Assembly: GCA_002305165.1 (NCBI GenBank)
Contig: DBQI01000065.1
Location: 16,794-80,793 of the forward strand
Direction: 5' to 3'
Length of the DNA: 64,000 nucleotides
DNA from: Armatimonadetes bacterium UBA1398
Lineage (GTDB): Bacteria; Armatimonadota; Zipacnadia; UBA1398
Shown: positions 1 to 64,000 of the stretch, one piece after another
Layout of the letters: each line of letters starts with the position of its first letter
Position numbering within the stretch: position 1 is the stretch's first letter
Position numbers and translations under genes: made by a program
Notes under the pieces: model-generated
The model's database searches: none
Told to the model about the DNA's origin: nothing
Seen by the model: only the letters and a program-made list of their open reading frames with translations

Positions 1-1693
1 GCACCACGCGACCAAGCCCCAGGGGCCGTTCCGCTATGGCCACCGCACCTGCCCTGCCCCGCAGCAGCGGGCGCCACGGCCGTCCGGGGAAACCGGACCA
101 GACGGGCGCCGGGCAGTTCGTCGGCACAGCCTGCGGGTGCTCAGTCAGGAGCCCTCGCATCGACCCGACGGGTGTCAGCGGCCCGCTGTCAAGCCGCGTG
201 TCGGGGAGCGCCGCCTCAGCCTCGCGGCGGACCCTGCTGGCGCCCCTTGGGGGCTCCAATGTCCAAGCCAGGGAGTCTCGACCGAAGGCCACGAGGGTAC
301 CTCCATCGGCAACCCACGCCAGCAACTCGTCGCGGGCTGCCGCAGTGAGGAGGGTCGGTCCTGTGCTCGGGAGGACAGCCAGACGACGTCCACGCAGCGC
401 CCCTGCCTCGACCAAGGCCTCGGAGAGAACATCAGGCAGCCCCAGGAATCGCGCCCAGTTGTACCCCCACGCATCCCTTGCGCCGCAGTTGGCTAAGGCC
501 GGGTCGTATACATGGGAGACATCGCGGTTGCGATAGCTCGGTGGACGGACCCAAGCCGTAGCCACGGAGTGGAGCATCACGACGGGGCTCGGGGGCGGTA
601 GCGCTGCCTCCTGAGCGTAACGCGCCACCTCCGCGAGCGCTCGGACTGTCTCAGTGGGCCGCGAACCAATGACCTCGGCGCTCGTCAGGTGTCCCAGATG
701 CGCGAAGTTCAGCTCTGGTGTCCCCGACAGCAGGAGATTCAGGCAGATGCGCGCCAGTTCATCGCGAGTGAACCGGTTGCCATCGTTCTCCGTGCAGACG
801 CCGGCGGCGCCGATCTGCCTTGCCGTGGCATGGGCGAGTCGCAGATCCGAGAGGCTGTGGGCGTTCGTTAGGTGCAGCACCACCCGATCAGGCTCGGTGA
901 TCGACAGGAAACACCGCGCCGAGTCCGTCCCTTGATAGGCACAACAGTCACCTACCGAGTACTTCACACCCACCTGAAACTGAGACGACGCCGTGATGCG
1001 ATCAACCTCGCCCGCCACCATCGCGGCAAGGTAGTCGGTCCTCCACTCCATGAGGTCCAGCCACGCCGTATCGACCCGAAGTGACACGAGGCCGTCCGCG
1101 GGCGTGGGGACGAAGTGGGCGCCCAAGCCCTGAACCTCGGCGTGGCTGACGCCATAGTGCGCGGACAGCCACTCGCCGAACCGCTCTCTGGCCAGAGGGT
1201 CATAGCAGAGCAGCTCTGGCGAGGACCAATCGGGGCCCATGTAGTACTCCACCTCGCCGAAGTACGAGGGCGGCGCGACATAGACGCGACCGATCCGCTC
1301 ATCTGACCCGTACCGCGCGCAGAACTCACTATGCAGCCGCGCCCACTCCGCCCTGAAGGCCGGATCGAAGGGGTTCTGGCGGTCCGCTCGGGAGGTCCCA
1401 TCGGGCCCCACAACGGGCTGCCACGGTATGGAGCGCATGTGCGGGGTGAGGGTCACCGCGACGCGGATTCCCCGCTCGGCGTACTCCACCAGGAGCGCCT
1501 CGAACGCCCCGAAGTCGAAGGGGTGAGCAGGCGACGAGGCTTCGGGGTACAGCAGGACCTCCGGCGTTGCAGCGAGATCACGCAGGATCGCCCACTGCGT
1601 CTCATCGAGGTCTTGGGGCGGTTCCACGACGATCACCCCGACCCCAGGCTCCGAGGTCCCGAAGAGCGTCAGTGCGATGAGCAGTTGAGCCAC
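1..1693 (-). CDS. GH42-like glycoside hydrolase (TIM barrel plus trimerisation/GATase1-like domain), partial: 3' end beyond window start
   Basis: Hand translation gives an open minus-strand frame from GTG at 1693 (GAGGGGA 7 nt upstream) to the window edge; absent from ORF track because there is no stop in window. Hydrophobic N-terminus AQLLIALTLFG; segment RRLAVLPSTGPTLLTAAARDELLAWVADGGTLVAF resembles the GH42 middle domain. Confidence 0.55.
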   Translation of the reverse strand, partial: MAQLLIALTLFGTSEPGVGVIVVEPPQDLDETQWAILRDLAATPEVLLYPEASSPAHPFDFGAFEALLVEYAERGIRVAVTLTPHMRSIPWQPVVGPDGTSRADRQNPFDPAFRAEWARLHSEFCARYGSDERIGRVYVAPPSYFGEVEYYMGPDWSSPELLCYDPLARERFGEWLSAHYGVSHAEVQGLGAHFVPTPADGLVSLRVDTAWLDLMEWRTDYLAAMVAGEVDRITASSQFQVGVKYSVGDCCAYQGTDSARCFLSITEPDRVVLHLTNAHSLSDLRLAHATARQIGAAGVCTENDGNRFTRDELARICLNLLLSGTPELNFAHLGHLTSAEVIGSRPTETVRALAEVARYAQEAALPPPSPVVMLHSVATAWVRPPSYRNRDVSHVYDPALANCGARDAWGYNWARFLGLPDVLSEALVEAGALRGRRLAVLPSTGPTLLTAAARDELLAWVADGGTLVAFGRDSLAWTLEPPRGASRVRREAEAALPDTRLDSGPLTPVGSMRGLLTEHPQAVPTNCPAPVWSGFPGRPWRPLLRGRAGAVAIAERPLGLGRVV

Positions 1694-1787
1694 GGCGAGA
1701 TCCCCTCAGGTGTTCCTCGCAGAGTAGTTCATGCAGGTGAAGCGCGTACACCTCCGGGAACTGTCCGTTCGCTGAGGAGGTCTCCCC

Positions 1788-2861
1788 GTGCGCAACGCCA
1801 TTCCCTGGCTGGCCGCTCTGGCCGCCATTGCTCTGCTGTTGATCGGCTGGCAACCCCGCCAGGGCCTGTCAGGCCTTCAGACGGTCCGCACGGCGTCGGA
1901 GCTCGTGGAGGCGGTGTCCGAGTGTTCTGGGCGGACCATCCTGCTGGAGCCGGGGGCGTACGTCTTGGAAGACACCCTCGATCTCAGCGGCATGAGTCAC
2001 GTGAACCTGGTGGGTTCCGGCTGGAACACCACGATCCACAAGACCGGTCCCGGTCCCGCGCTGCTGCTCGATAGCTGCCACTTCACCGTTATCAAGGACC
2101 TCATGGTCACGGGTTCCGACGGGGCGGAGGATGGCGTTGTCTATCGCGGCACGAGTAGCTCCAACATCCTCGAGCACTGCCGCCTATCCGGCTTCGCCCG
2201 CAGTGGGGTGCGCTATGAGGGCAAATCCGAGCAGCCCATGTCGTCGAACACACTCAAGGACTCCCACTTCATCGACAACCTGGGGGTTCAGCTACACTCC
2301 ATCTGGAACAACGACTTCCTCATCGTGGGCAACCAGTTCGGGCGCTGGGAGGAGGCGCCCCAGGTCGGATGCTGGCTCGAACACTCGTCGGCTGGGAGTT
2401 ACACGCTCAACTATCACTGGGACAACGACATCGCCTTCCGGCTCGGCCCCGGTTCAGACTACAACCGCATTGAGAACAACCGGTTCGAGGAGAGCCGTAC
2501 CCACGGCATCCTCATCGGCGACCCCGTCGAGCCGAACCAGTGGAACCGGTTCAACACCATCACGGGCAACACGATTCACACGAACTCCAAGACGAACTGG
2601 CGCGAGTATGCCGCCGTGATCGCCTATGACGCCCACGACACGATCTTCAACTCCAACCAGGTCTTCAGTTGGTACCCGCCGGATACCCAGCATAGCGAGG
2701 GGTTGGTTCTGGAGCGCGGCAGCTTCGACTGGCTCGTGACCGGAAACATCCTCCGGCACCAGAGCGGGCTGGCGATCCGCGCGCAGTCCGATCACGGCCA
2801 TCTGATCAAGGACAACCTCGTCGACACGGAGCCATGGGGTGAGGATGACGCCGATCGGTAA
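1788..2861 (+). CDS. secreted right-handed parallel beta-helix repeat protein (pectate-lyase-like fold)
   Basis: GTG start with GAGGAGG 6 nt upstream; signal-peptide-like N-terminus; recurring beta-helix motifs IVGNQFG, ITGNTIHTN, VTGNILRHQ. Confidence 0.6.
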   Translation: MRNAIPWLAALAAIALLLIGWQPRQGLSGLQTVRTASELVEAVSECSGRTILLEPGAYVLEDTLDLSGMSHVNLVGSGWNTTIHKTGPGPALLLDSCHFTVIKDLMVTGSDGAEDGVVYRGTSSSNILEHCRLSGFARSGVRYEGKSEQPMSSNTLKDSHFIDNLGVQLHSIWNNDFLIVGNQFGRWEEAPQVGCWLEHSSAGSYTLNYHWDNDIAFRLGPGSDYNRIENNRFEESRTHGILIGDPVEPNQWNRFNTITGNTIHTNSKTNWREYAAVIAYDAHDTIFNSNQVFSWYPPDTQHSEGLVLERGSFDWLVTGNILRHQSGLAIRAQSDHGHLIKDNLVDTEPWGEDDADR

Positions 2862-2864
2862 CCC

Positions 2865-3917
2865 TCAACCCCGCGCGGCCTCTTCGATCGCCTCAAAGAA
2901 GGCCACGATGTTGGGCCAGGGCACATCGGGCTCGACCACGTGTGTCGGCGCGAGGAATAACCCGCCCGAGGCGCCGACCTCGTCGATGAGCCGGTGAACG
3001 GCTCGCTTCACTTCGTTTGGGGAGCCGAAGGGGAGGGTGCTCTGGGTTCCTACGCAGCCCCAGAAGGCGAGGGAGTCGCCATACTCCGCCCGCAGTTCGA
3101 AGGGATCCATGCACTCCGGCTGCACCGGGTTGAGCACATCGATCCCCGCCTCCATCAAGCCTGGGATGATGGCTCTCACATCGCCATCGGTGTGGTACCA
3201 GATGTGGATATCCGGGTTCACCGCCCTCGCGGCATCAGCCGCGCGCTTGAGCCGCGGGAAGAGCCACTCACGCCACATCGAGGGGCTCATCATGAGGCGA
3301 TCCTGCATCCCCACATCGTCACCCAGCTGGAGCACATCGGCGCCCGCGCGGGCGATGCCCTCGGCACAGCGCACCACCTGCTCGGTGATACGGTCCAGCA
3401 GGAAGGCGGCCATCTCCTCGCGCTCGATGAAGTCCAGCATCAGCTCCTTCATCCCGCGGACCTGCCACGCAACCTCCCAGATGTGGCCGGCGAACCCGCC
3501 CACGGCGAAGCCCGCCTCATGGTGGGCGCGAGCGACCTCCCCGGCCGCGTCCGGCACGGTGTAGCTAGGCCACGGGTACTCCTCATACTGACCCAGCGAG
3601 TTGAATCGCTGAGCCGGAAAGCGGAGGCCCCAGAAGTGGTAGAAGTTCGCGGGTACGCGCGCCGTGCCATAGTCATCGATGGTGGTGCCCTCGGGGAGGT
3701 CCTGATCGGCATAGTAGCGGCTGAAGTCCGCTGTCTCGCTCGTTCGCTCGGGCCCGATGTGGCGCATCTCCATGCCGAAGTAGGTGGCGGGATCGCTGCT
3801 GCCGGTCTCCCGCCGGAACCGCTCGAACGCAGCCGGCGTGAAGCCCATCTCCTTCGGGAAGGCTCCTGGGTGCTGGTGGCGCAGGGTCATCAGTACGCGC
3901 TCGCGCGGCGTGGGCAT
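2865..3917 (-). CDS. uroporphyrinogen decarboxylase (URO-D) family protein, MtaA/CmuA-like rather than canonical HemE
   Basis: 354-aa track ORF; start moved to first ATG (M5). URO-D-like TIM-barrel length and composition; lacks the HemE N-terminal MRQAGR-type motif. Confidence 0.5.
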   Translation of the reverse strand: MPTPRERVLMTLRHQHPGAFPKEMGFTPAAFERFRRETGSSDPATYFGMEMRHIGPERTSETADFSRYYADQDLPEGTTIDDYGTARVPANFYHFWGLRFPAQRFNSLGQYEEYPWPSYTVPDAAGEVARAHHEAGFAVGGFAGHIWEVAWQVRGMKELMLDFIEREEMAAFLLDRITEQVVRCAEGIARAGADVLQLGDDVGMQDRLMMSPSMWREWLFPRLKRAADAARAVNPDIHIWYHTDGDVRAIIPGLMEAGIDVLNPVQPECMDPFELRAEYGDSLAFWGCVGTQSTLPFGSPNEVKRAVHRLIDEVGASGGLFLAPTHVVEPDVPWPNIVAFFEAIEEAARG

Positions 3918-3939
3918 GCTCGGCGGCACTCCTCGATAG

Positions 3940-4530
3940 CTAAGGGGCGACTTGCAGGGCGGCCAGCACCTGCTTGAACTCGGGCTGAAGGTGTTCCCAT
4001 TGGCTGATGAGCGACTGGAATGTGACGATGACGACTTGTCCGCTCGACCTCAGGAAGTAGAGTTGCATGACCTGCAGCTTCTGCTGGTCGCGTTCGTACT
4101 GGAAGACGATCTTCGCCACCGGCGGCGTCTGAGTGGTCATGATCTGCTCTGCTATGATCACCATGCTTGGGTTGGCCTGCACCAAGCTGTTGCGCTCGGC
4201 CGTGGCGTAGGCTTCGAGCGTAGGCTGCGAGGACTCGTGGAGGGTTACCGTGACGCTGGGCCGGAATGGCTCAGTGTGGTTGGTCCTCACATACTGGTAC
4301 GCCACCCCGGCCCTGGGGTTCGGGACGAGCTGCCAGCCGGCCACCTCGCGCACGCTCACCTGCGGCGCAGTCGGGTCCACTGCGGGTGCGGCAGGCTGTG
4401 GCGATACCACCTGTGGAGGCGTCGCGGGCACGGCCTCGGGCTCGGGCCGGTCCCTGCCACAGCCCGACATGAGGGCCGGGACGGAGAGCGCTAGCCAGAT
4501 TGTCAGCCTGCATCGCGTCATGCGAATCAT
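3940..4530 (-). CDS. hypothetical lipoprotein
   Basis: Track ORF 3940..4725 trimmed to internal ATG giving MIRMTRCRLTIWLALSVPALMSGC (signal peptide plus lipobox-like MSGC); Pro-rich linker then globular domain. Confidence 0.45.
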   Translation of the reverse strand: MIRMTRCRLTIWLALSVPALMSGCGRDRPEPEAVPATPPQVVSPQPAAPAVDPTAPQVSVREVAGWQLVPNPRAGVAYQYVRTNHTEPFRPSVTVTLHESSQPTLEAYATAERNSLVQANPSMVIIAEQIMTTQTPPVAKIVFQYERDQQKLQVMQLYFLRSSGQVVIVTFQSLISQWEHLQPEFKQVLAALQVAP

Positions 4531-4743
4531 CGAGTCGCCGCTTTCCCTCTTGTGTCGCCGTGGCACGCAACTGGATTCAATCTCGGGCGCTCGCTCCCTT
4601 CTGCGGGACCGGATTCGGCACGACGGCGATGGCGCCGCGGCAATCGCGCGAGTGGCCTTGGAAGGGAAAACGCATGGGTTAGGCATAGATGAAGGATGTT
4701 GGTCATTGCCAGGAGATGCGCTCACCGTCCCGGGGGCAACCCG

Positions 4744-4774
4744 TTGACAGGCGAGCCGAACGGCGTGTTATGTT
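4744..4774 (+). promoter_or_regulatory. candidate sigma70-like promoter (TTGACA, 18-19 nt spacer, TTATGT/TATGTT) upstream of FHA operon
   Basis: Perfect TTGACA at 4744..4749 and AT-rich hexamer about 18 nt downstream, in the 304-bp divergent intergenic region before the GTG at 4835. Confidence 0.3.
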
Positions 4775-4834
4775 AGGCATCTCCAAGAGGAGTGCGGGGG
4801 TCTCCCGCGGCGGTGTGATAGGGAGCTAGGGTTC

Positions 4835-6043
4835 GTGCGTCGTTCTCTTCCCAACCTGGTTCGTGTGTTCGGGATTGTCTGGTGCGGTCTCACTCTTCTC
4901 TGCCATTCCGCATCGGCTGCGCCCGAGCCCGAGAAGCAGGATGTCACCCTCAACGAGGTCATCGCCAGCCCCTCCCACTACCGGGACGCCGATATGTCGC
5001 TTGAGGGACTGGTGGGCGATGCACGGCTTGCCCGGGGTCCCGAAGGTCGCACGTGTTCCTTCGCCCTGGTCAGTCCTAACAGCAATATGGGCCTCGCCAT
5101 ACTAGGCGCTGACGCGCCGGAAACAGGCCTGTACGTGCGTGTGGAGGGTCCTCTGCGGCTCGATCCGCGGCTGAACACCCCGTACATCGAGTCACCCCGG
5201 GTAACTGTCCTCCACGAGCTGCCCCTGTGGCTGCGTCCCGCTGACCATCAGAGCCTTGCCGCCCTCGGCGCCATCCTGTGCGCCATGGCCGCATGCCTTC
5301 TCCTCGTCAGCATCCGCCGACCCTCCAGCGTGGCGCCGTCTCCAGAGCGCTTCAGTGCTCTGATCTCGACCGCCGTCTTGCCTCCGCGCGCTGAGACCCC
5401 GGCCCCGGCGACCGTCGCCGAGTACGTCGCGCCCGCCCCGGACACCTCGATCGGTGACGAGGGTTGCGAGCCGGGAGCATCTGACGACGATACGCCACTA
5501 ACGGGGGAGACCGTGTCCTTGGATCCGGAAGCTCTGGTGGCCGGGTCCGAGGGGCCGGCTCCATCCGGTCCTGCGGAGGGCGTGCCGGCCCGGGAAACCT
5601 CGACCGGTGACGAGAGTCCTGAGCCGACAGCATCGAGCGATGCGGCGCCCACGGCGGAGGCCGAGTCCGAAGAGCCCCCGACTGTGCCCGATGGGGACGC
5701 GTCCGTACCCATCGTCGGTATGGTACTGGAGGTCGTCGCGGGACCCGACCGGGGCAGGGTTTTCGAGGCGCGTGGCCCTAGAGTCACGATCGGCCGTTCG
5801 GAGGATCGCGACGTGCCCTTGACCGACGAGTTGGTCGCGCGCCATCAGGCGACCCTTACGCGCTCCAATGGGGTGGTGCTGCTCAGCTCTGAGGTTCCGG
5901 GCGCCGTAGTGTGTCTCAACTCCCGCCCGGTGCGCCAAGCGGAGATCGCGGCCCATGATGTCATTCGCATGGGATGCTCCGAGCTGCGCCTGATCGCCTC
6001 GCCATCAGCAGCGGAGCTAGGCCCTTCGGTACCCGCGCAATGA
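4835..6043 (+). CDS. membrane-anchored FHA domain protein (signal peptide, periplasmic domain, TM helix, acidic/Pro-rich linker, C-terminal FHA)
   Basis: C-terminal FHA signature RVTIGRSEDRDVPLTDELVARHQATL...NSRPV; internal hydrophobic helix LAALGAILCAMAACLLLVSI; stop overlaps next start (ATGA). Confidence 0.65.
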   Translation: MRRSLPNLVRVFGIVWCGLTLLCHSASAAPEPEKQDVTLNEVIASPSHYRDADMSLEGLVGDARLARGPEGRTCSFALVSPNSNMGLAILGADAPETGLYVRVEGPLRLDPRLNTPYIESPRVTVLHELPLWLRPADHQSLAALGAILCAMAACLLLVSIRRPSSVAPSPERFSALISTAVLPPRAETPAPATVAEYVAPAPDTSIGDEGCEPGASDDDTPLTGETVSLDPEALVAGSEGPAPSGPAEGVPARETSTGDESPEPTASSDAAPTAEAESEEPPTVPDGDASVPIVGMVLEVVAGPDRGRVFEARGPRVTIGRSEDRDVPLTDELVARHQATLTRSNGVVLLSSEVPGAVVCLNSRPVRQAEIAAHDVIRMGCSELRLIASPSAAELGPSVPAQ

Positions 6044-7275
6044 GCGATGACGTCCAGACCACTCCCGCCGAGGTCCCTGCCCTACCTGCCACACGCCCGG
6101 TGCGCGTTGGGTGCGCGGCGGCGCAGCCGGATGGGCTTGACCCCTGCCAAGCCGCCGTCGTCTGCGAGTGTCCCGCCGGAGGCGAGGTCCACTACGCCGC
6201 TGCGGCCTGCGTCATCGATGGCTCCCTCTCCCAGTCCAGAGGTGACATCGCGGCCTCCCTAGTTGCAGACCAGCTTGAGTCGGCACTCCAGTCTGGGCGA
6301 GCCCCCACCATTGGGGCGGGATTGGTGATGGCTCTGCACGATGCCGCAGAGGCCTTGAAGCGCCGCGCTAAGCTGCCTCACGACCCCGCGGACCTGAAGT
6401 GCAGTGCTGGTGTCGCGGTGCTGGATGACGGCAACTGGACCTTCGTTGAGGTCGGCGGCGCCCATGTGTTCCTGGAGCGAGGCCGGGCCGTCGGTCCGGT
6501 CTTCCGACAGGGACAGGCTGCCGATCCTCCTCTAGGCGATGAGGACTCCGCGCCCAGAGTCACGACGGCACGCGCTCTCCCGGGTGATCAGGCGCTGCTG
6601 CTGGGTGGCTACACCGCGGGCAGTCTCGACCTCGCCCGAGCTGCCCAGTCTCTCCGAGCTGCGCCCGATCTTGGGGAGGGCTGCAAGGCACTCGCCCGGG
6701 AGGCCCTCTCGACCCACCACACACCCCAGGCTCTGGCGTCCATCGTCCTGGATCGTCGGCCGCGTCGAGCACGATCTGTCGTGTTCCCCCTGCTATTCTC
6801 ACTCGCTTTCGTGGTGGCGGCCCTCGGGTTCGCCTTCCTTGCCTGGACGGGAGGACCGACGAGACCGATCATCCCGCCCGAGGCGCGAAGTGCGAACCTG
6901 CTGCCCATCGCTGAGGAACCCCAAGGCGCCGGCGTCGATGTCGGCGGGGCTCCCGGCCTGGTGGATATCGATCTCCCCGACGTCGAGGCCGTGCCGCGCG
7001 ATTCAGGCCGCGTCAAGGTGATCGGCGAGCCCGGACTCTGTTTCGAGGTCCTCGACCTGGCAACGGGCGAGTCCGTGTTGGAGGGCGAGATCCGCGAGGG
7101 ACAGGACTCCTACATCAGCCAGGGCATTCCCGCTCCAGGTCAATACTCTGTGACGGTATGGGAGTCGGCAGAGAAGAAGGAGGCCCGCATGGAGGGGCTC
7201 GAGTTCCATCTGGAACGGGACGCAATCAGGATTGTCGATTCCCGCAGAGGACACGAGCACGAGCCAGCGCGATAG
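6040..7275 (+). CDS. PP2C-like (possibly degenerate) membrane protein with extracytoplasmic C-terminal domain
   Basis: Start set at ATG 6040 overlapping the FHA stop. N-terminal region shows PP2C-like blocks (HYAAAACVIDGSLSQSRGD, AGVAVLDDGNWTFVEVGGAHVF, GDQALLLGGYTAG); TM helix VVFPLLFSLAFVVAALGFAFLAW. Confidence 0.5.
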   Translation: MSDDVQTTPAEVPALPATRPVRVGCAAAQPDGLDPCQAAVVCECPAGGEVHYAAAACVIDGSLSQSRGDIAASLVADQLESALQSGRAPTIGAGLVMALHDAAEALKRRAKLPHDPADLKCSAGVAVLDDGNWTFVEVGGAHVFLERGRAVGPVFRQGQAADPPLGDEDSAPRVTTARALPGDQALLLGGYTAGSLDLARAAQSLRAAPDLGEGCKALAREALSTHHTPQALASIVLDRRPRRARSVVFPLLFSLAFVVAALGFAFLAWTGGPTRPIIPPEARSANLLPIAEEPQGAGVDVGGAPGLVDIDLPDVEAVPRDSGRVKVIGEPGLCFEVLDLATGESVLEGEIREGQDSYISQGIPAPGQYSVTVWESAEKKEARMEGLEFHLERDAIRIVDSRRGHEHEPAR

Positions 7276-7355
7276 CAGGTCATCGCCTCGCCATAGGGAA
7301 CTGCGGGACGGCTCGGGCGCACCTTCACGCACCATGGAGAGGACTCCCGGAACCA

Positions 7356-7613
7356 ATGGAAGACACCCCTGAACTGAGGAGCCAGCTACGCGAGCTTGTC
7401 GTAGAGCGCCTCGCACTTGATGTTGACCCAACCGAACTCGACGACTCCGCCAACCTCATGGATGTCTACGGAGCCGACTCGGTAGGCCTCTTCTGGATCG
7501 TTGTGGGGCTGGATGAGGATCTCGGCGTGCAGGTCGGCGAGGACGAGTTCGATCTGGAGCGGTTCAGCAGCATCGAGAACCTAGCGAAGTTCCTCTCCGA
7601 GCGCGAGGCATAG
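7356..7613 (+). CDS. acyl carrier protein-like (phosphopantetheine-binding)
   Basis: 85-aa acidic protein from internal ATG of track ORF 7158..7613, GGAGAGG about 15 nt upstream; GADSVGL resembles the ACP DSL phosphopantetheine attachment motif. Confidence 0.6.
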   Translation: MEDTPELRSQLRELVVERLALDVDPTELDDSANLMDVYGADSVGLFWIVVGLDEDLGVQVGEDEFDLERFSSIENLAKFLSEREA

Positions 7614-7639
7614 CCCTCGCACCCACGGGGCGACCTGCC

Positions 7640-8452
7640 ATGGAGAGCTACCAGTTCATCCCTTCGGGCAGCGAGGAGATCCTCACGGCCTACCATGCCG
7701 CCGTCGACGGATCGCCGCCCGTCCGCTGCGCCGTTCTGGTGGCTCCTCTCCACGAGGAGAAGAAGGCCGCCCACCGTCCCCTGGTGGACCTGGCCCGCGC
7801 GCTCGCGAACAGAGGTTGCGCCTGCCTGCGGTTCGATCCACGGGGCACGGGCGACAGCCCCGGCGTGGCGGATGACCTCTGCTTCAGCACGCTCCGACAG
7901 GATCTGACGGTCGCCATCGACCAAGCCCGCACCCTCTCCGGTCTGGAGAAGGTCAGCCTTCTGGGGGTTAGGCTGGGCGCCGATCTCGTGGCACTCGAAG
8001 GGCTCGCGGGCACTGAGGTGGATCACACCCTACTGTGCGTGCCTCTCATCAGCGGCGAGCGCTACCTGCGGGAGGTACGGATACGCGGGAGGATTCGAGG
8101 CGCGATGACCACCGCGGAGGGCGGCGAGGAGGCCTCCGGCCGGTCGGCAGGGTTGGACTACGGTGGGCACTATGTCTCCCCCGAGCTGATCGCCGACCTG
8201 GAGGCCCACGATCTGATGGTTGACGAGTCCCCCCTAGCGGCGCGGGTCACCTGCATAGACATCCGAGGCAGGGATAGCATGACGGCCCCCCTGTCGGCCC
8301 TCGTTGCGAGGCTGCAGAGCCGAGGCGCCAGCGTCGATGCGCGGGTGGTGCTGGACGAGCCTTTCTGGAACGCACTGGGGCCCATCGTCCCTCGCGCGTT
8401 CATTCAGGCTGTGGTCGAGATCCTCACCGGTCGAGAGGACGAGGCCCGATGA
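7640..8452 (+). CDS. alpha/beta-fold hydrolase
   Basis: 270 aa; alpha/beta hydrolase-like layout; stop overlaps next start (ATGA at 8449..8452). Confidence 0.55.
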   Translation: MESYQFIPSGSEEILTAYHAAVDGSPPVRCAVLVAPLHEEKKAAHRPLVDLARALANRGCACLRFDPRGTGDSPGVADDLCFSTLRQDLTVAIDQARTLSGLEKVSLLGVRLGADLVALEGLAGTEVDHTLLCVPLISGERYLREVRIRGRIRGAMTTAEGGEEASGRSAGLDYGGHYVSPELIADLEAHDLMVDESPLAARVTCIDIRGRDSMTAPLSALVARLQSRGASVDARVVLDEPFWNALGPIVPRAFIQAVVEILTGREDEAR

Positions 8453-9297
8453 GCCTGTCGGAGCGCTTCATCGAGTTCGTCGGCGAGAGCGGCGGGGTGC
8501 TCCGCGGCATTCTGCACGAGCCTGTCGAGGCGAGGGACCTGCCACCTGTCATCATGTTCTCAGGCTGGGGCGGCACACGGTATGGGCCCAACCGAATACT
8601 GCTCGAGGCGGCGCGGGATCTGGCCACAGATGGTCGCGCGGTTCTCCGGGTCGACTTCCGAGGTCGGGGAGACTCCGACGGATTTGTGGACGAGCATGAC
8701 CTTCGGTCCCACATCATCGACGGCAGGACCATGGTCGCCTGGTCGCGACGGAACCTGGCGGATCGCCCGCCGGTGCTTCTGGGCATCTGCTCGGGGGGCG
8801 AGGTCGCGGTCGGCTGCATCTTCGACGGCTTGGATGTTGACTCAGTCTGCCTCTGGTCGGCGCCCGTCTTCGCGGCCCAGGCCACGACCGAGAGGGTCGC
8901 CACGAAGCGAGCCTCCTACCTCAGGGAGTACGGGCGGAAGCTCTTCCGAGGTGAGACCTGGCGGAAGCTCATCGCTGGCGAGGTGCGGTTCGATATCATC
9001 CGGCGGGTGCTCGGCAAGGCAGGTGTGCACGTGAAGTCCGAGGACGAGCCGGCGGAGTTGTCGGCGCAGTCGGACTTCCCCGCGCGATGCGAGGCCGCGC
9101 TGCTCATCTACGGCACAGCGGACCCGATCGCCGCAGAGGCGATCCAGGCGTACCAGGCTCTCTTCAGCCGCGCAGGATGTTCCACTGAACTCCGCCATAT
9201 CGAGGGTGCCAACCACGGGTTCTATGCCCTCGACTGGAAGCGTGAGGTGATCGAGAGCACCAGGGGCTGGCTGGCCGGTCGGGGTACCGCCTCATGA
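8449..9297 (+). CDS. alpha/beta-fold hydrolase
   Basis: 282 aa; nucleophile-elbow-like GICSGG and C-terminal GANHGF (catalytic His candidate); coupled to flanking genes by ATGA overlaps. Confidence 0.55.
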
Positions 9298-10397
9298 GGC
9301 GCATCCTCTTTGTCAGCCATGTGGGGGAGTTGGGGGGCGCGGAGCACTCCCTCGTTACGTTGGTCTCGTGCCTCGATCAGGGCCGCTACGACGCCCACGT
9401 TGCCCTGTCCACCATCGACTCCCCGTTGGGACGCGCGCTGTTAGAGCGGGGCGCTGAGACCCACGCCATCCCATCGCTGCGTCCGCTCCGCCGGCGCGAC
9501 CCGTTCATGCCGATCACCCTCATCCGAGGCCAGCGCGCGTTGTCCGCCCTGGCACGGAGGCTGAGGCCGGACGTCATTCACGCGAACAGCGACGTGTCGA
9601 TGGCGTACGCGGCCGGACTCTACACGGAATCAGGCTCGGGGCGAACCCCCTGGCGGATCGTCTGGCACCTTCGCGACATGCGAGGCGCGGGATACTGGGT
9701 CCGCCACCTTCGCGATCACTCTCACGCGCGCATCGCAGTGAGCCGAGCGGTGCTCGATCATCACGGCCTACACGCCTGCGAGCGGTCGCGAGTCATCTAT
9801 AACGGAGTCGACCTGTCACGCTTCCGACCGGGTCTATCGGGGGCGTCCATCCGACGCGAGCTGGCGATTGGCGCGGACCGTGTGCTGTGCCTCTGCGTGG
9901 CTCAGGCGGTCCCATGGAAGAACCTGGACACATTCGCCGGGCTCTCCGGTGAGGGGTACGAACGGCTGCTCATCGCCTATCCTCCCCCGGGAGGCAGGCC
10001 CATGGCCTGTCCCGCTTCTGGACCGGGGCTGCAAGTGGTCGGCTACCGCGACGATATGCCCGAGGTGTACGCGGCCGCGGACGTGCTCGTCCATCCGGCC
10101 ATCGGCGAGGCCTTCGGCCGCACGGTGGTCGAGGCCATGGCGTGCGGAGTGCCGGTGGTCGCCTACCGCCATGGAGGACCCGCGGAGACGATCGTGCATG
10201 GAGTGAGCGGCCTGCTCGTCGACCCGAAGGAACCGGAGGCCTTGGAGTGTGCCGTGGATCGTCTCGTGGCCGACGCTGACCTCCGGGGCCGCCTCGCTGT
10301 CGGTGCGGCCGAGCGGGCCCAGGCGTTTTCCTCCGAGAGTCACGCGGCCCAGGTGGAAGCGTTCTACGAGGATCTCATCGAGGGGGGAGCGGGGTGA
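9294..10397 (+). CDS. GT4 family glycosyltransferase (GT-B fold)
   Basis: C-terminal retaining-GT4 signature [25 protein letters not shown]; GTGA overlap with next gene. Confidence 0.8.
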
Positions 10398-11512
10398 GGG
10401 TCGGCATCGACTGCTCGGTCCTTCACGGACGCTTCTCCGGTGTGGAGAAGGCCGTCCGTGGGCTGATCGGAGGGCTGGCCGAGACCCAGGGCGAGCAGGA
10501 GCTGGTCCTCCTCTGTGGGCGCAAGCCGCCGCTCGATCTCCCGTTGCCATCGGGCATGGTGTGGCACTGCAGCGACTTCGACCCAGCCAACAGACTCCGC
10601 CGCATCGCCTTCCAACAGTGGGAGCTGCCCCGACTGGCCAAGCGCCTGGGCCTCGACGTGCTACACGGACCGGCCTATATAACGCCTGTTCACGCCCGCT
10701 TCCCGACTCTAGTGAGCGTGTACGACCTGATGGTCTTCCTCTATCCCGACCTCTGCGCACGAGCCAACCGTGTGCACTATCGCCTGGTCATGCCGCGCTG
10801 CGTGCCACGTTGCGAGCGGGTCCTCGTGCCTAGCGCCATCGTGGGGTCCTCGGTCGTGGAGACGCTCAGGGTGGATCCGGCTCGTGTCCGAGTGTCGCAC
10901 CTTGGCCTGGACCCCATCTTCGCGAGGTCCCCAGACGCGGAGGAGGTCGCCTCCCTCCGGGACCGACTGAACTTGCCCGAGCGGTTCCTCCTGTTCGTCG
11001 GCAATCTGGAGCCCAAGAAGGGCCTCGATGTCCTCGTCCGCGCGCTGGGTAGGCTCCGCGAGGGCCCGCCCCTCGTTATCGCGGGCAAGCGCGCTTGGGG
11101 CGTGGGCGGACTCGATGAGCTGATCGCCTCTGAGGGCATCCAAGACCGCGTTACGTTCACGGGGTACGTGCCCGATGAGGATCTCCCCGCCCTGTACGCG
11201 GCGGCCCGCTGGTTCGTGTTCCCCTCCATCTACGAAGGCTTCGGCCTGCCGCCCCTGGAGGCTATGGCATCTGGAACACCAGTGATCGCCTCCGATGGTG
11301 GCGCGCTCCCGGAGACCACCGGCGATGCCTGCGTCCGCGTCGAGGCGGGCAGCGTAGAGGAGCTCGCGGAGGCGATATCGGCTTCCTGGGGCGACGATGC
11401 CCTACGCGAGAGCCTGTCACGTGCCGGCGTCGTGCAGGCGAGCCGGTTCTCCTGGAGAAACCACGCTCTGGACGCGCGGCAGCTCTACGCGGAGGTGCGC
11501 CATGGACCCTAG
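10394..11512 (+). CDS. GT4 family glycosyltransferase
   Basis: GTG start overlapping previous stop; signature [22 protein letters not shown]. Confidence 0.8.
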
Positions 11513-12704
11513 CGCGCGGATCGCCTATGTGCTTGGCTCGTTCCCGAGCCCATCGGAGACGTTCATCCTGACAGAGATGTCTCTGCTGCGAGAGCGGGAC
11601 ATTGAGCCACTCGTCGTCGCACTCGAGCGTGGCCCCGATGTGGGCGACGACCGCGTCGCGGCTCTTGAGGCTGCGGCTCGCTACCGTCCCGCGCGATGGG
11701 TCTGCGTCCTGCAGAGCCTGCTCTACGGCATCGGCGGGGATGCCCGCGCCCGACTCCACGGCGCCGCAGCGGCGCGGTTCGCGGAGCAGCTGGCCCCTCT
11801 GACCCCGACGCATGTACACGCTCACTTCATGGGGGCGCCAACCCTCGTAGGCCACGCCATGGCCCGCATGATGGGGCTCAGCTTCACCTTCAGTTGCCAC
11901 GCCTCCGATGTCTTCACGGCCGGCGACCCCACTCCCGAGGAGCATGCGGCCGTCTATGACGCCCACGCAATCATCGCATGCTCCGAGTACCTCCGGAAGC
12001 ACCTCATCGAGCGCAGGGGGTACCCCCGCGAGAAGGTCATCACCATCCACCATGGCATCGATCTGAGTCGAGTGCCGGAGCGCGCGGCTCCGACCGATTC
12101 CACCGAGCCGGTCTTGGTGGCCGTAGGCCGACTGGTTCCCAAGAAGGGCTTCGATGTGCTGCTGCGCGCGGCCGCGCCGATGCTGAAACAGGATCGGATC
12201 GCCCTGCGGATCGCAGGGGAGGGCCCTGAAGGAACGCGGCTTAGAGCCCTTGCCGTCGATCTCGGCGTGTTGGACCGGGTGGAGTTCCTCGGCCGGCTCA
12301 CGTGGGAGGACACCCTGCGGACGATAGCCGAGTCCAGCGCACTCATCGCGCCCTCAGTGACGGCCGAGGACGGCGACATGGACGGGATCCCCAACGTCCT
12401 CCTGGAGGCTGGCGCGTTGGGAGTGCCGGTCATCGCGAGCCGGCTGTCCGGCATCCCCGAGCTCGTCGAGGACGGCAAGACCGGGCTGCTCACAGCCTCC
12501 GGGGATGAAGGGGCGCTTGGCAAGGCGCTCCGCCGCGTCGCGGACAGCGCGGACCTTCGGGCGCAGCTCGGAGGAGCCTCTCGCGAACGGATCCGCCGCG
12601 AGTGGAGCGCAGCCGACTCCGTAGGCCAGATCGCTGGCTTGTTCCGCGAGGCAGCGGCTCACACGACTGTGCCGGTCGAAGGCATCGAAGGGGCGCGTGC
12701 GTGA
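11502..12704 (+). CDS. GT4 family glycosyltransferase
   Basis: Start set at ATG 11502 (M36 of track ORF 11397..12704), 11-nt overlap with previous gene; signature GIPNVLLEAGALGVPVIASRLSGIPELV. Confidence 0.75.
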   Translation: MDPSARIAYVLGSFPSPSETFILTEMSLLRERDIEPLVVALERGPDVGDDRVAALEAAARYRPARWVCVLQSLLYGIGGDARARLHGAAAARFAEQLAPLTPTHVHAHFMGAPTLVGHAMARMMGLSFTFSCHASDVFTAGDPTPEEHAAVYDAHAIIACSEYLRKHLIERRGYPREKVITIHHGIDLSRVPERAAPTDSTEPVLVAVGRLVPKKGFDVLLRAAAPMLKQDRIALRIAGEGPEGTRLRALAVDLGVLDRVEFLGRLTWEDTLRTIAESSALIAPSVTAEDGDMDGIPNVLLEAGALGVPVIASRLSGIPELVEDGKTGLLTASGDEGALGKALRRVADSADLRAQLGGASRERIRREWSAADSVGQIAGLFREAAAHTTVPVEGIEGARA

Positions 12705-13642
12705 CCGCATCCCCGAGCGCCGCGAGGATACTCGTTGCCGATGACGACGCGCAGCTTTGCGACGCCCTCGTCCAGCTTCTCGGCGTTGCCGGCCACTCGG
12801 TTCAGACCGCTGGCGACGGGTATGCCTGCATCGAGGCCATCCGGGCTTTCGAGCCCGATGTGCTGATCCTCGATCTCTCCATGCCGAACCTGGATGGTTA
12901 CGGCGTCATCCGCGAGATGGAGGTTCTCGATCTCGCGAGCCAGCCGCCCGATGTCATCGTCCTGACTGGGCACGCCGGCGTCTCGGAGGGGGCACGGGCC
13001 ATTCGCTCGGGGGCCATCGGCTTCCTCACCAAGCCGGCGCGGAGCGTCGAGCTCCTCACCCTCATCGATCGCGCGGTGGCGGCCCGACGGGCCCTCGACC
13101 AGAAGCTCAGCGCCTTCAGCGAGTCTCGCAAGCACTGGGAGTGTTCGGTGGCTTGCCAAAGACGCAACATACGCCACGTTGTGAACCACATCGCGGCGGA
13201 GATCGAGGTCACGGGCCTGATCCCGCCCCGAGGCATACGGCGGATCCTCATGGCGGCCGACGAGGCGATCACCAACGCGGTCGTCCACGGAGGCCTGGAA
13301 GTCGGGTCGCTGATCAAAGAACGGGCCGATTCCCTCGGCTTCGAGCAGGCCTGCGCCATTCGGGAGGCCCAGGCTGGGCACGGTGACCGTCGGGTGACTG
13401 TCGCCCTGGACATCAACCCTGACGAGTTGGTCATCACTATCCAGGACCAGGGCCCCGGGTTCGATGTGTCGGACCTGCCCGATCCGAGCGATCCGGACGC
13501 GCTATTCAGGGCGAGCGGCCGTGGTATCATCATCATGCAGTCCCTGCTTGATGAGGTCCGGTTCGAGGACGCCGGCAGACGAACCATCATGGTTCAGCGA
13601 GCGCGTGGTACCATAGAGGCGTCAGCCAAGCAGGTGATGTGA
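12701..13642 (+). CDS. response regulator receiver (REC) domain fused to RsbW/SpoIIAB-like HATPase_c domain
   Basis: GTG 12701 overlaps previous stop (GTGA). REC motifs ILVADDD, LILDLSMPNLDG, LTKPA; C-terminal GHKL-type ATPase-like region; no HisKA or DNA-binding domain seen. Confidence 0.6.
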   Translation: MTASPSAARILVADDDAQLCDALVQLLGVAGHSVQTAGDGYACIEAIRAFEPDVLILDLSMPNLDGYGVIREMEVLDLASQPPDVIVLTGHAGVSEGARAIRSGAIGFLTKPARSVELLTLIDRAVAARRALDQKLSAFSESRKHWECSVACQRRNIRHVVNHIAAEIEVTGLIPPRGIRRILMAADEAITNAVVHGGLEVGSLIKERADSLGFEQACAIREAQAGHGDRRVTVALDINPDELVITIQDQGPGFDVSDLPDPSDPDALFRASGRGIIIMQSLLDEVRFEDAGRRTIMVQRARGTIEASAKQVM

Positions 13643-13748
13643 GTGCGAACGTCAAACATAGAGTGCGCTGAACGGTCGAGGCTCGGGATTCGTTTCCGAA
13701 TCGGCCGTGTGTTGTTTTGCGCCCGTGCTACGGGAAGGATTGGCCACT

Positions 13749-14534
13749 ATGCGTAGGCTAGCGGGACTTTGCGCTTCCATCATCGGCGTCGGAGCCCTCG
13801 TGGGCGTACTGCTCGCGCAGGGTCCGGCGGACGATGTCGCCCGGGCTCAAACGGGGATGCCCGCGGCCCCAAGTGCTCCGGGAGCGGCGGGGACCGGCGC
13901 GATGATGGGCGGCGGCATGATGGGTGGCGGGATGATGGGCATGGGTGGCGCGGCTGCCACCGATGCGGCGCCCGCCGCGCCTACCGTTACGGTCACCCGG
14001 CAGGTGAAGGACGATCTGGCCGAGGGCGACGACGTGGTTGTCGATGTCGTCAACGGCGCCACCCTGCAGCTTCAGAATGGCGTCGACGGCCAGGTCTTCG
14101 TGCGCCTCGATGGAGTCGTTCTGCCACGCGAGTCCGTTCGGCTGCGCTCGGACTGGACCAAGGTCGAGGGCACGGGGGATCCCTGGGACTGGCGCCGTTT
14201 TGATGGCGCGCTCTACAAGGACGCCACCATCCCCGACATTGAGACCTACCGCAAGGGGGAGGACGAGCTTCGGGCCTTCGTGATGGACACCGTCGTCAAC
14301 CGGACCGTCACGGTGGAGAAGGTCGGCGACTTCCTCCAAGCCAACGGCAAGACGATCCCTGCCGTGAAGATCACCTACACCCGCCCCGAGATCCTCATAG
14401 GGCAGGACACGGGCCCCTTCGACCTCAATGCCGAGGTCATCGCGAAGACCAAAGCCTTGGGCCTCTGGAACTGCATGTGGGACCGCGGGAAGCCGAAGGC
14501 ATTCGACTGCAGCACGCAGAGATGGGCCAACTAG
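13749..14534 (+). CDS. secreted protein with Met/Gly-rich repeat (MMGGGMMGGGMMGMGG)
   Basis: Start at internal ATG giving signal peptide MRRLAGLCASIIGVGALVGVLLAQG; Met/Gly repeat then globular C-terminal domain with two Cys. Confidence 0.5.
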   Translation: MRRLAGLCASIIGVGALVGVLLAQGPADDVARAQTGMPAAPSAPGAAGTGAMMGGGMMGGGMMGMGGAAATDAAPAAPTVTVTRQVKDDLAEGDDVVVDVVNGATLQLQNGVDGQVFVRLDGVVLPRESVRLRSDWTKVEGTGDPWDWRRFDGALYKDATIPDIETYRKGEDELRAFVMDTVVNRTVTVEKVGDFLQANGKTIPAVKITYTRPEILIGQDTGPFDLNAEVIAKTKALGLWNCMWDRGKPKAFDCSTQRWAN

Positions 14535-14560
14535 GCGGGTTAGCCAGACGGTCTAGTCCT

Positions 14561-14591
14561 AGAGGGGGCAGCTCCTAGAGCTGCCCCCTCT
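14561..14591. terminator. GC-rich hairpin between convergent genes (candidate bidirectional terminator)
   Basis: Perfect inverted repeat AGAGGGGGCAGCTC / GAGCTGCCCCCTCT with a 3-nt loop; no U-tract. Confidence 0.4.
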
Positions 14592-17166
14592 AACGTACCG
14601 GTCTCTGATCTGTGCGCTCAACCCTCACGGCCCCCGCCGCCTGGGCCTCGCGGTAGACATCCCTCGTTATGCGGTAGGGCAACGGGTCTGGAACCCCAGT
14701 GATCGAAAGGGGCCTGGGCGCGACCATAGCCGCCAGATGGGGCAGGTCCACGACAGACAGGATGTGGGGAGCCCGAGGCCCTGAGCGCCCCGCGGAGTAG
14801 GTCGGCCCGAGTTCGCGCACGTCCACGGCCTGGATGTTCGTGTCCATCGCCGCGGCGATCAGCGCCAGAACCCCGGCATCAGACCACGCGAGCAGCGAGA
14901 CTCGGGCCGGGTCGACCCCTGGCTGGGCGCGCAACCAGGCTACAGCGGCCAACATGTCGCGAGCGCCCTCCACGGCGGCGGGGCAGCCGAGGATCACCCC
15001 GTTCATGTTCAGCGTCTGCTTCGGGCCGGCCCCGGCGCACTCACCCATCCAGCGCGGATCCAACAGGAGCACGCGGCCTCCGCCCGCTACGACGCGGTGC
15101 AGCTCGCGGCGCGAACTCGACCAAGCCAAGCGCTTGCCCTCAGGATGCACGACAACCACCGCCGGTCCGGGGTCAGTGGATCCCTCGGGCTCGATCAGCA
15201 TCGCCGGAATGCTGAAGTCCGGATCGACGGCCAGGCTGAGCATCCTGGTTCGGAGCCCCACGACCTGGCCCTCGGTCACCTGGGTGGACCCGGGGACGGA
15301 CGGCGGGGCGAGCATGCCGCGTGACCACGCCAGCAGCTTGCCTCGCACCTGCTCGTTACACGCCTGGATCGTTCCGAGTGAGCGCAGTCGGGTGTACTGC
15401 TCGCCTCGACGCAGGTCGAACTCGCGCGCTATCGCCGCCAGCCCATCGGACTCAGGAGGGCTGTCCAGCGCGCTGAGCTCCTCGACCGTGGGGACTGGCA
15501 CGTCAAGCTCAGCCACTGGGCCGGCGTCGGGAAGCTCCCTGAGCCACCGATCCATGAACTGGTAGGTCTCCTCTCGCATGGCCTGGTTGTAGTCGTGGCC
15601 GGACTCGTGATGGGTGGCCCAGAGCTTCTCCTGAGCCCCGTAGAGCCCATAGACAGCCTGGACCTGGGGGAGATCCTCTGCGGGGAAGGTCGCCGTCCAG
15701 TCGCCCGTCACGGTGATGATGAGCGCCGGATCCGGCGCCATCCGGGCCGCCATCTCCGGAGCGTCGGTGTCCGCAGCCACCCCGGGCACATGATTGCAGT
15801 CGCAGTGGACCTCGTAGGGGTCCAGGATGGTGCGGAACTTGGACACCATGCAGACGGGAACTGCCGCCCTGAGCCGATCATCGACCGCCATGAGGTAGAA
15901 GGTCTGCTGGGCCCCTCCGGATACGCCGGCGCTGCCTATCCTATCGGGGTCAACGAAGGGGAGGGATTGCAGCAGGTCGATGGCGCGGATGTTGTTCCAC
16001 GTCATGACGGTCTGGGGCATGATCCCCCGCTCCCAGTCGTAGAGATGCACGCTGTCGGGAGCCAGGCAGACGTACCCCCGGAGCGCCAGGTTCACGAGGC
16101 GGGCCTGCACAATGGGGTGGCGGTTCCCGTTCTCCCAATGGCCGTGGGGGTTCAGCACGGCGCAAGCTCTGCCCTCGATATGGTCGGGCCGATAGAGGTA
16201 CCCTGCCGCCCAGTAGCCCGGCCAGGACTCCCAGTAGAGGCGCTGGACGGTGTAGCCCTCCCGCTCCATGCGGCGCCCCCAGTGGACATTCACCGGCCCA
16301 CGGCTGGGCAGCGGCCATAGGCCCAGGTCATCCAGCACTCTCTCGCGGATCTCATCGCGTCGCGCTTTCCACGCAGTCAGGTCTGCGGGCCTCCAGGGTC
16401 TAGGCTGGGCGATCCGCGTTAGGTAGGATGCGTACTGGTCTCGCATGGACTGGGGTGACAGAACCTCCATTGCCTGTGCCTCCCTAACTGCGGCCAACAC
16501 CTCGGGCGGTGTGCCGCGCCAGATGCTCAGGTTGTCGAGATCGCCCACATAGGGCTGGTGGGTGTCCAGGTTGTTGCCGGCACGGAGTTGTACTTCGGAG
16601 GGGCCCCCGGGGCCGGGCTGAGCGAGGGCTCGCAGTTCGCCGTCGATCTCCACCCACGCGAGCGCCAACTCGGCGTCGTGGCCCGCGCGGACACGGTGCC
16701 ATTCACCGTCGTTCACCGCGCCTGCGCTTCCCAGCTTCACCCGGCGCCACGACCACAGCTCGAAGGACAGGTGCCCGGGATCGCGGCCGATCACGACGCT
16801 CCAACTGACCTCACCCCCGGGTGCCGTCTTCGTCATCAGCAGTGTTGCGAAGCTCCGCTGCACGGTGCGCATGAGGAACTCGATCGTGAAGCTACTCTCG
16901 CTGTCGAATGCCCAGGCCGAGGATCCCGGCCACGTGATGGCTTCCGAGCCTTCGGAGAAGCTCAGCCAGCGGTTCTGCCCTTCACCGGCCCGGAGACCAT
17001 CGGCCACTGGGACTTCCACGGCCAGGGCCCCGTCACCAACGGCCGGGCCAGATTGCTCGTCGAAGCCCCAGGAAGCCACCAGATCCATCTGAGCCTGCCC
17101 CGACGACGCCAGCAGCGCCCCTACCATGGCAAGGCCGGCCCAGTGCGAACGATACACTCCCATCAC
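14590..17166 (-). CDS. secreted LamG/concanavalin-like lectin domain plus alpha/beta-hydrolase (esterase/peptidase-like) protein
   Basis: 858 aa; signal peptide; N-terminal LamG-like segment (FTIEFLMRT...GEWHRV); C-terminal hydrolase with nucleophile elbow GVSGGAQQT. Confidence 0.55.
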   Translation of the reverse strand: MMGVYRSHWAGLAMVGALLASSGQAQMDLVASWGFDEQSGPAVGDGALAVEVPVADGLRAGEGQNRWLSFSEGSEAITWPGSSAWAFDSESSFTIEFLMRTVQRSFATLLMTKTAPGGEVSWSVVIGRDPGHLSFELWSWRRVKLGSAGAVNDGEWHRVRAGHDAELALAWVEIDGELRALAQPGPGGPSEVQLRAGNNLDTHQPYVGDLDNLSIWRGTPPEVLAAVREAQAMEVLSPQSMRDQYASYLTRIAQPRPWRPADLTAWKARRDEIRERVLDDLGLWPLPSRGPVNVHWGRRMEREGYTVQRLYWESWPGYWAAGYLYRPDHIEGRACAVLNPHGHWENGNRHPIVQARLVNLALRGYVCLAPDSVHLYDWERGIMPQTVMTWNNIRAIDLLQSLPFVDPDRIGSAGVSGGAQQTFYLMAVDDRLRAAVPVCMVSKFRTILDPYEVHCDCNHVPGVAADTDAPEMAARMAPDPALIITVTGDWTATFPAEDLPQVQAVYGLYGAQEKLWATHHESGHDYNQAMREETYQFMDRWLRELPDAGPVAELDVPVPTVEELSALDSPPESDGLAAIAREFDLRRGEQYTRLRSLGTIQACNEQVRGKLLAWSRGMLAPPSVPGSTQVTEGQVVGLRTRMLSLAVDPDFSIPAMLIEPEGSTDPGPAVVVVHPEGKRLAWSSSRRELHRVVAGGGRVLLLDPRWMGECAGAGPKQTLNMNGVILGCPAAVEGARDMLAAVAWLRAQPGVDPARVSLLAWSDAGVLALIAAAMDTNIQAVDVRELGPTYSAGRSGPRAPHILSVVDLPHLAAMVAPRPLSITGVPDPLPYRITRDVYREAQAAGAVRVERTDQRPVR

Positions 17167-17177
17167 CCTCCTCGGGG

Positions 17178-19298
17178 CTATGGGAGGCCGAGGTCACGCA
17201 GAGGCTTCAGCGCCGCCTCGGCCCGCTCGTCTTGCCCCAGCGAGCGGTAACACTCCGCCAAACGCAGTCGTTCTTCCTTCTCCGCGGGAGGAACACGGAA
17301 GGCGAACGCCTGCTCGAAAGCCTCGATGGCGCCTCGGGCGTCGCCCGCCTCGTAGAGGGCGTTCCCGAGGGCTTTGTTCAGAGGTCCCAGCACCGTGATG
17401 TCCCAGACGCGCCGCCGGTGTCGTTCGAGGAGCCGCGCTGCCGACTCGGGCTGGCCCAGCGCGCGGCGGATTCGCGACTCCTGGATCACAAGCCTGTCGT
17501 GATGCGGCGCGATCTCCCGACCGAGAGTGATGAGCCCGAAGGCCCCCCACGGATCGCCATAGAGGAGCCGCTCGTCGCTCAGTTCCAGCAGTGGCGCCAT
17601 CGCCATCTCGCGGACGCCACGGTCCGTTGGGTGCTCCGCCATGCACCACCGCGCCCAAGCGAGACACTCCCGGACCAGCGCCTCATATGTGGCGGGGTCC
17701 TCCTCGGCCAGATTCACGGGATGGGCGGTGACTTGGCTGACCCAGCCTCGTGTCTCAAGGTGCGCCCCGGCCGCCTCGTACCAACGCGCCCCCGCGGAGA
17801 ACACCCCGCCAGCCCGCACTGCCAGGCTAGCCAGGTGGCGCTCGCGCTCCAGGAAGACCTGCTGGAAGGACCCCTCGACCTCTTCCTGGCTGGCGCCCAT
17901 CCACTCCTGCACGTAGCGGTACGAGTTGTCATCCAGTTCGGGGGCGAGCCAGACCCGTTGCTCGGTGCTCTGCTCCACATTGCGGCAGTAGTAGAGCGGG
18001 AAGATCCGATGGTCGCCGACGACATGCTCATCACCGCAGATGAGATCCGTTGCGGGATTGCCTAACGCGGCGATAGCCCGGTCGGCGTAGTAAGCGGCCA
18101 TCCACTCGGTGCTCCGATCCACCTCCCTGTAAGTGCGCGGCGTCTCGGCGAGCAGCCAGGCCAGAAGGACTGACAGGATGATCGCCACCGCCTTCCTCCC
18201 CCGCTCCTGGGCATCACCGAGGAGGAAGGCGATCCCGTGCAGGCCGGCCCCCGCCAGCCCAACTATCCCGAGGTAGGCGGGGATGAAGAACACCTCCTGG
18301 TCCATCGCCGTGTAGTTCCAGAAGAAGCCGAGGGAGGCCACCGCTAGCCACGCGAAAGGCGCCAGGCGCGTCCCCGCCGGACGCCACCCCACGACGTACC
18401 CGCCGAGGGCAAGCGCCCAGACGGGAAGCGACAGCTCCGCTGCTAGGCGGTGCCAGTCTCCCCTGAGCATCGTCCCCCAGAGAGGCGGCTGGGCGCCCCA
18501 CATGAACCGGCGGTAGGGGCCTGCTGAGATGGTGAACTTGAAGTCAGCCCAGGTCTTCGGCTTCGCCCAGCAGTACGCGGCTCCCTGATCCAGGTGGGGC
18601 CACGCCCCAGCCCGCAGCGGGAGATGCAGCCATACCAACTGAGACAGCAGGTACCCGCCCACGAAGGCTCCCAGCACGCTCCATCTCAGCCATAGGCGTC
18701 GAGGCTGTCCGATGAACAACGGCAGCAGCCCCAGTTGAAGGAGCGCGTTGAAGGGCCGGTGGGTGACGGCGAGCCCCAGGAGCAGTCCCAGCCCCAGCGC
18801 CCACCACCAGCGCACCGCTTGGCCCGCTTCCAGCCCTCTCCGCATCCGCAGCGCCCCCGCCAGCCCTGCCGTCAGGAGGGCTATGTCGAGGGTGTACACC
18901 TCGGTCAGGGTGGCCTGGTCCCAGACTACAGGGGTCAGGCAGAAGGCCCACGTGAGGAGCAGGGCGGTGACGTCGTGGCGGACCAGCTCGCGTAGTGAGA
19001 TGAACAGGAATAGGCCCGCGAAGCCCAGCCAGATGGCTGAGAGCAGGTTGGCGCTCGCCGCCAGGGAGGCGAGGGGCACGACCTGGCTCCAGCCCCAGGT
19101 CAGGAGCACCCACAATGGGTAGCCGGGCGCATGGGCGATGCCTCGCTGCCCCACGGCGGACAGCAGTTCGCCCGCGTCCCCGAAGGTGATCGATGGCGCC
19201 ACGGTCCAGACCACTACTGCCAGCACACCGAGGGACGAGAGAGCGCCACATACCGGGCAGCTTACGGCGGCGAGGTTAGTGGTCAGGGGACGCTGCAT
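17178..19298 (-). CDS. DUF2723-like multi-pass membrane protein (putative GT-C/PMT-like glycosyltransferase) with C-terminal TPR-like repeats
   Basis: 706 aa; N-terminal about 400 aa of hydrophobic helices with FGDAGELL motif; soluble C-terminal helical repeat region. Confidence 0.55.
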   Translation of the reverse strand: MQRPLTTNLAAVSCPVCGALSSLGVLAVVVWTVAPSITFGDAGELLSAVGQRGIAHAPGYPLWVLLTWGWSQVVPLASLAASANLLSAIWLGFAGLFLFISLRELVRHDVTALLLTWAFCLTPVVWDQATLTEVYTLDIALLTAGLAGALRMRRGLEAGQAVRWWWALGLGLLLGLAVTHRPFNALLQLGLLPLFIGQPRRLWLRWSVLGAFVGGYLLSQLVWLHLPLRAGAWPHLDQGAAYCWAKPKTWADFKFTISAGPYRRFMWGAQPPLWGTMLRGDWHRLAAELSLPVWALALGGYVVGWRPAGTRLAPFAWLAVASLGFFWNYTAMDQEVFFIPAYLGIVGLAGAGLHGIAFLLGDAQERGRKAVAIILSVLLAWLLAETPRTYREVDRSTEWMAAYYADRAIAALGNPATDLICGDEHVVGDHRIFPLYYCRNVEQSTEQRVWLAPELDDNSYRYVQEWMGASQEEVEGSFQQVFLERERHLASLAVRAGGVFSAGARWYEAAGAHLETRGWVSQVTAHPVNLAEEDPATYEALVRECLAWARWCMAEHPTDRGVREMAMAPLLELSDERLLYGDPWGAFGLITLGREIAPHHDRLVIQESRIRRALGQPESAARLLERHRRRVWDITVLGPLNKALGNALYEAGDARGAIEAFEQAFAFRVPPAEKEERLRLAECYRSLGQDERAEAALKPLRDLGLP

Positions 19299-19655
19299 AC
19301 CGGAGAGGGATCAGCCACCCAGCCCGCGACCCGCGGGCAGCTTAGTACTGCCGCTTCGCGCGCGTTGAGAGCAGGTTGCCGAGCCCAGGAAGTCGCCTCC
19401 TTGGCCATGGGTCGTGGTGTGCCACATCACGGTTCGGTGCCCGCACACTGTCGTCACGCAGGTCTGCGCACAAGGTTCCGCACTGTTGCGGAAGCTTTGT
19501 GTCGTCTTCCCCGCATGAGTGCGCTGACCTGCCGCGCAGCTCTGTCGGAGGACGGCGCGCAGGCTGCGGGAATACCGAAAGCAACGGTGCAGGCACGCTC
19601 GGAGGCCCGTCGGGTCCTAAAGAGACGTGTCATCCGCTGGTTCGGAGGAGTGTCG

Positions 19656-20321
19656 ATGAGTAAGTCCACCCGCCGGCAGGTTGTCGCCGCCCTCATCGCC
19701 GCAGCGGCATCCCTCGCAGGCTGCACCAAGGGCGACAAAGGTTCCGGCGCAGCGGCCCCAGTATCGGAGGCTTCCAAGGGCCAGGATCCCGTCCTTGCCA
19801 CCCTCGGGGCCGCGCAGAAGGCCGAGCACGCCCTGCTCCTCTCCTTCGAGACCTACGCCACCGCCACCCAGCGTGATGACCCGAGCTTCAGCGTGCTCTA
19901 TCGCGCTCTGGCCCGGAGTTGTGAGGTGCGCCTTGAGGCCCTCACCGAGGCCATCGTCGCAAAGGGAGGCGCGGTGCCCGAGTCCCCAGCGAGCGCGAGC
20001 GCAAGCACACTCGCCGGGGATCTCCAGAAGGCCATCGCGGACGTGGGGGATCTCTCCTCCAACCTCTACCCCGAACTGCGCTCGAACGCGGTCAAGGCCA
20101 AGGATACGGCGGCGGTCCAGGTCCTCGCCTATGGTGTGCAGGTCCTTCCCGAGATGGAGAGCCTCCTGCAGGCAGGGGCCGAGGGACTGGCCTCCGGCGC
20201 CCCGCCCTCGGTACAGACCTACTATGTCTGCCCCACCTGCGGCCACGTCACCACGACCCTCGACTTCGACGAATGTCCCTACTGCTACACCATGGCGAGG
20301 GACTTCGAAGCGATTAGCTAG
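19656..20321 (+). CDS. rubrerythrin-like lipoprotein (ferritin-like domain plus C-terminal rubredoxin-like Cys4 ribbon)
   Basis: ATG at 19656 with GGAGGAG 5 nt upstream; N-terminus MSKSTRRQVVAALIAAAASLAGC (twin-Arg-like plus lipobox); C-terminus YYVCPTCGH...ECPYCY. Confidence 0.5.
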   Translation: MSKSTRRQVVAALIAAAASLAGCTKGDKGSGAAAPVSEASKGQDPVLATLGAAQKAEHALLLSFETYATATQRDDPSFSVLYRALARSCEVRLEALTEAIVAKGGAVPESPASASASTLAGDLQKAIADVGDLSSNLYPELRSNAVKAKDTAAVQVLAYGVQVLPEMESLLQAGAEGLASGAPPSVQTYYVCPTCGHVTTTLDFDECPYCYTMARDFEAIS

Positions 20322-20440
20322 GCGCCAGCGTGATCGACCCTCCTAGATGATGCGCTTCGGGTGTCGCGGCAGCCTTGCCCGCAGGCCCTGGGCCGTGGCA
20401 TCCCGAACCTGCCTGGTCCTGACACGGAAGGAGTCCTCCC

Positions 20441-22420
20441 ATGATTCTCCCCATGCGACAGATCCACCTCGATTTCCACACCTCCGAGAAGATCGCGGGG
20501 ATCGGCGCCGATTTCGACGCTGACCGCTTCGCGGACACCCTCAAGCGCGCCCACGTGAACTCCGTCACCCTCTTCTCCCGCTGCCACCACGGCTGGATCT
20601 ACCATGACACCAAGTTCACCGAGGCTCGACATCCGCACCTTGAGTGCGACCTGCTTCCCCTACAGATGGAGGCCTGCCGCGCTCGGGGCATCCAGACGCC
20701 CGTCTACATCACCGTCGGACTGGATGAGCGCGTCGCGCGGGAGCATCCTGAGTGGCGAGAACTCCACGCGGGCGGACTCACAGGCGCGGGGCCCCTCGAT
20801 GCCGGCTGGCGTCCCCTCTGCTTCAGCACGCCCTACCTCGACTTCGTGCTCGAGCAGACGCGGGAGGCGCTGGAGCGGTACCACCCCGAGGGCCTCTTCT
20901 TCGACATCATGCACCAGGGGCCGTGCTGCTGCGCCTGGTGTCTGGCAGGCATGGAGGCCGATGGCCTCGACCCCACCGACCCAGCGACGAGGGCTACCTT
21001 CGCCGCCGGCGTCCTGAGACGGGCGAAGGAGCGGCTCCACGGCGTCGTGCGCGAGGCGGGGCCCGATGTCCGCTGCTTCTTCAACGCCGGCCACATCGAT
21101 CCGGCCATCCGCGACTCCCTGGACCTCTACTCGCACCTCGAGATCGAGTCCCTCCCCACGGGGGGATGGGGCTACATGCACTTCCCGGTGACGGTGCGCT
21201 ACGCGCGGGGACTCAACCGTGAGTGTCTCGCCATGACCGGCAAGTTCCACGCGACCTGGGGCCACTTCAGCTCCTTCAAGAACCCCATTGCCCTGGAGTA
21301 TGAGGCCCTCGTCGGGCCCGCCAATGGCGCCGCCGTATCGATCGGCGACCAGCTCCATCCGCGTGGGGCCCTCTGTGAGGAGACCTACGATCGCATCGGG
21401 CGCGTGTACGCGATGGTGGAGGAGCGCGAGCCCTGGTATCTCGACGCCGAGCCGGTCACGGAGATCGCCCTCTTCAACACCGAAGCATGTGAGCCGATCC
21501 CGGGCATCGGCCTCGAGAAGGCGGTCACGGGGGCGACTCGCATCCTCATGGAGGGCCACCACCAGTTCGACATCGTCGATGGCGACATGGACTGGACCCC
21601 CTACTCGGTCCTCGTCCTCCCCGACAAGGTGGCGCTCGATGGCCCCCTTGCCGCGAAGGTTCGGGCCTTTGTCGACGCCGGCGGGCGTGTGCTGGCCACC
21701 CACCGGTCGGGGGAGGCCGCCGGCGGCGAGGCTCGCTTCGCCCTACCGGAGTGGCCGGTCGATGCCATTGGCGCTCAGCCCCTACATCCCGACTTCATCC
21801 TAGCCTTAGAGCCTCTCGCCAGGGGGCTGCCGGGGGTGCCCTTCGTCGCTTATGAACCGGGCCTCGAGGTTGCCGCCCGGCCTGGCTCCGAGGTGCTAGC
21901 GGAGGCCTACTCGCCCTACTTCGAGCGGACCTATGCGCACTTCTGCTCCCACGCCCACTCGCCAGTGGCGGGCAAGGCAGCGTACCCGTCCGCCGTGCGC
22001 AAGGGCGGCATCATCTACCTCTCTCACCCCCACTGCTCGGCTTACGTGACGCACGGCCAGACAGAAGACGCCCAGATCGTCCGCAATGCCCTCGATCTGC
22101 TGCTCCCCTCGCCCCTGGTGCGGGCTGGAGCGCCCTCGACGTGCCACATCACCATTACGCGCCAGCTCGAGCGCGGGCGCTGGATCGTTCACCTGCTCCA
22201 CTACATCCCCGAGCGGAGAGCAGAGGGCCGGGACCTCATACAGGACGTCATTCCCCTTCACGCCGTACCGCTCAGCATCCGGACTCCGGTCCCGCCATCG
22301 GCCTGCACCCTCGTGCCCTCGGGAGAAGCGGTGGAGTTCACTTGGCACGGCGGAAGGGTGGAGCTCACCCTATCGAAGATCCGTGGCAATCAGATGGTCG
22401 CGCTGGAGGGCGTCTGCTAA
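20441..22420 (+). CDS. GH42-like glycoside hydrolase (TIM barrel plus trimerisation/GATase1-like domain)
   Basis: 659 aa; GGAAGGAG RBS upstream; middle domain motif YSVLVLPDKVALDGPLAAKVRAFVDAGGRVLATH; no signal peptide. Confidence 0.55.
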   Translation: MILPMRQIHLDFHTSEKIAGIGADFDADRFADTLKRAHVNSVTLFSRCHHGWIYHDTKFTEARHPHLECDLLPLQMEACRARGIQTPVYITVGLDERVAREHPEWRELHAGGLTGAGPLDAGWRPLCFSTPYLDFVLEQTREALERYHPEGLFFDIMHQGPCCCAWCLAGMEADGLDPTDPATRATFAAGVLRRAKERLHGVVREAGPDVRCFFNAGHIDPAIRDSLDLYSHLEIESLPTGGWGYMHFPVTVRYARGLNRECLAMTGKFHATWGHFSSFKNPIALEYEALVGPANGAAVSIGDQLHPRGALCEETYDRIGRVYAMVEEREPWYLDAEPVTEIALFNTEACEPIPGIGLEKAVTGATRILMEGHHQFDIVDGDMDWTPYSVLVLPDKVALDGPLAAKVRAFVDAGGRVLATHRSGEAAGGEARFALPEWPVDAIGAQPLHPDFILALEPLARGLPGVPFVAYEPGLEVAARPGSEVLAEAYSPYFERTYAHFCSHAHSPVAGKAAYPSAVRKGGIIYLSHPHCSAYVTHGQTEDAQIVRNALDLLLPSPLVRAGAPSTCHITITRQLERGRWIVHLLHYIPERRAEGRDLIQDVIPLHAVPLSIRTPVPPSACTLVPSGEAVEFTWHGGRVELTLSKIRGNQMVALEGVC

Positions 22421-22569
22421 CAGATGCCAAGAGCGCAGTCACATTTCAGTCCGGTCCGCGGCACGGCGGGCAAATACGACAAGGTAACGGAAGCGTGGCC
22501 CTCAGTCGTCATGCACGGGGCAGAGCCCACAGATGGCGACAGGGCGTGTTCCGCAAGGAGGAAACATTG

Positions 22570-22881
22570 ATGTCCAGGTACGCTCTTATTGCGCTCGTGC
22601 TCGCAGTGGTTGTTGCGTCTTGCCTCGTCGTGGCGAGCTGCTCCAAGCCCGCTGAGGATGTTCCGCCCATCGCCGTCTCCCCCCCCAAGCCCGCGCCGCC
22701 TCCGTCGCCGGCTGAGGAAGCCACGGAGTCGACCGACGCTGCCACCGAGTCTGCTGACGCCGTCACCGAGTCCGCCGCTGCCACGGAGTCCGCTGAGCCG
22801 GCTGACAACGCCGCGCCCGCGGATGACGCGGAGGCCGCCGCCCCGGCTGACGCCGCCGCCGAGGAGCCTGCCACCGAGTAG
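22570..22881 (+). CDS. small acidic repeat lipoprotein
   Basis: ATG 22570 with AGGAGGA RBS; signal peptide plus lipobox (LVVASCS); Pro-rich stretch then A-T-E-S acidic repeats. Confidence 0.5.
   Translation: MSRYALIALVLAVVVASCLVVASCSKPAEDVPPIAVSPPKPAPPPSPAEEATESTDAATESADAVTESAAATESAEPADNAAPADDAEAAAPADAAAEEPATE
22720..22800 (+). repeat. imperfect 18-21 nt tandem repeats encoding ATES(A/T)DA units
   Basis: Four consecutive units GCCAC(G/C)GAGTC...GC within the small lipoprotein gene. Confidence 0.45.
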
Positions 22882-22899
22882 GCAAGCGGTTCGGTACAT

Positions 22900-22938
22900 G
22901 ACAGAGAGCGGGCTGGCTGAGCCAGCCCGCTCTCTGTC
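22900..22938. terminator. 18-bp perfect-stem hairpin between convergent genes (candidate bidirectional terminator)
   Basis: GACAGAGAGCGGGCTGGC - TGA - GCCAGCCCGCTCTCTGTC, 19 nt after the stop at 22881 and 14 nt before the stop of the minus gene at 22952. Confidence 0.5.
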
Positions 22939-22951
22939 TACTGGAACAGAC

Positions 22952-23992
22952 CTACTCGCTCACGACGCAGCGAAAGCCCGTCAACGGCATATAGCGTGCG
23001 ACCAAGTCGGGCTCTACATACCCTCTGAAGGGGATCATGGCAAACTGGGGGTTATTCGACGCCTCGGTCGCTCCGTACGAGCCGCCCCGAAGGATCAGGC
23101 GCTCGGGGTGCCCGGTCCACATGCCGAGGACCCACTCCCGCACGTTGCCCGCCATGTCGAACACGCCGTAGGGCGACTCGTCGCGCTCATAACTCATCAC
23201 GGGCCGAGGCTCGCCAACGAGGGTACCCGTGTTCGCGTCTCCCTGCTCGAAGCGGTCCCCCCAGGGGAAGAGTCGGGCGTCCGCATCGCCACGCGCAGCC
23301 TTCTCCCACTGATCCTCCGTTGGCAGCCTCTTCCGCGCCCAGCGCGCGTAGGCGTCGGCATCGCTGAGGGTGACGTGGGTCACCGGGTCATCCTCACGGC
23401 CGGCCGGGGGCGCGTTTCCCCCCCAGTGCGACGGCGGCTCGTAGCCGGTCTCCTCAACGAACGCGGCGTACTGCCTGTTCGTCACCTCGTGAACGTCGAT
23501 CCAGAAGCCTGGTAGCTCCACCCGACGGGTGGGGTTCATGTCCTGAGCCCGGGGGTCTTGGTAGTCGGCGGGGTAGCCCGCCTCGAACGGCCCTGCGGGC
23601 ACCCAGACCATGACCGCGCCATCGGGCGTCGCCACCGCGAAGCCCGGGTCCATGATCTGCGCCTCTTGGTCGGGCAGGGGGATCGCGCCTACTGGGAGGG
23701 GGTGCGGTGTGATGAGCCGCACCGGCCGCACCACGGCCGTTTCGCCCTCCACCAGTTCAACCTCGCGGGTGGCCTCGTTGTACGCCTCCATGCTGAGTGT
23801 GAGGGTTACCGTTCGCCTCTCGGCGCCCTGGAGATCGATGTCCCTCTGGAGCGGCGTGTTGCCGATCTCCTCGCCATCCAGCGTCACGAGGGCGCCTGGC
23901 GGGATGGACTCGACCTCCAGACGCGCCGAAGCCACGGCGGGCGCCGATACCAGAACGACCGCCAGCCAGAGGAGGCCGTGATGGAGTCGCAT
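22952..23992 (-). CDS. secreted PEGA domain plus FGE-sulfatase-fold (SUMF1/EgtB/PvdO family) protein
   Basis: Start set at ATG 23992 (AGGAGG 8 nt upstream; track starts at GTG 24001). PEGA-like LEVESIPPGALVTLDGEEIGNTPL; FGE-like WVPAGPF..., RVELPGFWIDVHEVTNRQY, LRGGSYG, GFRCV. Confidence 0.65.
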   Translation of the reverse strand: MRLHHGLLWLAVVLVSAPAVASARLEVESIPPGALVTLDGEEIGNTPLQRDIDLQGAERRTVTLTLSMEAYNEATREVELVEGETAVVRPVRLITPHPLPVGAIPLPDQEAQIMDPGFAVATPDGAVMVWVPAGPFEAGYPADYQDPRAQDMNPTRRVELPGFWIDVHEVTNRQYAAFVEETGYEPPSHWGGNAPPAGREDDPVTHVTLSDADAYARWARKRLPTEDQWEKAARGDADARLFPWGDRFEQGDANTGTLVGEPRPVMSYERDESPYGVFDMAGNVREWVLGMWTGHPERLILRGGSYGATEASNNPQFAMIPFRGYVEPDLVARYMPLTGFRCVVSE

Positions 23993-24045
23993 TGCCTCCA
24001 CCTCCTATCTCTAGCCTCTCAGACGCGGCGACGACCCGGTTGGCT

Positions 24046-24588
24046 TCATTCCTTGTCCGTGGGGCCGCTCGGGACGCCTGGAACGCTCCTCGGGGAGCGG
24101 AACTCCTGGCTGAACTGGGACTCCAGCGCGGCCTTGCTCTGGGCAACGGTGGAGGCCGCGCGGTTCACCTCTTGCTCGATGCGCGCGAAGAGAGCCGCGC
24201 TCCAAGCCTGAATGTCCGCCCGACGGGACGCAGCCTCGTGTTCAGCGCTCCGAACGATCTCGTCCGCGCGCTGCTTGGCCGCGTGAACGACCGCCTCTTG
24301 CGAGAGCATCTCCTCGACCTGCTCACGGGCCTCACGGAGCTCCTGACCGGCCGCCGCGTGGGCCTGATCGATGATATCGCGCGCCTGCTCCTGGGCTTGC
24401 CGCAGGATGCGGTCTCTCTCCGACGTGATCTCCGCGGCCTCCGCGATGGATCGGGGCAGGTCATGCCGGATGGCGTTGATGAGGCGGTGGAAGTCCTCCT
24501 CGCTCACATACCGTCGCCCGAACCACGGCACGGAGGAGCCACCCTCGATCAGGTCCTCAAGCTCATTCAGAAGTCGATCAATGTCCAT
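24046..24588 (-). CDS. hypothetical coiled-coil protein
   Basis: 180-aa Glu/Arg/Ala-rich helical protein, 12 nt downstream of coaD on the same strand; no catalytic motif recognised. Confidence 0.4.
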   Translation of the reverse strand: MDIDRLLNELEDLIEGGSSVPWFGRRYVSEEDFHRLINAIRHDLPRSIAEAAEITSERDRILRQAQEQARDIIDQAHAAAGQELREAREQVEEMLSQEAVVHAAKQRADEIVRSAEHEAASRRADIQAWSAALFARIEQEVNRAASTVAQSKAALESQFSQEFRSPRSVPGVPSGPTDKE

Positions 24589-24600
24589 GGAGATATCTCC

Positions 24601-25083
24601 TCACTCGCCGAGCAGTCGCGCTCGAAGCCGCTCTTCCACTCCCGGCGGAACGAGCCCCGTCACGCTTCCCCCCAACTGGACGACCTCGCGAATGGCGCTC
24701 GAACTCAAGAAGGCGTACGCGACATCGGTGGGGATGAACAGCGTGTCGATCCCGCTATCCAGGAACCGGTTCGTGTGCGCCTGCAGGAACTCGTTCTCGA
24801 AATCCGAGACCGCTCGAAGGCCTTTGATGATCACCTGGGCGCCCATGCGGCGCGCGTGCTCCACCAGCAAGCCCGAGAAGGACTCGACACGAACATTGGG
24901 GAGATCGGCGCAAGCACTGGCCAGCATCTCCGCCCGCTCCTCGATTGAGAACAACGGCTCCTTCTGCGGATTGCGCACGACGGAGGCGACGACCTCGTCG
25001 AAGATGCGGGCCCCTCGACCGATGATATCGAGGTGCCCGTTCGTCACGGGATCGAAGCTGCCGGGGTAGAGAGCCCGGGCCAC
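24601..25083 (-). CDS. coaD: phosphopantetheine adenylyltransferase
   Basis: N-terminal YPGSFDPVTNGHLDII nucleotidyltransferase motif; 160 aa; follows rsmD. Confidence 0.85.
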   Translation of the reverse strand: MARALYPGSFDPVTNGHLDIIGRGARIFDEVVASVVRNPQKEPLFSIEERAEMLASACADLPNVRVESFSGLLVEHARRMGAQVIIKGLRAVSDFENEFLQAHTNRFLDSGIDTLFIPTDVAYAFLSSSAIREVVQLGGSVTGLVPPGVEERLRARLLGE

Positions 25084-25099
25084 GATGGATCACTCCCGC

Positions 25100-25693
25100 C
25101 TAAGCCGTGCCTCGGGTATCCGCCTGCGGCTCCGAAGCGACGCGCTCGAATATGGCCACGTGAGCGCGCCCATACCGCCTGGCACGCAGACAATGGTAAA
25201 TGTTCAGAGGGGGAACGGGCATGTCCTCTCCATCCGCCTCGAACACGACCCGCCCGCCGGGGGCGATCCGGTCCGCCCGAACGCCCAGCGCTTCCGCGAT
25301 CGCGGCCAACACATCGGAGCCATAGGGCGGATCGGCGAATACCAGGTCGTAAGGAGCTATGGGCGCGCTCGCCAGCAGCCATGCCGCCGCATCGGCGCGG
25401 TGCACCGCCGACCGGTCCGTGAGGCCCAGAGCCTCTAGGTTCCCGCGGATGGCCGCGCAGGCCGGTGCCGCGCGGTCGACCAGATCAACCCACCCAGCCC
25501 CGCGGCTAAGTGCCTCTATACCCATCGCTCCGCTACCGGCGCAGAGGTCCAGCGCCCGGCAATGAGGCGGCAGCGGGCCAAGCATGTTGAAGATCGCCTC
25601 GCGCGTCCGATCGGAGGTCGGACGCGTGTCCTCGCCCCGAGGCGCACGGAGTGTACGACCTCGGTGGAATCCACCCACCACGCGTATCGGCAT
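25100..25693 (-). CDS. rsmD: 16S rRNA (guanine966-N2)-methyltransferase
   Basis: Start at internal ATG (M46 of track ORF 25100..25828); MLGP...LDLCAGSGAMGIEALSRGA SAM-binding and DLVFADPPYG motifs. Confidence 0.75.
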   Translation of the reverse strand: MPIRVVGGFHRGRTLRAPRGEDTRPTSDRTREAIFNMLGPLPPHCRALDLCAGSGAMGIEALSRGAGWVDLVDRAAPACAAIRGNLEALGLTDRSAVHRADAAAWLLASAPIAPYDLVFADPPYGSDVLAAIAEALGVRADRIAPGGRVVFEADGEDMPVPPLNIYHCLRARRYGRAHVAIFERVASEPQADTRGTA

Positions 25694-25830
25694 GAACGAC
25701 CCCCTGACGCGCCCGAGTGTAATCCAACCGCGGCCGCGGCGCCAACGACGGGCACGCTCGACTGAACCGCAGCCGGTGGGCTCTTGTTGACATTGGTAGG
25801 TCATTGCGGTTGGATTGCGAATGGACACGA

Positions 25831-25842
25831 GTGCTATAGCAC
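25831..25842. promoter_or_regulatory. 12-bp perfect palindrome GTGCTATAGCAC in divergent intergenic region
   Basis: Self-complementary 12-mer between the rsmD start (25693, minus) and the secreted protein start (25894, plus). Confidence 0.25.
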
Positions 25843-25893
25843 CGGACTAGCGCTTCCGGTGCCTTCTGTTGTGACAGTGGGGAGGGCCTCCTG

Positions 25894-27252
25894 ATGATGC
25901 GCAACCGATGGGCAGCGACGGCTGTGGCGTTGCTGCTGCTGAGCACTGCGGCTCTGGCCGCGGCGACGCCGGATCTGGAGGGCTGGGTCGAGACCGATCG
26001 CGCCAGCTATCGAGTGGGCGAGCCGGTCCGCGTCGCTTTCTGCATCCGAAACAACGGCCCCGAGGATGTCGACCTTGTGGTCGCCGGTCCCGAGGCACAG
26101 CTCCGCGTAGGAGCTCTGGGCGTTCTGGAGACCCCGAGCCGCTCTGCGGACCGGCCGGAGGAGATCCTTATTCGCCGTGGCGAGACGACCGTCTACCGGT
26201 TCGACATCGACCCTTCGGACCTGGACATTCCCGCTGGTACTCATCAGATCGTCGGCGCCCTGCAGCCTCTGGTGGGCGCGCCTATCCAGGCTGTCGGCCA
26301 GTTCGTAGTCTGCCAGCTGCCTGACTACCTCAAGGTCGCCGACGTGCTCGCGGCTCCCCATGTGTGGGCCGACGGCGATGTCGTCGAGCTCCGCGGCGAG
26401 TACCGCGGCAACCGCGCCCGCCCCTTCCGCCCCCTCGACGGTGTCGAGGCGCCCTGGGCCACGGACTGGATCCTGGGCGACGAGACGGGCGAGATCTACA
26501 TCCACAACGCCCCCTCCAAGGAGCACTACAACGACTGGACCTGGCACATCGACGACCCGTATGTTGCCCCGAAGACCGACGTGGGGACCATTTCCTCGCC
26601 CGTGCTCCTCTACAACCCGCCCGAGGTGGGCGATAAGGCCGAGTTCCTCCACCCCGAATGGACCTACGGCAAGCGCGTCATCGTTCGCGGCCACGTCATC
26701 ACCCATGACAGCGGCCTCGTCACCGTCGCTCCGGTGGAGATCTTCAAGTGGCAGACAGACCGAGGCGCCTTCTGCGTGCTCGAGACCGAAGGACCGCCGC
26801 AGACCGAGGCGGGCCCCAGCCAGATGCTCCTGCGGATGATCGTCAAGAACGACACCGCGTTCCCACTCATCCTCGCCCACGCGAGCGGCTTCAGATACGA
26901 CTTCGTTGTCGAGCGCGACGGCGAGGAGGTGTGGCGCTGGTCCCGGCATCAGGGCATGTCCGAGGGGCTCTCCTGGATGACCGTGAGCGACGACTCGTGG
27001 AAGCCTGGCCCGAACTCACCACTCGTCGACCGCTCGGTGACCACTGTGACGCCCCATGAGGGGAACCGCGCCTCGGGCCGGAGCACCGTGCCACCCGACA
27101 ACGCCCTGGTCTACACCGCGTACTGGCCCCTGGTGGACAATGATGGCCGGCCCGTTGAGCCGGGCGTCTACCAGATCTCCGGCTTCATCAGCCACCGCGT
27201 GTTCACCTATCCCGTTCCTGTCGTCGTTGGGCATGCGGCTGCCCTGCCCTAG
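25894..27252 (+). CDS. secreted protein with BsuPI-like (intracellular proteinase inhibitor-like) beta-sandwich domain
   Basis: ATG with GGGGAGGG 7 nt upstream; signal peptide; C-terminal segment ASGFRYDFVVERDGEEVWRWSRHQG resembles BsuPI. Confidence 0.45.
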   Translation: MMRNRWAATAVALLLLSTAALAAATPDLEGWVETDRASYRVGEPVRVAFCIRNNGPEDVDLVVAGPEAQLRVGALGVLETPSRSADRPEEILIRRGETTVYRFDIDPSDLDIPAGTHQIVGALQPLVGAPIQAVGQFVVCQLPDYLKVADVLAAPHVWADGDVVELRGEYRGNRARPFRPLDGVEAPWATDWILGDETGEIYIHNAPSKEHYNDWTWHIDDPYVAPKTDVGTISSPVLLYNPPEVGDKAEFLHPEWTYGKRVIVRGHVITHDSGLVTVAPVEIFKWQTDRGAFCVLETEGPPQTEAGPSQMLLRMIVKNDTAFPLILAHASGFRYDFVVERDGEEVWRWSRHQGMSEGLSWMTVSDDSWKPGPNSPLVDRSVTTVTPHEGNRASGRSTVPPDNALVYTAYWPLVDNDGRPVEPGVYQISGFISHRVFTYPVPVVVGHAAALP

Positions 27253-27381
27253 CTGGTCGCGGCTCGAGGGGAGGATTCCCCACGGACCGATACAAGATGC
27301 CGATAGCGGGTGGACCCGTCCTCTGGCGCGGGTGCCGTCCTGGTTCGCTTCGTCTGGCGAAGACTTGGGGCGTCTGATCCA

Positions 27382-29253
27382 ATGAGTGAAGAGCGCGAAG
27401 TGCTCAAACGGGTAGCGGATGGGCGCAGCGACCCGGGCATCCTGGCCCGAGAGGCTGGCCGTGCGGACGAGGACTCCCTGTGCATCCGGGAGTTCGACGG
27501 AGACCGAGGCGCCCTCTATGCGGTCGCCGACGGGCTGAGCGGCAGGAACGCCGGCAGCGTCGCTAGCGCCCAGGCGGTTGGCCTGCTCGAGGAGGCTTTG
27601 GAGGCGTACGCCCGCCACGGCGAGGCGCTCCTCCAGCAGCTCGGTCCGGCCCTCCCCGACCTCAGGGCCTACATCGACTACGTCGCCGTGCGGATCGACG
27701 CCCAGTTGCGCGCCAACGCCGAGGCGAATCCCAGCCTGGCGGGGATGGCGACGAGCCTTACGGCGGCCTACGTGGATGGCCGGGACCTCCTCATCGCCCA
27801 TGTCGGCGACTCCCGCGCCTACCGCGCCCGCGCCACGGAGTCTGGGCTGCAGCAGCTCACCATCGACGATGCCCCCGTGGATGACGAGGAGTTCGATCCC
27901 CCTCCCTCCAAGGCCCTGGGCGACGCCGACGAGCAGCCACTGCGCATCGATCAGTACCGCGCGGAGGATGGAGACATCCTCCTGCTTTGCACTGACGGGC
28001 TGTGGCGCGAGGTCGACTGTGCGCTCATGGAACGCATCCTGAAGGGGTCCCCGCGCCCCTCGATGGCCGTCGAGAGGCTCATCCGCGCGGGGAACCAGGC
28101 TGGCGGACGTGGCAACATGGCCGCCGTCGTCGTTCACATCGGCGAGGTTGACCTGACCGACGACGAGGCCCTGGATTCGGCCTTCCCCGTCGGCGGCGCC
28201 GCCCCCAAGCAGGCTCCCGTGGAGCCCCCCGCAGAGACGCAACCAGAGCCCGAGCCCGAACCGCCGGTGGAGGAGCCTGCCGCCGAGGCCCCCGAGAACA
28301 CGCCCCCCCCGGAGGAGCCGGCCATTGAGGAGCCGGCCCCCGAGGCTACCGAGGAGGCCCCGAGGGAGGAGCCGGGACCGGTCATACCGGGTCCGCCAGC
28401 AGGTGGCTATGCGGCCGTCCCCGAGGTCGTGGGCCGGGCAACCTACCCGCGCCCCGCGGAGATACCCGACGACGCCCTGCGTCCCCGGCGCGAGACGGCG
28501 GCGGGCGAGGCTAGGTCCAGCGACTCGGCCCTGTTCCTCCTGGGGCTTGTGTCGGGCATCGCCTTCATGCTCGTCATCGGCGGCATTTTCTGGGGCCTTA
28601 AGGCGTGGGCCGGGAAGCCCACCGAAGCGCCGCGAGCCACTGCCACGAGCACCGATCACGTCGACTATGAGGAGATTGTGACCCATCCCGTCAGCTTCTG
28701 GGCCAAGCCTCTGGGGCCGGGGGGGCGGCCGTGCATGATCCTCACCAAGAGTCTCCACGAGGAGACGGGCGAGGAGTCGTGGGAGGAACTGCCTCGCCTT
28801 CAGGGCAATGAGAGCGGCCCATCGGGCTCTGTCAGCCTCTTCCGCCAGGGCGACGCGCTTCACATGTTCCTGGATGTGCAGTTCATCGCGTCCGAGGCCG
28901 GCCTGCCACGCGACTGCCTGCTCTCCCTCAAGGTCATGCCCGACGAGGGCAACCGGACCCAGACCGTCATCACCGCGGGCCCTGACGCCGGCGAGCAGCG
29001 GGACGGGCACATCGAGGTCATCAGCATCCGCCCCGGGAGCGTGAGCCTGGTACCACAGGATCCCGACGAGCGGCTGATCGCGGGCGGCAAGGCCGAGGCG
29101 ACGATGGGCGGCCAAGTCAACGCGTCGGGCTATTACGTGCAGCACTTCGACAAGGTGCCCTTGGGCACGTACCTCGCCAAGAAGGGCAGCAGCGAGCGGA
29201 TCGTCGAGATCACGGCCGCCAAGCGACGGGTGACAGTCACCTTCACCGAGTGA
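27382..29253 (+). CDS. membrane-anchored PP2C-family Ser/Thr protein phosphatase with extracytoplasmic C-terminal domain
   Basis: Start at ATG 27382 (internal to track ORF 27310..29253). PP2C motifs LYAVADGLSG, GMATSLTAAYV, AHVGDSRAY, LLLCTDGLW; Pro/Glu-rich linker; TM helix LFLLGLVSGIAFMLVIGGIFWGL. Confidence 0.75.
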   Translation: MSEEREVLKRVADGRSDPGILAREAGRADEDSLCIREFDGDRGALYAVADGLSGRNAGSVASAQAVGLLEEALEAYARHGEALLQQLGPALPDLRAYIDYVAVRIDAQLRANAEANPSLAGMATSLTAAYVDGRDLLIAHVGDSRAYRARATESGLQQLTIDDAPVDDEEFDPPPSKALGDADEQPLRIDQYRAEDGDILLLCTDGLWREVDCALMERILKGSPRPSMAVERLIRAGNQAGGRGNMAAVVVHIGEVDLTDDEALDSAFPVGGAAPKQAPVEPPAETQPEPEPEPPVEEPAAEAPENTPPPEEPAIEEPAPEATEEAPREEPGPVIPGPPAGGYAAVPEVVGRATYPRPAEIPDDALRPRRETAAGEARSSDSALFLLGLVSGIAFMLVIGGIFWGLKAWAGKPTEAPRATATSTDHVDYEEIVTHPVSFWAKPLGPGGRPCMILTKSLHEETGEESWEELPRLQGNESGPSGSVSLFRQGDALHMFLDVQFIASEAGLPRDCLLSLKVMPDEGNRTQTVITAGPDAGEQRDGHIEVISIRPGSVSLVPQDPDERLIAGGKAEATMGGQVNASGYYVQHFDKVPLGTYLAKKGSSERIVEITAAKRRVTVTFTE

Positions 29254-30556
29254 CGAGCCAGCCGTCGCCGGATTCCGGCGCCGCCAGTCGCCCCAAGCGC
29301 TCCAGGGGCGGCATGGCGGCGAGGGCCGACAGGGCCCCATCGATGCCAACCCGAGGCGCCAGCGCGTCGGTGGCCTGCCGGCTCATCCAGACACGGTGGA
29401 ACAGCGTGTAGCAGCCCTCGGCGTGGAACTCGCCGAGCGGCCAGACGCCACGGGCCGCGATGACCCTGCCGCCGCCCACGTCCAGGGCGTAGAAGATGAG
29501 CTCATCGTCGCTGAAACCGGCGCTGAAAGCGCTTCCATAGGGGTTGGAGGCGGCGAGAACCACCTCCGCCCCGGAGTCCTCGATCCGGCTCCGCACCTCG
29601 TCCTCCAGGGCCCCGGCGCCCGGGGCAGCCCGCTCAGGCGGTGGGCCGACGAAGACGCGGATCGCCTCACTGAGCGCCCCATCCGCGCCGCTACCGCCAG
29701 GCCCGCGCAGGATCAGATACCCATCCTGGCGCTGACCGGCGGCGTCCCGCACCACCTCAGCCGTCCAGTCGGCGGGCATCCACAGCGTCACCTGCGCCCC
29801 CGGCACCCCAGCCGGTCGCCAAGCGGCCGAGGACCCGGTAGGCTCTCGGCCCCCCAGGGCGACCTGGAGCGGCAGTTCGAGGTCGAGGAGGCCGGCGGCC
29901 TGGCGTGCCGCAGCGGCCCACGGCGGGTCCGCCGGGCCATTCGGCGAGTCGAACTGGCCTGCCACGGTGGCAGCGAGTCGGGCGCTACGGGCGAGCAGAC
30001 GCTCGCCGTCCGGCATCTCGAGGATGCGCCGCCCAGCCACCATAAGGCGCTCGGGGCTCACGGGCTCCTCCAGAGCGATGGACACCCCGAAACCGGCCGC
30101 CTGGAGCCGCGCCGCCGCCCAGAGCAGATCGAGCACTCGGCGGCCGGTGATGGGCTCATCGCCGGGGAGGTCCAGAGGTTCCAGGCAGGCGCGGAAGCTC
30201 CGCAGCCACGCCCCCAGCGGTCCTGGGTCGCGTTCGCCGGAGGTCTCCAGGGCCTGCCGCACGGTGTCCTGGGCGCCGGCCGAGTCGGCGGAGCCGCTGC
30301 CGGCGAGGCGCTGCACCGAGTCCACAAGCGCCGCAAGGTCATTCCGGGACTCCGGCCGCCGGTTCCACTCGTCGTCGACGGCGAGCCGCAGGCTCTGCAT
30401 CTCACGCGGCCCAAGGCGCTCGCCGTAGGCGAACTGCACCAGGGAGGCCACCGCCGGCGCGATGCCCTCGGGCGGCCCCTGCGCCTCGACGGTCTGGATA
30501 AGGGCCATCAGCAGGGCCCCGAGGGTGGCCGAGCGGCGGATGGCACGCGCCGTCAC
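29243..30556 (-). CDS. hypothetical secreted protein
   Basis: 437 aa with signal peptide MTARAIRRSATLGALLMALIQTVEAQG; preferred over antisense ORF 29396..30739 on composition; 3' end overlaps the PP2C 3' end by 11 nt. Confidence 0.4.
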   Translation of the reverse strand: MTARAIRRSATLGALLMALIQTVEAQGPPEGIAPAVASLVQFAYGERLGPREMQSLRLAVDDEWNRRPESRNDLAALVDSVQRLAGSGSADSAGAQDTVRQALETSGERDPGPLGAWLRSFRACLEPLDLPGDEPITGRRVLDLLWAAARLQAAGFGVSIALEEPVSPERLMVAGRRILEMPDGERLLARSARLAATVAGQFDSPNGPADPPWAAAARQAAGLLDLELPLQVALGGREPTGSSAAWRPAGVPGAQVTLWMPADWTAEVVRDAAGQRQDGYLILRGPGGSGADGALSEAIRVFVGPPPERAAPGAGALEDEVRSRIEDSGAEVVLAASNPYGSAFSAGFSDDELIFYALDVGGGRVIAARGVWPLGEFHAEGCYTLFHRVWMSRQATDALAPRVGIDGALSALAAMPPLERLGRLAAPESGDGWLVTR

Positions 30557-30999
30557 GGCCTGGGCAACCTTCCGAAGGCCCGCAGGATGGTCGCATGGAG
30601 CCGGTGGACCCCCAGGGCGCCAGGCATCGTGAGCAGGGGGCAGCGTTCCTCGATGACCTCCAGGCCGCGCTCCCGGGCCAGCCGCGCCGCCGCGCCGCTG
30701 TCGCCCCGCGTGTCGATCCAGACGCGCTTCACGCCATGATCGGCGAGGTCGGCGATCGCCGCCTCCGCCGACGCCGGCTCGATGACGAGCAGCGCGGCTT
30801 CGGGCGTGGAGTCCAGGGCGTCGAGGGACACAGCCACCGGCTCTCCCTTGAGCGTGCCGCCGCGCGTGTCGACGACGTGGACGGTCTTGCCCTGACTGCG
30901 CAGGGTCCGCACAAACTCGGGGATCAACCAGCGTCCCTTGGCCAGCGCGCCGTACACGACGAACTCGCGAACATCCCAGAAGCTGTACTCCAGGGGCAT
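30553..30999 (-). CDS. CoA-binding domain protein (YccU-like)
   Basis: 148 aa; layout FVVYGAL...KGRW...GKTVHVVDTRG...VKRVWIDTRGDSGAAARLARERGLEVIEERCPL matches small CoA-binding Rossmann proteins. Confidence 0.55.
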   Translation of the reverse strand: MPLEYSFWDVREFVVYGALAKGRWLIPEFVRTLRSQGKTVHVVDTRGGTLKGEPVAVSLDALDSTPEAALLVIEPASAEAAIADLADHGVKRVWIDTRGDSGAAARLARERGLEVIEERCPLLTMPGALGVHRLHATILRAFGRLPRP

Positions 31000-31020
31000 C
31001 GGCGGCCTCCCCGGTCGACG

Positions 31021-31644
31021 TTAGCTGGCCGGAGTGCCCGCCCAGAGCGCGCCACGCTGGAGCATGGACGCGAAGACCTCGTGCCGGCAGGCCTTGGCGT
31101 CGTGGCCCAGGGCGAGGTAGAAGACGCGGCCCTGGCCCCAGCTCTTCGTCCAGGCGACGGGCATGGCCCCGCCCTTCCAGAGGGCGGAGGCGACGACGTG
31201 GACGCGCGGGTCGTAGTCGGTGATGTACTGCTCATCCTCGACCACGAACTCCTCGAGGCCCTTGGTGATGGGGTGCTCGGGGTCGGTCACGCTGACCTGG
31301 TACTGGCGGTAGGCCGGGTGGGTGATGAAGTAGCCGCCGACCATGGCTTGGTACTCCGGGCAGCCACGGAAGGAGTCGGCGGCCGAGTGGATGCCCACAT
31401 AGCCCTTGCCCCGGGCGAGCCACTCCAGGAGGCCGTTCTTCTGGGCCGTGGAGATCTCGCCGACGGTGTAGTAGAAGACGATCAGCTCGTAGGGGTCCAA
31501 GCCCGATTCGAGGACAGTGAGGTCTTCGTTGACCCGGGTGATGTCGAAGGCGCTGTCGGCACGGAGGATCTTCTCGATCTCGGCGCCACAGCCTTTCCAG
31601 TCGTGTATCTCTCCGCCGGTGAATAGAAGGGTCTTGATGGCCAC
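31021..31644 (-). CDS. ThuA-like (trehalose-utilisation, class I glutamine amidotransferase-like) protein
   Basis: Start at GTG 31644 (CTGGAGG RBS) inside track ORF 31021..31851, giving VAIKTLLFTGGEIHDWKGCG; upstream 69 codons are Arg-rich and unlikely coding. Confidence 0.55.
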   Translation of the reverse strand: MAIKTLLFTGGEIHDWKGCGAEIEKILRADSAFDITRVNEDLTVLESGLDPYELIVFYYTVGEISTAQKNGLLEWLARGKGYVGIHSAADSFRGCPEYQAMVGGYFITHPAYRQYQVSVTDPEHPITKGLEEFVVEDEQYITDYDPRVHVVASALWKGGAMPVAWTKSWGQGRVFYLALGHDAKACRHEVFASMLQRGALWAGTPAS

Positions 31645-31831
31645 GGTGGGCGCCTCCAGGGGGTGAGTTGGGAGTGACGCCGACGGCCGCGCACCCCGTC
31701 GACACAGGAGCCTTCGTCGGGGAGCGCCCCGCCACCTGCCGCGGATTGGCCGCCCACGGCCTCTCCTCGTACACAGAGAAGGCGCGCTCATGGGAGCGCG
31801 CCCCACGGCCCTGGGCGGTTGCCCTGCGAGG

Positions 31832-31993
31832 TTACGGAGCGGCGACAACACCGGTCGTGTTGTCGTATATCCAGTCCTCGTTCGTCACCCGCACTCCGCA
31901 CCCGAACCCAGCGGGGGGGGGGGCGAGCATGGCAATGACGACGATCATGATCTCGATGAGCGTGACCCCCTGGTGCCTCGGCGCTGCTCTCAC
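31832..31993 (-). CDS. short prepilin-like peptide (N-terminal methylation-motif helix only)
   Basis: Hand translation: GTG 31993 with GGAGGG RBS, 53 codons, QGVTLIEIMIVVIAMLAPPPAGFGCG...; below the ORF-track length cutoff; contains a C11 tract. Confidence 0.35.
   Translation of the reverse strand: MRAAPRHQGVTLIEIMIVVIAMLAPPPAGFGCGVRVTNEDWIYDNTTGVVAAP
31913..31923. repeat. G11 homopolymer (C11 on coding strand) inside the short pilin-like ORF
   Basis: Eleven consecutive G read directly in the plus strand; encodes PPP in the minus-strand ORF. Confidence 0.8.
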
Positions 31994-32031
31994 TGCTGTC
32001 CCTCCCTCACCAGAGGGCAGCGTATCCCGGG

Positions 32032-32451
32032 CTACGGCGCTGTGTGCTTCGACCAGAGAGCATCAGTGCGGTCAGCGTCTACAACGTGGTTCTCGCAGTA
32101 GGCTTCTCCCGCATGATCGCTCGTATCATCGTCCTCGATCACGTAGGTGGCTTGGCACCAGGGACACAGCGGCGTCTTGGTGCGGCCGAGGGAGGGCTTC
32201 TTGTGGTTGTCAGCAGTGTCAGTATCGGCAGCTATCACATCGTCGACGGACGTCGGCCACTTCCCCGTGTCGTTGTGGTACTTGACCGCGGCATACGTGA
32301 TCGCGGACGTATCAGTGACGTAGCGCGTGTGCTTCGCCCGGTCGCTCGCGTTACGGACGGCGAGGCCGACGATCAGGGCCAGAATCGCGACGATCAGGAC
32401 TATGATCATCATCTCAATGAGCGTGAAGCCTCTGCGATTGCTCTTCCTCAC
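32032..32451 (-). CDS. type IV pilin-like / pseudopilin (prepilin-type N-terminal cleavage/methylation domain)
   Basis: GTG start with GAGGAGG RBS; N-terminus RKSNRRGFTLIEMMIIVLIVAILALI; C-terminal domain with Cys pair. Confidence 0.7.
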   Translation of the reverse strand: MRKSNRRGFTLIEMMIIVLIVAILALIVGLAVRNASDRAKHTRYVTDTSAITYAAVKYHNDTGKWPTSVDDVIAADTDTADNHKKPSLGRTKTPLCPWCQATYVIEDDDTSDHAGEAYCENHVVDADRTDALWSKHTAP

Positions 32452-32621
32452 TTCCGGTACCTCCTCTTTCCCTCCCTACTCCCCATACGGCGTGTCAACT
32501 CTGTTCCCTACTCTCTATCGGTCCCCGGCTTCGAGGGTCCTATGCCACACCCCGGCATCGATCTCTCACGGCAAACGTATGAGTACGGTTCCTACGCGAT
32601 TTCTGTTTCGGGCGCTCGGCG

Positions 32622-33485
32622 CTAGGGCATACGGTCGCGCGCCTTGTCGATCTCGCCTTCCTGGTAGTCGCCGGCCTGCCGGTCCGTCTCCGGCCAGGCC
32701 GTCACGAAGAAGGCAATGCCGGGATAGAGGGCGTCGTAGTCACCCTTGAGGATCTTCGCGCGGGCTCCCAGAGTCGATGCCTCGGTGACCTCCAAGTCCG
32801 CGACCCACTCGCTGTTGTCCCACACCGCGAGGCGCGTGCCCACGCGCAGGCCCTCATCCGACCCCACGTTGAGCCGGATGCGGTCCTTGTCGAAGGGGAT
32901 GGAGATAGTGCCGCGCACCGTGAGGGCCGTCGTGAGGCGCTGTACGGCGGCGTAGGCCGCTTCGTGGATCGCCTTCTCCACCAAGCCCCGCTCCCCGAGG
33001 GCCTCGCCGTTCTGGTCCGCCCGACCGCGGACCTGGAAGGTCGTCACATCCATGCGCGCTCGGCGGTCCAGCATCCGCATCCTGAGCGCGCAGACGCCCT
33101 GGTCCGTGTGGTCGATGTAGAGCAGCCCGGCGATGCGCACGGACACGGCGAGGTCCGCGCCCACGGCCTCAGCGATGGCGTGCAGCTGCTCCGCCTCGAA
33201 GGGCGGCATCAGGCCGAGGGCATCCACCGCCTCCACGACAGCCTCGGGGCTGACGATCTGAATGGACCCCACATCGGCCATGGCGTCGAGCAGCCCCACG
33301 GCCGCGGCGGTCGCCATCCCGCCCTGGGAGTAGTGGGAGCCATCCGTCACGTCCACCAGGGCGACCCGGGTGGTGGGGATCGGGGCCGCCACGCGCTCGA
33401 TCTCGTCCGCCAAGGCGGGGTAGCTCAGGACCGCGGCCAGCAGAGCGAGGCCCAACAGCGGCAGCCAGGCGTGGCGCCTGGGCAT
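32622..33485 (-). CDS. hypothetical secreted protein
   Basis: Start at internal ATG giving signal peptide MPRRHAWLPLLGLALLAAVLSYPALA; no recognisable catalytic motif. Confidence 0.4.
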   Translation of the reverse strand: MPRRHAWLPLLGLALLAAVLSYPALADEIERVAAPIPTTRVALVDVTDGSHYSQGGMATAAAVGLLDAMADVGSIQIVSPEAVVEAVDALGLMPPFEAEQLHAIAEAVGADLAVSVRIAGLLYIDHTDQGVCALRMRMLDRRARMDVTTFQVRGRADQNGEALGERGLVEKAIHEAAYAAVQRLTTALTVRGTISIPFDKDRIRLNVGSDEGLRVGTRLAVWDNSEWVADLEVTEASTLGARAKILKGDYDALYPGIAFFVTAWPETDRQAGDYQEGEIDKARDRMP

Positions 33486-33727
33486 GGAAGTCGTCGGTTC
33501 AAGCGCTTTCATCGCTAGATCTCCTCCATCACACTTGCGTCATGTGTCGACGCCCGAGGGCGCGAGAGAGAGTCGTACAGACGGATGGAGTGGCTCTCTG
33601 ACCGAGCCACCGATTCACCAACGCTCCCCATATAGCTAGAGTTTACTCTGCGAGGGCCCGAAATGGGTTTGTTTCGAAGGATTTGCCATCTGAAGGCCTC
33701 GCCCGCCGCCGGGAGAACACCCAGCAC

Positions 33728-34210
33728 GTGGACAGAGAGCCCCCCTCGGATCTTACCCTCCGCTGCGCGAGCCCGGAGGACACGCGTCGCTTGGCCGCTC
33801 GCCTCGCACCCGCCCTGGCGGGGGGCGAGTGGCTGCTCCTGCGGGGCCCCCTCGGGGCGGGCAAGACGACCTTCGTGCGCGGCCTCGCCGCCGCCCTAGG
33901 TTGGGAGGGCACGGTGCGCAGCCCCACTTTCAACCTCGTGGCCGCCTACCCCACCCGCCCGCGCCTCATCCATGTGGACCTCTACCGCCTGGAGCAGCCC
34001 GCGGCCGTAGAGGACCTGGGCATCGACGACCTTGCCGGAGAGGAACCCGCCGTCGTGGCCGTGGAGTGGCCGGATCTGCTCACCGACCGCCCCTCGCGAG
34101 AGCCGGTATTGCGGATTGACATCGAGCCTTCTGGCGATCTGCGGCTCATCACCCTTCACCCACTCACCCCGCCCGCCGCCCGGCTCCTCGAGGCGGTGAG
34201 AGAGGGGTGA
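33728..34210 (+). CDS. tsaE: tRNA threonylcarbamoyladenosine biosynthesis ATPase TsaE
   Basis: P-loop LLRGPLGAGKTTFVRGLA followed by SPTFNLV and HVDLYRL; start tentatively at GTG 33728; stop overlaps tsaB start (GTGA). Confidence 0.7.
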   Translation: MDREPPSDLTLRCASPEDTRRLAARLAPALAGGEWLLLRGPLGAGKTTFVRGLAAALGWEGTVRSPTFNLVAAYPTRPRLIHVDLYRLEQPAAVEDLGIDDLAGEEPAVVAVEWPDLLTDRPSREPVLRIDIEPSGDLRLITLHPLTPPAARLLEAVREG

Positions 34211-35402
34211 TCCTGGCCCTGAGCACCACGACGGAGGTCGCGTCCATCGCCCTGGCAACGGGCGACCGGATCGTGCAGACGCGGTTCGAGAGCCGCCGGG
34301 AGCTGGCTCGGACCCTCATGTCACGGATCGACCGCCTCTGCCTCGACGCCGGCGTTGGCCCGGGCAGCCTTACGGCCATCGCCGTGGACCGCGGCCCGGG
34401 GTCCTTCACGGGGGCGCGGATCGGTGTCGCCACCGCGCGCGCCCTCGCCTCGGCCCTCGGCCTGGCCATCCGGACCGAGACCTCGCTGGCGCTCCTGTGC
34501 CGGGCCGCGCGCCACACCGCGCCCAGTTGCGGCCCCCACCGGCTGGTGCTCGCGGCCGTGGAATCCAAGGCGGACGAGATGTTCGTCATGCCCTTCAGCT
34601 GGCTGGGGGCCGAGGCGTCCGCGCCCATCCCCCTCGCCTTCGAGGACGCGCCCGAGTTCGCGCGGCGACACGCGGGCGCCCTGCTCGTCGGCGCGCCGTG
34701 GCGCAACCCGGCCGTTCCCCGGTCGCTCACCAACTGGAGCGAGCCCGCGGGCCGGGACTGGGACTACCCCGATGCCGCCACCCTTGCCACCAGCGCGACG
34801 GGGGAGCTGCCGCCGGAGCGCGTGGAGCCCCTCTACGTTCGGGTCTCCCAGCCCCAGGCCGCCGAGGGCCAGGGGCCCCGCCGCTGGCGTCCGGGCGACG
34901 TGTTCGTCCGGCCCCTGCGCGGGGACGACGTGGAGGATATCGTCGCCATGGAGCGGCAGTGCTTCATCACCCCGTGGCCCCGGGGCGACCTGGTGGCCGA
35001 TATCCGCCGGCGCAGCGGGTCGTACTACATCATCGCCGAGGACTCGGACGGCTCGCCGGTGGGCTATGCCGTGGTCTGGTTCGTGTTCGACCGGGGGCAT
35101 GTCGCCTCCGTCGCAGTGCTCCCCGAGTGGCGGCGGAAGGGCGTGGCGAAGCGGCTCATGCTCGAGCTCTTCGCCGCCTGCGTCGCACGGGGGATGCGAA
35201 CGGTCAGCCTCGAGTACCGCGCCTCGAACCGCGCTGCCGCGCAGCTCTATGAGGAGCTGGGGTTCCAGGTGGACGGATACCGGCACAACTACTATACGGA
35301 CACGGGCGAGGACGCCGTGTCGATGATCCTGCCCGACCTCCTCGCGGCCGACGTGCGGCAGCGCCTCCGGAGGATCCGCATCACCCTGGAGGCGGGCCAC
35401 TG

Positions 35403-35403
<1 letters not shown>
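34207..35403 (+). CDS. tsaB: TsaB (YeaZ)-like domain fused to RimI-type GNAT N-acetyltransferase
   Basis: N-terminal MILALSTTTEVASIALA...GPGSFTGARIGVA (TsaB); C-terminal GNAT core with acetyl-CoA loop RRKGVAKRLM and YRASNRAAAQLYEELGF (RimI-like). Confidence 0.75.
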
Positions 35404-36419
<1,016 letters not shown>

Positions 36420-36495
36420 CCGGAGCGGCCCTCCTGACGGAGAGAGTATACTGGCCTCTTATCCCCGGGATGGGCGGCCGGAGAGGATACCCACT

Positions 36496-37275
36496 GTGGC
36501 GAAGCTCAAGATCGGTGTCATGCTCGAGTCCTTCCGCAAGCCTCTGAGGGAGGCCCTCGACCTCGCCGTGGCCGTTGGCGCGTCGGGGTGCCAGATCTAC
36601 GTAACCTCGGGCAAGATGCACCCCGATGCTATGGGCCCCCGGCAGCGCGAGGAGTTTCGCGAGCTCGTGGTCTCGAAGGGGCTGGAGATCAGCGCCCTGT
36701 GTGGGGAGATGGGCGGGTACACCGACCCACGCCGCACCGAGGAGTTCGTGACCGCCACCAAGGCGTTCATGGATCTCGCCGTGGATCTCGGCCCCCGCAT
36801 CCTGACAGCGCACATCGGCGCGGTCGGCGACTCGCCCGCGAACCCGGCTTGGCGCGCCGTCGCCTCGGTCCTGGAGCAAGTCGGCCAGCATGGCGACGAG
36901 ATCGGATGCGTCTTCGCGTGTGAGACGGGCATGGAGGAGCCGGAGCTGCTTCGGGGCTTCATCGAGTCCCTGGACACCCATTCGATCCGTATCAACTACG
37001 ACCCCGCGAACCTGGTCATGGCGGGTTACGACCCCATCGGCGGCCTGAAGCACCTGGGCGACCTGGTGGTGCATACCCACGCCAAGGACGGCGTACGCGG
37101 CCCCGACGGCCGGGTCGAGGAGGTCGCTCTGGGCAAGGGGCAGGTGCCCTTCGCCGAGTACGTTGCCGGGCTGCGGGCCGTGGGCTATGACGGGTACTAC
37201 ACCATCGAGCGCGAGGTTGGCGATGACCCCATGGCGGACATCGAGATGGCCGCATCCTATCTGGCGAGCTTGTAG
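36496..37275 (+). CDS. sugar phosphate isomerase/epimerase (xylose isomerase-like TIM barrel)
   Basis: Start at GTG 36496 (GGAGAGG upstream) inside track ORF 36370..37275; TIM-barrel pattern with conserved His/Asp/Glu positions (HIGA, HTHAKDG, YTIERE). Confidence 0.6.
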   Translation: MAKLKIGVMLESFRKPLREALDLAVAVGASGCQIYVTSGKMHPDAMGPRQREEFRELVVSKGLEISALCGEMGGYTDPRRTEEFVTATKAFMDLAVDLGPRILTAHIGAVGDSPANPAWRAVASVLEQVGQHGDEIGCVFACETGMEEPELLRGFIESLDTHSIRINYDPANLVMAGYDPIGGLKHLGDLVVHTHAKDGVRGPDGRVEEVALGKGQVPFAEYVAGLRAVGYDGYYTIEREVGDDPMADIEMAASYLASL

Positions 37276-37293
37276 CCGCCGAGCCCCAGGGAA

Positions 37294-38331
37294 GTGGCTG
37301 TCCTGCGACCCATCGAACTCGGCCTGACCATCGGGCGCCTGGAGCCCGGCCCTCGCGACGCGATCACCGATGTCCGGGGAGTCCGGGTCGGGCACTGCAC
37401 CCTGATCGACCCCGATCGGCGGCTCCGGACCGGCGTCACCATCATCCAACCATGCGATGACCCGTGGACCGAGCGGCCCATCGCGGCCTGCGACGTGCTC
37501 AACGGCTTCGGCAAGTCCGTCGGGTTGCCTCAGCTCGCGGAGCTCGGCGAGTTGGAGACGCCCATCGGTCTCACGAACACCCTCGCCGTCTGGACCGTGG
37601 CGCGACGGCTCGCGGAGCTCACGGCACGGAGGGATCCTCGGATCTGGTCCGTAAACCCCGTTGTTGGCGAGTGCAATGACGGGGCGCTGAGCGACATCGC
37701 CGCCTTCCCCATCACGGATAGCCACGTGGACGCGGCCTTGGATGCCGCCAGCGACGAGGTGGCGGAGGGCGACGTCGGCGCCGGCGCGGGAACCCGGGCG
37801 TGGGGCTACAAGGCGGGCATCGGAACTGCCTCGCGCGTGGCGGCCAGCGGAGCCGGCCGTTACGTGGTCGGGGTTCTGACGCTGCCGAACACGGGCCGCC
37901 GAGAGGACTTGCGGATCGGCGGCTTCCCCGTCGGAGCCCTGATGCTGGGCCCTCCGACTGCCCCCGAGGGGAAGTCCGGCTCCATCATGATGGTGCTCGC
38001 CACCGATGCGCCGGTGGATGCCCGTCAGCTCCGACGGCTCGCCAAGCGCTGCGCCCTCGGCCTGGCGCGGGTCGGCGGAACCGCGAGTCACGGGAGCGGC
38101 GACTTCACGATCACTTTCGCGCCTCGGCGGGAGGAGCGGCTGCGTGACGGCGAGCTGACGCCGTTGTTCGAGGCCGCCGTGGAGGCGACGGAGGCGGCGA
38201 TCATTCACGGCCTGTTCGCATCGAGGGACGCTGTAGACCGAGAGGGGGCGCCCGTGCCGGCGCTCCCCGCCAGGGAGGTTGTCGCACGGGTGCATGCGGC
38301 TCGCGCGGCGCTGATGGGAGATAGGATATGA
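37294..38331 (+). CDS. DmpA/S58-family aminopeptidase-like protein
   Basis: 345 aa; Gly-rich motifs (GYKAGIGTAS, GTASHGSGDF) resembling DmpA/OAT-type hydrolases; ATGA overlap with next gene. Confidence 0.55.
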   Translation: MAVLRPIELGLTIGRLEPGPRDAITDVRGVRVGHCTLIDPDRRLRTGVTIIQPCDDPWTERPIAACDVLNGFGKSVGLPQLAELGELETPIGLTNTLAVWTVARRLAELTARRDPRIWSVNPVVGECNDGALSDIAAFPITDSHVDAALDAASDEVAEGDVGAGAGTRAWGYKAGIGTASRVAASGAGRYVVGVLTLPNTGRREDLRIGGFPVGALMLGPPTAPEGKSGSIMMVLATDAPVDARQLRRLAKRCALGLARVGGTASHGSGDFTITFAPRREERLRDGELTPLFEAAVEATEAAIIHGLFASRDAVDREGAPVPALPAREVVARVHAARAALMGDRI

Positions 38332-39071
38332 GCCAGTCCGAGACATGGAAGACCGTGGGCATCCTGGGGGGCATGGGCGCCGAGGCGGGCGTCGAGCTCG
38401 CCCACCGGCTGATCACCCTCAGCGGCGCCCGCACGGACGCGGAGCAGATCCCGTGCCTGCTCTACACGAACCCGTGCATCCCCGACCGCACGGCGAACCT
38501 CCTCTATGGCGGGCCATCGCCGACCGAGGAACTCGTCCGCTCCCTCCAGGTGCTCATCGACTCGGGCGCGGAACTGCTCTGCATCCCGTGCAACACGGCC
38601 CACATCTGGCACGAGACCCTCAGTGAGCGGGTGGATGTGCCCATCGTGCACATGATCCGGACGATGGCCGCGAACCATGACCGCAGCCTCGGCGAACGCG
38701 TCGGCGTGCTCTGCACCACCGGCCTCGTCCGGTTCGGGCTCTACCAGTCGGCCTGCGCGGAGCACGGTCTCGAGGCGCTCATGCCCACGGAGGATGAACT
38801 GGAACAGTACGTCATGCGGGCCATCTACGGCAGCCTGGACGAGGGGCTCGTCGGCCTCAAGGGCAGCAACAAGGGTGAGACCATCGTGGGGCTGATGTGG
38901 GAGGCGGCCCAGCGGCTGATCGCCCGGGGGGCGAGCGCCCTGTGGCTCGCGTGCACGGAGATCAGCCTCATCAAGGAGGAGCTCACCGCCCTGAGCCCCG
39001 TGCCCGTTGTCGATGCCATGGACTCCCTGGCCGAGGAACTCGTGCGGCAGGCGCGAAGGGCACGTGCATAG
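38328..39071 (+). CDS. Asp/Glu/hydantoin racemase family protein
   Basis: Two racemase Cys motifs: LLCIPCNTAH and ALWLACTEIS. Confidence 0.65.
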   Translation: MSQSETWKTVGILGGMGAEAGVELAHRLITLSGARTDAEQIPCLLYTNPCIPDRTANLLYGGPSPTEELVRSLQVLIDSGAELLCIPCNTAHIWHETLSERVDVPIVHMIRTMAANHDRSLGERVGVLCTTGLVRFGLYQSACAEHGLEALMPTEDELEQYVMRAIYGSLDEGLVGLKGSNKGETIVGLMWEAAQRLIARGASALWLACTEISLIKEELTALSPVPVVDAMDSLAEELVRQARRARA

Positions 39072-39084
39072 ACGGGAGGCCGCC

Positions 39085-40011
39085 ATGATGACCACTGCTT
39101 TGGCGCTGTTGGCCGCCACACTCGCGGCGCAGCCGGACGAGGCTCCGACGATGGTGCGCACCGAGGACATCCACATGCGCGACCCCTGGATCATGCCTCA
39201 CGAGGATCGGTACGTGCTGATCGGCACGACGGGCGACGCGTGGGGAGTCGAGGGCGGTGGGTTCGCCGTCTTCACGTCGACGGACCTGCGCGAGTGGACG
39301 CCCCATGGTCAAGCGCTGGAGCTGGACGATCCGCCGACATGGGCGGCCTACCAGTTCTGGGCGCCGGAGATGGTGGAGCGAAACGGCCGCTTCTATCTCT
39401 TCTACTCCGGGAACTCGGACCACACCCGCCGCGGCACGGGCGTCGCCACGGCCGACGGCCCGCTCGGGCCCTTCCGCAACCTCTCGAACCGCCCCATCAC
39501 GCCTCTGGAGTGGGAGTGCCTCGATGGCCACCTCTTCCGGGACCTGGATGGCGCCGAGTACCTGATCTACGTCCACGAATGGGTGCAGTGCACCATCGGC
39601 GAGATGTGGATCCAGCCCATCGCGGAGGACTACACCGCCCTCGTAGGCGAGTCCACCCTGCTGTTCAAGGGAGGCGATGCCGCCTGGTCCAACGAGGTGA
39701 TCGACGGCCCCATGATGGTGGTGCGCGACGGGAGGTACCATCTCTTCTGGTCGAGCTTCAATCCGCACACCACGGAGGGCGGGGCCTATTGCGTGGGCGT
39801 CGCGACCTCGGACTCGCTCCTCGGACCGTACGTGCAGTCCGAAACGCCCCTCGTCGTGGGCGACGGCGGCCACAACTGCGTCTTCGAGGGGCCAGAGGGC
39901 AGGCTGTACACGTGTTTCCATGCGCCGAACCGCTCGCCCGATGAGCGCGTCCGCATCCACGAACTGCTATACGAGCATGGCGCGTGGCGCCTGGGACCCG
40001 CGGTCGAGTAG
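39085..40011 (+). CDS. glycoside hydrolase family 43 protein, secreted
   Basis: Start at ATG 39085 (GGGAGG RBS) inside track ORF 39007..40011; signal peptide MMTTALALLAATLAAQ; GH43-like blocks DPWIMPHEDRYVLIGT, FWAPEMVERNGRFYLFYS. Confidence 0.7.
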   Translation: MMTTALALLAATLAAQPDEAPTMVRTEDIHMRDPWIMPHEDRYVLIGTTGDAWGVEGGGFAVFTSTDLREWTPHGQALELDDPPTWAAYQFWAPEMVERNGRFYLFYSGNSDHTRRGTGVATADGPLGPFRNLSNRPITPLEWECLDGHLFRDLDGAEYLIYVHEWVQCTIGEMWIQPIAEDYTALVGESTLLFKGGDAAWSNEVIDGPMMVVRDGRYHLFWSSFNPHTTEGGAYCVGVATSDSLLGPYVQSETPLVVGDGGHNCVFEGPEGRLYTCFHAPNRSPDERVRIHELLYEHGAWRLGPAVE

Positions 40012-40031
40012 GGCCCCAGGGCCGAGACGCG

Positions 40032-41606
<1,575 letters not shown>

Positions 41607-41721
41607 GCGCAACCCTCCAAATCCGATCGTCGATCGCTCTTACGTCCTAAAACGCAGTACCTATAAGAACGCAATCTGGACCTCAGCGCAAGTCCCTGCC
41701 GGCATCCTGTGCGCCCCCAAG

Positions 41722-41737
41722 GCGCTATGCTACAATC
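41722..41737 (+). promoter_or_regulatory. 16-nt motif GCTATGCTACAATCGC containing an extended -10-like TGcTACAAT
   Basis: AT-rich element in GC-rich intergenic DNA, 18 nt upstream of the first ATG of the MFS gene; near-identical copy at 53784..53799. Confidence 0.3.
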
Positions 41738-41754
41738 GCCCGACGCCCGATCTC

Positions 41755-43050
41755 ATGGGGGAGCGAAGCGCTGTGCCAACCGAGCCAGGTATGCCGGAAC
41801 CGCACCCACGGCGCGTGCATAGCGCGCGCCGGACGCGCCGCAACTTCCCCCTTATGTTTATCGATGCCCTGGGCTGGCCCCTCGGGTGGACGTTCATGTC
41901 ACCTGAGACGATACTCCCTGCCTTCGTCCTCCGCCTGACCGACTCGCCGATGGCCGTCTCCATGATACGCGTTGTCTACGCCGTCGGCATGTGGTTGCCG
42001 ATTCTCTACGCGCCGAACCTGATCCGGCGGGTGAAATGGCGTGGCAAGTATGTCGCCATCGTGGGGATGGTCGAGCGGGCGCCCATGCTGGTCATCGGCC
42101 TCACCGCGCCGCTTCTGGCCGCTTCGAACCCGTCGGCAATGCTCGTGGTCTTCTTCGCATGCTGGCTGGTGCGGTCCGTATCGGAGGGGTTGAACCTCTC
42201 CGCTTACGCATCCCTCCTGGATGAGAGCATCCCGGAGACCTACCGCGGCCGGCTCTGGGGCGTCTCCACAGGCATCAGCGCCGTTCTGGCGTTGCCCATC
42301 GGCTTCTGGACGGCGCACTACCTGGCGACGCGCGGCTTCCCCCAGGGCTACGCGGACCTGTTCATCATCGGCTTCGTCATCCTGGCCGTGACCATCATCC
42401 CGCTCTGGTGGGTGCGCGAGGTTCGCGGAGGGAGACATGTGCCGGACGGCGGACGGGTGGGACTCGGCTCTCTGCGCCTGCTCCGGACTGATGAGACCTT
42501 CCGGCGCTTCACCGCTATGTCCCTCGCCATCGCCTTCATCGACATGGCGGTGCCCTTCTACGCCGTCCACGCCCTCCGGACGTTCTCCCTGCCCGAATCC
42601 AGCATGGGACTGCTCGCGGGAGCGCAGGCGGCCGCCGCCTCGGTCGGATCCATCGCCCTCGGCATCGTCAGCGACCGGATCGGCTTCCGTGGGCCTCTGC
42701 GTGGGGCGCTCATCCTGGGGTTCATGGCTCCCCTGGCCGCCTTCCTTGCCCCCGCGCCCTGGGCCATGTACCCGACCTTCGCCCTCCTCGGAGCGGCGCT
42801 GACAACCATCGTGATGTGCCGCTACAACATGCTGCTGGAGATCTGTCCCCGCGGCCGAGTGCCCGAGTATTCCGGAGTCTTCTACACCGTTCTGCAGCCC
42901 GCGTTCGCCCTGGCGCCCTTTTTGGGTAGTCTGGTCGCGCAGTACGTGGGTCTGAGGGCCGTGTTCATCCCCTCCATGGCCGCGGCCCTCGTGGCCCTTG
43001 CCCTACTCCGCCATGTGCCCGAGCCTCGGAGGACAGCGCCGGCGCCCTGA
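41755..43050 (+). CDS. MFS-type transporter
   Basis: About 12 hydrophobic helices; start uncertain (ATG 41755, GTG 41773 with GGGGGAG upstream, or ATG 41791); track start 41563 rejected because it would overlap the divergent pckA start. Confidence 0.65.
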   Translation: MGERSAVPTEPGMPEPHPRRVHSARRTRRNFPLMFIDALGWPLGWTFMSPETILPAFVLRLTDSPMAVSMIRVVYAVGMWLPILYAPNLIRRVKWRGKYVAIVGMVERAPMLVIGLTAPLLAASNPSAMLVVFFACWLVRSVSEGLNLSAYASLLDESIPETYRGRLWGVSTGISAVLALPIGFWTAHYLATRGFPQGYADLFIIGFVILAVTIIPLWWVREVRGGRHVPDGGRVGLGSLRLLRTDETFRRFTAMSLAIAFIDMAVPFYAVHALRTFSLPESSMGLLAGAQAAAASVGSIALGIVSDRIGFRGPLRGALILGFMAPLAAFLAPAPWAMYPTFALLGAALTTIVMCRYNMLLEICPRGRVPEYSGVFYTVLQPAFALAPFLGSLVAQYVGLRAVFIPSMAAALVALALLRHVPEPRRTAPAP

Positions 43051-43078
43051 GGGCGACGAGAGGATCAAGGAGCGCAAC

Positions 43079-43879
43079 ATGCCCAAGTACGACGTTCTCG
43101 CCATAGACATCGACGGCACCCTGCTCAACACGAACCACGAGATCCCGCCGGCTCATCTCGAGGCCGTCCGCGAGGCAGACGCCGCAGGGGTGCGCATCGT
43201 CCTCGCCTCGGGACGCATGCTACCCTCGGTGACCGTTGTCGGGGAGCAGATGGGGATCCGGCCCGGGCCCTGCGTGGGCTACAACGGGGGCCGGGTCTGC
43301 TCCGCTGAGACGGGGGAGGTCCTGTTCCACGAGCCCGTCCCCGCCGACCTGGCCCAGGAGCTGGTGCGTCGCTTCACCGATCTGGGGATGCACATCAACT
43401 ACTACCTCGATGATGTGCTCTACGTGGATCACATCGAGCAGTGGGGCAATCTCTACTCATACCGGACCGGCTCGCAGCAGGTGCCCGTTGGGCCGCTCCG
43501 GCAGTTCGACGGGCGAACGCCCACCAAGATCCTCATCATCGACGACCCCGAGCGCATCAAGGGGATCTGCCCCGAGTTCCAGAGGGAGTTCGGGGATCGG
43601 CTCTATGTCACCATCACCACGCCCGAGTACCTCGAGTTCATGAACAAGGCCGTGGATAAGGCCACGGGCGTGGCGGAGGCGGTGGCCTCGCTAGGAGTGC
43701 CTCGGGAGTGGACCGCCGCCGTGGGCGACGCCCTGAACGACCAGCCCATGATCGAATGGGCGGGCCTGGGCTGCGCCATGGGCAACGCCGACCCGCCCGT
43801 GCTCGCCGCCGCCGACGTCGTCGCCCCCAGCAACGACGAGGACGGCCTCGCGTGGTTCATCAGGGAGTATGTGCTATAG
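43079..43879 (+). CDS. Cof-type HAD-IIB family hydrolase (sugar phosphatase-like)
   Basis: Start at ATG 43079 (AAGGAG 7 nt upstream); HAD motif I LAIDIDGTLL and motif IV AVGDALND. Confidence 0.75.
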   Translation: MPKYDVLAIDIDGTLLNTNHEIPPAHLEAVREADAAGVRIVLASGRMLPSVTVVGEQMGIRPGPCVGYNGGRVCSAETGEVLFHEPVPADLAQELVRRFTDLGMHINYYLDDVLYVDHIEQWGNLYSYRTGSQQVPVGPLRQFDGRTPTKILIIDDPERIKGICPEFQREFGDRLYVTITTPEYLEFMNKAVDKATGVAEAVASLGVPREWTAAVGDALNDQPMIEWAGLGCAMGNADPPVLAAADVVAPSNDEDGLAWFIREYVL

Positions 43880-43912
43880 GGTTGCCCCTTGGAACCCCAT
43901 ATGCGCCTCGCG

Positions 43913-46900
43913 TCAGTGCTCCACCGCGGGCCAGTAGCGCGCCTCGTCGAAGTGCGGGCTCTTCCCCTCGGTGTGGCAGGTGAGGCATGTCTCCACCGTG
44001 AGCGGTTCGAGGATCTCGTGCCCCGTCTCCGTGGGCGGCCCGACCCGGTGGCAGGCGACACAGGTCACGTCCGGCAGCCGAGCCGCCTCGGGAACCAGGG
44101 GCGCAGCGGAGTGGCAGCTCCAGCAGTCGGGGTCGAACTCGCGGTCGAGGTCTCGCAGGGTCTGGGCCGCCCGGGCATGGGAAGTCGCCTGCCACTGTTC
44201 GAGCTGCTCGGCATGGCATGCCCCGCAGGTCTCTGGCTGGGCGGACTCGTCCGTCGCGGCCGCGAGGATGAGGTCTCGCTGCCCGGCTTGAACTCGCTCC
44301 TGGTACTCGGCGATGAGGCCGGCAACCTCGGGGCTATCGAGGATCTGCTCGTCCATGGGGATGAGATGGGGCTCGGCCGCGATGGGTCGCCCCTCGCCAT
44401 CGAGCCGCAGGGTGATCCGCCCCACCCACTCGCCGTTACGCCCCGGGGCCACGATGTGGGTGTCCCCCACCCTGTCAGGCACCTGTAGCGACATCCCCTC
44501 ATGGCCGCACACGATCACATCGATGCCCGGCACATCCTCCGCGAGGCGTCGCGCGTCCTCCAGCATCCCGTGGAAGAGCACCACGATGACCGAAGCCGAT
44601 GGCTTCAGGGACGCGATCTCTCGGCGGGCCGCCTCGGTGGCATCGGTGATCTCGGCCCCCTTAGGCGCCGCCGTATCCCCGAAGGCGAAGACGCGGGGCG
44701 ACGTAACGGCGACGACACCGACGCGAACGCCGCGCCGCTCAATGAGCTTCGAGCGCGGCTCAGCGGAGCCCACGGCCACGTTGGCGGCCACATAGGGCAA
44801 AGGCGAGCCCTGGATCAAGGCCGCTAGCACGTCGACGCTGTAGGTGAAATCCTGGTCGCCGATGGCGATCGCGTCATACTCCATCGCCGCGTAAGCCCTC
44901 TGCAGGTACTCGAACTTGGTCCACTCAGGAGTCTCGGAGAACACGTCGCCGCTATCCACAAGGATGGAGGCGGGATACATGTCGCGCAGCTCGGCGAGGG
45001 CGCCCGCTTGCCGGCTCAACCCACCGTAAGGGTTGCCTGGGCAGCGGCAGGCCTCGAGCTGGCCGTTCGTGCTGCCGGTATAGAGGATCGTCAGCGAGGT
45101 GGGGGCCAAGCCGATGCGGTCGGCGACGGCGAGGGCCGCCTCCTGGCCGGCGATATCCGCGACTTCCCGGTTCTCGTAGAGGAGCAGACACTCGCCGTAC
45201 ACCCCAAGCTCAGCCTGAACCTGGGCGTCGGCGTAGAGGGCGTCCATCAGCGCCCTATCGCTCGTGGCCCTCTCGCGGATCTCATCGGGCTCCAGGCCCG
45301 CGCGGCGGAGGGGCACATCCCAGTAGCTGCTGTTCGCAGCCTCGATGCGGCTCCTGAGGTAGGTCGCCATGGCCTGACGGTGATCGCGCCAGATCACGGC
45401 TTGGCGGGCCGCCTCCTCAATCTCGGCAACCCCGCCCTGGGCCGCCAGGTTCCCCTCGGCCGTGATCGCCAGGGCCGGGTGAAGCTCCAGGGAGTAAGCG
45501 GCCCCCCCACCCGCGCGCTCGAGCAGCTCGAGCACCGTCGCGACCGACTCCTGAGCGGCTGCGTCGGAGCAGCGGTAGTAGATGTCCAGGCGGTCGGGTT
45601 GCCGCTCGCGACCGACCATGAGGCCGGACACGGTGTTCTCGGGCCGGACCATGTAGTGGGTCCCGGTCTTCACGAGGCCACTGACGATCTGGTCCAGGTT
45701 GGGTCTCTGCTCGAGCTGCTCCGCAGGCAGGAAGAAGGCCGGCAGCCACTGGACGCCGCCCAGCTCGGCGAGGGCCTGGCCCTCCTCGCTCGCATACGTG
45801 ACCTCCCGCGGCTGGAGGCCGGGGAGCAGGCCTCCAAGGTCGCTGACCAAGGCGCGGTGGCTGGTGAGCGAGGCGTCCTCGGAGCCCACGACGATCAGCT
45901 CCAGCGGCGTCGGGTCGGTGAACTCGCAGCGCGCGTCACCCGTGCCGGCGTCGCGGCAGTAGCCGAGCTGCCCTGGCCGGCGGCAGTCGCTGTGGGAGGC
46001 GCACTCGGGCACCCCCGCGCAGGCCTCGCCGCGGAGGGCCTCGGGTAGGGTCCAACAGAGCGTTCGCAGGAGCGCGGGAGTTGCGTTGGCGCTCTCGTAC
46101 TCGACGTTGTTGAGGTAGAGGGTCGGCGTTCCGGGGATCATGAACCGCCGCGCGCGATCCGCATGGGCCAGGAGCATGGTGGCCACCTCGTCGGAGCCCG
46201 CGAGTTCCATGACCGCTCCGGGATCGAGCCCCTGGGCCTGCAGCACGGTGTCCGCCTCGACGGACGGCTGGAGGGCACGGAGGGAGGCGTAGCGCGCGAC
46301 AGCATCCCGGCCGTAGAGGACCTGAATGGCGAGTTCGCGCCTCGCCTCGACGATCGCCGGGGGACCGAAGGTGGAGTAGAATTGACCCGCTTCGGCGTCG
46401 AAGTGAACCACATGCCAGCGCCGGAGCTCCACGCGCCCCTCGCCGAAGAGCCGCAGCGCCTCGCGCAGTTGGGGCTCCATCTCGACGCAGTAGCCGCAGC
46501 CCCACGCCGTGTAGTAGTCGAGCACGAGGCGCGGCGCGTCGATGGTGTCCTTGCGCTGCAGCCACTCCTCGACCCGCTGGGCCTGAGCGGGGTCATCGGG
46601 CACGCTCGGGTCGAGGGGAATCTCGCGGAGGCGGTACTCGGCCATCGCTCTGCCGTCGACCTTCAGATCGAGCTGCGATAGCGCTCGCGCCTCGAGGTTG
46701 AACTCCCCGATGAGAGCGTCGCCCACCCTATCGATCAGTCCCCCTGGGCGGCGGTAGTGAGCGTTGATGAAGATGTCCACGCCCGGCACGGACTCTGCGA
46801 GGAGTCGGGTCCGGTCACTGCCCAGATGGGAGAGCACGACGACGAGGTCGACCTGGTCTCTCATCTCCTGCACAACCCGTGACACGCCCTCTATCGGGTC

Positions 46901-47482
46901 ACCCACCTGGGCCCACAGGCCCTGGCGCGGATCGCCGAGGGCGTAGAGGTCCTGGGGCGTGGCCGCAGTGACGCCGATGCTGACGCCACCGACCTCGGTG
47001 ATGAGGTACCGCTCCACCCCGGAGGCGGCCGCCGGTTCCTCTCCCATGTTGGCGGAAAGGAAGGGCGCAGCGCCGATCTCAGCGGCCCGGCGCAGGAACT
47101 CGGGCCCCCACTGAAGCTCCTCATCGCCCACGGCGTAGGCTGCGTACCCCATGTCGGCGCAGGCCGCCAGATGGACCTCGGTCCGCTCTCGGTCGACGAC
47201 GGGCCCCTCCGTGTACTCGTCGTAGGCGGTTCCGCCGAACTGGCCTCCCGCGTCCAACACGAGGGTGGGAGTGAACCCGTCGCGCCTCACCCGGTCCAGC
47301 GCATGCGCGCGGCGGGCGATGCCTCCGTCCTTGCTCACCACACACTCGCACGGCGTGACCAGGGAGTGCGTCTCGCCCGTGTACACGATGGTGATGTCCT
47401 TGACCTCAGCAGTGGAGCGCACCGAGAGGGTTAGCAGGAGCAAGCAGAGCGCAGGTGGCAGCGCCGCGCGGGTACGACTCAT
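43913..47482 (-). CDS. secreted multidomain redox protein: two metallophosphatase-like domains, DsbA-like thioredoxin domain (CGYC), Cys-rich segment, C-terminal tetrahaem c-type cytochrome domain
   Basis: 1189 aa; signal peptide; calcineurin-like blocks (ITIVYTGETH...DVDLVVVLSHLG...VDIFINAH and LTILYTGSTNG...VIVVLFHG...IDVIVCGHEG); thioredoxin CxxC plus GTPTLYLNN; four CxxCH (CGACH, CWSCH, CVACH, CLTCH). Confidence 0.6.
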   Translation of the reverse strand: MSRTRAALPPALCLLLLTLSVRSTAEVKDITIVYTGETHSLVTPCECVVSKDGGIARRAHALDRVRRDGFTPTLVLDAGGQFGGTAYDEYTEGPVVDRERTEVHLAACADMGYAAYAVGDEELQWGPEFLRRAAEIGAAPFLSANMGEEPAAASGVERYLITEVGGVSIGVTAATPQDLYALGDPRQGLWAQVGDPIEGVSRVVQEMRDQVDLVVVLSHLGSDRTRLLAESVPGVDIFINAHYRRPGGLIDRVGDALIGEFNLEARALSQLDLKVDGRAMAEYRLREIPLDPSVPDDPAQAQRVEEWLQRKDTIDAPRLVLDYYTAWGCGYCVEMEPQLREALRLFGEGRVELRRWHVVHFDAEAGQFYSTFGPPAIVEARRELAIQVLYGRDAVARYASLRALQPSVEADTVLQAQGLDPGAVMELAGSDEVATMLLAHADRARRFMIPGTPTLYLNNVEYESANATPALLRTLCWTLPEALRGEACAGVPECASHSDCRRPGQLGYCRDAGTGDARCEFTDPTPLELIVVGSEDASLTSHRALVSDLGGLLPGLQPREVTYASEEGQALAELGGVQWLPAFFLPAEQLEQRPNLDQIVSGLVKTGTHYMVRPENTVSGLMVGRERQPDRLDIYYRCSDAAAQESVATVLELLERAGGGAAYSLELHPALAITAEGNLAAQGGVAEIEEAARQAVIWRDHRQAMATYLRSRIEAANSSYWDVPLRRAGLEPDEIRERATSDRALMDALYADAQVQAELGVYGECLLLYENREVADIAGQEAALAVADRIGLAPTSLTILYTGSTNGQLEACRCPGNPYGGLSRQAGALAELRDMYPASILVDSGDVFSETPEWTKFEYLQRAYAAMEYDAIAIGDQDFTYSVDVLAALIQGSPLPYVAANVAVGSAEPRSKLIERRGVRVGVVAVTSPRVFAFGDTAAPKGAEITDATEAARREIASLKPSASVIVVLFHGMLEDARRLAEDVPGIDVIVCGHEGMSLQVPDRVGDTHIVAPGRNGEWVGRITLRLDGEGRPIAAEPHLIPMDEQILDSPEVAGLIAEYQERVQAGQRDLILAAATDESAQPETCGACHAEQLEQWQATSHARAAQTLRDLDREFDPDCWSCHSAAPLVPEAARLPDVTCVACHRVGPPTETGHEILEPLTVETCLTCHTEGKSPHFDEARYWPAVEH

Positions 47483-47515
47483 GCGGGTGGTCCTTTGGCC
47501 CCGACGGCGTCGGGT

Positions 47516-48853
47516 TTATCGGGGATCCGCGCAGCAGCGGAACCCAACATGATCAGCGTTCAGGACCGGGTGCTTCGGTCCTCCTGTGGTGCAGTCGAAG
47601 CGGTCGAGCCTTTGGTCGCGGAAGGAGGCGCCCCGGTGATCGACGGTCGTCTCCTCCGACCCCCAGTTGCTGCCGATCCACTCGGCCACATTGCCGATCA
47701 TGTCGTAGAGCCCATAGCCGCTCACGCAGTAGGGGCGGGAACCCAGGCGCTCGGCATGGGCGTCCTCGCCCATCATGACGCCGATGTTGCAGGCGCCCAG
47801 CACCGGCCTGTTGCCGTAGGAGAACTGCAGGCCATCGGGCCCGCGGCACCCAGCCTCCCACTCGTCGGGCTCACAAAGCCGCTTGTCTTTCTGGCGGCAC
47901 CAGCCGGAGGCGCCGAACTGATTGATGTCAGCCATGGGCTTGGCCCCGGGAAGGTTCGGGGCCTCGAAGACGTCGATGCAGACACGGCCCTCGACCAGCC
48001 GCATCCCCGCTGGGCACCGAGGTTCGGGCGGCATGCTCTTCATGACCATCGCGTCACTGGGTTCGCCGCCGAGGAGCGTTGGGGTCTGCGCCTCGCCCCC
48101 GCCCCCTTGGTAGACCCGCTCGGCCGTCGATTTGGTGAAGCCAACCAGCTCCTTGACCGTCACGGTCGCATCGGGCGGATCCGTATCCGCGAAGCCCGTG
48201 ACGCAGTTCGTGAGGCAGAACCCGAGAAGGGGCCGAGCGAGGCCAGCCTCATTGAGCTTCTGCCCCGGCGAGACGGCGGATAGAACGAGGCTGCTCGCCG
48301 CCAGGGGTTCGAGCACATCGCCCGGCACGGCCAGGTCCTCGGGCGTCCCCTCGGCCCTGAAGGCATCCCACGGCGAGGCGTCGAGCATGACCAGCTTCTT
48401 GGTGGCGGGTATCGCGGCCACGTAGTCGGCAAGCTGCCGGACGGTGATGGCCGTGTTCGGCAGGTCCGCGAGGTCCGCGTTGTACGGGCAGAGGTACAGC
48501 TCAAGCTGCCCATCCTCCCCCACGGAGGCCACCAGGGTGAGGCAAAGGTAGATGAAAACCTCATCCTCAGCGGCCGCCGACTGGCAGAACTCCAGGGCGC
48601 CAACGAGGTTCGACAGGCTGGCCTGTCCGCCGGCGAGGGCCCCGACGCGATCCATGGGGACCGCGCCGATCTCGGGGTTCGCGAACCGTTCCGCGACGAG
48701 GAAGGCGTAGGTCTCGCCCTCGGTCCGGCCCGGGATGTTGAAGTCGCGGTACTCGTTCACCCCCGCACACACCGCAAACCGCTGGGCCTCCTGCCCGGTT
48801 GCCCCGGCGACGAGCGTTCCGAGTATGATGGGGAACAGCCATGCGCGACTCAT
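47516..48853 (-). CDS. secreted caspase-like (peptidase C14 fold) domain fused to FGE-sulfatase-fold domain
   Basis: Start at ATG 48853 (AGGAAGG RBS) giving signal peptide MSRAWLFPIILGTLVAGATG; caspase-like FAVCAGVNEY...KKLVMLDASPW; C-terminal FGE-like YDMIGNVAEW, HRGASF, VGFRCC. Confidence 0.55.
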   Translation of the reverse strand: MSRAWLFPIILGTLVAGATGQEAQRFAVCAGVNEYRDFNIPGRTEGETYAFLVAERFANPEIGAVPMDRVGALAGGQASLSNLVGALEFCQSAAAEDEVFIYLCLTLVASVGEDGQLELYLCPYNADLADLPNTAITVRQLADYVAAIPATKKLVMLDASPWDAFRAEGTPEDLAVPGDVLEPLAASSLVLSAVSPGQKLNEAGLARPLLGFCLTNCVTGFADTDPPDATVTVKELVGFTKSTAERVYQGGGGEAQTPTLLGGEPSDAMVMKSMPPEPRCPAGMRLVEGRVCIDVFEAPNLPGAKPMADINQFGASGWCRQKDKRLCEPDEWEAGCRGPDGLQFSYGNRPVLGACNIGVMMGEDAHAERLGSRPYCVSGYGLYDMIGNVAEWIGSNWGSEETTVDHRGASFRDQRLDRFDCTTGGPKHPVLNADHVGFRCCADPR

Positions 48854-48907
48854 CGGCCACTCACCTTCCTCGGACGGCGCACTGAAGGGCAACCGCCGCC
48901 CGAACGT

Positions 48908-49939
48908 ATGGATGCTTGGGAAGCAGGGGCGATTCGTTTGGCGATAGGCAGCCGCTCCAGGTCGTGGTTACGCGTTGGCTCACTGGTTGGGCTTGTCATC
49001 ACCGCACCGCTCCTGATCCTTGCGGCCATCCGACTCTACGGCTCCTACGCTGGTCAGAAGACCGTCGCACACCGCGAGGTATGCCTCGACAATCTGCGGG
49101 TCATCGGGGGAGCGCTTCGCGCTTACTCCCTGGATCACGATGACCGCCTTCCTCCCGCGGCGACCTGGGAGGATCTCCTCCTAGAGGACACGGGAGACCC
49201 CCGGGTGTTCCTCTGTCCCGCCGCGCCCGAGGGCGCGGAAACGGGGTACGCCTACTACGCCGCCCTCTCCCAAGGCTCCCTCGCCTCCCTGGCGACCCCG
49301 GCCGACGTCCCCATGGCGTACGACTCGCCGAAGGGGACGTGGAACGCCCGCGATAGCCGGCCGGAGTTCCCCTCGCCTCCCCGCCACGGGGACCGAAACC
49401 ATGCCGTAATGGCCGACGGGTCCGCACGGAGCCTCGCCCCCTTCGACGTCTGGGTGGAGGCGCGGTTCCAGGAGGACGGGCCGGGCGGGCCAGGCGACAC
49501 GAAGGCCCTGCCGGGGTTCTCCGGACCCAGCATCCTCTTCCAGACGGACGAGCCTGTCGCCTTCCGCACCGAGCATGGTATCGAGTGGTCCGCCGAGCGC
49601 CTGCCCACGGGGTACGCTTTCCGCGGTCCCGAGGGCTCTCGCGCGTCGACCACCCTGGTGATGGCTGACGCGGAGGCCGGGCTGCCCGCTCTCGCGCCCG
49701 CGGCGACGATCGTGCGCCAGTTCGAGGTGAACCTCGCGCCCGAACCCGGCGCTTTCCCTGCTACAGCCGAGGTCACCGAAGTGACGGAGTCGGGCCTGCG
49801 GAGCCTACGGGTGACGGTCCAGTCCGAGCCCCCGCTCAAGGCGCTCATCACCGTCCCCGAGGATGCGGGTGATGAGGCGCTGGCCGAGGCGTGCCTCCCG
49901 CTGACGGCCCTGCGCTGGATCGAGAAGATACCTCAGTAG
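48908..49939 (+). CDS. H-X9-DG domain (DUF1559-type) pseudopilin-like protein
   Basis: N-terminal hydrophobic helix then CLDNLRVIGGALRAYSLDHDDRLPP and the H-X9-DG motif HGDRNHAVMADGSARSL. Confidence 0.5.
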   Translation: MDAWEAGAIRLAIGSRSRSWLRVGSLVGLVITAPLLILAAIRLYGSYAGQKTVAHREVCLDNLRVIGGALRAYSLDHDDRLPPAATWEDLLLEDTGDPRVFLCPAAPEGAETGYAYYAALSQGSLASLATPADVPMAYDSPKGTWNARDSRPEFPSPPRHGDRNHAVMADGSARSLAPFDVWVEARFQEDGPGGPGDTKALPGFSGPSILFQTDEPVAFRTEHGIEWSAERLPTGYAFRGPEGSRASTTLVMADAEAGLPALAPAATIVRQFEVNLAPEPGAFPATAEVTEVTESGLRSLRVTVQSEPPLKALITVPEDAGDEALAEACLPLTALRWIEKIPQ

Positions 49940-49993
49940 CCAGTATAATGGCCGTGGCGCCGTGCTCGGCTGCCACCCAAGGAGGGCGCGCCC

Positions 49994-50665
49994 ATGAACC
50001 GCTGGCTGATCGGATCCTTCGCCATCGTGGCACTGGCGCCCTCGGCGCTCGCCCAGGCCGAGCCCTTGCCCGATGTGCCCAGGGAGCACCCGGCGTCCTG
50101 GGCCGTCGCCACCCTCTGGCGCGCCGACGTGATCAGGGGCTCCAATGACGGGCTCTTCCACGGCGACGAGCGCATCAGCGAACTTGAGGCCATCGCCCTC
50201 GCCGCCCGGCTTAGCGCGGCGCTGAACAACGTGGCCGTCATCCGAGCCGACTGGTCGATGGACCGGTATCTGGCGCGGTTCTGGCATGAGGAGTACCCCG
50301 CTCGCGGCGGTGTGCCCTTGCCCGCGGGCCACTGGGCGGCCCTGGAGTGGAGCTACCTGGCGCGCATCACGCCGGCTGAGGTGGAGCTGCTCGACGCCTG
50401 GCCCGAACCGCTGCCGACCCGCTACGAAGCCGCCATCGCGGCGGCCACGGTGCTGCGCGAGGCGCGCAAGGCCATCCGCGGTCGGCTTGTGAGCGACTAC
50501 GCCGGGGGTATGCTGCCCGACTCCGCCGTCAATGACACCATGCCCATGGACTACGTGCCCTGGTCGGACCATGGCAGCGGCCACGGGCCAGATCACGGAC
50601 CGGCGGCGCCCATGCAGGGCGTCATACCGTTCGGTCCGCCCCCCTCTATGGCGGCCCCTGAGTAG
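49994..50665 (+). CDS. SLH (S-layer homology) domain protein
   Basis: Signal peptide MNRWLIGSFAIVALAPSALAQA; SLH-like DVPREHPASWAVATLWRADVIRGSNDGLFHGDERISELEAIALAARL. Confidence 0.55.
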   Translation: MNRWLIGSFAIVALAPSALAQAEPLPDVPREHPASWAVATLWRADVIRGSNDGLFHGDERISELEAIALAARLSAALNNVAVIRADWSMDRYLARFWHEEYPARGGVPLPAGHWAALEWSYLARITPAEVELLDAWPEPLPTRYEAAIAAATVLREARKAIRGRLVSDYAGGMLPDSAVNDTMPMDYVPWSDHGSGHGPDHGPAAPMQGVIPFGPPPSMAAPE

Positions 50666-51536
50666 CGTCCAGCAGGGCGATCAGCGCCTCCACAGGCACG
50701 CACTCCTTGACCACCATCTGCAGCCGACGCTCCTCCTCATCGGCGTAGAGCGCCTGTGTAACGGCCGCGACGCCCACCACCGCCCCGGTCTCATCGAGCA
50801 CGGGCGCGCCGCTGGAGCCTACGGCGTACTCGGCGGTGATGGACAGGGCGGGCCGTCCATCCCGGGCCCGTGCGTAGCGGCGGGAGAGGATGCCCTCGGT
50901 GAGCGTGTACGCCCGCTGCCTGGGGTGGCTGATGACCGCGACCGGGGCGCCCACGGGCGAGCCGGACTTGAGGGGGAGGGGCTCTGTGGCTGCCTCGATA
51001 CGAACCACCGCCAGGTCCGCCTCGGGGTCGCCGCCCTCGGCCCCAACCACGGAATACACCCGGCCATCCAGCGATGACGCGCCCAGGAGCTCATAGTCCG
51101 TCTCGAGGACGTGGTGGTTCGTCACGAGCAGGCCGTCGTCGGTGACGGCGAAGGCAGTCGCGATGCGCACATGCCACCGCTCGCAGTTGGGGCAGAGGTA
51201 CCGTCCGCCCAAGAGGTAGACGCTCGGAGCGCATCGGGCGTAGAGCTCCGGCAGGTCCAGGGACTCGTCCGTCGGCGCTGGAAGGCGCTCGACCGTCACG
51301 TGGCCCGACGCGCCAGCGAGGAGCTCCTCGCGACTCGCCCCGATCCCGCGCTCGGCCAAGGAGGCGAGCTCCCGACTCAGCCGCTCCTGGACCGCCACGT
51401 CCTCCACGTCCACCGGGTGCTGCAGGCAGAGGGTGTCCGCTGACAGCGGATCGGGGCACGGATGGCGAGGCAGAAGCGGCAGCGTGGCGAGGGCGCCGAG
51501 GACGAGGCCGAGCAGCGCCCCTAGCAGGAACCGCAC
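50646..51536 (-). CDS. trypsin-like serine protease (S1 family)
   Basis: Catalytic triad contexts TNHHV (His), DLAVVRI (Asp), GSSGAPV (Ser); start tentatively at GTG 51536 (AAGGGGG upstream) rather than track TTG 51575; 3' end overlaps SLH gene by 20 nt. Confidence 0.65.
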   Translation of the reverse strand: MRFLLGALLGLVLGALATLPLLPRHPCPDPLSADTLCLQHPVDVEDVAVQERLSRELASLAERGIGASREELLAGASGHVTVERLPAPTDESLDLPELYARCAPSVYLLGGRYLCPNCERWHVRIATAFAVTDDGLLVTNHHVLETDYELLGASSLDGRVYSVVGAEGGDPEADLAVVRIEAATEPLPLKSGSPVGAPVAVISHPRQRAYTLTEGILSRRYARARDGRPALSITAEYAVGSSGAPVLDETGAVVGVAAVTQALYADEEERRLQMVVKECVPVEALIALLDATQGPP

Positions 51537-51550
51537 TGGGTGCACCCCCT

Positions 51551-52705
51551 TCACGCGAGCTGCTGCTTCACCCAAGCCTCCAGGCCATTGGTGGACTCAG
51601 CGAAGCTCTCCGCCGTGGCGACGACCGCCGGGTGATCTCGGAAGGTCTCGGGGTCCTCCCCCTCCTCATAGCCCGCGCGGAAGTAGGGGACTCGGAGCAG
51701 GGTATCCAGGACCTCCTTCGGCACGGCTGCAGGCTGCGTGGGCAACTCCTCCCCGTCGTACTCCTCCAGCCAGGATTCGATGATGTTCGGGAAGATGGTC
51801 AGCACCACGGGCTGGGCGCAGATCTTCTCCAGGTGCCAGATCCTGACCCGACCGTCTACCACGGGTCCCACGCGCATCGAGGCGGCGAGCATCTTGCTCT
51901 CGTAACCCCGCTCGGCGTAGAGGGCGACGGCCTTGTTGAAGATCGCGGGGCCGGACCAGCGGCGGAGCTCATCGGTCAGCTCGACCCCGACGGACCGCGC
52001 GGACTCATCGAAGGCCGGATGGTCCTCGAACCGCCCCAGCATCATCGTGCAGACGGAGCGCCATCCCGAGAGGTCCACCCCCGCCTGTCGCGCGAGGGCC
52101 AAGCCCGTCTTGACCGCCTCCGCCACGGCGACGATCTGGCTGATGGTGAAGACGAGGGTCGCGTTGGTGGGGATGCCGAGAGCCGTGAGGAGGGTGATGC
52201 CATGGATGCCCTCCTTGACGCCAGGCATCTTGATCATCACGTTCGGGCTCATGGCATGGAGGCCGATGCCCATGGAGACCATCGCCGCCGTGCTCTTGAG
52301 CTCACGCGGATCGACTTGGCCGGACAGGTAGCCCAGGGCCTTCCCCGAGTTCTCGTAGATCCCTCTGAAGCGCTCGGCGCCCTCCCTCACCACGCTCTCG
52401 TAGAGCTTCCACATGGCCTCGGCTGGATCGGAGGCCTGGCCGCCCGTCATCTCCCGCAACCTGGCCGCCCATCGGCTCGGGTCGTACTCCACCGCCTGGG
52501 CGGTCAAGGGCGGGTTGGTCGTGCAGCCCACCAGTACCTCCTCCACCCCCTCGAGCCGCTCGCTGCAGCGGTCAGCGTCGGTCCGCCCCTCGTGGGCGGC
52601 GATGACCTCGGACTTCCACGCGTCAAGGATCAGCGGCGAGGAGTCGAACCAGACCTCGAGCTCGGGATGGGTGGCGGCTAGCGCGGCCAGCGGGTTGGTT
52701 GCCAT
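51551..52705 (-). CDS. tal: transaldolase
   Basis: 384 aa; VGCTTNPPL (transaldolase TTNP motif) and Schiff-base Lys region MIKMPGV. Confidence 0.7.
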   Translation of the reverse strand: MATNPLAALAATHPELEVWFDSSPLILDAWKSEVIAAHEGRTDADRCSERLEGVEEVLVGCTTNPPLTAQAVEYDPSRWAARLREMTGGQASDPAEAMWKLYESVVREGAERFRGIYENSGKALGYLSGQVDPRELKSTAAMVSMGIGLHAMSPNVMIKMPGVKEGIHGITLLTALGIPTNATLVFTISQIVAVAEAVKTGLALARQAGVDLSGWRSVCTMMLGRFEDHPAFDESARSVGVELTDELRRWSGPAIFNKAVALYAERGYESKMLAASMRVGPVVDGRVRIWHLEKICAQPVVLTIFPNIIESWLEEYDGEELPTQPAAVPKEVLDTLLRVPYFRAGYEEGEDPETFRDHPAVVATAESFAESTNGLEAWVKQQLA

Positions 52706-52746
52706 GGCATGGGTCCTCTCGTGGATCGGCCCGACCGAATGGGGCC

Positions 52747-53766
52747 CTAGGGGTCAGTATTGCCCGCCGAGGGCCGCCAGGCCTCCTCGGGAACGGGTCC
52801 GCGCGCCAGTGGCCCGTACTGGTAGGCCAGCATGAGGATCCCGGAGATGATCCCGACCCAGACCTTAGGCCATGCCGGGAGTGGCGCGGGGGTCACAAAG
52901 CCCTCGATGAGCGCCGCTACCACGAAGAGGAGCACGGTGCCGAGCATCACCGTCGCGGCCTCGGGCGCCGCCCGCTTGAGAGCTTCCCAGCGCGTGAACC
53001 GCCCAGGGGCGATGATCGCCCAGCCCAGCCGCAGGCCCGAGGCTCCCGCGAGAACGATCGCCCACAGCTCCACGACGCCGTGGGGCACGATGAGCGAATA
53101 GTACGGTAGGACATTCCCGTAGTGGTGCATCCCTCCGCTCAGTCCGCCCACCATCAGGCCGTTCTGGAGCAGGGCGTAGAGGGTATAGACCCCCGCCAGG
53201 ACGCCCCCCGCGAAGGCGGTGAAGCCCACCTTGATGTTGTTCTGCATGATGAATGCCGATAGCGGAGCCATGATCCCCGTCGGCAGTTGGTTGCCCTGAT
53301 AGTCGGGCATACCGCCCGGGCCGATGGCGCCGGCGAACTGCGCCGGAACGAATAGACGCGCCAGCGTAGGGTCGCTGTAGCTCAGGATGAACGCGAACAG
53401 CCCGCTGCCGAAGAAGACGAGGGAGGCGACGAGGACGTACGGCCAGAGCTTGCGCACCGTGCGCGGATACGTGTCAGTGAGGAAGGCGCCCACTCGACGC
53501 CACTGCACGCCGGTGGGGACGCGGTAGACCGCGTTGTGAGAGCGGACCACGAGGCCATTCAGGTAGGCGACGATATCCGGGTCGGACGCGCCGCCCTGAG
53601 CCTGGGCGAGGTGGCTGGACACCCGTCGGTGCAGCCGGCTGAGTTCCGCTAACTCCGCGCCCGACAGGGCTTTCAGGCCGCCCTGGTCAACCTTATCCAG
53701 GAGCGCGGCCAAGCGGTGCCAGTCTCGCTGTCGTCGATCAACCCTGGAATTGAAGGGGGTCGCCAC
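52747..53766 (-). CDS. SpoIIM/DUF95-family integral membrane protein
   Basis: 339 aa; cytoplasmic N-terminal segment then multiple hydrophobic helices. Confidence 0.5.
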   Translation of the reverse strand: MATPFNSRVDRRQRDWHRLAALLDKVDQGGLKALSGAELAELSRLHRRVSSHLAQAQGGASDPDIVAYLNGLVVRSHNAVYRVPTGVQWRRVGAFLTDTYPRTVRKLWPYVLVASLVFFGSGLFAFILSYSDPTLARLFVPAQFAGAIGPGGMPDYQGNQLPTGIMAPLSAFIMQNNIKVGFTAFAGGVLAGVYTLYALLQNGLMVGGLSGGMHHYGNVLPYYSLIVPHGVVELWAIVLAGASGLRLGWAIIAPGRFTRWEALKRAAPEAATVMLGTVLLFVVAALIEGFVTPAPLPAWPKVWVGIISGILMLAYQYGPLARGPVPEEAWRPSAGNTDP

Positions 53767-53783
53767 TCGACACCACCTACGCG

Positions 53784-53799
53784 GCTATGCTACATTCGC
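53784..53799 (+). promoter_or_regulatory. second copy of the 16-nt motif (GCTATGCTACATTCGC)
   Basis: 15/16 identical to 41722..41737; in a 65-bp divergent intergenic region, 32 nt upstream of ATG 53832 (RBS AGAGGTGA). Confidence 0.3.
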
Positions 53800-53831
53800 A
53801 ATGCACGGTTCGACCCTGCAAGAGGTGACCC

Positions 53832-54074
53832 ATGCCCGATCAGACCAGCCTAACCCTGCCCGAGCCATCGGGTTTCCACGAGGTGGCTAAGACGGTCCTC
53901 AAGGCCGTTGGTGACATCTCCTCCGGTGTGAGCCGCGTCGCCTCCGATACCATCGTCGCCGCGGTCAAGGAAGCCTACATGACCGGCTACCGCGATGGCT
54001 ACCGGGACGCTCTGCGGCGAGCCGGCTCCGCCCTGGATGGCGTCCCCGCGCAGGAGACGCCCTCCGAGTCCTAG
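53832..54074 (+). CDS. small hypothetical protein (80 aa)
   Basis: Clean composition, AGAGGTGA RBS, preceded by the conserved 16-nt motif. Confidence 0.4.
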   Translation: MPDQTSLTLPEPSGFHEVAKTVLKAVGDISSGVSRVASDTIVAAVKEAYMTGYRDGYRDALRRAGSALDGVPAQETPSES

Positions 54075-55451
54075 TCACCGCCCCGGGCGGTACGTGTCCG
54101 CGCCCTTGCCCGTATCTGGCCGCTCGTCGGCGGCCCTTGGACCGAGCCGCTCCTGCACCTTGCGGTCGAAGTACTCGATCAGCAGGTGCTTGGCGTGGGT
54201 CACGAACTCATCGTCCGGGTACTCCGCCACCAAGGTCACCAGCAGATCCGCCGCGCGCTGGTAGCCCGCCTGCTCGGTGACCTCGTAGCCTCCCGCCGGC
54301 TTACGCACGATGGACGTGCCCAAGTAGAGCGAGCCCGCGTAGAAGAGCACTTCGGGACGGTGCCGCCCGTCCAGATCCTCCTCCAGGTATCGCTCGAAGG
54401 CCCGACGCGCCGTCTCCGCCTCTCCTGCGAAGAGGGCCGCGATGCCAGCCCGAGCGACCGCTTCCTCGCGATCGCGGCCACGGAGCGGCCCCTCGCTCGC
54501 GCGCGCGTAGAGGGCGGCGGCGCGCGGCCAGTTCTCTCCCTGGTAGAAGGCCTTGGCGGCCGCCAGAGCCTCCGCCGTGTCGGCCGGTTCCGCCGCCACA
54601 GCGCCCCGCAGCGCGTCCAGCGTGGGGATGAGCAGCGGCGACGTGCCCAGGTTGTAGAGGATGGCCAGGAACTCGCCGTCGCGCTCGAGGACCACCGGGT
54701 CATACTCCGTGGCAGGTCCGAACCGGATCGCCTCGGCCTCCGCGCGAGTCGGGTTCCGTGCCGTGCAGCCATCGAAGACCTGAGCCAGTACTGCGGCTGA
54801 GTCGTTCAGTTCGCCCGTCGCTCGCAGGGCGAAGGCGTAGAGATACCACACGTGGGGCGCCTCGATGCCTTGGCGGACCAGCGGCGCGAGGGCCTCCGCC
54901 GCTCGGTCGTAACGGCCCACGTCGTAGAACAGGGTGCCGAGACGCTCGCGCTGGGCGTCGTTGAGATCGGTGCGGGCACGGAGGCTCTTGATCTCGTGGG
55001 CCTGGGCCGTTACCAGCGCGTACACCGCCGGCTCGAAGCACGCGCCCAAGGTAGCCAGGACCGTTTCGTCCGTGTCCACCCACGCGAAGGTGGGGTAGAC
55101 CGCCTTGAGCCCGAGCCGGTTGAACACGGAGAGGTCGTCCCGGACGCTCACTCCGACGCACACCATCTGCTCGAAGGTCTCCAGAACCACGGGGTTCGTG
55201 AACATCGTCGCCTCGAGGCGGTCGCTCAGGGGGGAGCGCTCGGTCCGGTACTGGACATCCTCCACGCGCTGGGCGCCCGAGACCTGGGACTCGTATTCCT
55301 TGAAGAGGTAGACGAGGGTGATCTTGCCCTGCTCCTTGGCGAGGCCGAGCGCCGAGTCCAGGTCACCAGCCACGAAGACGGGCGGCAAGGCCGAAGCGCC
55401 GCTCACCCCCAGCGCCAGAATCAGGCAAGCAAGTGCCAAGCTGCGAGCCAT
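54075..55451 (-). CDS. secreted helical-repeat (TPR-like) protein
   Basis: Start at internal ATG giving signal peptide MARSLALACLILALGVSGASA; Ala/Leu/Arg-rich helical repeats. Confidence 0.45.
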   Translation of the reverse strand: MARSLALACLILALGVSGASALPPVFVAGDLDSALGLAKEQGKITLVYLFKEYESQVSGAQRVEDVQYRTERSPLSDRLEATMFTNPVVLETFEQMVCVGVSVRDDLSVFNRLGLKAVYPTFAWVDTDETVLATLGACFEPAVYALVTAQAHEIKSLRARTDLNDAQRERLGTLFYDVGRYDRAAEALAPLVRQGIEAPHVWYLYAFALRATGELNDSAAVLAQVFDGCTARNPTRAEAEAIRFGPATEYDPVVLERDGEFLAILYNLGTSPLLIPTLDALRGAVAAEPADTAEALAAAKAFYQGENWPRAAALYARASEGPLRGRDREEAVARAGIAALFAGEAETARRAFERYLEEDLDGRHRPEVLFYAGSLYLGTSIVRKPAGGYEVTEQAGYQRAADLLVTLVAEYPDDEFVTHAKHLLIEYFDRKVQERLGPRAADERPDTGKGADTYRPGR

Positions 55452-55633
55452 GCTGGGCCGCTCCCTTCCATGCGGGGTGTCTCGAGCGCTACTCGGAAGC
55501 TCCTTCGCGCGAGTCGCGGGGCGCGCCGCTCCCTGGAGGGCTGGCGGAACGACCCGGCGCCTGTCACGAAGGGGGTATCGAGCGCCACTCTCGAGCACCA
55601 CCCATTGGGCGTTCCGGGGACACGTACGTTTCG

Positions 55634-56602
55634 TCAGTAGGTGGTGCCGCTGAAGGCGAGACTGGCGCCCCCCAGCATCCCCGCCTCGTCTCCGAGTTGG
55701 CCGAGGACCACCGGTGGCGGGGGCTCCGAGCCGACTGTTGCCGCGACGCGGAGCTCCTCCTCGATACGCGCACGCAAGGGCTCGCCCGCCTGTGCCACCC
55801 CGCCCGCGATGACGAACAACGCGGGATCGACGAGATTGGCGAGATCCGCCAGGGCCGCCGCCAGCATGCGACCGACCTCGCCCACGATCACCGTGCCCAA
55901 CGAGTCGCCCTTTTCCGCGGCCTCGAAGACGTGCCTCGACTCGATCCGCTCCAGGTCCCCCTCGGCCAGTTCCGAAATGAGGGACTCGAAGCCCGCCGCG
56001 ATGCGCATCCGCGCGCGTTCGGCGATAGCCCAGGCGGACACGTACATCTCCAAGCAGCCCACACGGCCGCAGTTGCAGAGCCGCCCGTTCACGTCAACCG
56101 TCAGATGGCCCAGCTCGCCCGCTGCGCCCCTAGAGCCGCGCCGGATCGCCCCATCCAGGAACACACATCCGCCGACGCCGGAGCCCAGCGCCATGCAGAC
56201 GAAGTCGTTATAGCCCCGAGCGGCGCCGAAGGCGTGCTCCCCCATGGAGATGACGTTCACGTCGTTATCCACGAAAGTGGCAAGGCCAAGCGCGGCTTCG
56301 AGGTTCTCCTTGATGCGCGTGCCCCACCAGCCCACGATGTTGGAGCTCGCCGAGAGAACCACGCCGTTCTTCGCGTCTATGATGCCCGGACTGCCGATCC
56401 CCACCCCGGCCACTTCGCTCGCCTGCACGGGCCCGTGCTCGATACAGTGTTGGATGAGCGCGACGATGTTGGCGACGACGTGCTCGCTGCCGCGCTTGCC
56501 CTCGGTGGGCCGCTTCTCACTGTAGACGATGCGGCCATCCTCGGTCACGATGCCGGCTCGGAGGTTCGTTGCTCCGAGATCAATACCCACCGCGTAGCTC
56601 AA
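55634..56602 (-). CDS. ROK-family sugar kinase (glucokinase-like)
   Basis: GIDLGATNLR ATP-binding start and ROK zinc motif CNCGRVGCLE; start set at TTG 56602 (GAAGGGAGG 8 nt upstream) rather than track GTG 56653. Confidence 0.75.
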   Translation of the reverse strand: MSYAVGIDLGATNLRAGIVTEDGRIVYSEKRPTEGKRGSEHVVANIVALIQHCIEHGPVQASEVAGVGIGSPGIIDAKNGVVLSASSNIVGWWGTRIKENLEAALGLATFVDNDVNVISMGEHAFGAARGYNDFVCMALGSGVGGCVFLDGAIRRGSRGAAGELGHLTVDVNGRLCNCGRVGCLEMYVSAWAIAERARMRIAAGFESLISELAEGDLERIESRHVFEAAEKGDSLGTVIVGEVGRMLAAALADLANLVDPALFVIAGGVAQAGEPLRARIEEELRVAATVGSEPPPPVVLGQLGDEAGMLGGASLAFSGTTY

Positions 56603-56653
56603 ACCAGCGGCCTCCCTTCGGGCTGCCCGCGCGGGGCTGCAGTGTGCTCTCAC

Positions 56654-56659
56654 ATTATA
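56654..56659 (-). promoter_or_regulatory. TATAAT -10 hexamer (minus-strand orientation) upstream of ROK kinase gene
   Basis: Perfect TATAAT on the minus strand, about 50 nt upstream of the proposed TTG start. Confidence 0.3.
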
Positions 56660-56734
56660 CCGAAGGTGCCCAGTTCCTGCGGATCTGGCCCGATGCCTCG
56701 CTTGCGGGTTATCATAGATCCCGTGGAGGCGAGC

Positions 56735-57043
56735 ATGGAGCGCGTGGAGCTGGTCGAGCAGGCCATCGTCATCGGGTCCGTCGCGACCCTCTGGCCGTGG
56801 ATCTTCGGCTATCGGGAGCCCTGGTACCAGTGGGGCGCTCTGAGCCTCGTCGCCCTCACTCTGGTCGTCATCACCGTGCGTAAGTGGCGCCGCATGAACC
56901 AGGCCTTCGATGACGCGAAGGATGCCTGGGGCGACCAGGGGGCGCCATCGCTGGGCGGGATGCCTCTCGCGCCGCCCATGACGAAGCCGCCCCGGGGTGG
57001 GACCGGGGAGAAGAGCGGCAGCAGCAAGCCGGGCCGCAGGTAG
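56735..57043 (+). CDS. small membrane protein (102 aa)
   Basis: Only the 3' 309 nt of track ORF 55433..57043 retained; ATG with GGAGG 5 nt upstream; two hydrophobic helices then Pro/Gly/Lys-rich tail. Confidence 0.4.
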   Translation: MERVELVEQAIVIGSVATLWPWIFGYREPWYQWGALSLVALTLVVITVRKWRRMNQAFDDAKDAWGDQGAPSLGGMPLAPPMTKPPRGGTGEKSGSSKPGRR

Positions 57044-57192
57044 CCGAGGGTCGCGCGCCGGCTGCGCGCTGGCCGGGCAGGCTCATCGTCACGACCTCGC
57101 CCGTCCGACTCCCCACGCCCCGAAGCGCTCACCCTAGAACACCGCTCCATCCTCTCCATCCTCCGGCGCCAATCACCCCTTCAATGAGCGCC

Positions 57193-58296
57193 TCACGATG
57201 GACCGTCGTGGATCAACACGGCCTTGCTGACTTCGCGCGCCGCGACGGCCTCCAAGGCCTCGTTCGCCTCCTCGAACCGGAAGCGGCCGTCCACCAAGCG
57301 CTCGAACGTCTCGGGCTGGCCCTCCACGAGCCGCACGGCTTCCAGGAGATGGCGCATATCGCTCACCCAGATGCCCTGCAGCCGAACGTTTCGCCGCGCG
57401 ATGTCGTGGAAGAAGTCGATCTCCAGCCCCCCTCGCGGTTCCGCCACGCCGCAGGACACGTAGGCGCCCCCGGTCCGAAGCCACTTCAAGCCCTCGGCGA
57501 TGGCGGCCTGGTCGCCGGCGGCCTCGTAGACCGCGTCGGCGCCCTCGCCCCCGGTAAGCTCTAGGATCTCTTCCAGCCGCTCCGCCACCGTAGTCTCGCG
57601 GCGATTGATGGTGTGGGTCGCTCCCAGCTCCTCACACAGCCGCAGCCGGCTCGCCGTGCCGCCCACCACGATGATCGTCTCAGCGCCCGAGGCCTTCGCG
57701 AAAGCGGCGCAGTAGGCCCCGATCGGCCCCGGGCCCTGGATGACCACCCGCGAGCCGAAGCCCGGCCGCACCTCCTCGAAGCAATGGGCGGCCGTCGCAC
57801 CCGAGCACCCGGCAGTGACGGCGACCACGGGTGAGAGGTCATCATCCAGGCAGAGGGTCTGTACGTTGCGGGCGAGGAGCACATGGCTGGAGTAGCATCC
57901 CACCAGGTGCGGTGGGTCCTGGCACGAGCGGGTGATCCCATAGACCCAGCGGTGAGGGCAGAGGGCGGGCTGACGGAGCACGACGCACGTGCGGCACGCC
58001 ATGCAACTCACCCCTCGGTTGAAGGCGATGCGGTCGCCCTCGGCGAGCTTGGCGCCCTGGACGTCACGCGCCTCTCCACCCGTCGCGACCACCCGGCCGA
58101 CGCCCTCATGGCCGGGGATGAGCGGCAGCGGCACCCGCGGGTCCAACCCTTGCCACTGATGCACATCGGAGCCGCACACGCCGGAAACCTCGAGGCGCAG
58201 GAGCACCTCCCCGGGGCCGGGATCCGGCAGTGGGTAGCGCCGATCGTGCAGGGCCTCGCCGAACTTGGTCAACACATGGGCATAGGCTTCGCTCAA
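57193..58296 (-). CDS. zinc-dependent alcohol dehydrogenase (MDR superfamily)
   Basis: Catalytic Zn motif GVCGSDVH, structural-Zn Cys cluster (CMACRTCV...C), Rossmann VIQGPGPIG; TTG start overlapping upstream stop (TTGA). Confidence 0.8.
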   Translation of the reverse strand: MSEAYAHVLTKFGEALHDRRYPLPDPGPGEVLLRLEVSGVCGSDVHQWQGLDPRVPLPLIPGHEGVGRVVATGGEARDVQGAKLAEGDRIAFNRGVSCMACRTCVVLRQPALCPHRWVYGITRSCQDPPHLVGCYSSHVLLARNVQTLCLDDDLSPVVAVTAGCSGATAAHCFEEVRPGFGSRVVIQGPGPIGAYCAAFAKASGAETIIVVGGTASRLRLCEELGATHTINRRETTVAERLEEILELTGGEGADAVYEAAGDQAAIAEGLKWLRTGGAYVSCGVAEPRGGLEIDFFHDIARRNVRLQGIWVSDMRHLLEAVRLVEGQPETFERLVDGRFRFEEANEALEAVAAREVSKAVLIHDGPS

Positions 58297-59546
58297 GACC
58301 GATCACCCGTTCCCTCCAGCGGCGCGAGCCGTCCGAGGCTGTCCCTCCTCCAGGCTCTTCGCCCCAGTACTGTCATCCACGGCTTGAGCAGCACCGGCAC
58401 GCCCAGGTAGGGGCAGTTGGAGGAGCGCGAGTGGATCCACTCAGGCCGAACCGTGGTCTCGCCGAACTCGAAGAGCGCCAACCGCGCCTCCGCCCCCACC
58501 TCGATCTTCGGCCCCTCCGCGCCCAGGACGGACCACGGGCCATCGGTCCACAGTTCCACCGCCCGCAGCCACGCGTCGGGGTCCGCGGCCTTGTCCCAGA
58601 GGGCCTTGTGGGAGACGCTCATCATGCAGCCCATCCCGAGCATCCCGGGCGGGGCTTGGTCGAAGGGCCTCGACTTCTCGGAGTCGGTGTGGGGCGCGTG
58701 GTCGCTCACCAGAGCATCGACCTCGCCGTCGATGGCGTGTTGGAGCAGAGCCTCCGTGTCCCGGCGCGTCTTCAGCCTGGGCGCGACCTTGCCTTGGGCG
58801 CCCAGCCGCTCGATGTCGTCTTCGGTCAGCAGCAGGTGATGGGGGCAGATCTCCCAGGTGATGGGCGCCCCGTCCTCCCGCGCATCGAGGATGATCCCCG
58901 CGCCCTCCGCCGTGCTCACATGGGAGATGTGGACGCGAGCGCCCGTCGCCGCCGCCAAGCGGCAGGCCCGCTCCACGGCGATGGGCTCATTGGGCAGCCC
59001 GTCGGGACCCGGCAGCTCGAAGTGGCCCGCGAAGGTGATCCCGACCTCGGCGCACTGAGCGAGGCACTCCCGCAGGAGCCCCTCGTCGCTGATGGTGAAG
59101 CCGTCGTCGGAGATCATCGCCGCGCCGGCGTCGCGTAGGGCCCGGTAGTCGGAGAGCTGGCTGCTCCCCCTGCCCTTCACCGCCGCCGCCACGGGCATGA
59201 CCTTCACGCCCCGGCCCACCTCCGTGGCGCGGCGGATGATGTGATCGATGGTGGCGGGCTCGAAGGCCAGGGGCTCCGTGTTCGGCATGCAGCAGAGGGC
59301 GCCGACGCCGCCCGCGATAGCGTCCCGGCAGCCTGTCTCGATGTCCTCCTTGTGCTCCTGCCCCGGCTCGCGGAGATGGACGTGGAGATCCAGCAGGGCG
59401 GGGGTGATCCACTTACCGGTGCAGTCCACCACGCGGTCGCCCGGCTGGGGCGCGTGGCGGCCGATGCTCGCGATGACCCCATCCTCGATGACGATGGTCC
59501 GATCCATGCCCGCGGACAGAGGCTCGTGCAGAACCAGTCGGCTCAC
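58293..59546 (-). CDS. pyrC: dihydroorotase-like cyclic amidohydrolase
   Basis: Metal-binding DLHVHLREPG plus downstream His/Asp positions (HISHVS, DHAPH); GTG start with GGGGGGA RBS. Confidence 0.7.
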   Translation of the reverse strand: MSRLVLHEPLSAGMDRTIVIEDGVIASIGRHAPQPGDRVVDCTGKWITPALLDLHVHLREPGQEHKEDIETGCRDAIAGGVGALCCMPNTEPLAFEPATIDHIIRRATEVGRGVKVMPVAAAVKGRGSSQLSDYRALRDAGAAMISDDGFTISDEGLLRECLAQCAEVGITFAGHFELPGPDGLPNEPIAVERACRLAAATGARVHISHVSTAEGAGIILDAREDGAPITWEICPHHLLLTEDDIERLGAQGKVAPRLKTRRDTEALLQHAIDGEVDALVSDHAPHTDSEKSRPFDQAPPGMLGMGCMMSVSHKALWDKAADPDAWLRAVELWTDGPWSVLGAEGPKIEVGAEARLALFEFGETTVRPEWIHSRSSNCPYLGVPVLLKPWMTVLGRRAWRRDSLGRLAPLEGTGDRS

Positions 59547-59817
59547 CGATCATCCCCCCGATACAGCGGCGCGCGGGAGGTCACTGCGAGCCCCCCTGAA
59601 AAGACGAAGCGCCTGACTCGTCGGCCGAGCGGGCGCGTGGTGGCGTGTTGGGGCACAACCTGCCGAGCATCATTTCAACCCTTCGCGACGCTCCTCCCGA
59701 ACCCTTCCCATTCCGCACTGTATCCGGTACCCTCTCATGGGCTTGGGGCCACGCGCTGTGGGCCGCGAGAGCCCGATTCCCGGCGCCCCCAGGGGGGCGT
59801 TCCGAGAGGAGCGCGCC

Positions 59818-60810
59818 ATGCGTCCGGAGCGGATTGAGCAGCTCATCCACTTCTACAGGGACATGTTGCGTATCCGGTACTTCGAGGAGAAGATCCTCAA
59901 CCACATGCTCCCGAACCGGCTCTTCCGTGGCTCATCGCACCTGTGCATCGGCCAGGAGGCCGTGTCGGTGGGCGCGGTTCACGCGATGGAGGAGGAGGAC
60001 TACCTCTTCACCACCCATCGCAACCACGGCCACACTCTTGCCCGGGGCATGGACCTGGAGGGGGCCTTCGCGGAGATCATGGGCCGGACCACGGGCGTGT
60101 GCCGCGGCAGGGGCGGCAGCATGCACCTCGCCGACGCCAGCCTTGGGATACTGGGCGCCAACCCGGTCGTCGGCTCCAACATCCCCATGGCCACGGGGGC
60201 CGCGCTGGCCCTCAAGATGCAGGGCCGCAAGGGCATCGTCGTCTGCTTCTTCGGCGAGGGCGCCATGAACACCGGGGCATGCCACGAGGCCTTCAACATG
60301 GCCGCCCTCTGGGATCTGCCCGTCGTCTTCGTCTGCGAGAACAACAAGTACGCCATCTCCGTGGCCGAGGACATCTCCATGTCCGACCACGAGCTCCAGG
60401 ACCGCGCCGTGGGATACGGCATGGAGAGCTACCGCCTGGATGGCATGAACGTCCTGGAGGTCTACGACTTCTGCTCGGCGACCTTCGGCAGGACCCGGCG
60501 CACGAGCCGGCCCGCCCTCCTCGTCTTCGACACCTACCGCTTCGTGGGCCACCACACCTCGGACAGCGAGCGGTACCGGCCCAAGGACGAAGCCATCGAG
60601 GTCTTCCGCGAGAAGGACCCCATCCACTTCGTGGAGCGCGAGTTCCTCGAGGACTGCCACGTCGACCCCGAGCAGGCAGTGGACATCCGAATCGACATCA
60701 AGCAGGAAGTGGAGTCGGCCTTCGAGCGCGCCTTGGAGGCGCCCTGGCCCGACCCCGCGACCTTGACCCAGGGCCTGTGGGCCGAGTCGGAGGTGACCTG
60801 CGGTGACTGA
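59818..60810 (+). CDS. TPP-dependent 2-oxoacid dehydrogenase E1 component, alpha subunit
   Basis: Start at ATG 59818 (M28 of track ORF 59737..60810); TPP-binding motif GEGAMNTGACHEAFN and HNHGH-type region. Confidence 0.75.
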   Translation: MRPERIEQLIHFYRDMLRIRYFEEKILNHMLPNRLFRGSSHLCIGQEAVSVGAVHAMEEEDYLFTTHRNHGHTLARGMDLEGAFAEIMGRTTGVCRGRGGSMHLADASLGILGANPVVGSNIPMATGAALALKMQGRKGIVVCFFGEGAMNTGACHEAFNMAALWDLPVVFVCENNKYAISVAEDISMSDHELQDRAVGYGMESYRLDGMNVLEVYDFCSATFGRTRRTSRPALLVFDTYRFVGHHTSDSERYRPKDEAIEVFREKDPIHFVEREFLEDCHVDPEQAVDIRIDIKQEVESAFERALEAPWPDPATLTQGLWAESEVTCGD

Positions 60811-61789
60811 TCGCGGGCGAGAGGTGGTCTTCGCGCAAGCCATTCGCACGGCCCTCCGGGAGGAGATGCAGCGCGACGAGTCCGTCATCCTATGGGGCCA
60901 GGACATCGGCGTCTACGGTGGCGTCTACGGCGCTACAACGGGCCTCCAGCGGGAGTTCGGCGAGGACCGCGTGCGGGACGCCCCCATCTCGGAGATGGCC
61001 ATCGCCGGCGTCGCCGTCGGGGCGGCGCTCCTCGGGATGAGGCCGGTCGTCGAGATCATGTACGCCGACTTCCTCATGCACGCCGCCGACGCCATCGCGA
61101 ACCAGGCGGCGAAGTGGCGCTTCATGAGCGGCGGGCAGTTCAAGGTGCCCGCGGTCTTCCGCTCGCCCGCTGGCGGCGGCTCCGGCTACGCGGCCCAGCA
61201 CTCCCAGAATATCGAGTCGTGGTTCTGCCACATCCCGGGGCTGAAGGTCGTCTGCCCCTGCATGCCCCGCGACGCTCGAGGCCTGCTCAAGAGCGCCATC
61301 CGCGACGACAACCCCGTCGTCTTCCTCGAGCACAAGAGCCACTACACCTACCGCGGGCCCATGCCCAAAGAGGAGGAGCTCCTGCCCCTCGGCAAGGCCG
61401 ACGTGAAGCGCGAGGGCACGGACGTCACCTTGGTCTCCTGGTCCCGCAACCTCCTCTGGGCACTGGAGGCGGCTGACAAGCTCCGGGAGGAGGGGGTCAG
61501 CATCGAGGTCATCGACCCCATGACGCTCTTCCCCCTGGACCTAGACACGATCCTCGAGTCCCTCGCCAAGACCGGCCGGCTGGTCGTCTCGCACGAGGCC
61601 CACGCCTTCTGCGGCGTCGGGGCCGAGATCATCGCCCAGGTGGTCGAGGGCCACATGGACCTCCTGAAGGCGGCGCCCAAGCGGGTGTCCGCTGTGGCAT
61701 GTCCCCTGCCCTACTCCGAGCCCCTGGAGAAGGCCGCCCTGCCCGACGCCGATGACATCGCCGCGGCGGTCCGGCAGGTGGTTCGGTAG
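60803..61789 (+). CDS. 2-oxoacid dehydrogenase E1 component, beta subunit
   Basis: GTG overlapping alpha-subunit stop by 8 nt; transketolase-like pyrimidine-binding and C-terminal domains (ISEMAIAGVAVGAALLGMRPVVE). Confidence 0.75.
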   Translation: MTDRGREVVFAQAIRTALREEMQRDESVILWGQDIGVYGGVYGATTGLQREFGEDRVRDAPISEMAIAGVAVGAALLGMRPVVEIMYADFLMHAADAIANQAAKWRFMSGGQFKVPAVFRSPAGGGSGYAAQHSQNIESWFCHIPGLKVVCPCMPRDARGLLKSAIRDDNPVVFLEHKSHYTYRGPMPKEEELLPLGKADVKREGTDVTLVSWSRNLLWALEAADKLREEGVSIEVIDPMTLFPLDLDTILESLAKTGRLVVSHEAHAFCGVGAEIIAQVVEGHMDLLKAAPKRVSAVACPLPYSEPLEKAALPDADDIAAAVRQVVR

Positions 61790-61794
61790 CGAGC

Positions 61795-61825
61795 GCCGGC
61801 CCCCGAGCCCTCCTCGGGGGCCGGC
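61795..61825. terminator. 13-bp GC stem hairpin between convergent genes (candidate bidirectional terminator)
   Basis: GCCGGCCCCCGAG - CCCTC - CTCGGGGGCCGGC, 5 nt after the E1 beta stop and 10 nt before the stop of the minus gene at 61835. Confidence 0.45.
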
Positions 61826-61834
61826 ATTGCCGCC

Positions 61835-62749
61835 TTACTCGGAGCGGCCGTTGCGGCGCAGGTGGCGCAGCCACACCAGGCCCGCGACCAGTAGCAGCCC
61901 CACCGCGGGGATGCCAAGCGTCGATGCCCACCGTGCCCAGCCGCCACCCGCCGCGCCGGCCGGCCGCAGGGAGGTTGTGATGCCCTCGCTGACAACCTCG
62001 CCCGAGACGGCGTCCACGCACACCACTGCCGTCCCCGGCGCTATCACGCCCTCCTGGCTTGCGGATGGCGAGGCCAGGCGCAGCACGTAATCGAACCGGT
62101 CGTACCACTGCACGAGGGGGCAGTCATCGGGCGAGGCGAGGACCAGCGTCTCGTCCTCTAGATGCTCGCGCGCCGTGGCAAGGGCTTGCTCCAGCGTCAC
62201 CACGGGCTGCCGGGGCGAGGCCCCCTCCGGCGGACACGTGGTCCCCCATGTTGTGATCGCCCCGTCTTGACGCACGGTGGCCAGCACATCGGGCGTCAGG
62301 CCCTTGCGCGGCGGGTCGCCGACCAGCCGACCGGTGCCCGCAACCTGACCGTGCCCGGACTCGAAGGGTCTCCGCCACTCCCAGGTGTCGATGCCTGCGG
62401 CCATGTCACCCAGCACTCGTTGGGTGAGCTCCTTCACGGATTCCAGCGCCTGCTCCTCGGTGACCCTGGTCTGCCGCTCTGGAGCATACAGGTCGACCGC
62501 ACTCACGAGGATCCACCGATCCGCGTTCACGCTGTAGGATCGTTGGGGCTCATCGAGGCTGAACCGAACGGCGGTGAACACTCCCGAGGCATCCCACTTC
62601 ACCTTGGCGTCGCTCACATCCACGCCTGTAGCCTCAAACACAACGTCGATCGCTCGAGCTAGATCGGTATCCCTGGCGTCACCGGGGTCGGCGACGGCGG
62701 CGCCGTAGGCGACCCCCACGAGAACGGCGATCATCACCCGCAGTAGCAT
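61835..62749 (-). CDS. PepSY-like secreted protein with C-terminal TM anchor and basic tail (paralogue 1)
   Basis: Signal peptide MLLRVMIAVLVGVAYGAAVA; PepSY-like VTLEQALATAREHL...VVCVDAVSGEVVSEG; C-terminus GIPAVGLLLVAGLVWLRHLRRNGRSE; GAGGAAAGGGG RBS. Confidence 0.5.
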   Translation of the reverse strand: MLLRVMIAVLVGVAYGAAVADPGDARDTDLARAIDVVFEATGVDVSDAKVKWDASGVFTAVRFSLDEPQRSYSVNADRWILVSAVDLYAPERQTRVTEEQALESVKELTQRVLGDMAAGIDTWEWRRPFESGHGQVAGTGRLVGDPPRKGLTPDVLATVRQDGAITTWGTTCPPEGASPRQPVVTLEQALATAREHLEDETLVLASPDDCPLVQWYDRFDYVLRLASPSASQEGVIAPGTAVVCVDAVSGEVVSEGITTSLRPAGAAGGGWARWASTLGIPAVGLLLVAGLVWLRHLRRNGRSE

Positions 62750-62854
62750 GGTGGCACAACCCCTTTCCTCATCTTACGACACGCGGCGAGACGGGATGCC
62801 GCGGCCCGGCAACGCTTGCGCAGCTTTCGGGCCGGGCGCCTCTCCTTAGGCCGC

Positions 62855-63715
62855 TCAGTTCAGCCTCCGCCTCAGCAGGAAGAGGCCGAAGGCGATGGCG
62901 CACAACAGGACGATCCCGCCGTAGAGCGCCCACGGCGGGGAGGTGGTGGCGGGCTCAGCGGCCGCGACGGGCGGCGACGGGGGGGAAGCGGAGCCGGTGG
63001 GCTCCTGCGGGAGTGAGGCCTTCGATACACTCATCACCTCACCCGTGGAGGCGTTGATGCGGACCAAGTAGCGGTCTCCCACCTTGTCACGCAGTTCGAT
63101 GGACCATCTCGCAGCATCGCGGACCTGGCTGAGCGATGGCTCACCCACTACCGCAGCGGCTTCGTCTCCCACGGCGTTCTGAGCAGCGGCAATGGCTTCC
63201 TCGCGACTCACCTCGACCGGCATGGGCGGTGACGGCGCTGGCTCGTCTATGGTGAACGACGTCACCCTGCCTTCGGTACTGCTCACCCGGGCCAGAACGG
63301 AGTGTGACAGCCCCGATCGAGGGGGGGTGCCACGCTTCGGGCCCTCGCCACGGATGACTATGGCGTCACCCGCTCGACCAACCACCGTCCAAGCTAGGTC
63401 GTCCGCCGCAACGGGAACATGGCGACGAGCCTCCTCGCTAACCAGCGCGATGGCCTCGTCCTCATTGCAGGGGCGAGGATCGCCGCTGACGGGCGGGATC
63501 TCGCTCCACCCTAGAAAGGCGCCGGTGGCTAGGTCAACCCGGTACTGGCGTGTGCCGCCGGTGTAGATCCCGATGCGCCGGCCGCCGTCCAGCTCCACCT
63601 CAGGGAGCGGCGCCAGAGAGCCGCCAGCGTGTTCCTCAGCGATCAGCCGGGCCTCTTCGATGGTGACCGGCCCAGCCGGCAGAGCAAGGCTCAAAGCGAG
63701 CAGCAGTGCGAGCAT
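62855..63715 (-). CDS. PepSY-like secreted protein with C-terminal TM anchor and basic tail (paralogue 2)
   Basis: Start at internal ATG (GGAGAGGAG RBS) giving signal peptide MLALLLALSLALPAGP; two PepSY-like units (VTIEEARLIAEEH..., VSREEAIAAAQNA...LVRINASTGEVMSV); C-terminus PPWALYGGIVLLCAIAFGLFLLRRRLN. Confidence 0.55.
   Translation of the reverse strand: MLALLLALSLALPAGPVTIEEARLIAEEHAGGSLAPLPEVELDGGRRIGIYTGGTRQYRVDLATGAFLGWSEIPPVSGDPRPCNEDEAIALVSEEARRHVPVAADDLAWTVVGRAGDAIVIRGEGPKRGTPPRSGLSHSVLARVSSTEGRVTSFTIDEPAPSPPMPVEVSREEAIAAAQNAVGDEAAAVVGEPSLSQVRDAARWSIELRDKVGDRYLVRINASTGEVMSVSKASLPQEPTGSASPPSPPVAAAEPATTSPPWALYGGIVLLCAIAFGLFLLRRRLN
62861..62961. repeat. 101-nt segment about 95% identical to 63748..63848 (3' ends of PepSY paralogues 2 and 3)
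   Basis: Direct comparison shows about 5 mismatches in 101 nt; encodes the shared C-terminal anchor. Confidence 0.75.
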
Positions 63716-63741
63716 CCCGGGTTCTCCTCTCCGGCTCGGAG

Positions 63742-64000
63742 CTACGTCAGCCTCCGCCTCAGCAGGAAGAGGCCGAGGGCGATGGCGCACAGCAAGACGA
63801 TCCCGCCGTAGAGCGCCCACGGCGCGGAGGTGGAGGCGGGCTCGGCGGTTGGACTGGCGGACGGGGCCAGAGGAGGCGCGAGACTGGCCGGAGAGACGCA
63901 CACGAGGGCCCCCGTCACGGCATCGATGTCGTACTCGGAGTACCGACAGGCCGCCTCAGAGAACAGGGCGAGCGTCCATATCGGCCGCCCTCGGTGGCGC
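63742..64000 (-). CDS. PepSY-like paralogue 3, partial (5' end beyond window end)
   Basis: Hand translation of open minus-strand frame to stop TAG (63742..63744): ...TAEPASTSAPWALYGGIVLLCAIALGLFLLRRRLT; absent from ORF track because the start lies outside the window. Confidence 0.45.
   Translation of the reverse strand, partial: RHRGRPIWTLALFSEAACRYSEYDIDAVTGALVCVSPASLAPPLAPSASPTAEPASTSAPWALYGGIVLLCAIALGLFLLRRRLT
63748..63848. repeat. second copy of the 101-nt PepSY C-terminal repeat
   Basis: See 62861..62961. Confidence 0.75.

What the first reader, a model, noticed from the sequence alone, without database searches (positions are those of the whole stretch)
43913..48853. Secreted caspase-like/FGE fusion immediately upstream of a 1189-aa secreted metallophosphatase-like/DsbA-like/tetrahaem cytochrome c protein
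Two co-directional minus-strand genes separated by 33 nt. The first has a signal peptide, a caspase-fold N-terminal domain in which the expected catalytic contexts read IYLCLT (no His) and MLDAS (Ser where Cys is expected), and a C-terminal FGE-sulfatase-fold domain. The second combines domains not normally found together: two calcineurin-like phosphoesterase repeats, a thioredoxin CxxC domain, a Cys-rich linker and four CxxCH haem sites. This looks like a periplasmic redox/maturation module of unknown function; caspase-FGE fusions are otherwise associated with conflict/signalling proteins.
Basis: partly seen in the sequence, partly recalled or inferred. Interest (0 to 1): 0.75.

Follow-up and report, generated by a model that had tools for sequence, protein, structure and literature searches.

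The report
Secreted haem-thiol redox protein pair
Two co-transcribed secreted proteins of an uncultured bacterium: a 1189-residue protein that joins cysteine-based and haem-based redox centres on two disabled phosphatase-like domains, and a partner built from a disabled caspase-like and a disabled FGE-like domain. The parts belong to known but uncharacterised families, so this is a good biochemical lead, not a new kind of system.

Summary
Gene A (47516-48853, minus strand, 445 aa) and gene B (43913-47482, minus strand, 1189 aa) lie 33 nt apart and are real genes.

**Gene B** is not an odd one-off mix. It fuses two units that exist separately elsewhere:
- a "short form" of about 790 aa: a UshA-like domain with the motif E-T-H-x4-P-C-x-C, a DsbA/GILT-like domain (CGYC plus cis-Pro), a six-Cys knot and two redox-inactive thioredoxin-like domains;
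- a UshA-like(CxC)-tetrahaem c554 unit, the pattern of NCBIfam NF041198 "UshA-like (seleno)protein".

The canonical phosphoesterase metal ligands are replaced in both UshA-like domains. In Planctomycetota, the short form instead sits directly downstream of a secreted FMN-binding protein that carries a CxxC and a flavinylation motif.

Most likely B is a periplasmic haem-to-cysteine oxidoreductase and A is a non-catalytic partner. This is inferred; the substrate is unknown. The A-B pair is kept in all 6 checked loci of one Armatimonadia-like clade, but A is absent next to a 38%-identical long form. There is no defence signal.

Verdict: new variant of a known kind, moderate interest.

The parts
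47516..48853 (-). Gene A: secreted pseudo-orthocaspase / FGE-like protein, 445 aa including its stop codon.
48794..48853 (-). Gene A residues 1-20: predicted Sec signal peptide.
   Evidence: Read from the sequence (MSRAWLFPIILGTLVAGATG). The region has low pLDDT. A hydrophobic N-terminus is present in all homologues.
48059..48790 (-). Gene A residues 22-265: caspase-fold domain without the His/Cys dyad. It carries YLCLT at 102-106 and LDASPW at 157-162.
47519..48022 (-). Gene A residues 278-445: FGE-sulfatase-fold domain lacking the catalytic Cys pair (SUMF2-like), with 10 invariant Cys.
43913..47482 (-). Gene B: 1189-aa secreted multi-domain redox protein, including its stop codon.
47408..47482 (-). 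Gene B residues 1-25: predicted Sec signal peptide.
   Evidence: Read from the sequence. pLDDT is below 50. It is conserved as a hydrophobic N-terminus in alignment A1.
46583..47407 (-). Gene B residues 26-300: first UshA-like (5'-nucleotidase N-domain fold) domain, with motifs G-E-T-H (36-39), P-C-E-C (44-47), DAGG (77-80) and GDEE (119-122).
47342..47350 (-). CxC motif 1 (Cys45-Glu-Cys47).
   Evidence: Invariant in alignment A1. Each Cys is present in 65 of 75 family representatives. It is the position of the CxU motif in selenoprotein members (PMC2398784, PMC13188914).
46067..46540 (-). Gene B residues 315-472: DsbA/GILT-like thioredoxin-fold domain with CGYC (329-332, window 46487-46498) and a cis-Pro loop G-T-P (451-453).
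45917..46057 (-). Gene B residues 476-522: six-cysteine knot-like linker (C476, C488, C494, C500, C509, C519).
   Evidence: Invariant in A1. Each Cys is present in 64-68 of 75 representatives.
45599..45916 (-). Gene B residues 523-628: thioredoxin/glutaredoxin-like domain without redox cysteines.
   Evidence: A profile of this region hits the Pyrococcus protein disulfide oxidoreductases 1j08 and 1a8l at E 8e-5, with the CxxC position not conserved.
45098..45598 (-). Gene B residues 629-795: second DsbA-like domain without a conserved CxxC.
   Evidence: Pfam DSBA is hit by 4 of 10 family members. PDB 3gyk at E 0.055. Cys638 is not conserved.
44339..45097 (-). Gene B residues 796-1048: second UshA-like domain, with the motif A-C-R-C-P-G-N-P-Y-G-G (CxC at 812-814, window 45041-45049).
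   Evidence: NF049981 at 91.5 bits and SoxB at 118 bits, both below their cut-offs. PDB 5'-nucleotidase matches cover residues 796-999.
43916..44245 (-). Gene B residues 1080-1189: tetrahaem cytochrome c554-like domain, with CxxCH at 1086, 1120, 1141 and 1166.
   Evidence: PF13435 at 29.2 bits, above its 20.8 cut-off. PDB 1bvb at E 4.8e-5. All four motifs are conserved in the stand-alone relatives.

Best explanation
Gene B most likely encodes a periplasmic multi-centre oxidoreductase. Electrons would pass between four c-type haems and cysteine-based redox centres. Those centres are the CxC pair in each of the two phosphatase-derived (UshA-like) domains and the CGYC pair of the DsbA/GILT-like domain.

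B appears to be a fusion of two units. One is a widespread "short form": UshA-like(CxC), a DsbA-like domain, a Cys knot and two inactive thioredoxin-like domains. The other is a UshA-like(CxC)-tetrahaem c554 unit.

The inactive thioredoxin-like domains and the DsbC-type CGYC motif with its cis-Pro loop suggest that the final substrates are cysteine thiols or disulfides of exported proteins or peptides. The reaction would be reduction, isomerisation or oxidation, coupled to the respiratory chain through the haems.

Gene A is co-transcribed. Its product is a secreted pseudo-caspase/pseudo-FGE protein, most likely a non-catalytic binding or scaffold partner.

- **Shown:** the domain content, the loss of the canonical catalytic residues, the conservation of the Cys motifs, the alternative haem or FMN partners, and the conserved gene pairing within one clade.
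- **Inferred:** the electron path, its direction, the substrate, and any physical A-B interaction.
For: 1. The canonical metallophosphoesterase ligands are replaced.
   - Domain 1: DxH becomes E-T-H, the bridging Asp of the GD motif becomes Gly80, and GNHE becomes GDEE.
   - Domain 2: DxH becomes S-T-N, and GNHE becomes GDQD.
   - A CxC pair follows motif I in both domains and is conserved.
2. In relatives the same position holds CxU (selenocysteine). Selenocysteine is typical of redox sites (PMC2398784, PMC13188914). B scores 302 bits on NF041198 against a cut-off of 275.
3. The link between UshA-like(CxC) domains and electron carriers recurs in independent forms.
   - Stand-alone UshA-like(CxC)+c554 proteins: P0183, P0185 and others.
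   - A permuted fusion, UshA-like+c554+DsbA+thioredoxin-like, in P0174.
   - In at least 12 Planctomycetota-type loci, a secreted FMN_bind protein lies directly upstream, often overlapping by 4 nt. It has a conserved CPxC and the flavinylation motif DxxSGATKT, and is frequently preceded by RibF.
   - Cytochromes, thioredoxin-like proteins and flavinylated FMN-binding proteins are described as interchangeable extracytosolic electron mediators (PMC8238504).
5. Both proteins carry Sec-type signal sequences, and c-type haem attachment requires export (established knowledge).
6. Gene A lies directly upstream of gene B in the window and in L001, L003, L005, L007 and L073. These loci have at least three different upstream and four different downstream contexts. 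Four further pairs are inferred from matching contig lengths.
7. Gene A lacks the caspase dyad and the FGE Cys pair, and these losses are invariant among its homologues.
Against: - There is no experimental datum for any member of these families. The substrate and the direction of electron flow are unknown.
- In most short forms the DsbA-like site is monothiol C-P-Y-G: the second Cys is present in only 14 of 75. Classical dithiol exchange is therefore not a property of the whole family.
- The AF2 model of B is only moderate (pLDDT 76, pTM 0.53). It has low confidence at both CxC loops and in the haem domain, so distances between centres could not be assessed.
- E37, H39, D120, H219 and H242 are conserved. 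A mononuclear metal site, and thus some hydrolytic or metal-dependent chemistry, is not excluded.
- Gene A is absent next to the 38%-identical long form L025 and next to all short forms and stand-alone UshA-like-c554 genes. A is therefore not required by the core chemistry.
Confidence: 0.4

Rival explanations
1. B is a periplasmic enzyme for small inorganic or organic sulfur or selenium compounds, such as polysulfide, thiosulfate-type adducts or selenite. The CxC (CxU in relatives) site in the SoxB-like fold would be the catalytic or carrier site. The thioredoxin-like domains and haems would only relay electrons.
For: - Selenocysteine occurs at the CxC position in relatives.
- Stand-alone UshA-like(CxC)-c554 proteins lack any thioredoxin-like domain, so the UshA-like(CxC) domain looks like the catalytic core.
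- The monothiol CPYG motif in most short forms suits mixed-disulfide or persulfide carriage.
- A UGSC-family gene lies near one stand-alone member.
Against: - The SoxB score is far below its 550-bit cut-off.
- The dinuclear-metal ligands that SoxB needs are replaced.
- No sox, dsr, rhodanese or other sulfur-metabolism genes occur in the window or in related loci.
- Two redox-inactive thioredoxin-like domains are more typical of proteins that bind polypeptide substrates (inference from the architecture of protein disulfide isomerases, PDI).
Confidence: 0.25
2. B is a genuine nucleotidase or phosphodiesterase for nutrient scavenging, and simply carries extra domains.
For: - Some ligand-like residues are retained: E37, H39, H219 and H242.
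Against: - The bridging Asp is Gly80, and Asn-His of GNHE is Asp-Glu in domain 1. In domain 2, Asp and His of motif I are Ser and Asn, and GNHE is GDQD.
- There is no Pfam Metallophos hit at E<=0.1 and no 5'-nucleotidase C-terminal substrate-binding domain.
- The recurrent coupling to haem or FMN carriers has no rationale for a hydrolase.
Confidence: 0.07
3. Genes A and B are neighbours only through inherited gene order in a narrow clade. They have unrelated functions.
For: - The pairing is seen only in long forms at least 54% identical to B, all from Armatimonadia/WS1-type genomes assembled from metagenomes (MAGs).
- It is absent at L025 (38% identity), at the short forms and at the stand-alone units.
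- The divergent genes p343 and p223 are also syntenic in 4 loci.
Against: - The pair persists while both flanks change: at least three upstream and four downstream contexts. A further context, a his operon upstream of an A homologue, is probable but its downstream gene is truncated and unverified.
- A and B homologues have diverged to 45% and 54% identity respectively.
- Intergenic gaps are 8-60 nt on the same strand, and both products are exported.
Confidence: 0.2
4. The pair is a conflict, defence or signalling module, as suggested by caspase-FGE fusions elsewhere.
For: Caspase-homologue/FGE-sulfatase fusions are a recurrent bacterial architecture, found in 33 of 671 bacterial metacaspases (PMC3501461). 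There is a weak NCBIfam hit to an EACC1-associated caspase, at 21.8 bits against a cut-off of 140.
Against: - PADLOC gives no hits for A, B or the two upstream genes.
- Both catalytic sites of A are lost.
- Both proteins are secreted.
- There are no NTPase, sensor or effector neighbours. The flanks are housekeeping genes.
Confidence: 0.03

Closest known systems
NCBIfam NF041198 / NF049981 "UshA-like (seleno)protein" (COG0737 UshA-like CxU selenoprotein family of Zhang & Gladyshev 2008); function unknown
   Same: - It has a 5'-nucleotidase-type N-domain with a Cys-x-Cys/Sec pair directly after motif I.
- The second half of B (residues 796-1189) has the same UshA-like-tetrahaem c554 layout as the stand-alone members P0183 and P0185. 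P0185 is 33% identical over 99% of the unit.
- B exceeds the NF041198 cut-off, 302 against 275 bits.
   Different: - The score is summed over three stretches: two UshA-like copies plus the cytochrome.
- The motifs are P-C-E-C and A-C-R-C-P, not P-C-G-U, and there is no selenocysteine.
- B adds about 790 residues: the first UshA-like domain, a DsbA/GILT-like domain, a Cys knot and two inactive thioredoxin-like domains.
"Short-form" UshA-like(CxC)-DsbA-like proteins of Planctomycetota, Omnitrophota and others (unnamed, about 580-810 aa), with their FMN_bind partner
   Same: - Residues 1-795 of B align end to end with them, for example P0011 at 29% identity.
- They share the E-T-H-x4-P-C-x-C-P motif, the DAGG motif, the six-Cys knot and the cis-Pro loop.
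   Different: - The short forms lack the second UshA-like domain and the haems.
- Most have monothiol C-P-Y-G instead of CGYC.
- Their adjacent partner is a flavinylatable FMN_bind/CPxC protein rather than gene A.
5'-nucleotidase UshA/CD73 and thiosulfohydrolase SoxB (dinuclear metallophosphoesterases)
   Different: - The metal-ligand and catalytic motifs are replaced.
- There is no C-terminal substrate-binding domain.
- The NCBIfam scores are far below the cut-offs.
Thiol-disulfide relays that end in a non-thiol electron carrier: DsbA-DsbB-quinone, DsbD-DsbC, and mitochondrial Mia40-Erv1(FAD)-cytochrome c (mechanistic analogues, from established knowledge)
   Same: - B has a DsbA-like CxxC domain with a cis-Pro loop. 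CGYC is the E. coli DsbC motif (established knowledge).
- B has additional Cys pairs and a one-electron carrier (haem, or FMN in relatives) within one system.
   Different: - There is no homology to DsbB, VKOR, DsbD or Erv1.
- The candidate converter is a phosphatase-derived domain.
- Everything is soluble and fused in one polypeptide.
- None of this has been tested.
Orthocaspase/metacaspase-FGE-sulfatase fusion proteins, pseudo-orthocaspases, and SUMF2 (pFGE)
   Same: - Gene A aligns over its full length with P0034, a Peptidase_C14+FGE protein (probability 99.2%).
- The architecture is a known recurrent one (PMC3501461).
- Pseudo-orthocaspases without the His-Cys dyad make up 8.6% of bacterial homologues (PMC6426788).
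- The best PDB sequence match of the C-domain is SUMF2, the Cys-less FGE paralogue.
   Different: - Both domains are catalytically disabled at once.
- The dyad positions are a deletion/Thr and a Ser, not the common Tyr-Ser.
- The protein is secreted and strictly paired with a haem-thiol redox protein.
Cytochrome c554 (Nitrosomonas europaea tetrahaem)
   Same: It has four CxxCH motifs. Pfam PF13435 scores above its cut-off. PDB 1bvb matches at E 4.8e-5 over residues 1084-1182.
   Different: - It covers only the first half of c554.
- It is fused to a UshA-like domain.
- There is no link to hydroxylamine oxidation.

Membership tests
NF041198 UshA-like (seleno)protein | Whole-protein HMM score at or above the curated cut-off of 275 bits. 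| tested here: met
   B scores 302.2 bits, but over 3 stretches. The single-unit relatives P0183, P0174 and P0185 score 270, 255 and 218 bits.
NF041198 UshA-like (seleno)protein | A Cys-x-Cys/Sec pair (P-C-G-U/C) directly after motif I of the phosphatase-like domain. | tested here: met
   B has P-C-E-C at residues 44-47 and A-C-R-C at 811-814. The middle residue differs from Gly, and there is no Sec.
NF041198 UshA-like (seleno)protein | UshA-like domain followed by a c554-type tetrahaem domain. This layout is inferred from members; the model's own definition was not seen. | tested here: met
   Residues 796-1189 align with P0183, P0185 and others, with all four CxxCH conserved.
Calcineurin-like metallophosphoesterase / 5'-nucleotidase (UshA, CD73) | Metal-ligand and catalytic motifs DxH, GD, GNH(E/D), H and GH. 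| tested here: not met
   Domain 1 has E-x-H, DAGG (Gly replaces the bridging Asp) and GDEE. Domain 2 has S-T-N and GDQD.
Calcineurin-like metallophosphoesterase / 5'-nucleotidase (UshA, CD73) | C-terminal 5'-nucleotidase substrate-binding domain (PF02872). | tested here: not met
   There is no PF02872 and no PF00149 hit at E<=0.1.
Calcineurin-like metallophosphoesterase / 5'-nucleotidase (UshA, CD73) | Fold of the N-terminal catalytic domain. | tested here: met
SoxB thiosulfohydrolase | TIGR04486 score at or above 550 bits, and a sox gene context. | tested here: not met
   B scores 118 bits. There are no sox genes in the window or in related loci.
DsbA-like thiol-disulfide oxidoreductase | Thioredoxin fold with a helical insertion. 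| tested here: met
DsbA-like thiol-disulfide oxidoreductase | CxxC active site plus a cis-Pro loop. | tested here: met
   CGYC at 329-332 and G-T-P at 451-453 are invariant in the long forms. In the wider family the second Cys is present in only 14 of 75.
Cytochrome c554 family / multihaem cytochrome c | CxxCH haem-attachment motifs and a PF13435 score above its cut-off. | tested here: met
   Four CxxCH motifs. PF13435 scores 29.2 bits against 20.8. Haem attachment itself cannot be tested here.
Caspase / Peptidase_C14 (orthocaspase) | Caspase-hemoglobinase fold (p20-like domain). | tested here: met
Caspase / Peptidase_C14 (orthocaspase) | Catalytic His-Cys dyad. | tested here: not met
   G-H is deleted, with Thr106 next to the gap, and Cys is replaced by Ser160. 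These changes are invariant in 9 homologues.
Formylglycine-generating enzyme (FGE/SUMF1) | FGE-sulfatase fold (PF03781). | tested here: met
Formylglycine-generating enzyme (FGE/SUMF1) | Two active-site (copper-binding) cysteines: Cys336 and Cys341 in human SUMF1 (established knowledge). | tested here: not met
   In the alignments to 2afy and 2aft these positions are Asp413 and Leu416. Only the structural Cys421 aligns. The best match is SUMF2.
Known anti-phage defence systems | A match to any PADLOC model, or defence-type neighbours. | tested here: not met
   No hits for A, B, p343 or p223. The neighbours are housekeeping genes.
ApbE-flavinylated extracytosolic electron-transfer systems (PMC8238504) | An FMN_bind protein with an [S/T]GA[S/T] motif in the same cluster. 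| tested here: not met
   It is not present in this window. It is present next to the short-form relatives. ApbE itself was not found in the loci held.

The most novel reading that the evidence does not exclude
The phosphatase-derived UshA-like domain with its CxC (CxU) pair may be a new kind of redox-converter domain. It would couple two-electron thiol or selenol chemistry to one-electron carriers, either c-type haems in cis or flavinylated FMN in trans. On this reading, protein B is a self-contained, soluble periplasmic disulfide relay running from substrate to CGYC to CxC to haems, or the reverse. It would do the job of DsbB/VKOR or DsbD without a membrane quinone or cytoplasmic thioredoxin step. 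The pseudo-caspase/pseudo-FGE protein A would be its client-recognition subunit.
Probability: 0.15. Interest if true: 0.8.

Novelty: new variant of a known kind. Interest (0 to 1): 0.5.

Why it matters
The UshA-like CxU/CxC (seleno)protein family has been listed in selenoproteome surveys since 2008 without a function.

This locus and its relatives give the family a testable frame:
- The phosphoesterase ligands are gone, while the Cys pair is conserved.
- The domain is repeatedly wired to haem or FMN carriers and to DsbA/GILT-like domains.

If the domain converts between thiol and haem or flavin electrons, it would be a new route for extracytoplasmic thiol redox control in phyla that are poorly studied, namely Armatimonadota/WS1, Planctomycetota and Omnitrophota.

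The Cys-only long form in this window is also a convenient construct for heterologous expression, because it needs no selenocysteine machinery. Gene A adds an example of a doubly disabled pseudoenzyme (caspase plus FGE) kept as an operon partner.

Tried and rejected
- **Structure libraries.** A Foldseek search of the AlphaFold database (afdb50) was not available on the machine. Foldseek against the PDB returned only 5'-nucleotidases.
- It was redone with alignment A3.
- The first metagenome query, with an 18-sequence alignment, had no stretch conserved enough to search with. It was redone with 7 sequences.
- **Contexts of stand-alone UshA-like-c554 genes.** These were heterogeneous and uninformative. 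The 881-aa and 428-aa upstream proteins there show no similarity to B.
- **Neighbours of other short-form clades.** Apart from the FMN_bind/RibF group, they are housekeeping genes such as TyrRS, a Ser/Thr kinase, a PLP enzyme and a Na/Pi transporter. They were rejected as functional partners.
- **In-frame TGA at the CxC position.** A search of all held loci found only one spurious match. The fetching pattern required PCDC, so this does not bear on whether Sec variants exist.
- **Promoter and terminator scan of 43600-49200.** It gave nothing above the shuffled expectation.
- **PADLOC.** No hits.
- **Literature.** Searches found no functional study of the family.
- **FGE acting on the CxC loop of B.** This idea was considered and dropped. 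The loop sequences (PCECVVSK, ACRCPGNP) do not fit the C-x-P-x-R motif (established knowledge), and the FGE cysteines are missing.

Full report
**1. The observation**

One search lists two co-directional minus-strand ORFs. One is 43913..47482, 1189 aa with an ATG start (gene B). The other is 47516..48892 with a TTG start. Its in-frame ATG at 48853 gives a 445-aa product (gene A) that is 100% identical to database protein P0017. The stop of A and the start of B are 33 nt apart.

Third-position GC is 0.87 and 0.85 in a window of about 68% GC. Both genes have homologues, so they are real genes. The gene to the left is a convergent HAD/Cof hydrolase. The gene to the right is divergent. The rest of the neighbourhood is ordinary metabolism: GH43, PEP carboxykinase, MFS, trypsin-like peptidase, transaldolase, SpoIIM, ROK and an ADH. 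The two genes therefore form a bicistronic unit. A consensus promoter/terminator scan added nothing.

**2. Gene A**

Pfam finds only FGE-sulfatase, at residues 282-441 with 53.3 bits. The caspase assignment rests on structure and on profile comparison.
- The AF2 model has pLDDT 84 and pTM 0.84.
- hhalign of the family alignment against P0034, a protein with precomputed Pfam Peptidase_C14+FGE-sulfatase, aligns the full length at probability 99.2%. Where P0034 reads Y-F-A-G-H-G-T, gene A reads Y-L-C-L-(gap)-T. Where P0034 reads L-D-S-C, gene A reads L-D-A-S.

These features (Y102, C104, L105, T106, D158, S160, P161, W162) are invariant in nine homologues that are 45-78% identical.

The FGE-like domain matches SUMF2 best among solved structures. 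In the alignments to the two SUMF1 active-site mutants, the two catalytic cysteines correspond to Asp413 and Leu416. Only the structural Cys421 is kept. A is therefore a doubly disabled pseudoenzyme with a Sec-type signal peptide and ten invariant cysteines in its C-domain.

Caspase-homologue/FGE fusions are a known recurrent architecture, found in 33 of 671 bacterial metacaspases (PMC3501461). Dyad-less pseudo-orthocaspases are also known, at 8.6% (PMC6426788).

**3. Gene B, domain by domain**

| Residues | Domain | Main evidence |
|---|---|---|
| 1-25 | signal peptide | sequence; pLDDT below 50 |
| 476-522 | six invariant cysteines | Cys knot |
| 523-628 | thioredoxin/glutaredoxin-like domain without cysteines | profile hit to Pyrococcus protein disulfide oxidoreductase, E 8e-5 |
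| 629-795 | second DsbA-like domain without a conserved CxxC | |
| 796-1048 | second UshA-like domain | |
| 1049-1079 | long helix | |
| 1080-1189 | tetrahaem c554-like domain | PF13435 at 29.2 bits against 20.8; 1bvb E 4.8e-5; CxxCH at 1086, 1120, 1141, 1166 |

The AF2 model of B is moderate (pLDDT 76). It is weakest at the two CxC loops and in the haem domain. That is expected for regions that depend on cofactors.

**4. The phosphatase-like domains are not phosphatases by sequence**

Compared with 5'-nucleotidases (alignment), the two domains differ as follows.

| Motif | Canonical | Domain 1 | Domain 2 |
|---|---|---|---|
| I | N-D-x-H | G-E-T-H | G-S-T-N |
| II | GD (bridging Asp) | D-A-G-G (Asp replaced by Gly80) | GD kept |
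| III | G-N-H-E | G-D-E-E | G-D-Q-D |

These replacements are documented. Pfam Metallophos is not hit, and there is no 5'-nucleotidase C-terminal domain.

Both domains carry a Cys-x-Cys pair a few residues after motif I: P-C45-E-C47 and A-C812-R-C814-P-G-N-P-Y-G-G.

NCBIfam names this family. NF041198 "UshA-like (seleno)protein" scores 302 bits against a cut-off of 275, summed over three stretches. NF049981 "family 2" scores 91.5 bits, below its cut-off of 140. Selenoproteome papers list the family with a CxU motif and no known function (PMC2398784, PMC9312934, PMC13188914).

**5. B is a fusion of two units that occur separately**

An exhaustive HMMER search with domain 1 found 6085 cluster representatives at E<=1e-3 and 49 at E<=1e-30. 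Nearly all carry the hallmark E-T-H-x4-P-C-x-C-P-x3-G-G.

The length classes are about 300-430 aa (domain alone), 580-600 aa, 750-810 aa ("short form") and about 1190-1210 aa (long form; three clusters). The short forms align with residues 1-795 of B, including the knot and both extra thioredoxin-like domains.

The second half of B (796-1189) has stand-alone relatives of 370-530 aa, consisting of a UshA-like(C-G/R-C) domain plus a c554 tetrahaem. P0185 is 33% identical over 99% of the unit. P0174 (992 aa) has the permuted order UshA-like, c554, DsbA-like, thioredoxin-like. The two UshA-like domains of B belong to different subfamilies, so B is a fusion and not a tandem duplication.

**6. Conservation across 75 representatives**

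| Position | Residue kept | Count of 75 |
|---|---|---|
| 37 | Glu | 62 |
| 39 | His | 69 |
| 45, 47 | Cys (each) | 65 |
| 80 | Gly | 64 |
| 120 | Asp | 65 |
| 219 | His | 70 |
| 242 | His | 68 |
| first DsbA-like Cys | Cys | 62 |
| second DsbA-like Cys | Cys | 14 (usual motif C-P-Y-G) |
| cis-Pro | Pro | 72 |
| knot cysteines | Cys (each) | 64-68 |

The constant redox-type feature of the family is therefore the CxC pair. The dithiol CGYC is a speciality of the long forms and a few short forms.

**7. Partners**

In genome and metagenome loci, the gene directly upstream of the short form is a secreted 230-310-aa protein. It often overlaps the short form by 4 nt. It has a C-terminal FMN_bind domain (PF04205), a conserved C-P-x-C-(N/S)-D motif and the flavinylation motif D-x-x-S-G-A-T-K-T. 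This was seen in at least 12 loci, commonly preceded by RibF.

Méheust et al. describe cytochromes, thioredoxin-like proteins and ApbE-flavinylated FMN-binding proteins as three interchangeable classes of extracytosolic electron mediators (PMC8238504). That paper's main text does not contain the terms nucleotidase, metallophos or DsbA.

The same core is thus wired either to FMN in trans or to four haems in cis. This is the strongest argument found here that the core is a redox enzyme.

Other short-form clades have only housekeeping neighbours. The contexts of stand-alone UshA-like-c554 genes are heterogeneous.

**8. The A-B pairing**

Full-length homologues of B are few: about ten clusters, 54-99% identical, all from metagenomes or MAGs. 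In the species-representative genome set they occur only in three Armatimonadia MAGs. The 100%-identical A protein is labelled candidate division WS1.

An A homologue lies immediately upstream of B, with gaps of 8-60 nt, in the window and in L001/L002, L003/L006, L005, L007 and L073. One short contig shows an A homologue followed by a truncated gene.

The flanks differ:
- **Upstream:** p343/p223 in four loci, fucose isomerase-PfkB-aldolase (L003), and ACPS-RDD (L073). The short contig has his genes upstream, but its downstream gene is truncated and not verified as a B homologue.
- **Downstream:** HAD, an FAD oxidoreductase, BNR_2, and a peptidase S9.

This favours a functional operon. However, a long form of a different lineage (L025, 38% identical over the full length, four CxxCH) has no A homologue within 5 kb. 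Neither do the short forms or the stand-alone units. A is therefore a clade-specific accessory, not part of the core chemistry.

**9. Mechanism (inference)**

I propose that B is a periplasmic oxidoreductase that moves electrons between the haems and cysteine centres: CxC in each UshA-like domain and CGYC in the DsbA/GILT-like domain. The redox-inactive thioredoxin-like domains may bind a polypeptide substrate, in the manner of the b domains of PDI. CGYC is the active-site motif of E. coli DsbC (established knowledge), and the closest fold match is the thiol reductase GILT. Both lean towards reduction or isomerisation, but the direction is open.

A plain nucleotidase role is unlikely for the reasons given in section 4. 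A defence role has no support.

For A, the loss of both catalytic sites, together with conserved surfaces and cysteines, points to a binding or scaffold role. No tool here could test an A-B interface.

**10. Comparison and verdict**

B is a member of the NF041198-type family by score and motif. By architecture it is a new fusion variant that joins two uncharacterised units. A is a pseudo-variant of the known caspase-FGE architecture.

Nothing is categorically new. The locus does expose a coherent, untested redox hypothesis for a family that has been "function unknown" since 2008. It also shows that relatives form a previously undescribed type of cluster containing a flavinylatable protein.

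Interest is 0.5. Novelty is "new variant of a known kind".

Noticed in passing
window 48908-49939 (+) and 49994-50665 (+): Two genes are transcribed divergently from gene A. p343 is membrane-anchored with no family hit. p223 has a weak SLH domain (E 0.14 here, 1.4e-7 in the L001 orthologue). Both are conserved in this position in L001, L005 and L007, but not in L003 or L073. They may belong to the same cell-envelope module, or may only be syntenic.
   Followed up: partly
L011:5090-5923, L017:5054-5914, L016:4991-5920, L014:2121-3590, L028, L039, L042, L061 and others: Short-form relatives of B in Planctomycetota-type contigs are preceded by a secreted protein with a conserved CPxC(N/S)D motif and an FMN_bind domain carrying the DxxSGATKT flavinylation motif. 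RibF often lies upstream of that. This cluster type is not mentioned, under nucleotidase, metallophosphatase or DsbA terms, in the main text of the flavinylation survey PMC8238504.
   Followed up: partly
family representatives P0038-P0184 (alignment): Most short forms have a monothiol C-P-Y-G in the DsbA-like domain: 47 of 75 have Gly at the second position. The long forms have CGYC. This suggests different thiol chemistry within one family.
   Followed up: partly
L025:4689-8597: This is a long form from another lineage. The ORF is 1302 aa, though the true start is probably about 100 codons later. It is 38% identical to B over the full length and has four CxxCH. It lacks any gene A homologue; a divergent 1111-aa Ala-rich helical-repeat ORF lies upstream instead.
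   Followed up: yes
L018:1964-2353, also L019 and L020: A UGSC-family (PF24696) gene, a family that includes selenoproteins, lies two genes upstream of the stand-alone UshA-like-c554 gene P0188. An unannotated 428-aa gene lies between them.
   Followed up: no
L003:1799-3091: A second, more distant FGE-sulfatase gene (430 aa, 28% identical to the FGE-like domain of A) lies about 5 kb upstream of the A-B pair in one Armatimonadia MAG. This hints at a paralogous expansion of FGE-fold proteins in this lineage.
   Followed up: no
window 50646-51575 (-): A secreted trypsin-like peptidase (PF13365) lies three genes from the pair. It overlaps the end of p223 on the opposite strand and is probably unrelated.
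   Followed up: no

Follow-up and report, generated by a model that had tools for sequence, protein, structure and literature searches.

The window analysed here, a 64,000-nucleotide stretch of DNA from Armatimonadetes bacterium UBA1398, carries on its minus strand a gene (ORF list; positions 43913-47482, stop codon 43913-43915) encoding a multidomain protein of 1189 amino acids; all features described below lie on the same strand. The first 25 residues (MSRTRAALPPALCLLLLTLSVRSTA; 47408-47482), as read off the sequence, form a predicted signal peptide with a basic n-region, a hydrophobic core, and an A-x-A-like end, and the protein is probably exported, also because the attachment of c-type haems requires export. 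They are followed by a UshA-like degenerate calcineurin-fold domain (D1; aa 27-314, 46541-47404), a DsbA-like thioredoxin-fold domain (46046-46528) with the motif C329-G-Y-C332 (46487-46498), a Cys-rich linker (45926-46057) with six invariant cysteines (C476, 488, 494, 500, 509, and 519), an alpha/beta domain with a probable second DsbA-like fold lacking CxxC (aa 527-790, 45113-45904), a second UshA-like degenerate calcineurin-fold domain (D2; aa 794-1070, 44273-45103), and a tetrahaem cytochrome c554-like domain (43916-44245). D1 and D2 share 30% identity (BLASTP, E = 4e-29). Orthologs over the full length are 54-99% identical to the protein. The tandem DsbA-fused architecture was seen only in Armatimonadia/Armatimonadota MAGs, and the layout was common to only three other 50%-identity clusters. 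Cluster members carry the JGI label 2',3'-cyclic-nucleotide 2'-phosphodiesterase.

A gene for a 458-aa protein lies 33 bp upstream on the same strand (47516-48892) and is also found beside the orthologs L003 and L004/L005. Its product is weakly caspase-like at the N-terminus and FGE/pFGE-like at the C-terminus (Pfam FGE-sulfatase, 4.5e-14); its nearest solved structure is pFGE/SUMF2, and the FGE catalytic Cys pair did not align. This partner may be functionally linked to the 1189-aa protein.

Both D1 and D2 have a calcineurin-like fold. D1 matched the 5'-nucleotidase structure 2z1a in a phmmer search (E = 3e-15), a profile search matched CD73 (E = 1e-31; homology to 5'-nucleotidases overall, E = 1e-15 to 1e-31), and the AF2 model of D2 (pLDDT 84.7, pTM 0.83) matched 5'-nucleotidase N-domains in Foldseek (E = 2e-24, rmsd about 3 Å, TM(query) 0.61). 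In terms of the active site, the metallophosphatases of the 5'-nucleotidase/UshA type require seven metal or catalytic residues (D, H, D, N, H, H, and H in the motifs DxH, GD, GNH, H, and GH). The corresponding residues are E, H, G, D, E, H, and H in D1 and S, N, D, D, Q, H, and H in D2, so that each domain retains three of the seven; the Gln254-equivalent is R in D1 and G in D2. In the GNHE motif, Glu (D1) or Gln (D2) stands in for the catalytic His, and D2 lacks both site-1 ligands. The first-pass annotation had described the motif residues as altered in both repeats, as this alignment bears out, and had also described the GDxxQG-like block as changed. The latter applies to D1, where motif II reads LDAGGQFGG (aa 76-84, 47231-47257) with the bridging Asp replaced by G80, but not to D2, which retains the Asp (DSGDVF). 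Furthermore, Pfam detected the 5_nucleotid_C domain (PF02872) neither in the 1189-aa protein nor in the 96 CxC-domain relatives scanned, and its Metallophos model gave no match to the protein, in line with the earlier doubt that these are standard metallophosphatases. Judging from these residues, D1 and D2 are most likely dead phosphatase scaffolds that have lost the two-metal centre. It is very improbable that they are still phosphoesterases or nucleotidases in which Glu for Asp and Asp for Asn bind two metals and a phosphate or sulfate ester is hydrolysed, and the companion idea that the Cys pair described below is a regulatory redox switch of such an enzyme is just as hard to credit: the clear homology to 5'-nucleotidases, the matching fold, the cyclic-nucleotide phosphodiesterase label from JGI, and the three residues left in each domain are set against the Gly at the bridging position of D1, the missing site-1 ligands of D2, the replaced GNHE His, and the silence of both Pfam models.

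Each domain contains a Cys-x-Cys pair. The two strings quoted in the first-pass annotation were recovered exactly, IVYTGETHSLVTPCEC at aa 32-47 (47342-47389) and ILYTGSTNGQLEACRCPG at aa 799-816 (45035-45088), and its claim of one Cys pair per metallophosphatase-like repeat is correct, the two domains being homologous. The pair is C45-E-C47 in D1 (47342-47350) and, in register with it, C812-R-C814 in D2 (45041-45049), in which C814 is the selenocysteine-equivalent position. The whole protein has exactly two C-x-C motifs, one per domain, and they share an alignment column. With 25 cysteines, chance predicts about 0.5, so their number alone is not remarkable; their significance comes from the shared column, their retention in orthologs, and their invariance in 124 CxC-class domains. 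The D1 pair was kept in every ortholog that has D1, including the distant P0011, and the D2 pair in 10 of 10 orthologs that carry D2. The pair had been thought to occupy the D-x-H site; however, alignment to 2z1a, CD73, and canonical relatives places that site at E37-T-H39 in D1 (47366-47374) and S804-T-N806 in D2, with the two cysteines 6 and 8 residues downstream of it in both domains. The pair directly precedes the start of a helix marked by the conserved GG(L/I)(S/A)R and sits in the beta1-alpha1 loop. In the AF2 model of D2, it lies in a coil between a strand (5-11) and a helix (31-44), with a pLDDT of about 75 for the loop, indicating moderate confidence. Nor can it be called an insertion, because in D1 and D2 alike GG follows the D-x-H histidine position at a distance of 14 residues, within the range of 12-21 of canonical enzymes. 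The loop is variable in canonical enzymes, as a rejection of the earlier idea would need, but it is invariant within the family, and since the seven ligands are not intact, the idea withstands its own test.

The family to which the domains belong is known, whereas the tandem DsbA-fused architecture is new. The 1189-aa protein scored 302.2 bits against NF041198, "UshA-like (seleno)protein" (cutoff 275), which it passes only through the sum of its two domain copies: D1 contributed 121 bits, D2 111.5 bits, and the cytochrome tail 86.8 bits, and a single module of D2 plus tail, matching profile positions 21-269 and 353-517 (of 519), reached 190.9 bits, below the cutoff. The family motif, C-x-U/C after strand beta1 and then GGLSRR, is present in both domains (TPCECVVSKDGGIARR and EACRCPGNPYGGLSRQ). 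The four-CXXCH region of the family follows D2 (residues 1080-1189), whereas D1 precedes the DsbA-like domain instead. The related NF049981, UshA-like selenoprotein family 2, does not include the protein (91.5 bits overall, with each domain near 50; cutoff 140), and its motif is spaced CxxU, as opposed to CxC here. NF041198, of the PCGU type, is the COG0737 UshA-like selenoprotein family with a CxU motif catalogued by Zhang & Gladyshev in 2008, which comprises 76 Sec forms and 92 Cys forms in the GOS data (PMC2398784; PMC13188914). The literature holds no biochemical data on any member of the UshA-like (seleno)protein family.

In four relatives (L001, L002, L011, and L012), on four independent contigs, the column of C814/C47 is occupied by an in-frame TGA (asterisk in EPCG*PKNPMGGLSR, EPCG*PRHPMGGLSRR, ESCD*PGNPFGGLPRR, and EVCT*PGNPFGGLPRR), and the frame is conserved on both sides of it in all four. 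A hairpin whose loop reads GGUYU is possible in each, 14 nt downstream of the UGA, with pairing in 20 of 20 cells and one C-G/G-C swap, but with four sequences this SECIS-like hairpin is not statistically significant, 83 of 500 shuffles reaching it. Taking a Cys that aligns with Sec as a catalytic redox Cys is established practice (Fomenko et al. 2007, cited in PMC9312934). Since Cys pairs of this kind characterise the UshA-like (seleno)protein family, those of D1 and D2 are most likely a thiol redox centre connected to the DsbA-like domain and the four haems, and not a phosphatase metal site. The earlier option that the domains are non-catalytic is correspondingly unlikely, because organisms do not give selenocysteine to inert positions. 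A purely structural role, in which inert binding or spacer modules have a Cys pair that only stabilises the beta1-alpha1 loop, has some precedent: in the alignment of the family profile, the second Cys falls on Cys51 of CD73, so a Cys there can be structural, and in the vertebrate enzyme a C51-C57 disulfide stabilises the same loop. The degenerate catalytic residues would also fit such modules. We nevertheless consider this role improbable, given that Sec replaces the second Cys in the four relatives and in 76 of 168 GOS sequences (PMC2398784). Moreover, the pair is invariant amid drifting surroundings and co-occurs with redox partners. Disulfides between residues i and i+2 are strained and typically reactive, as the shuttle motifs CGC (Erv2) and CPC (Mia40) exemplify, and selenocysteine is not known to serve in structural bonds.

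To compare the pair with the ligands across the family, we examined a top-150 set picked with a profile built from CxC sequences; the presence of CxC in 124 of 124 domains of its class is therefore partly circular, whereas the contrast between CxC and non-CxC domains is not. The 124 CxC domains kept at most four of the seven canonical residues, most commonly one, and 69 kept none or one, whereas 32 of the 34 aligned non-CxC domains kept all seven; the Cys pair and an intact ligand set were thus mutually exclusive. The family-wide invariants were the two cysteines, GG, and a few structural residues, with drifting surroundings. No invariant His or additional Cys was found across the family alignment, which leaves no four-ligand metal or cluster site family-wide. 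In the 1189-aa protein, however, a metal could still be bound beside the Cys pair, because several ligands persist, in keeping with the different metal considered in the first-pass annotation. D846, D876, H971, and H994, equivalent to metal site 2 apart from an Asp in place of Asn, were strictly kept in D2 and in its subfamily (20 of 124 domains; signature [SN]xN..CxC..D..DQ[DE]..H..HxQ, strictly conserved), and the same D, D, H, H set is retained in the Sec forms L011 and L012. In D1, E37, H39, D120, E121, and E122 were kept in every ortholog, even in P0011 at 29% identity, and H219 and H242 in most. These residues, together with the homology to SoxB, which belongs to the same superfamily and acts on sulfur, give some appeal to a hybrid metal-thiolate site, a rather doubtful alternative in which one metal is kept, the Cys pair supplies or gates ligands, and the haems give or take electrons. 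The centre so proposed, of a new metal-sulfur/selenium kind and built around the former site 2 in D2 (D846, D876, H971, and H994) and E37/H39/D120-type ligands in D1, is unlikely to a similar degree, and the same reserve applies to its supposed substrate, some small molecule, for example a persulfide or an oxyanion of sulfur, selenium, or arsenic. Against it, the CGC subfamily (96 of 124 domains) retains both Cys pair and haem tail although nearly all of its ligands are gone, which means that a metal is not needed for the core chemistry of the family, and the partners that recur have thiol-disulfide oxidoreductase folds and are not proteins that handle small molecules.

The partners recurring in the family were four-haem cytochrome and thioredoxin-fold domains only. 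Exactly four CXXCH motifs were counted in 56 of 120 CxC proteins, and Cytochrome_C554 was matched in 48 of 96 (Pfam). Thioredoxin-fold families were matched in about 8-10 of 96 (AhpC-TSA/Redoxin in 5, DSBA in 2, and Thioredoxin in 2), and in Elusimicrobia the CxC domain occurs in fusion with a TlpA-like WCxxC domain. Meanwhile, a thioredoxin gene adjoins L007 and an AhpC-TSA/Redoxin gene adjoins L018. The gene neighbourhoods suggest envelope biogenesis and proteases and name no substrate. In the 1189-aa protein itself, the AF2 model of the middle domain (pLDDT 86.8) has a thioredoxin fold with a helical insert and the CxxC at the start of helix alpha1, as in DsbA, and matched GILT and DsbA in Foldseek with TM(target) 0.6-0.73, although the Pfam DSBA score of 20.1 bits is below the 25.6 cutoff. 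The CGYC position reads CPHC (P0006), CIHC, or CPFC in relatives. The six linker cysteines are invariant in two alignments (A1 and A4) and belong to a small beta-hairpin element in the AF2 model. For aa 527-790, Foldseek returned thioredoxin-fold and UGGT matches, and the topology read from the order of secondary-structure elements in the AF2 model suggests that this region contains the second DsbA-like fold. The tail belongs to the cytochrome c554 family by its PF13435 score (29.2 bits, cutoff 20.8), its match to the c554 structure 1bvb (E = 5e-5), and its four CXXCH motifs (aa 1086, 1120, 1141, and 1166).

The tail raises the question of whether the loop Cys or Sec could be the distal ligand of a haem that lacks a conserved distal His, as with the Cys/Sec-ligated-type haems of SoxAX, TsdA, and DsrJ. 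About three candidate distal His are conserved for the four CXXCH motifs, the tail is fused in about half of the family, and the pTM of 0.83 may reflect a fixed orientation of D2 relative to the cytochrome. Even so, we regard this as a very remote prospect: 53 of 120 CxC proteins, as well as D1, keep the pair without an adjacent haem domain, and the missing distal His needs no special cause, one haem of cytochrome c554 being five-coordinate.

The reading that we favour, and hold to be probable, is that the Cys pairs are redox-active dithiols on a dead phosphatase scaffold and that electrons are relayed between the DsbA-like domain and the haems. The suggestion in the first-pass annotation of a redox-type site linked to the haems thus gains support from the alignment of the second Cys with Sec and from the four-haem tail in about half of the CxC-domain proteins. 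Under the favoured reading, the two 5'-nucleotidase-type N-domains have lost their two-metal phosphoesterase centre along with the C-terminal domain that binds the nucleotide, and at the entrance to the former active site, in the beta1-alpha1 loop, they have gained a redox-active Cys-x-Cys, the Cys form of the family-defining Cys-x-Sec motif. We infer that the second Cys (C47/C814) would attack and the first resolve, with the pair cycling between dithiol and disulfide. The pairs would trade reducing equivalents with the fused CGYC domain, which would in turn exchange them with thiols or disulfides of substrates in the cell envelope; on the other side, they would exchange electrons with the c554-like domain, which may connect to soluble or membrane redox carriers. 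This order of the relay is conjectural, as are its substrate and the direction of electron flow. We more tentatively raise the possibility that the protein is a self-contained "disulfide-to-haem wire" of the envelope, in which a phosphatase fold without its metals has become a Cys-x-Cys (in relatives, Cys-x-Sec) relay enzyme that re-oxidises or re-reduces the DsbA-like domain and hands electrons to, or takes them from, the four-haem cytochrome. If so, protein thiol-disulfide chemistry would be coupled directly to c-type cytochromes without DsbB, VKOR, or DsbD, and an orphan selenoprotein family catalogued since 2008 would have its first function.

Among known systems, NF041198 proteins share with the present one the degenerate 5'-nucleotidase N-domain, the (P)C-x-C/U loop motif followed by GGLSRR, and the four-haem tail. 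The present protein differs in having the Cys form with E or R rather than G as the middle residue, a second CxC domain, the DsbA-like CGYC domain, the six-Cys linker, and the second, inactive DsbA-like fold, and in a D2 that belongs to the subfamily keeping the site-2 ligand set. The 5'-nucleotidases, UshA, and CD73 (COG0737) have a homologous N-domain with the motif scaffold in the same order, whereas the invariant Cys pair, the haem and thioredoxin-fold fusions, and the loss of 5_nucleotid_C are found here. SoxB (TIGR04486), of the same superfamily, is homologous to both domains, but the scores (118 bits for the whole, about 62-64 per domain) are far below its 550-bit cutoff, placing the protein outside that family. 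SoxB, a periplasmic enzyme for protein-bound sulfur species, operates together with c-type cytochromes; its two-manganese centre is intact, and it has neither the CxC motif nor a haem fusion. The four CXXCH motifs, the score above the Pfam cutoff, and the 1bvb match relate the tail to cytochrome c554 (PF13435) of Nitrosomonas europaea, although here it is a fused tail and only the N-terminal ~100 of the 211 c554 residues align. In Erv2 (C-terminal CGC), Mia40 (CPC), and the DsbA-DsbB relay, an i/i+2 dithiol links a cofactor that is not a thiol to the dithiol of a thioredoxin fold or a substrate and relays electrons between the two. The parallel is one of analogy only: the CxxC-bearing DsbA-like domain is here fused to its putative relay, the folds have no relationship to each other, and a c-type haem, not FAD or quinone, would be the terminal cofactor.

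The giant gene (43913–47482, minus strand) is a single ORF with exactly the extent given in the first-pass annotation, and it encodes an exported protein of 1189 amino acids. Its architecture was assigned from Pfam and NCBIfam scans, PDB sequence matches, and two AF2 models searched with Foldseek. A signal-peptide-like N-terminus is followed by a 5'-nucleotidase-type N-domain (D1, aa 27–314), a DsbA-like thioredoxin fold carrying C329-G-Y-C332, a linker with six Cys (C476, C488, C494, C500, C509, and C519; aa 476–519, window 45926–46057, minus strand), a modeled alpha/beta domain with a second DsbA-like fold lacking CxxC (aa 527–790, window 45113–45904, minus strand), a second 5'-nucleotidase-type domain (D2, aa 794–1070), and a cytochrome c554-like tail with four CXXCH motifs (aa 1080–1189, window 43916–44245, minus strand). 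The top Foldseek matches of the aa 305–795 model (pLDDT 86.8) were GILT and DsbA proteins, and those of the aa 792–1189 model (pLDDT 84.7, pTM 0.83) were 5'-nucleotidase N-domains (E = 2e-24, rmsd about 3 Å). The six linker Cys were invariant in 11 of 11 aligned sequences, including a 29%-identical Planctomycetota protein (P0011), and the segment resembles a compact, disulfide-rich module that separates the first DsbA-like domain from the domain after it. The second DsbA-like fold, in which a vestigial C638 is left only in the closest orthologs, may, judging from the model, be a duplicated but inactive copy of the first. The active site of the first fold reads CPYG in one ortholog cluster representative (P0066, residues ~334–342), where the second Cys is gone, and CGYC, CPHC, CIHC, or CPFC in other orthologs; the sequence of P0066 raises the possibility that its lineage works with a single-Cys thioredoxin fold. 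Because only about three candidate distal His (H1102, H1189, and the H1155 equivalent) are conserved for the four CXXCH motifs, one haem may be five-coordinate or non-His-ligated. In this the tail would resemble cytochrome c554, in which one haem is five-coordinate. Cluster members at least 90% identical to the giant protein come from MAGs annotated as Armatimonadota or candidate division WS1.

The peptides highlighted in the first-pass annotation are present exactly (IVYTGETHSLVTPCEC, aa 32–47; ILYTGSTNGQLEACRCPG, aa 799–816; LDAGGQFGG, aa 76–84). Among the 25 Cys of the protein, exactly two C-x-C motifs occur (C45/C47 and C812/C814), a count that is not unusual in itself (chance expectation about 0.5). 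The motif nevertheless matters, because the two copies fall in the same alignment column of homologous domains (D1 and D2, 30% identity, E = 4e-29) and each is kept in every ortholog that covers its domain. The position of the Cys pair was determined from alignments to the Thermus 5'-nucleotidase 2z1a, CD73, and snake-venom enzymes, from alignments to canonical relatives, and from a comparison of the family profile with CD73, all of which agreed. The pair had been proposed to stand in place of the metal-binding D-x-H motif; instead, that position is occupied by E37-T-H39 in D1 and S804-T-N806 in D2, and the Cys lie 6 and 8 residues downstream, directly before GG(L/I)(S/A)R, the conserved start of helix alpha1. 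In the AF2 model of D2, they are located in the coil between strand 5–11 and helix 31–44. The proposal that the CxC is an insertion was also rejected, since the loop comprises 14 residues in both domains, within the range of canonical enzymes (12–21), and the pair is therefore a substitution in an existing loop. The alteration of the motif residues was borne out: the seven canonical residues (Asp, His, bridging Asp, Asn, catalytic His, His, and His) read E, H, G, D, E, H, H in D1 and S, N, D, D, Q, H, H in D2, three of seven being canonical in each. These residues were read from computed alignment columns, with the usual ligand numbering of the E. coli enzyme and CD73. In CD73, a Cys51/Cys57 disulfide presumably lies in the same loop; our literature search for its location found nothing. 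D2 retains conserved D846, D876, H971, and H994, and D1 retains conserved E37, H39, and D120; to judge from these residues, a single-metal site could remain beside the Cys pair in the giant protein.

To place these changes in the wider family, a search profile was built from nine CxC-type domains; it matched 30,065 cluster representatives with E ≤ 1e-3; when the threshold was tightened to E ≤ 1e-30, 3,567 clusters (50% identity) remained. From the best 150 proteins, a set thus chosen with a CxC-derived profile, 202 domains were aligned to the profile. A C-x-C was present in 124 of them, all of which kept four or fewer of the seven canonical residues (none in 18, one in 51, two in 17, three in 31, and four in 7), whereas the 34 aligned domains without a Cys pair kept all seven (32 domains) or six (two domains). 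Within this set, then, the Cys pair excludes an intact two-metal site and vice versa, which means that the fold has changed chemistry. Nearly all ligands are gone in a CGC-type subfamily of 96 domains. A D2-type subfamily of 20 domains, including D2 of the giant protein and the Elusimicrobia forms, carries the signature [SN]xN..CxC..D..DQ[DE]..H..HxQ, in which the old site-2 quartet is kept with Asn replaced by Asp. A genome scan with the D2 alignment yielded 12 loci, so that coverage of named genomes extends to D2-type relatives only, and among these the full-length architecture was confined to Armatimonadia MAGs.

Some relatives encode selenocysteine (Sec) at the second Cys of the motif. The protein records of P0020 and P0022 start with 'MGGLSR...', so the gene callers were suspected to have restarted after a stop codon, and reading through the contigs of this pair gave LVYTGSVHGEIEPCG*PKNPMGGLSR and LVYTQAVGGDIEPCG*PRHPMGGLSRR. 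Two D2-type relatives in reference genomes (a marine MAG and a Zixibacteria MAG; 35–37% identity) read LTVLYTGNTNGQLESCD*PGNPFGGLPRR and LTVLYTGNTNGQLEVCT*PGNPFGGLPRR, and in both, four CXXCH motifs follow the TGA-bearing domain. These last two forms (L011 and L012), which are outside the survey set, carry the same D2-type signature. The TGA falls in the C814/C47 column in all four loci, and Cys aligned with Sec is a standard mark of a catalytic redox Cys (Fomenko et al. 2007, as cited in PMC9312934). Comparison of the four loci, and only this comparison, brought out a shared 5-bp hairpin with a GGUYU loop that begins 14 nt after the UGA and is possible in each (L011:6058–6100, L012:6055–6097, L001:2986–3028, and L002:109–151). 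Its pairing was satisfied in 20 of 20 cells, compared with 30–50% when the partner columns were slid, and one base pair of the stem is exchanged (C-G for G-C) between lineages. The hairpin is consistent with a bacterial SECIS element, although it is statistically weak and not significant with four sequences; single-sequence folding energies 3' of the TGA were not significant either (L001, z = −0.4; L002, z = −1.2). It overlaps the conserved Gly-Gly-Leu codons, and its apical GGUYU loop is fixed by the protein motif. In the marine MAG (L011:1–5780), TamB and Omp85/POTRA (TamA-like) genes directly precede the Sec-form gene. In the Zixibacteria MAG (L012:3–5536), an Omp85/POTRA gene was confirmed upstream, and the TamB position holds a size-matched ORF of ~1220 aa, known by size only. 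Given these directly preceding genes, the Sec genes have an outer-membrane assembly context.

Across the 120 CxC proteins, 56 contained exactly four CXXCH motifs and 53 contained none; two CxC domains were found in four (the giant protein and three other clusters). A Pfam scan of 96 CxC proteins identified Cytochrome_C554 in 48, AhpC-TSA/Redoxin/Thioredoxin_8 in 5, DSBA in 2, and Thioredoxin in 2; Metallophos was hit in only 6, and 5_nucleotid_C was absent from all. In Elusimicrobia relatives, a TlpA-type WCxxC thioredoxin is fused directly upstream of the SCNC domain. In the Elusimicrobia MAG loci L013–L017 (host ORFs about 5458–6792), these are 444-aa proteins with a TlpA/ResA-type thioredoxin (FFGTWCxSC), a D2-type SCNC, and no haems, flanked by CsgG/LpoB-like lipoproteins with Kelch or RCC1 propellers. 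Elsewhere, a thioredoxin gene lies directly 3' of the relative with adjoining coordinates (L007) and an AhpC-TSA/Redoxin gene lies upstream (L018). The other neighbors are not respiratory genes but envelope-biogenesis and protease genes, encoding TamB, Omp85/TamA, CsgG/LpoB-like lipoproteins, an S41 protease with PDZ, a trypsin-like peptidase, and ABC-2/GldG-type transporters. Beyond these thioredoxin-fold and envelope/protease genes, no single conserved operon was found across the examined neighborhoods. No partners other than the four-haem cytochrome and domains with a thioredoxin fold recur, and this pattern indicates thiol/selenol-to-haem electron transfer within the cell envelope. A Trypsin_2 (trypsin-like) peptidase gene is also located ~3 kb from the giant gene (50646–51575, minus strand), and a similar gene adjoins an Elusimicrobia relative (L015:6864–7865, minus strand); this may be a coincidence or reflect an envelope protein-quality-control context.

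The giant gene is directly preceded, 33 bp away on its own strand, by a partner gene (47516–48892, minus strand) for a 458-aa protein whose N-terminus is weakly caspase-like (NF047832, E = 1e-4) and which has an FGE-sulfatase fold. A gene of this caspase-like and pFGE-like type holds the same position and strand in the 57–60%-identical orthologs of Armatimonadia (L003 and L004/L005), and the short gap, shared strand, and conserved neighbor make a two-gene unit likely. The possibility that the 458-aa protein is a formylglycine-generating enzyme needing a reductant was rejected, since its nearest match is the inactive paralog pFGE/SUMF2 and the catalytic Cys pair of FGE does not align. Over the 64-kb window, the GC content is 63–73% throughout, no tRNA genes were detected with ARAGORN, and no Rfam family reached the gathering threshold (1–64000).

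The CxC domains would thus carry a redox-active dithiol (a selenosulfide in the relatives) on a dead phosphatase scaffold, and the dithiol would pass electrons between thioredoxin-fold thiols and the four-haem cytochrome in the cell envelope. We lean toward such a redox relay, with some reserve, because the Cys aligns with Sec, the metal site is lost, the nucleotide-binding domain is absent, there is no further invariant His or Cys, and the partners are only c-type haems and thiol–disulfide oxidoreductase folds. DsbA-type partners suggest the oxidation direction, and TlpA-type partners suggest the reduction direction. The CxC picked out in the first-pass annotation defines an already known orphan family. 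The inference drawn there, that the domains are not normal phosphatases and form a redox site linked to the haems, was right in the main, and its errors were two details, the D-x-H replacement and the insertion.

The giant protein scored 302 bits against NCBIfam NF041198, 'UshA-like (seleno)protein' (model UshA_like_PCGU; cutoff, 275 bits), a profile of 519 positions with an UshA-like domain (8–269) and a multihaem tail (353–517). Scored separately, D1, D2, and the tail reached 121, 111.5, and 86.8 bits, and D2 with the tail as one module reached 190.9 bits. As a single module falls below the cutoff, the giant protein is a divergent, duplicated relative that exceeds the threshold by summation. 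Membership of SoxB and of NF049981 was rejected, both scores being far under the cutoff. Near-identical proteins (cluster P0052, P0055–P0057) are annotated inconsistently as 'multiheme c-type cytochrome', 'hypothetical protein', or '2',3'-cyclic-nucleotide 2'-phosphodiesterase (5'-nucleotidase family)'. Because the catalytic residues are degenerate, the last label, like similar labels on such proteins in genome annotation, is very likely wrong.

In the literature, the family was catalogued as 'COG0737, UshA-like, CxU', of which the GOS ocean data contained 76 selenoproteins and 92 Cys homologs (PMC2398784), and again in reviews of 2022 and 2026 (PMC9312934; PMC13188914), none of which assigned it a function; it is not mentioned in the 2007 Olavius paper. 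Our searches on UshA-like selenoproteins and on selenoproteins combined with multiheme and nucleotidase terms returned catalogue entries and no functional work, so that this widespread family (3,567 clusters in our survey) has stood in catalogues for almost two decades with no function proposed for it. The Armatimonadia protein offers a practical handle on that function: it joins the full presumed set of parts (two CxC domains, a DsbA-like domain with CxxC, and four haems) in a convenient single polypeptide for biochemistry, and with Cys in place of Sec, no selenoprotein expression is required. Both the family and the motif are already known; the tandem layout, DsbA-fused and all-Cys, represents a variant that is rare and new.

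Follow-up and report, generated by a model that had tools for sequence, protein, structure and literature searches.

Near-identical gene ends in a tandem array of PepSY membrane proteins from an uncultured Armatimonadota lineage: probable gene conversion in a tail that resembles a sorting signal

The locus described here raises a simple question: why do neighbouring genes whose bodies have drifted far apart end in nearly the same nucleotides, and is the peptide encoded there a signal for C-terminal sorting? The analysed stretch of DNA, called the window, comprises 64,000 nt of contig DBQI01000065.1 (positions 16,794-80,793 of the forward strand, assembly GCA_002305165.1, Armatimonadetes bacterium UBA1398). 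The PepSY paralogues A, B and C are three consecutive minus-strand genes at its 3' end (61835-64000).

An array of triple-PepSY membrane proteins

The earlier note on this DNA had described a triplication whose third gene is cut by the window end. The order, the strand and the truncation are as it stated, but the triplication has to be given up, since five PepSY paralogues stand in tandem on the public contig L008, which is identical to the window; three of the five carry the conserved tail. A, B and C are the distal part of this five-gene array, and gene D adjoins beyond the window end. Nor is the triplication recent, because the paralogue bodies are only 24-31% identical; in place of the "recently duplicated genes" of the same note we have old paralogues of which only the ends are young. 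An assembly artefact was rejected on the grounds that identical arrays occur in independent assemblies: the arrangement was recovered in at least seven of them, gene A is identical in four, and the exact gene B protein is present on JGI contigs. One locus carries either 1 or 3 array genes, depending on the assembly, and the neighbours of the array are unrelated metabolic genes.

Gene B (62855-63715, minus strand, 286 aa) shows the complete architecture, from the signal peptide through three PepSY units and a linker to the conserved tail. Its start is the ATG at 63715 with GGAGAGGAG upstream, which we prefer because of this ribosome-binding site and the match to the N-termini of the homologues; a 348-aa GTG reading frame (62855-63901), which overlaps the C tail out of frame, was discarded as a first-start artefact. 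The leader, or signal peptide (63671-63715, minus strand, MLALLLALSLALPAG), is followed by the ectodomain (63017-63661, minus strand), in which the three PepSY-like units span residues 19-72, 85-157 and 171-233, by a disordered linker rich in Pro, Ser and Ala (62936-63013, minus strand, residues 235-260, pLDDT below 50) and by a predicted TM helix with a basic cytoplasmic end (62861-62932, minus strand; helix in the AlphaFold2 model at residues 262-285). The RRRL end agrees with the positive-inside rule for the predicted topology. Gene A (61835-62749, minus strand, 304 aa), the last of the array, has the same architecture of signal peptide, PepSY-like ectodomain and TM anchor as B and C, but its tail (...GIPAVGLLLVAGLVWLRHLRRNGRSE) is unrelated, and its divergent anchor (61838-61954, minus strand) has no nucleotide similarity to the B and C tails. 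A and B are linked by BLASTP (E 2e-6) over the PPR-GL...V(T/S)xE(Q/E)A region. Of gene C the window holds the 3' part (63742-64000, minus strand) with the conserved tail, before the gene runs off; in full it encodes 283 aa (L008, 9123-9974).

The spacer between C and B (63716-63741, minus strand) measures 26 nt and contains the GGAGAGGAG site, and the one between B and A (62750-62854) measures 105 nt; no terminator-like site was found between these array genes in L008. The two spacers suggest co-transcription of the array genes. A GC-rich hairpin of 13 bp (GCCGGCCCCCGAG-CCCTC-CTCGGGGGCCGGC, 61795-61825), which lies between gene A and the convergent E1-beta gene, is probably where the array transcript ends.

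The description of these proteins as PepSY-like proved sound. B reaches 33.4 bits with Pfam PepSY (PF03413) over residues 169-229, against a cut-off of 24, while A stays below it (15.8 bits); units 1 and 2 of B were not detected by the Pfam HMM. The AlphaFold2 model of B (pLDDT 82.5) displays three units, each a helix followed by four strands and mostly above pLDDT 90, together with the disordered linker and a single C-terminal TM helix. The best Foldseek match for B is the C-terminal domain of YpeB (5boi, E 6e-9), followed by the propeptide of vibriolysin MCP-02 (3nqz, E 1.6e-4), with CD1622 (4exr) and YpmB (2gu3) among the other matches. The PepSY-associated TM type (PF03929) gave no match at E<=1, and there is only the one C-terminal helix. 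The YpeB family itself is not indicated either: the anchor is C-terminal, the N-terminus is a signal peptide, and no YpeB model appeared in the NCBIfam scan. A profile search with the ectodomains alone returned relatives from the same lineage and the outgroup protein P0005, and none beyond. The family with its signal peptide, three PepSY domains and C-terminal anchor is a lineage-specific, unannotated one that occurs in tandem arrays.

Codon identity and breakpoints at the gene ends

The tail module of B (62860-62961, minus strand, encoding (A)EPATTSPPWALYGGIVLLCAIAFGLFLLRRRLN) and that of C (63747-63848, minus strand) form a 102-nt direct repeat with 94% identity, so that the earlier estimate of about 100 nt at about 95% (62861-62961 against 63748-63848) is borne out, and the tail peptide given there, PWALYGGIVLLCAIA(F/L)GLFLLRRRL, is present in both copies. 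These are the only two tail copies within the window. That the rest of the genes has diverged also holds: the B and C bodies share 24% of their amino acids and 40-50% of their nucleotides. Identity between B and C steps up sharply to 93-96% over the last 35-40 codons, and this jump cannot be due to chance.

The codons used at shared residues separate the tail from the body. Among paralogue pairs with less than 50% body identity, the same codon is used at 647 of 712 shared residues in the tail (91%) and at 771 of 1797 in the body (43%), where 42% is expected from codon usage. B and C agree at 22/24 such positions in the tail and 21/49 in the body, B and D at 23/25 and 26/64, respectively; the three pairwise comparisons of B, C and D give Fisher p values of 4e-5 to 9e-8 for the difference between tail and body. 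Additionally, the rare AGG (11% of Arg codons) stands twice in the RRR of every tail copy.

The homogenised stretch is also a mosaic. In L013_g3 the likeness is limited to the 5' half of the tail, where YGGI.LLCA is written in the same codons; beyond it stands a different sequence with CGT CGT CGC. In L013_g2 and L014_g2 the final 39-47 nt alone are shared. The near-orthologues L013_g4 and L012_g2 are identical at 98% of synonymous sites in the body and at 88% in the tail, and the inferred tail phylogeny is discordant with that of the bodies. Strains that are about 99.3% identical differ at 5 sites in gene C, 4 of them no more than 15 nt from the tail module, and at 9 sites in the gene next upstream of C, 4 of them no more than 30 nt from its leader; dN/dS between these strains is uninformative, as the genes differ at 4-9 sites only. 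The boundaries of the module coincide with crossovers: L013 matches L014 at 99.9% for 6.2 kb, to a point about 104 nt ahead of the g3 stop codon, and the homology between L014 and L012 begins 47 nt before the g2 stop. The other gene end behaves similarly, with 84-89% nucleotide identity between B and L013_g4 in the first 25 codons and 30-50% thereafter; the B leader is part of a second homogenised module, common to other B-type paralogues.

These observations are the ones that concerted evolution leaves behind, i.e. bounded synonymous homogenisation, differing breakpoints, discordant phylogeny and clustered substitutions. Gene conversion, which the earlier note had suggested, is strongly supported by synonymous homogenisation confined to the tail, mosaic tails, clustered strain differences and crossovers at the tail boundaries. 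We consider it likely, with a probability of roughly three in four, that the near-identical anchor is the product of recurrent gene conversion together with unequal homologous recombination, both limited to the gene ends; the tail would be identical at the nucleotide level because the paralogues keep recombining there. The sharp stop of the conversion tracts at the linker would follow from the lack of homology between the bodies. The tail data come from one species-level lineage, and its long-term behaviour is read from a single outgroup protein, P0005. It is the nearest orthologue from beyond the lineage; its residues 1-249 show 45% identity, but its TM tail is unrelated.

Alternative explanations of the conserved tail

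The earlier note had seen in the tail the tripartite look of a signal of the sortase or exosortase type. On this reading the tail would be a new, dedicated C-terminal sorting signal (PWxxYGG, TM helix, basic cluster) that a sortase-, exosortase- or rhombosortase-like enzyme would recognise and cleave, and selection for this recognition would account for its conservation. The appearance is indeed inviting: the layout is tripartite, it follows a low-complexity linker and closes the protein, and the order of YGG, TM helix and RRR resembles that of GlyGly-CTERM. The curated models bear out another remark of that note, that the tail matches no known motif, for none of the sorting-signal models reaches its cut-off. 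The closest exosortase or archaeosortase substrate model is GVDTG_CTERM (21.7 bits against 29), with PVV_CTERM at 17.6 against 27 and PFE_CTERM, on the tail of gene A, at 17.9 against 24; PEP-CTERM is unmatched, and GlyGly-CTERM remains so even at E<=10. Among the sortase substrate models LPXTG_anchor comes near its threshold (15.5 against 15.9), but this match leaves out the motif, as it begins only at model position 8; LAVTG reaches 16.8-18.1 where 27 is needed, and no LPXTG-type motif is present. We looked for other proteins with this tail and found none outside the PepSY family. An exhaustive phmmer search of 1.84e9 representatives, with the 40 aa of the tail as query, returned 10 matches: the six best are proteins of the family or pieces of such proteins, and the other four are unrelated repeat proteins that align in 4-6 stretches each at 33-47% identity. 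YGGIVLLCA, in any codon version, occurs in 241 M metagenome records nowhere outside this family, and the pattern encoding PWALYGGI yielded 7 chance matches from unrelated taxa and nothing else in the genome contigs of species representatives.

A candidate enzyme is likewise missing from the neighbourhood: no sortase, exosortase, rhomboid or CPBP gene lies within the 64 kb window, no sortase, exosortase or rhomboid gene stands beside the other arrays, and no neighbour is conserved across the three genomic contexts of the arrays. An Rce1-like gene is found 5 kb from one array only. Moreover, unrelated hydrophobic sequence can replace either half of the tail, P0005 has a generic one, and the homogenised synonymous sites are not explained by selection on a peptide. 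A sorting signal is thus very unlikely, and most likely the tail serves as an ordinary stop-transfer anchor in the membrane, which would stay free of C-terminal processing.

One would argue that purifying selection alone keeps the TM sequence, as a helix through which paralogues form homo- or hetero-oligomers or dock to a shared membrane partner. Most copies keep the small residues and the Cys (GG...C..A..G) unchanged, and there is a precedent in YpeB, which dimerises in part via its TM helix (bioRxiv 10.64898/2026.06.01.729290), the protomers touching through these helices. However, selection on the peptide predicts about 42% identical codons where 91% are observed, and it predicts neither mosaic tails nor clustered strain differences nor crossovers at module boundaries. 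Gene A, L013_g2, L013_g3 and P0005 function with other helices, and codon-diverged copies of the tail peptide were not found in other lineages. It is therefore unlikely that selection on the helix is the whole explanation, though it may contribute alongside conversion. PW..YGG and the mid-helix Cys are kept in the partly divergent L013_g3 tail, and some constraint at the protein level may accompany the conversion; as the codons there are the same too, this persistence is not independent evidence of it.

The repeat could also be a nucleic-acid element that coincides with the gene ends, for instance a terminator, a hairpin or stability element of the RNA, or an inserted sequence of the REP or MITE kind, or it could stem from the assembly. 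A local hairpin (GCCUCUUCCUGCUGAGGCGGAGGC) is possible in the RRR codons, but the fold z-scores are just -1.7 and -1.0, and the RNA element was rejected on these weak scores and the absent Rfam match. The identity stops at the stop codon without terminal inverted repeats or target duplications, the reading frame is kept in every copy, the arrangement recurs in the independent assemblies mentioned above, and no copy of the 100-nt unit outside coding sequence or in a different frame turned up in the window or in the metagenome scan. We regard such an element as extremely unlikely.

Concerted evolution of an ordinary anchor can yield a convincing-looking tripartite C-terminal tail. The comparison of codon identity at shared residues between tail and body is a cheap discriminator, and it can be applied before new sorting signals are proposed from genome scans. 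The array is also a clean bacterial example of recombination restricted to gene ends of about 100 nt.

Proposed function and related systems

We propose that the members of the family are type I membrane proteins. In each of them the signal peptide is followed by three PepSY domains that would lie outside the cytoplasm, and a disordered linker connects these to a single TM helix whose RRRL end would face the cytoplasm. The recombining ends of the genes would be the anchor module of about 100 nt and, in several paralogues, also the leader with its upstream region. Such short end modules probably double as crossover points that alter the composition and copy number of the arrays, and the ectodomains remain divergent. 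By analogy with YpeB and the propeptides of M4 peptidases, the ectodomains probably clasp and hold extracytoplasmic hydrolases. A further idea is rather unlikely, namely that the anchor module and the leader, the latter together with the region upstream of it, are portable recombination handles by which the bacterium reshuffles its hypervariable, membrane-tethered triple-PepSY ectodomains and lets their number grow or shrink. Each ectodomain would clasp a different extracytoplasmic hydrolase, and the ends would be maintained because they enable this exchange of cassettes and not simply because exchange takes place there. The ectodomains might, for example, work in the periplasm as inhibitors of foreign peptidases or peptidoglycan hydrolases, or as immunity proteins against them. 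In this the array would be analogous to arrays of orphan immunity genes, and it would deserve wider attention if the ectodomains proved to be varied inhibitors of hydrolases.

The resemblance to YpeB of Bacillus lies in three tandem PepSY domains on the extracytoplasmic face and a single TM helix, and the PepSY domains of YpeB embrace and restrain the lytic enzyme SleB. However, YpeB begins with its TM helix, followed by a helical bundle, and is single-copy and encoded with sleB, whereas the family described here has a C-terminal anchor, a cleavable-looking signal peptide, no SleB-like neighbour and many divergent paralogues; sequence identity to YpeB is about 15%. The propeptides of M4 peptidases (vibriolysin MCP-02, 3nqz) share the PepSY fold and serve there as intramolecular chaperone and inhibitor; in contrast to them, our proteins are free-standing and membrane-tethered, with no attached peptidase or FTP domain. 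With the LPXTG/sortase, PEP-CTERM/exosortase and GlyGly-CTERM/rhombosortase systems and the NCBIfam *-CTERM signals the tail has in common the succession of low-complexity linker, conserved stretch, hydrophobic helix and basic cluster, but it differs from them by the lack of a defining motif, by its one cargo family, by the absence of an enzyme nearby and by a conservation that is a mosaic at the nucleotide level.

A matching pattern, produced by the mechanism that we propose here, is known from Helicobacter pylori, where BabA, BabB and BabC have near-identical N- and C-terminal regions around a divergent middle, and intragenomic conversion gives rise to chimeric genes and changed locus content (PMC4552749). 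The Bab proteins, however, are outer-membrane beta-barrel adhesins encoded at dispersed loci of a host-adapted pathogen, and their conserved ends measure hundreds of bp. The PepSY proteins are predicted to be single-pass and anchored in the inner membrane, their genes lie in tandem arrays of an environmental (bioreactor) member of the Armatimonadota, the homogenised modules measure only about 100 nt, and these arrays showed no phase-variation repeats. The emm, mrp and enn genes of Streptococcus pyogenes are likewise tandem genes, encoding M-like proteins with shared signal-peptide and anchor ends and divergent surface parts, and have been shaped by recombination; they differ in that their products are true LPXTG sortase substrates, of another fold and from another organism. 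The lineage studied here belongs to the uncultured Armatimonadota and was found in bioreactor and other metagenome assemblies.

An array of old paralogues with shared gene ends

Three PepSY-like genes lie on the minus strand at the end of the window: gene A (61835-62749, 304 aa), gene B (62855-63715, 286 aa) and gene C (63742 to beyond 64000), of which the window holds part only. GGAGAGGAG is found upstream of the B start codon, ATG at 63715; a longer GTG reading frame for B was rejected because it overlaps gene C out of frame. Repeat search of the window revealed a direct repeat of 102 nt (62860-62961 vs 63747-63848, 94% identity), and both copies encode ...PWALYGGIVLLCAIA(F/L)GLFLLRRRL, the C-terminal anchor, or tail. 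The near-identical ends of B and C with diverged bodies, described in the earlier note, are thereby confirmed. Gene A has the same overall build with an unrelated tail, and no further tail copy is present in any frame of the whole 64 kb window. The codons of GLFLLRRRL (GGC CTC TTC CTG CTG AGG CGG AGG CTG; 62861-62890 and 63748-63777) could form a small hairpin that involves the rare AGG codons, which reaches no significance against shuffles.

Several JGI metagenome contigs code for a protein identical to B, among them L008, which runs past the window end and carries five tandem paralogues: g1, first in the array (290 aa, without tail; L008 6874-7746, outside the window), g2, here called D (306 aa), g3, equal to C (283 aa), g4, equal to B, and g5, equal to A. 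The tail is borne by three of the five (g2, g3 and g4), whose bodies share 24-31% amino-acid and 40-50% nucleotide identity, and over the last 35-40 codons the identity rises stepwise to 87-100%. The array consists of old paralogues with young ends and is no recent triplication. Of the tandem triplication proposed earlier, the tandem arrangement stands, whereas the number of genes is five on L008 and bodies so diverged speak against a recent origin. One NCBI source name gives uncultured Armatimonadota as host of the family, and bioreactor metagenome assemblies are among the matching contigs.

Gene g1 ends with ...GRRGDRRP, without linker and anchor, at the point where its counterpart on contig L012, L012_g1 (88% nucleotide identity), goes on to the conserved tail; downstream of g1 lies a terminator-like hairpin (L008 7784-7802). 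Gene g1 may be a copy that is secreted or in decay. In short derivatives of the P0003/P0004 type, about 200 aa long (L022 7141-7935 and L025 2-715), the third PepSY unit is deleted and a B-like N-terminal half runs straight into the tail (...IDEPAPSSPLKAAESATVLYGGIVLLCAIALG...), which suggests recombination inside the Pro/Ser/Ala linkers.

Probable gene conversion of the tails

Our data support gene conversion of the tails by five lines of evidence. We compared codons at aligned positions with the same amino acid (Met and Trp excluded) in paralogue pairs with less than 50% body identity: the same codon was used at 771 of 1797 such positions in the bodies (43%) and at 647 of 712 in the tails (91%), while 42% is predicted for the tail residues from the codon usage of the family itself. 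Even the rare AGG, 11% of Arg codons, occurs twice in every RRR, and Fisher tests for the B-C, B-D and C-D pairs gave p from 4e-5 to 9e-8. Such codon identity is not explicable by selection on the peptide. Some tails on the array contigs L013 and L014 are mosaics: L013_g3 has only the first half in common, with the same codons through YGGI.LLCA, and L013_g2 and L014_g2 only the last 39-47 nt, thus both halves are dispensable. Between the near-orthologues L013_g4 and L012_g2, synonymous sites are 98% identical in the body and 88% in the tail, a discordance in the histories of the two parts. Differences between strains are clustered: at about 99.3% identity over 14.5 kb, gene C has five of them, four no more than 15 nt from the tail, and the gene upstream of C has nine, four no more than 30 nt from the leader (signal peptide). 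Breakpoints fall at module boundaries: the 6.2 kb over which L013 and L014 agree at 99.9% end about 104 nt short of the third gene's stop codon, past which point the downstream genes differ; homology of L014 to L012 sets in 47 nt ahead of the second gene's stop codon, and the copy number at one array locus is one or three according to the assembly.

The leaders behave like the tails, with MRSHSCIACSALVVFLLACGASVAD at the head of otherwise unrelated bodies. At two different loci (L008 7872-8198 vs L012 9728-10054) the MRSHSC-type leader is preceded by about 330 nt of non-coding sequence that has 95% identity between the two and heads different gene bodies, and a weaker copy (77-80%) precedes L008 g1 (L008 6630-6921). 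This stretch matched neither Rfam nor a sigma-70-like promoter and is probably a common promoter/5'UTR module that also recombines.

Sorting signal and other explanations

The earlier note left the choice between gene conversion and selection on a C-terminal sorting or anchoring signal; codons, mosaics and breakpoints argue for the former, and a sorting signal is disfavoured by models, cargo, local enzyme search and outgroup. No NCBIfam sorting-domain model reached its cut-off with whole proteins or isolated tails: GVDTG_CTERM scored 21.7 (cut-off 29), LPXTG_anchor 15.5 (cut-off 15.9) through a match starting past the motif, and GlyGly-CTERM gave no match even at E<=10. The protein belongs to no tested sorting-signal family. 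Other proteins with this tail, which the earlier note had proposed to look for, turned out in two database searches to be of the PepSY family only. Filter-only phmmer with the 40-aa tail against 1.84 billion representatives yielded ten matches, the six strongest being family members or their fragments and the other four unrelated repeat proteins (4-6 stretches each, 33-47% identity). At the DNA level, all possible codings of YGGIVLLCA were sought in 241 million metagenome records, which gave 17 loci; all in-frame tail matches came from the PepSY family and the remaining loci are chance. Pfam search of essentially all credible ORFs of the window detected ordinary metabolic and envelope genes and no sortase, exosortase, rhomboid or CPBP protease, and the arrays have no common neighbour across at least three different genomic contexts. 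P0005, the closest out-lineage relative, shares 45% identity with B in residues 1-249 and has an unrelated tail, a hydrophobic stretch and then RRRRR. Members of the lineage have 25-30% identity in their bodies and about 90% in their tails; between lineages the bodies have 45% identity and the tails nothing in common, which is the opposite of what one would expect for a long-lived recognition motif. A dedicated sorting system is very improbable and could exist only with its enzyme elsewhere in the genome.

An RNA or DNA element is an unlikely reading of the repeat: Rfam gave no match, the fold z-scores were -1.7 and -1.0, repeat identity goes no further than the stop codon, and every copy stays in frame. 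Recurrence of the arrays in independent assemblies excludes an assembly artefact. A sequence-specific interaction of the TM helix may add some constraint on the tail, but it leaves the synonymous-site pattern unexplained. The evolutionary pattern agrees with that of envelope-protein paralogues whose ends are conserved, whose middles vary and which exchange by gene conversion, such as the Bab proteins of Helicobacter pylori (PMC4552749). It is conceivable, though rather doubtful, that the conserved ends serve as handles to shuffle a repertoire of putative hydrolase-binding ectodomains. The PepSY family with its homogenised tail is unannotated, but the kind of phenomenon is known; the value lies mainly in the clean demonstration and in the codon-identity test, with which proposed sorting signals can be filtered.

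Protein architecture and genomic surroundings

Pfam PepSY was detected in B (33.4 bits, threshold 24) and stayed under threshold in A. The AlphaFold2 model of B, built from an 18-sequence alignment (mean pLDDT 82.5), has an N-terminal hydrophobic leader, three units of a helix and four strands each (residues 19-72, 85-157 and 171-233), a disordered linker (235-260) and a C-terminal helix (262-285). From the positive-inside rule, the likely topology has the signal peptide out, the ectodomain extracytoplasmic and RRRL inside. The top PDB match in Foldseek was the C-terminal domain of Bacillus megaterium YpeB (E 6e-9), itself three PepSY domains, followed by vibriolysin propeptide, lipoprotein CD1622 and YpmB. 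The three PepSY domains of YpeB embrace the lytic enzyme SleB and keep it inactive, and in M4 propeptides PepSY has been linked to chaperoning and inhibition (bioRxiv 10.64898/2026.06.01.729290). By analogy, the closest functional parallel of the protein would be YpeB or a free-standing PepSY propeptide tethered to the membrane. However, the anchor of the protein is at the opposite end and it has neither the helical bundle nor a SleB partner, hence membership in the YpeB family was rejected. The leader MRSHSCIACSALVVFLLAC followed by G (g2, L008 8145-8220; also L013_g1 and g5, L012_g1) holds a lipobox-like LLAC, and judging by this motif these paralogues might be lipid-modified N-terminally besides being anchored C-terminally.

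Between the convergent gene A and a pyruvate/2-oxoacid dehydrogenase E1-beta gene lies a perfect 13-bp GC-rich hairpin with a 5-nt loop and without a U-tract (61795-61825). GC3 is 0.77-0.83 in the array genes (61835-64000) vs 0.87-0.93 in the adjacent metabolic genes (57196-61786), which fits weaker codon adaptation or different expression. Further off, an FHA/YscD-like membrane protein adjoins a PP2C-like protein, with a second large PP2C protein further on (4835-7272 and 27310-29250), an arrangement that resembles a module for Ser/Thr phospho-signalling. An envelope glycan locus is made up of three GT4 glycosyltransferase genes in a row and a TMEM260-like/TPR membrane glycosyltransferase (9294-12701 and 17181-19298). 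Another possible envelope protease regulator of the region is a protein of 452 aa (25894-27249) that has a BsuPI (proteinase inhibitor) domain and a single hydrophobic segment.
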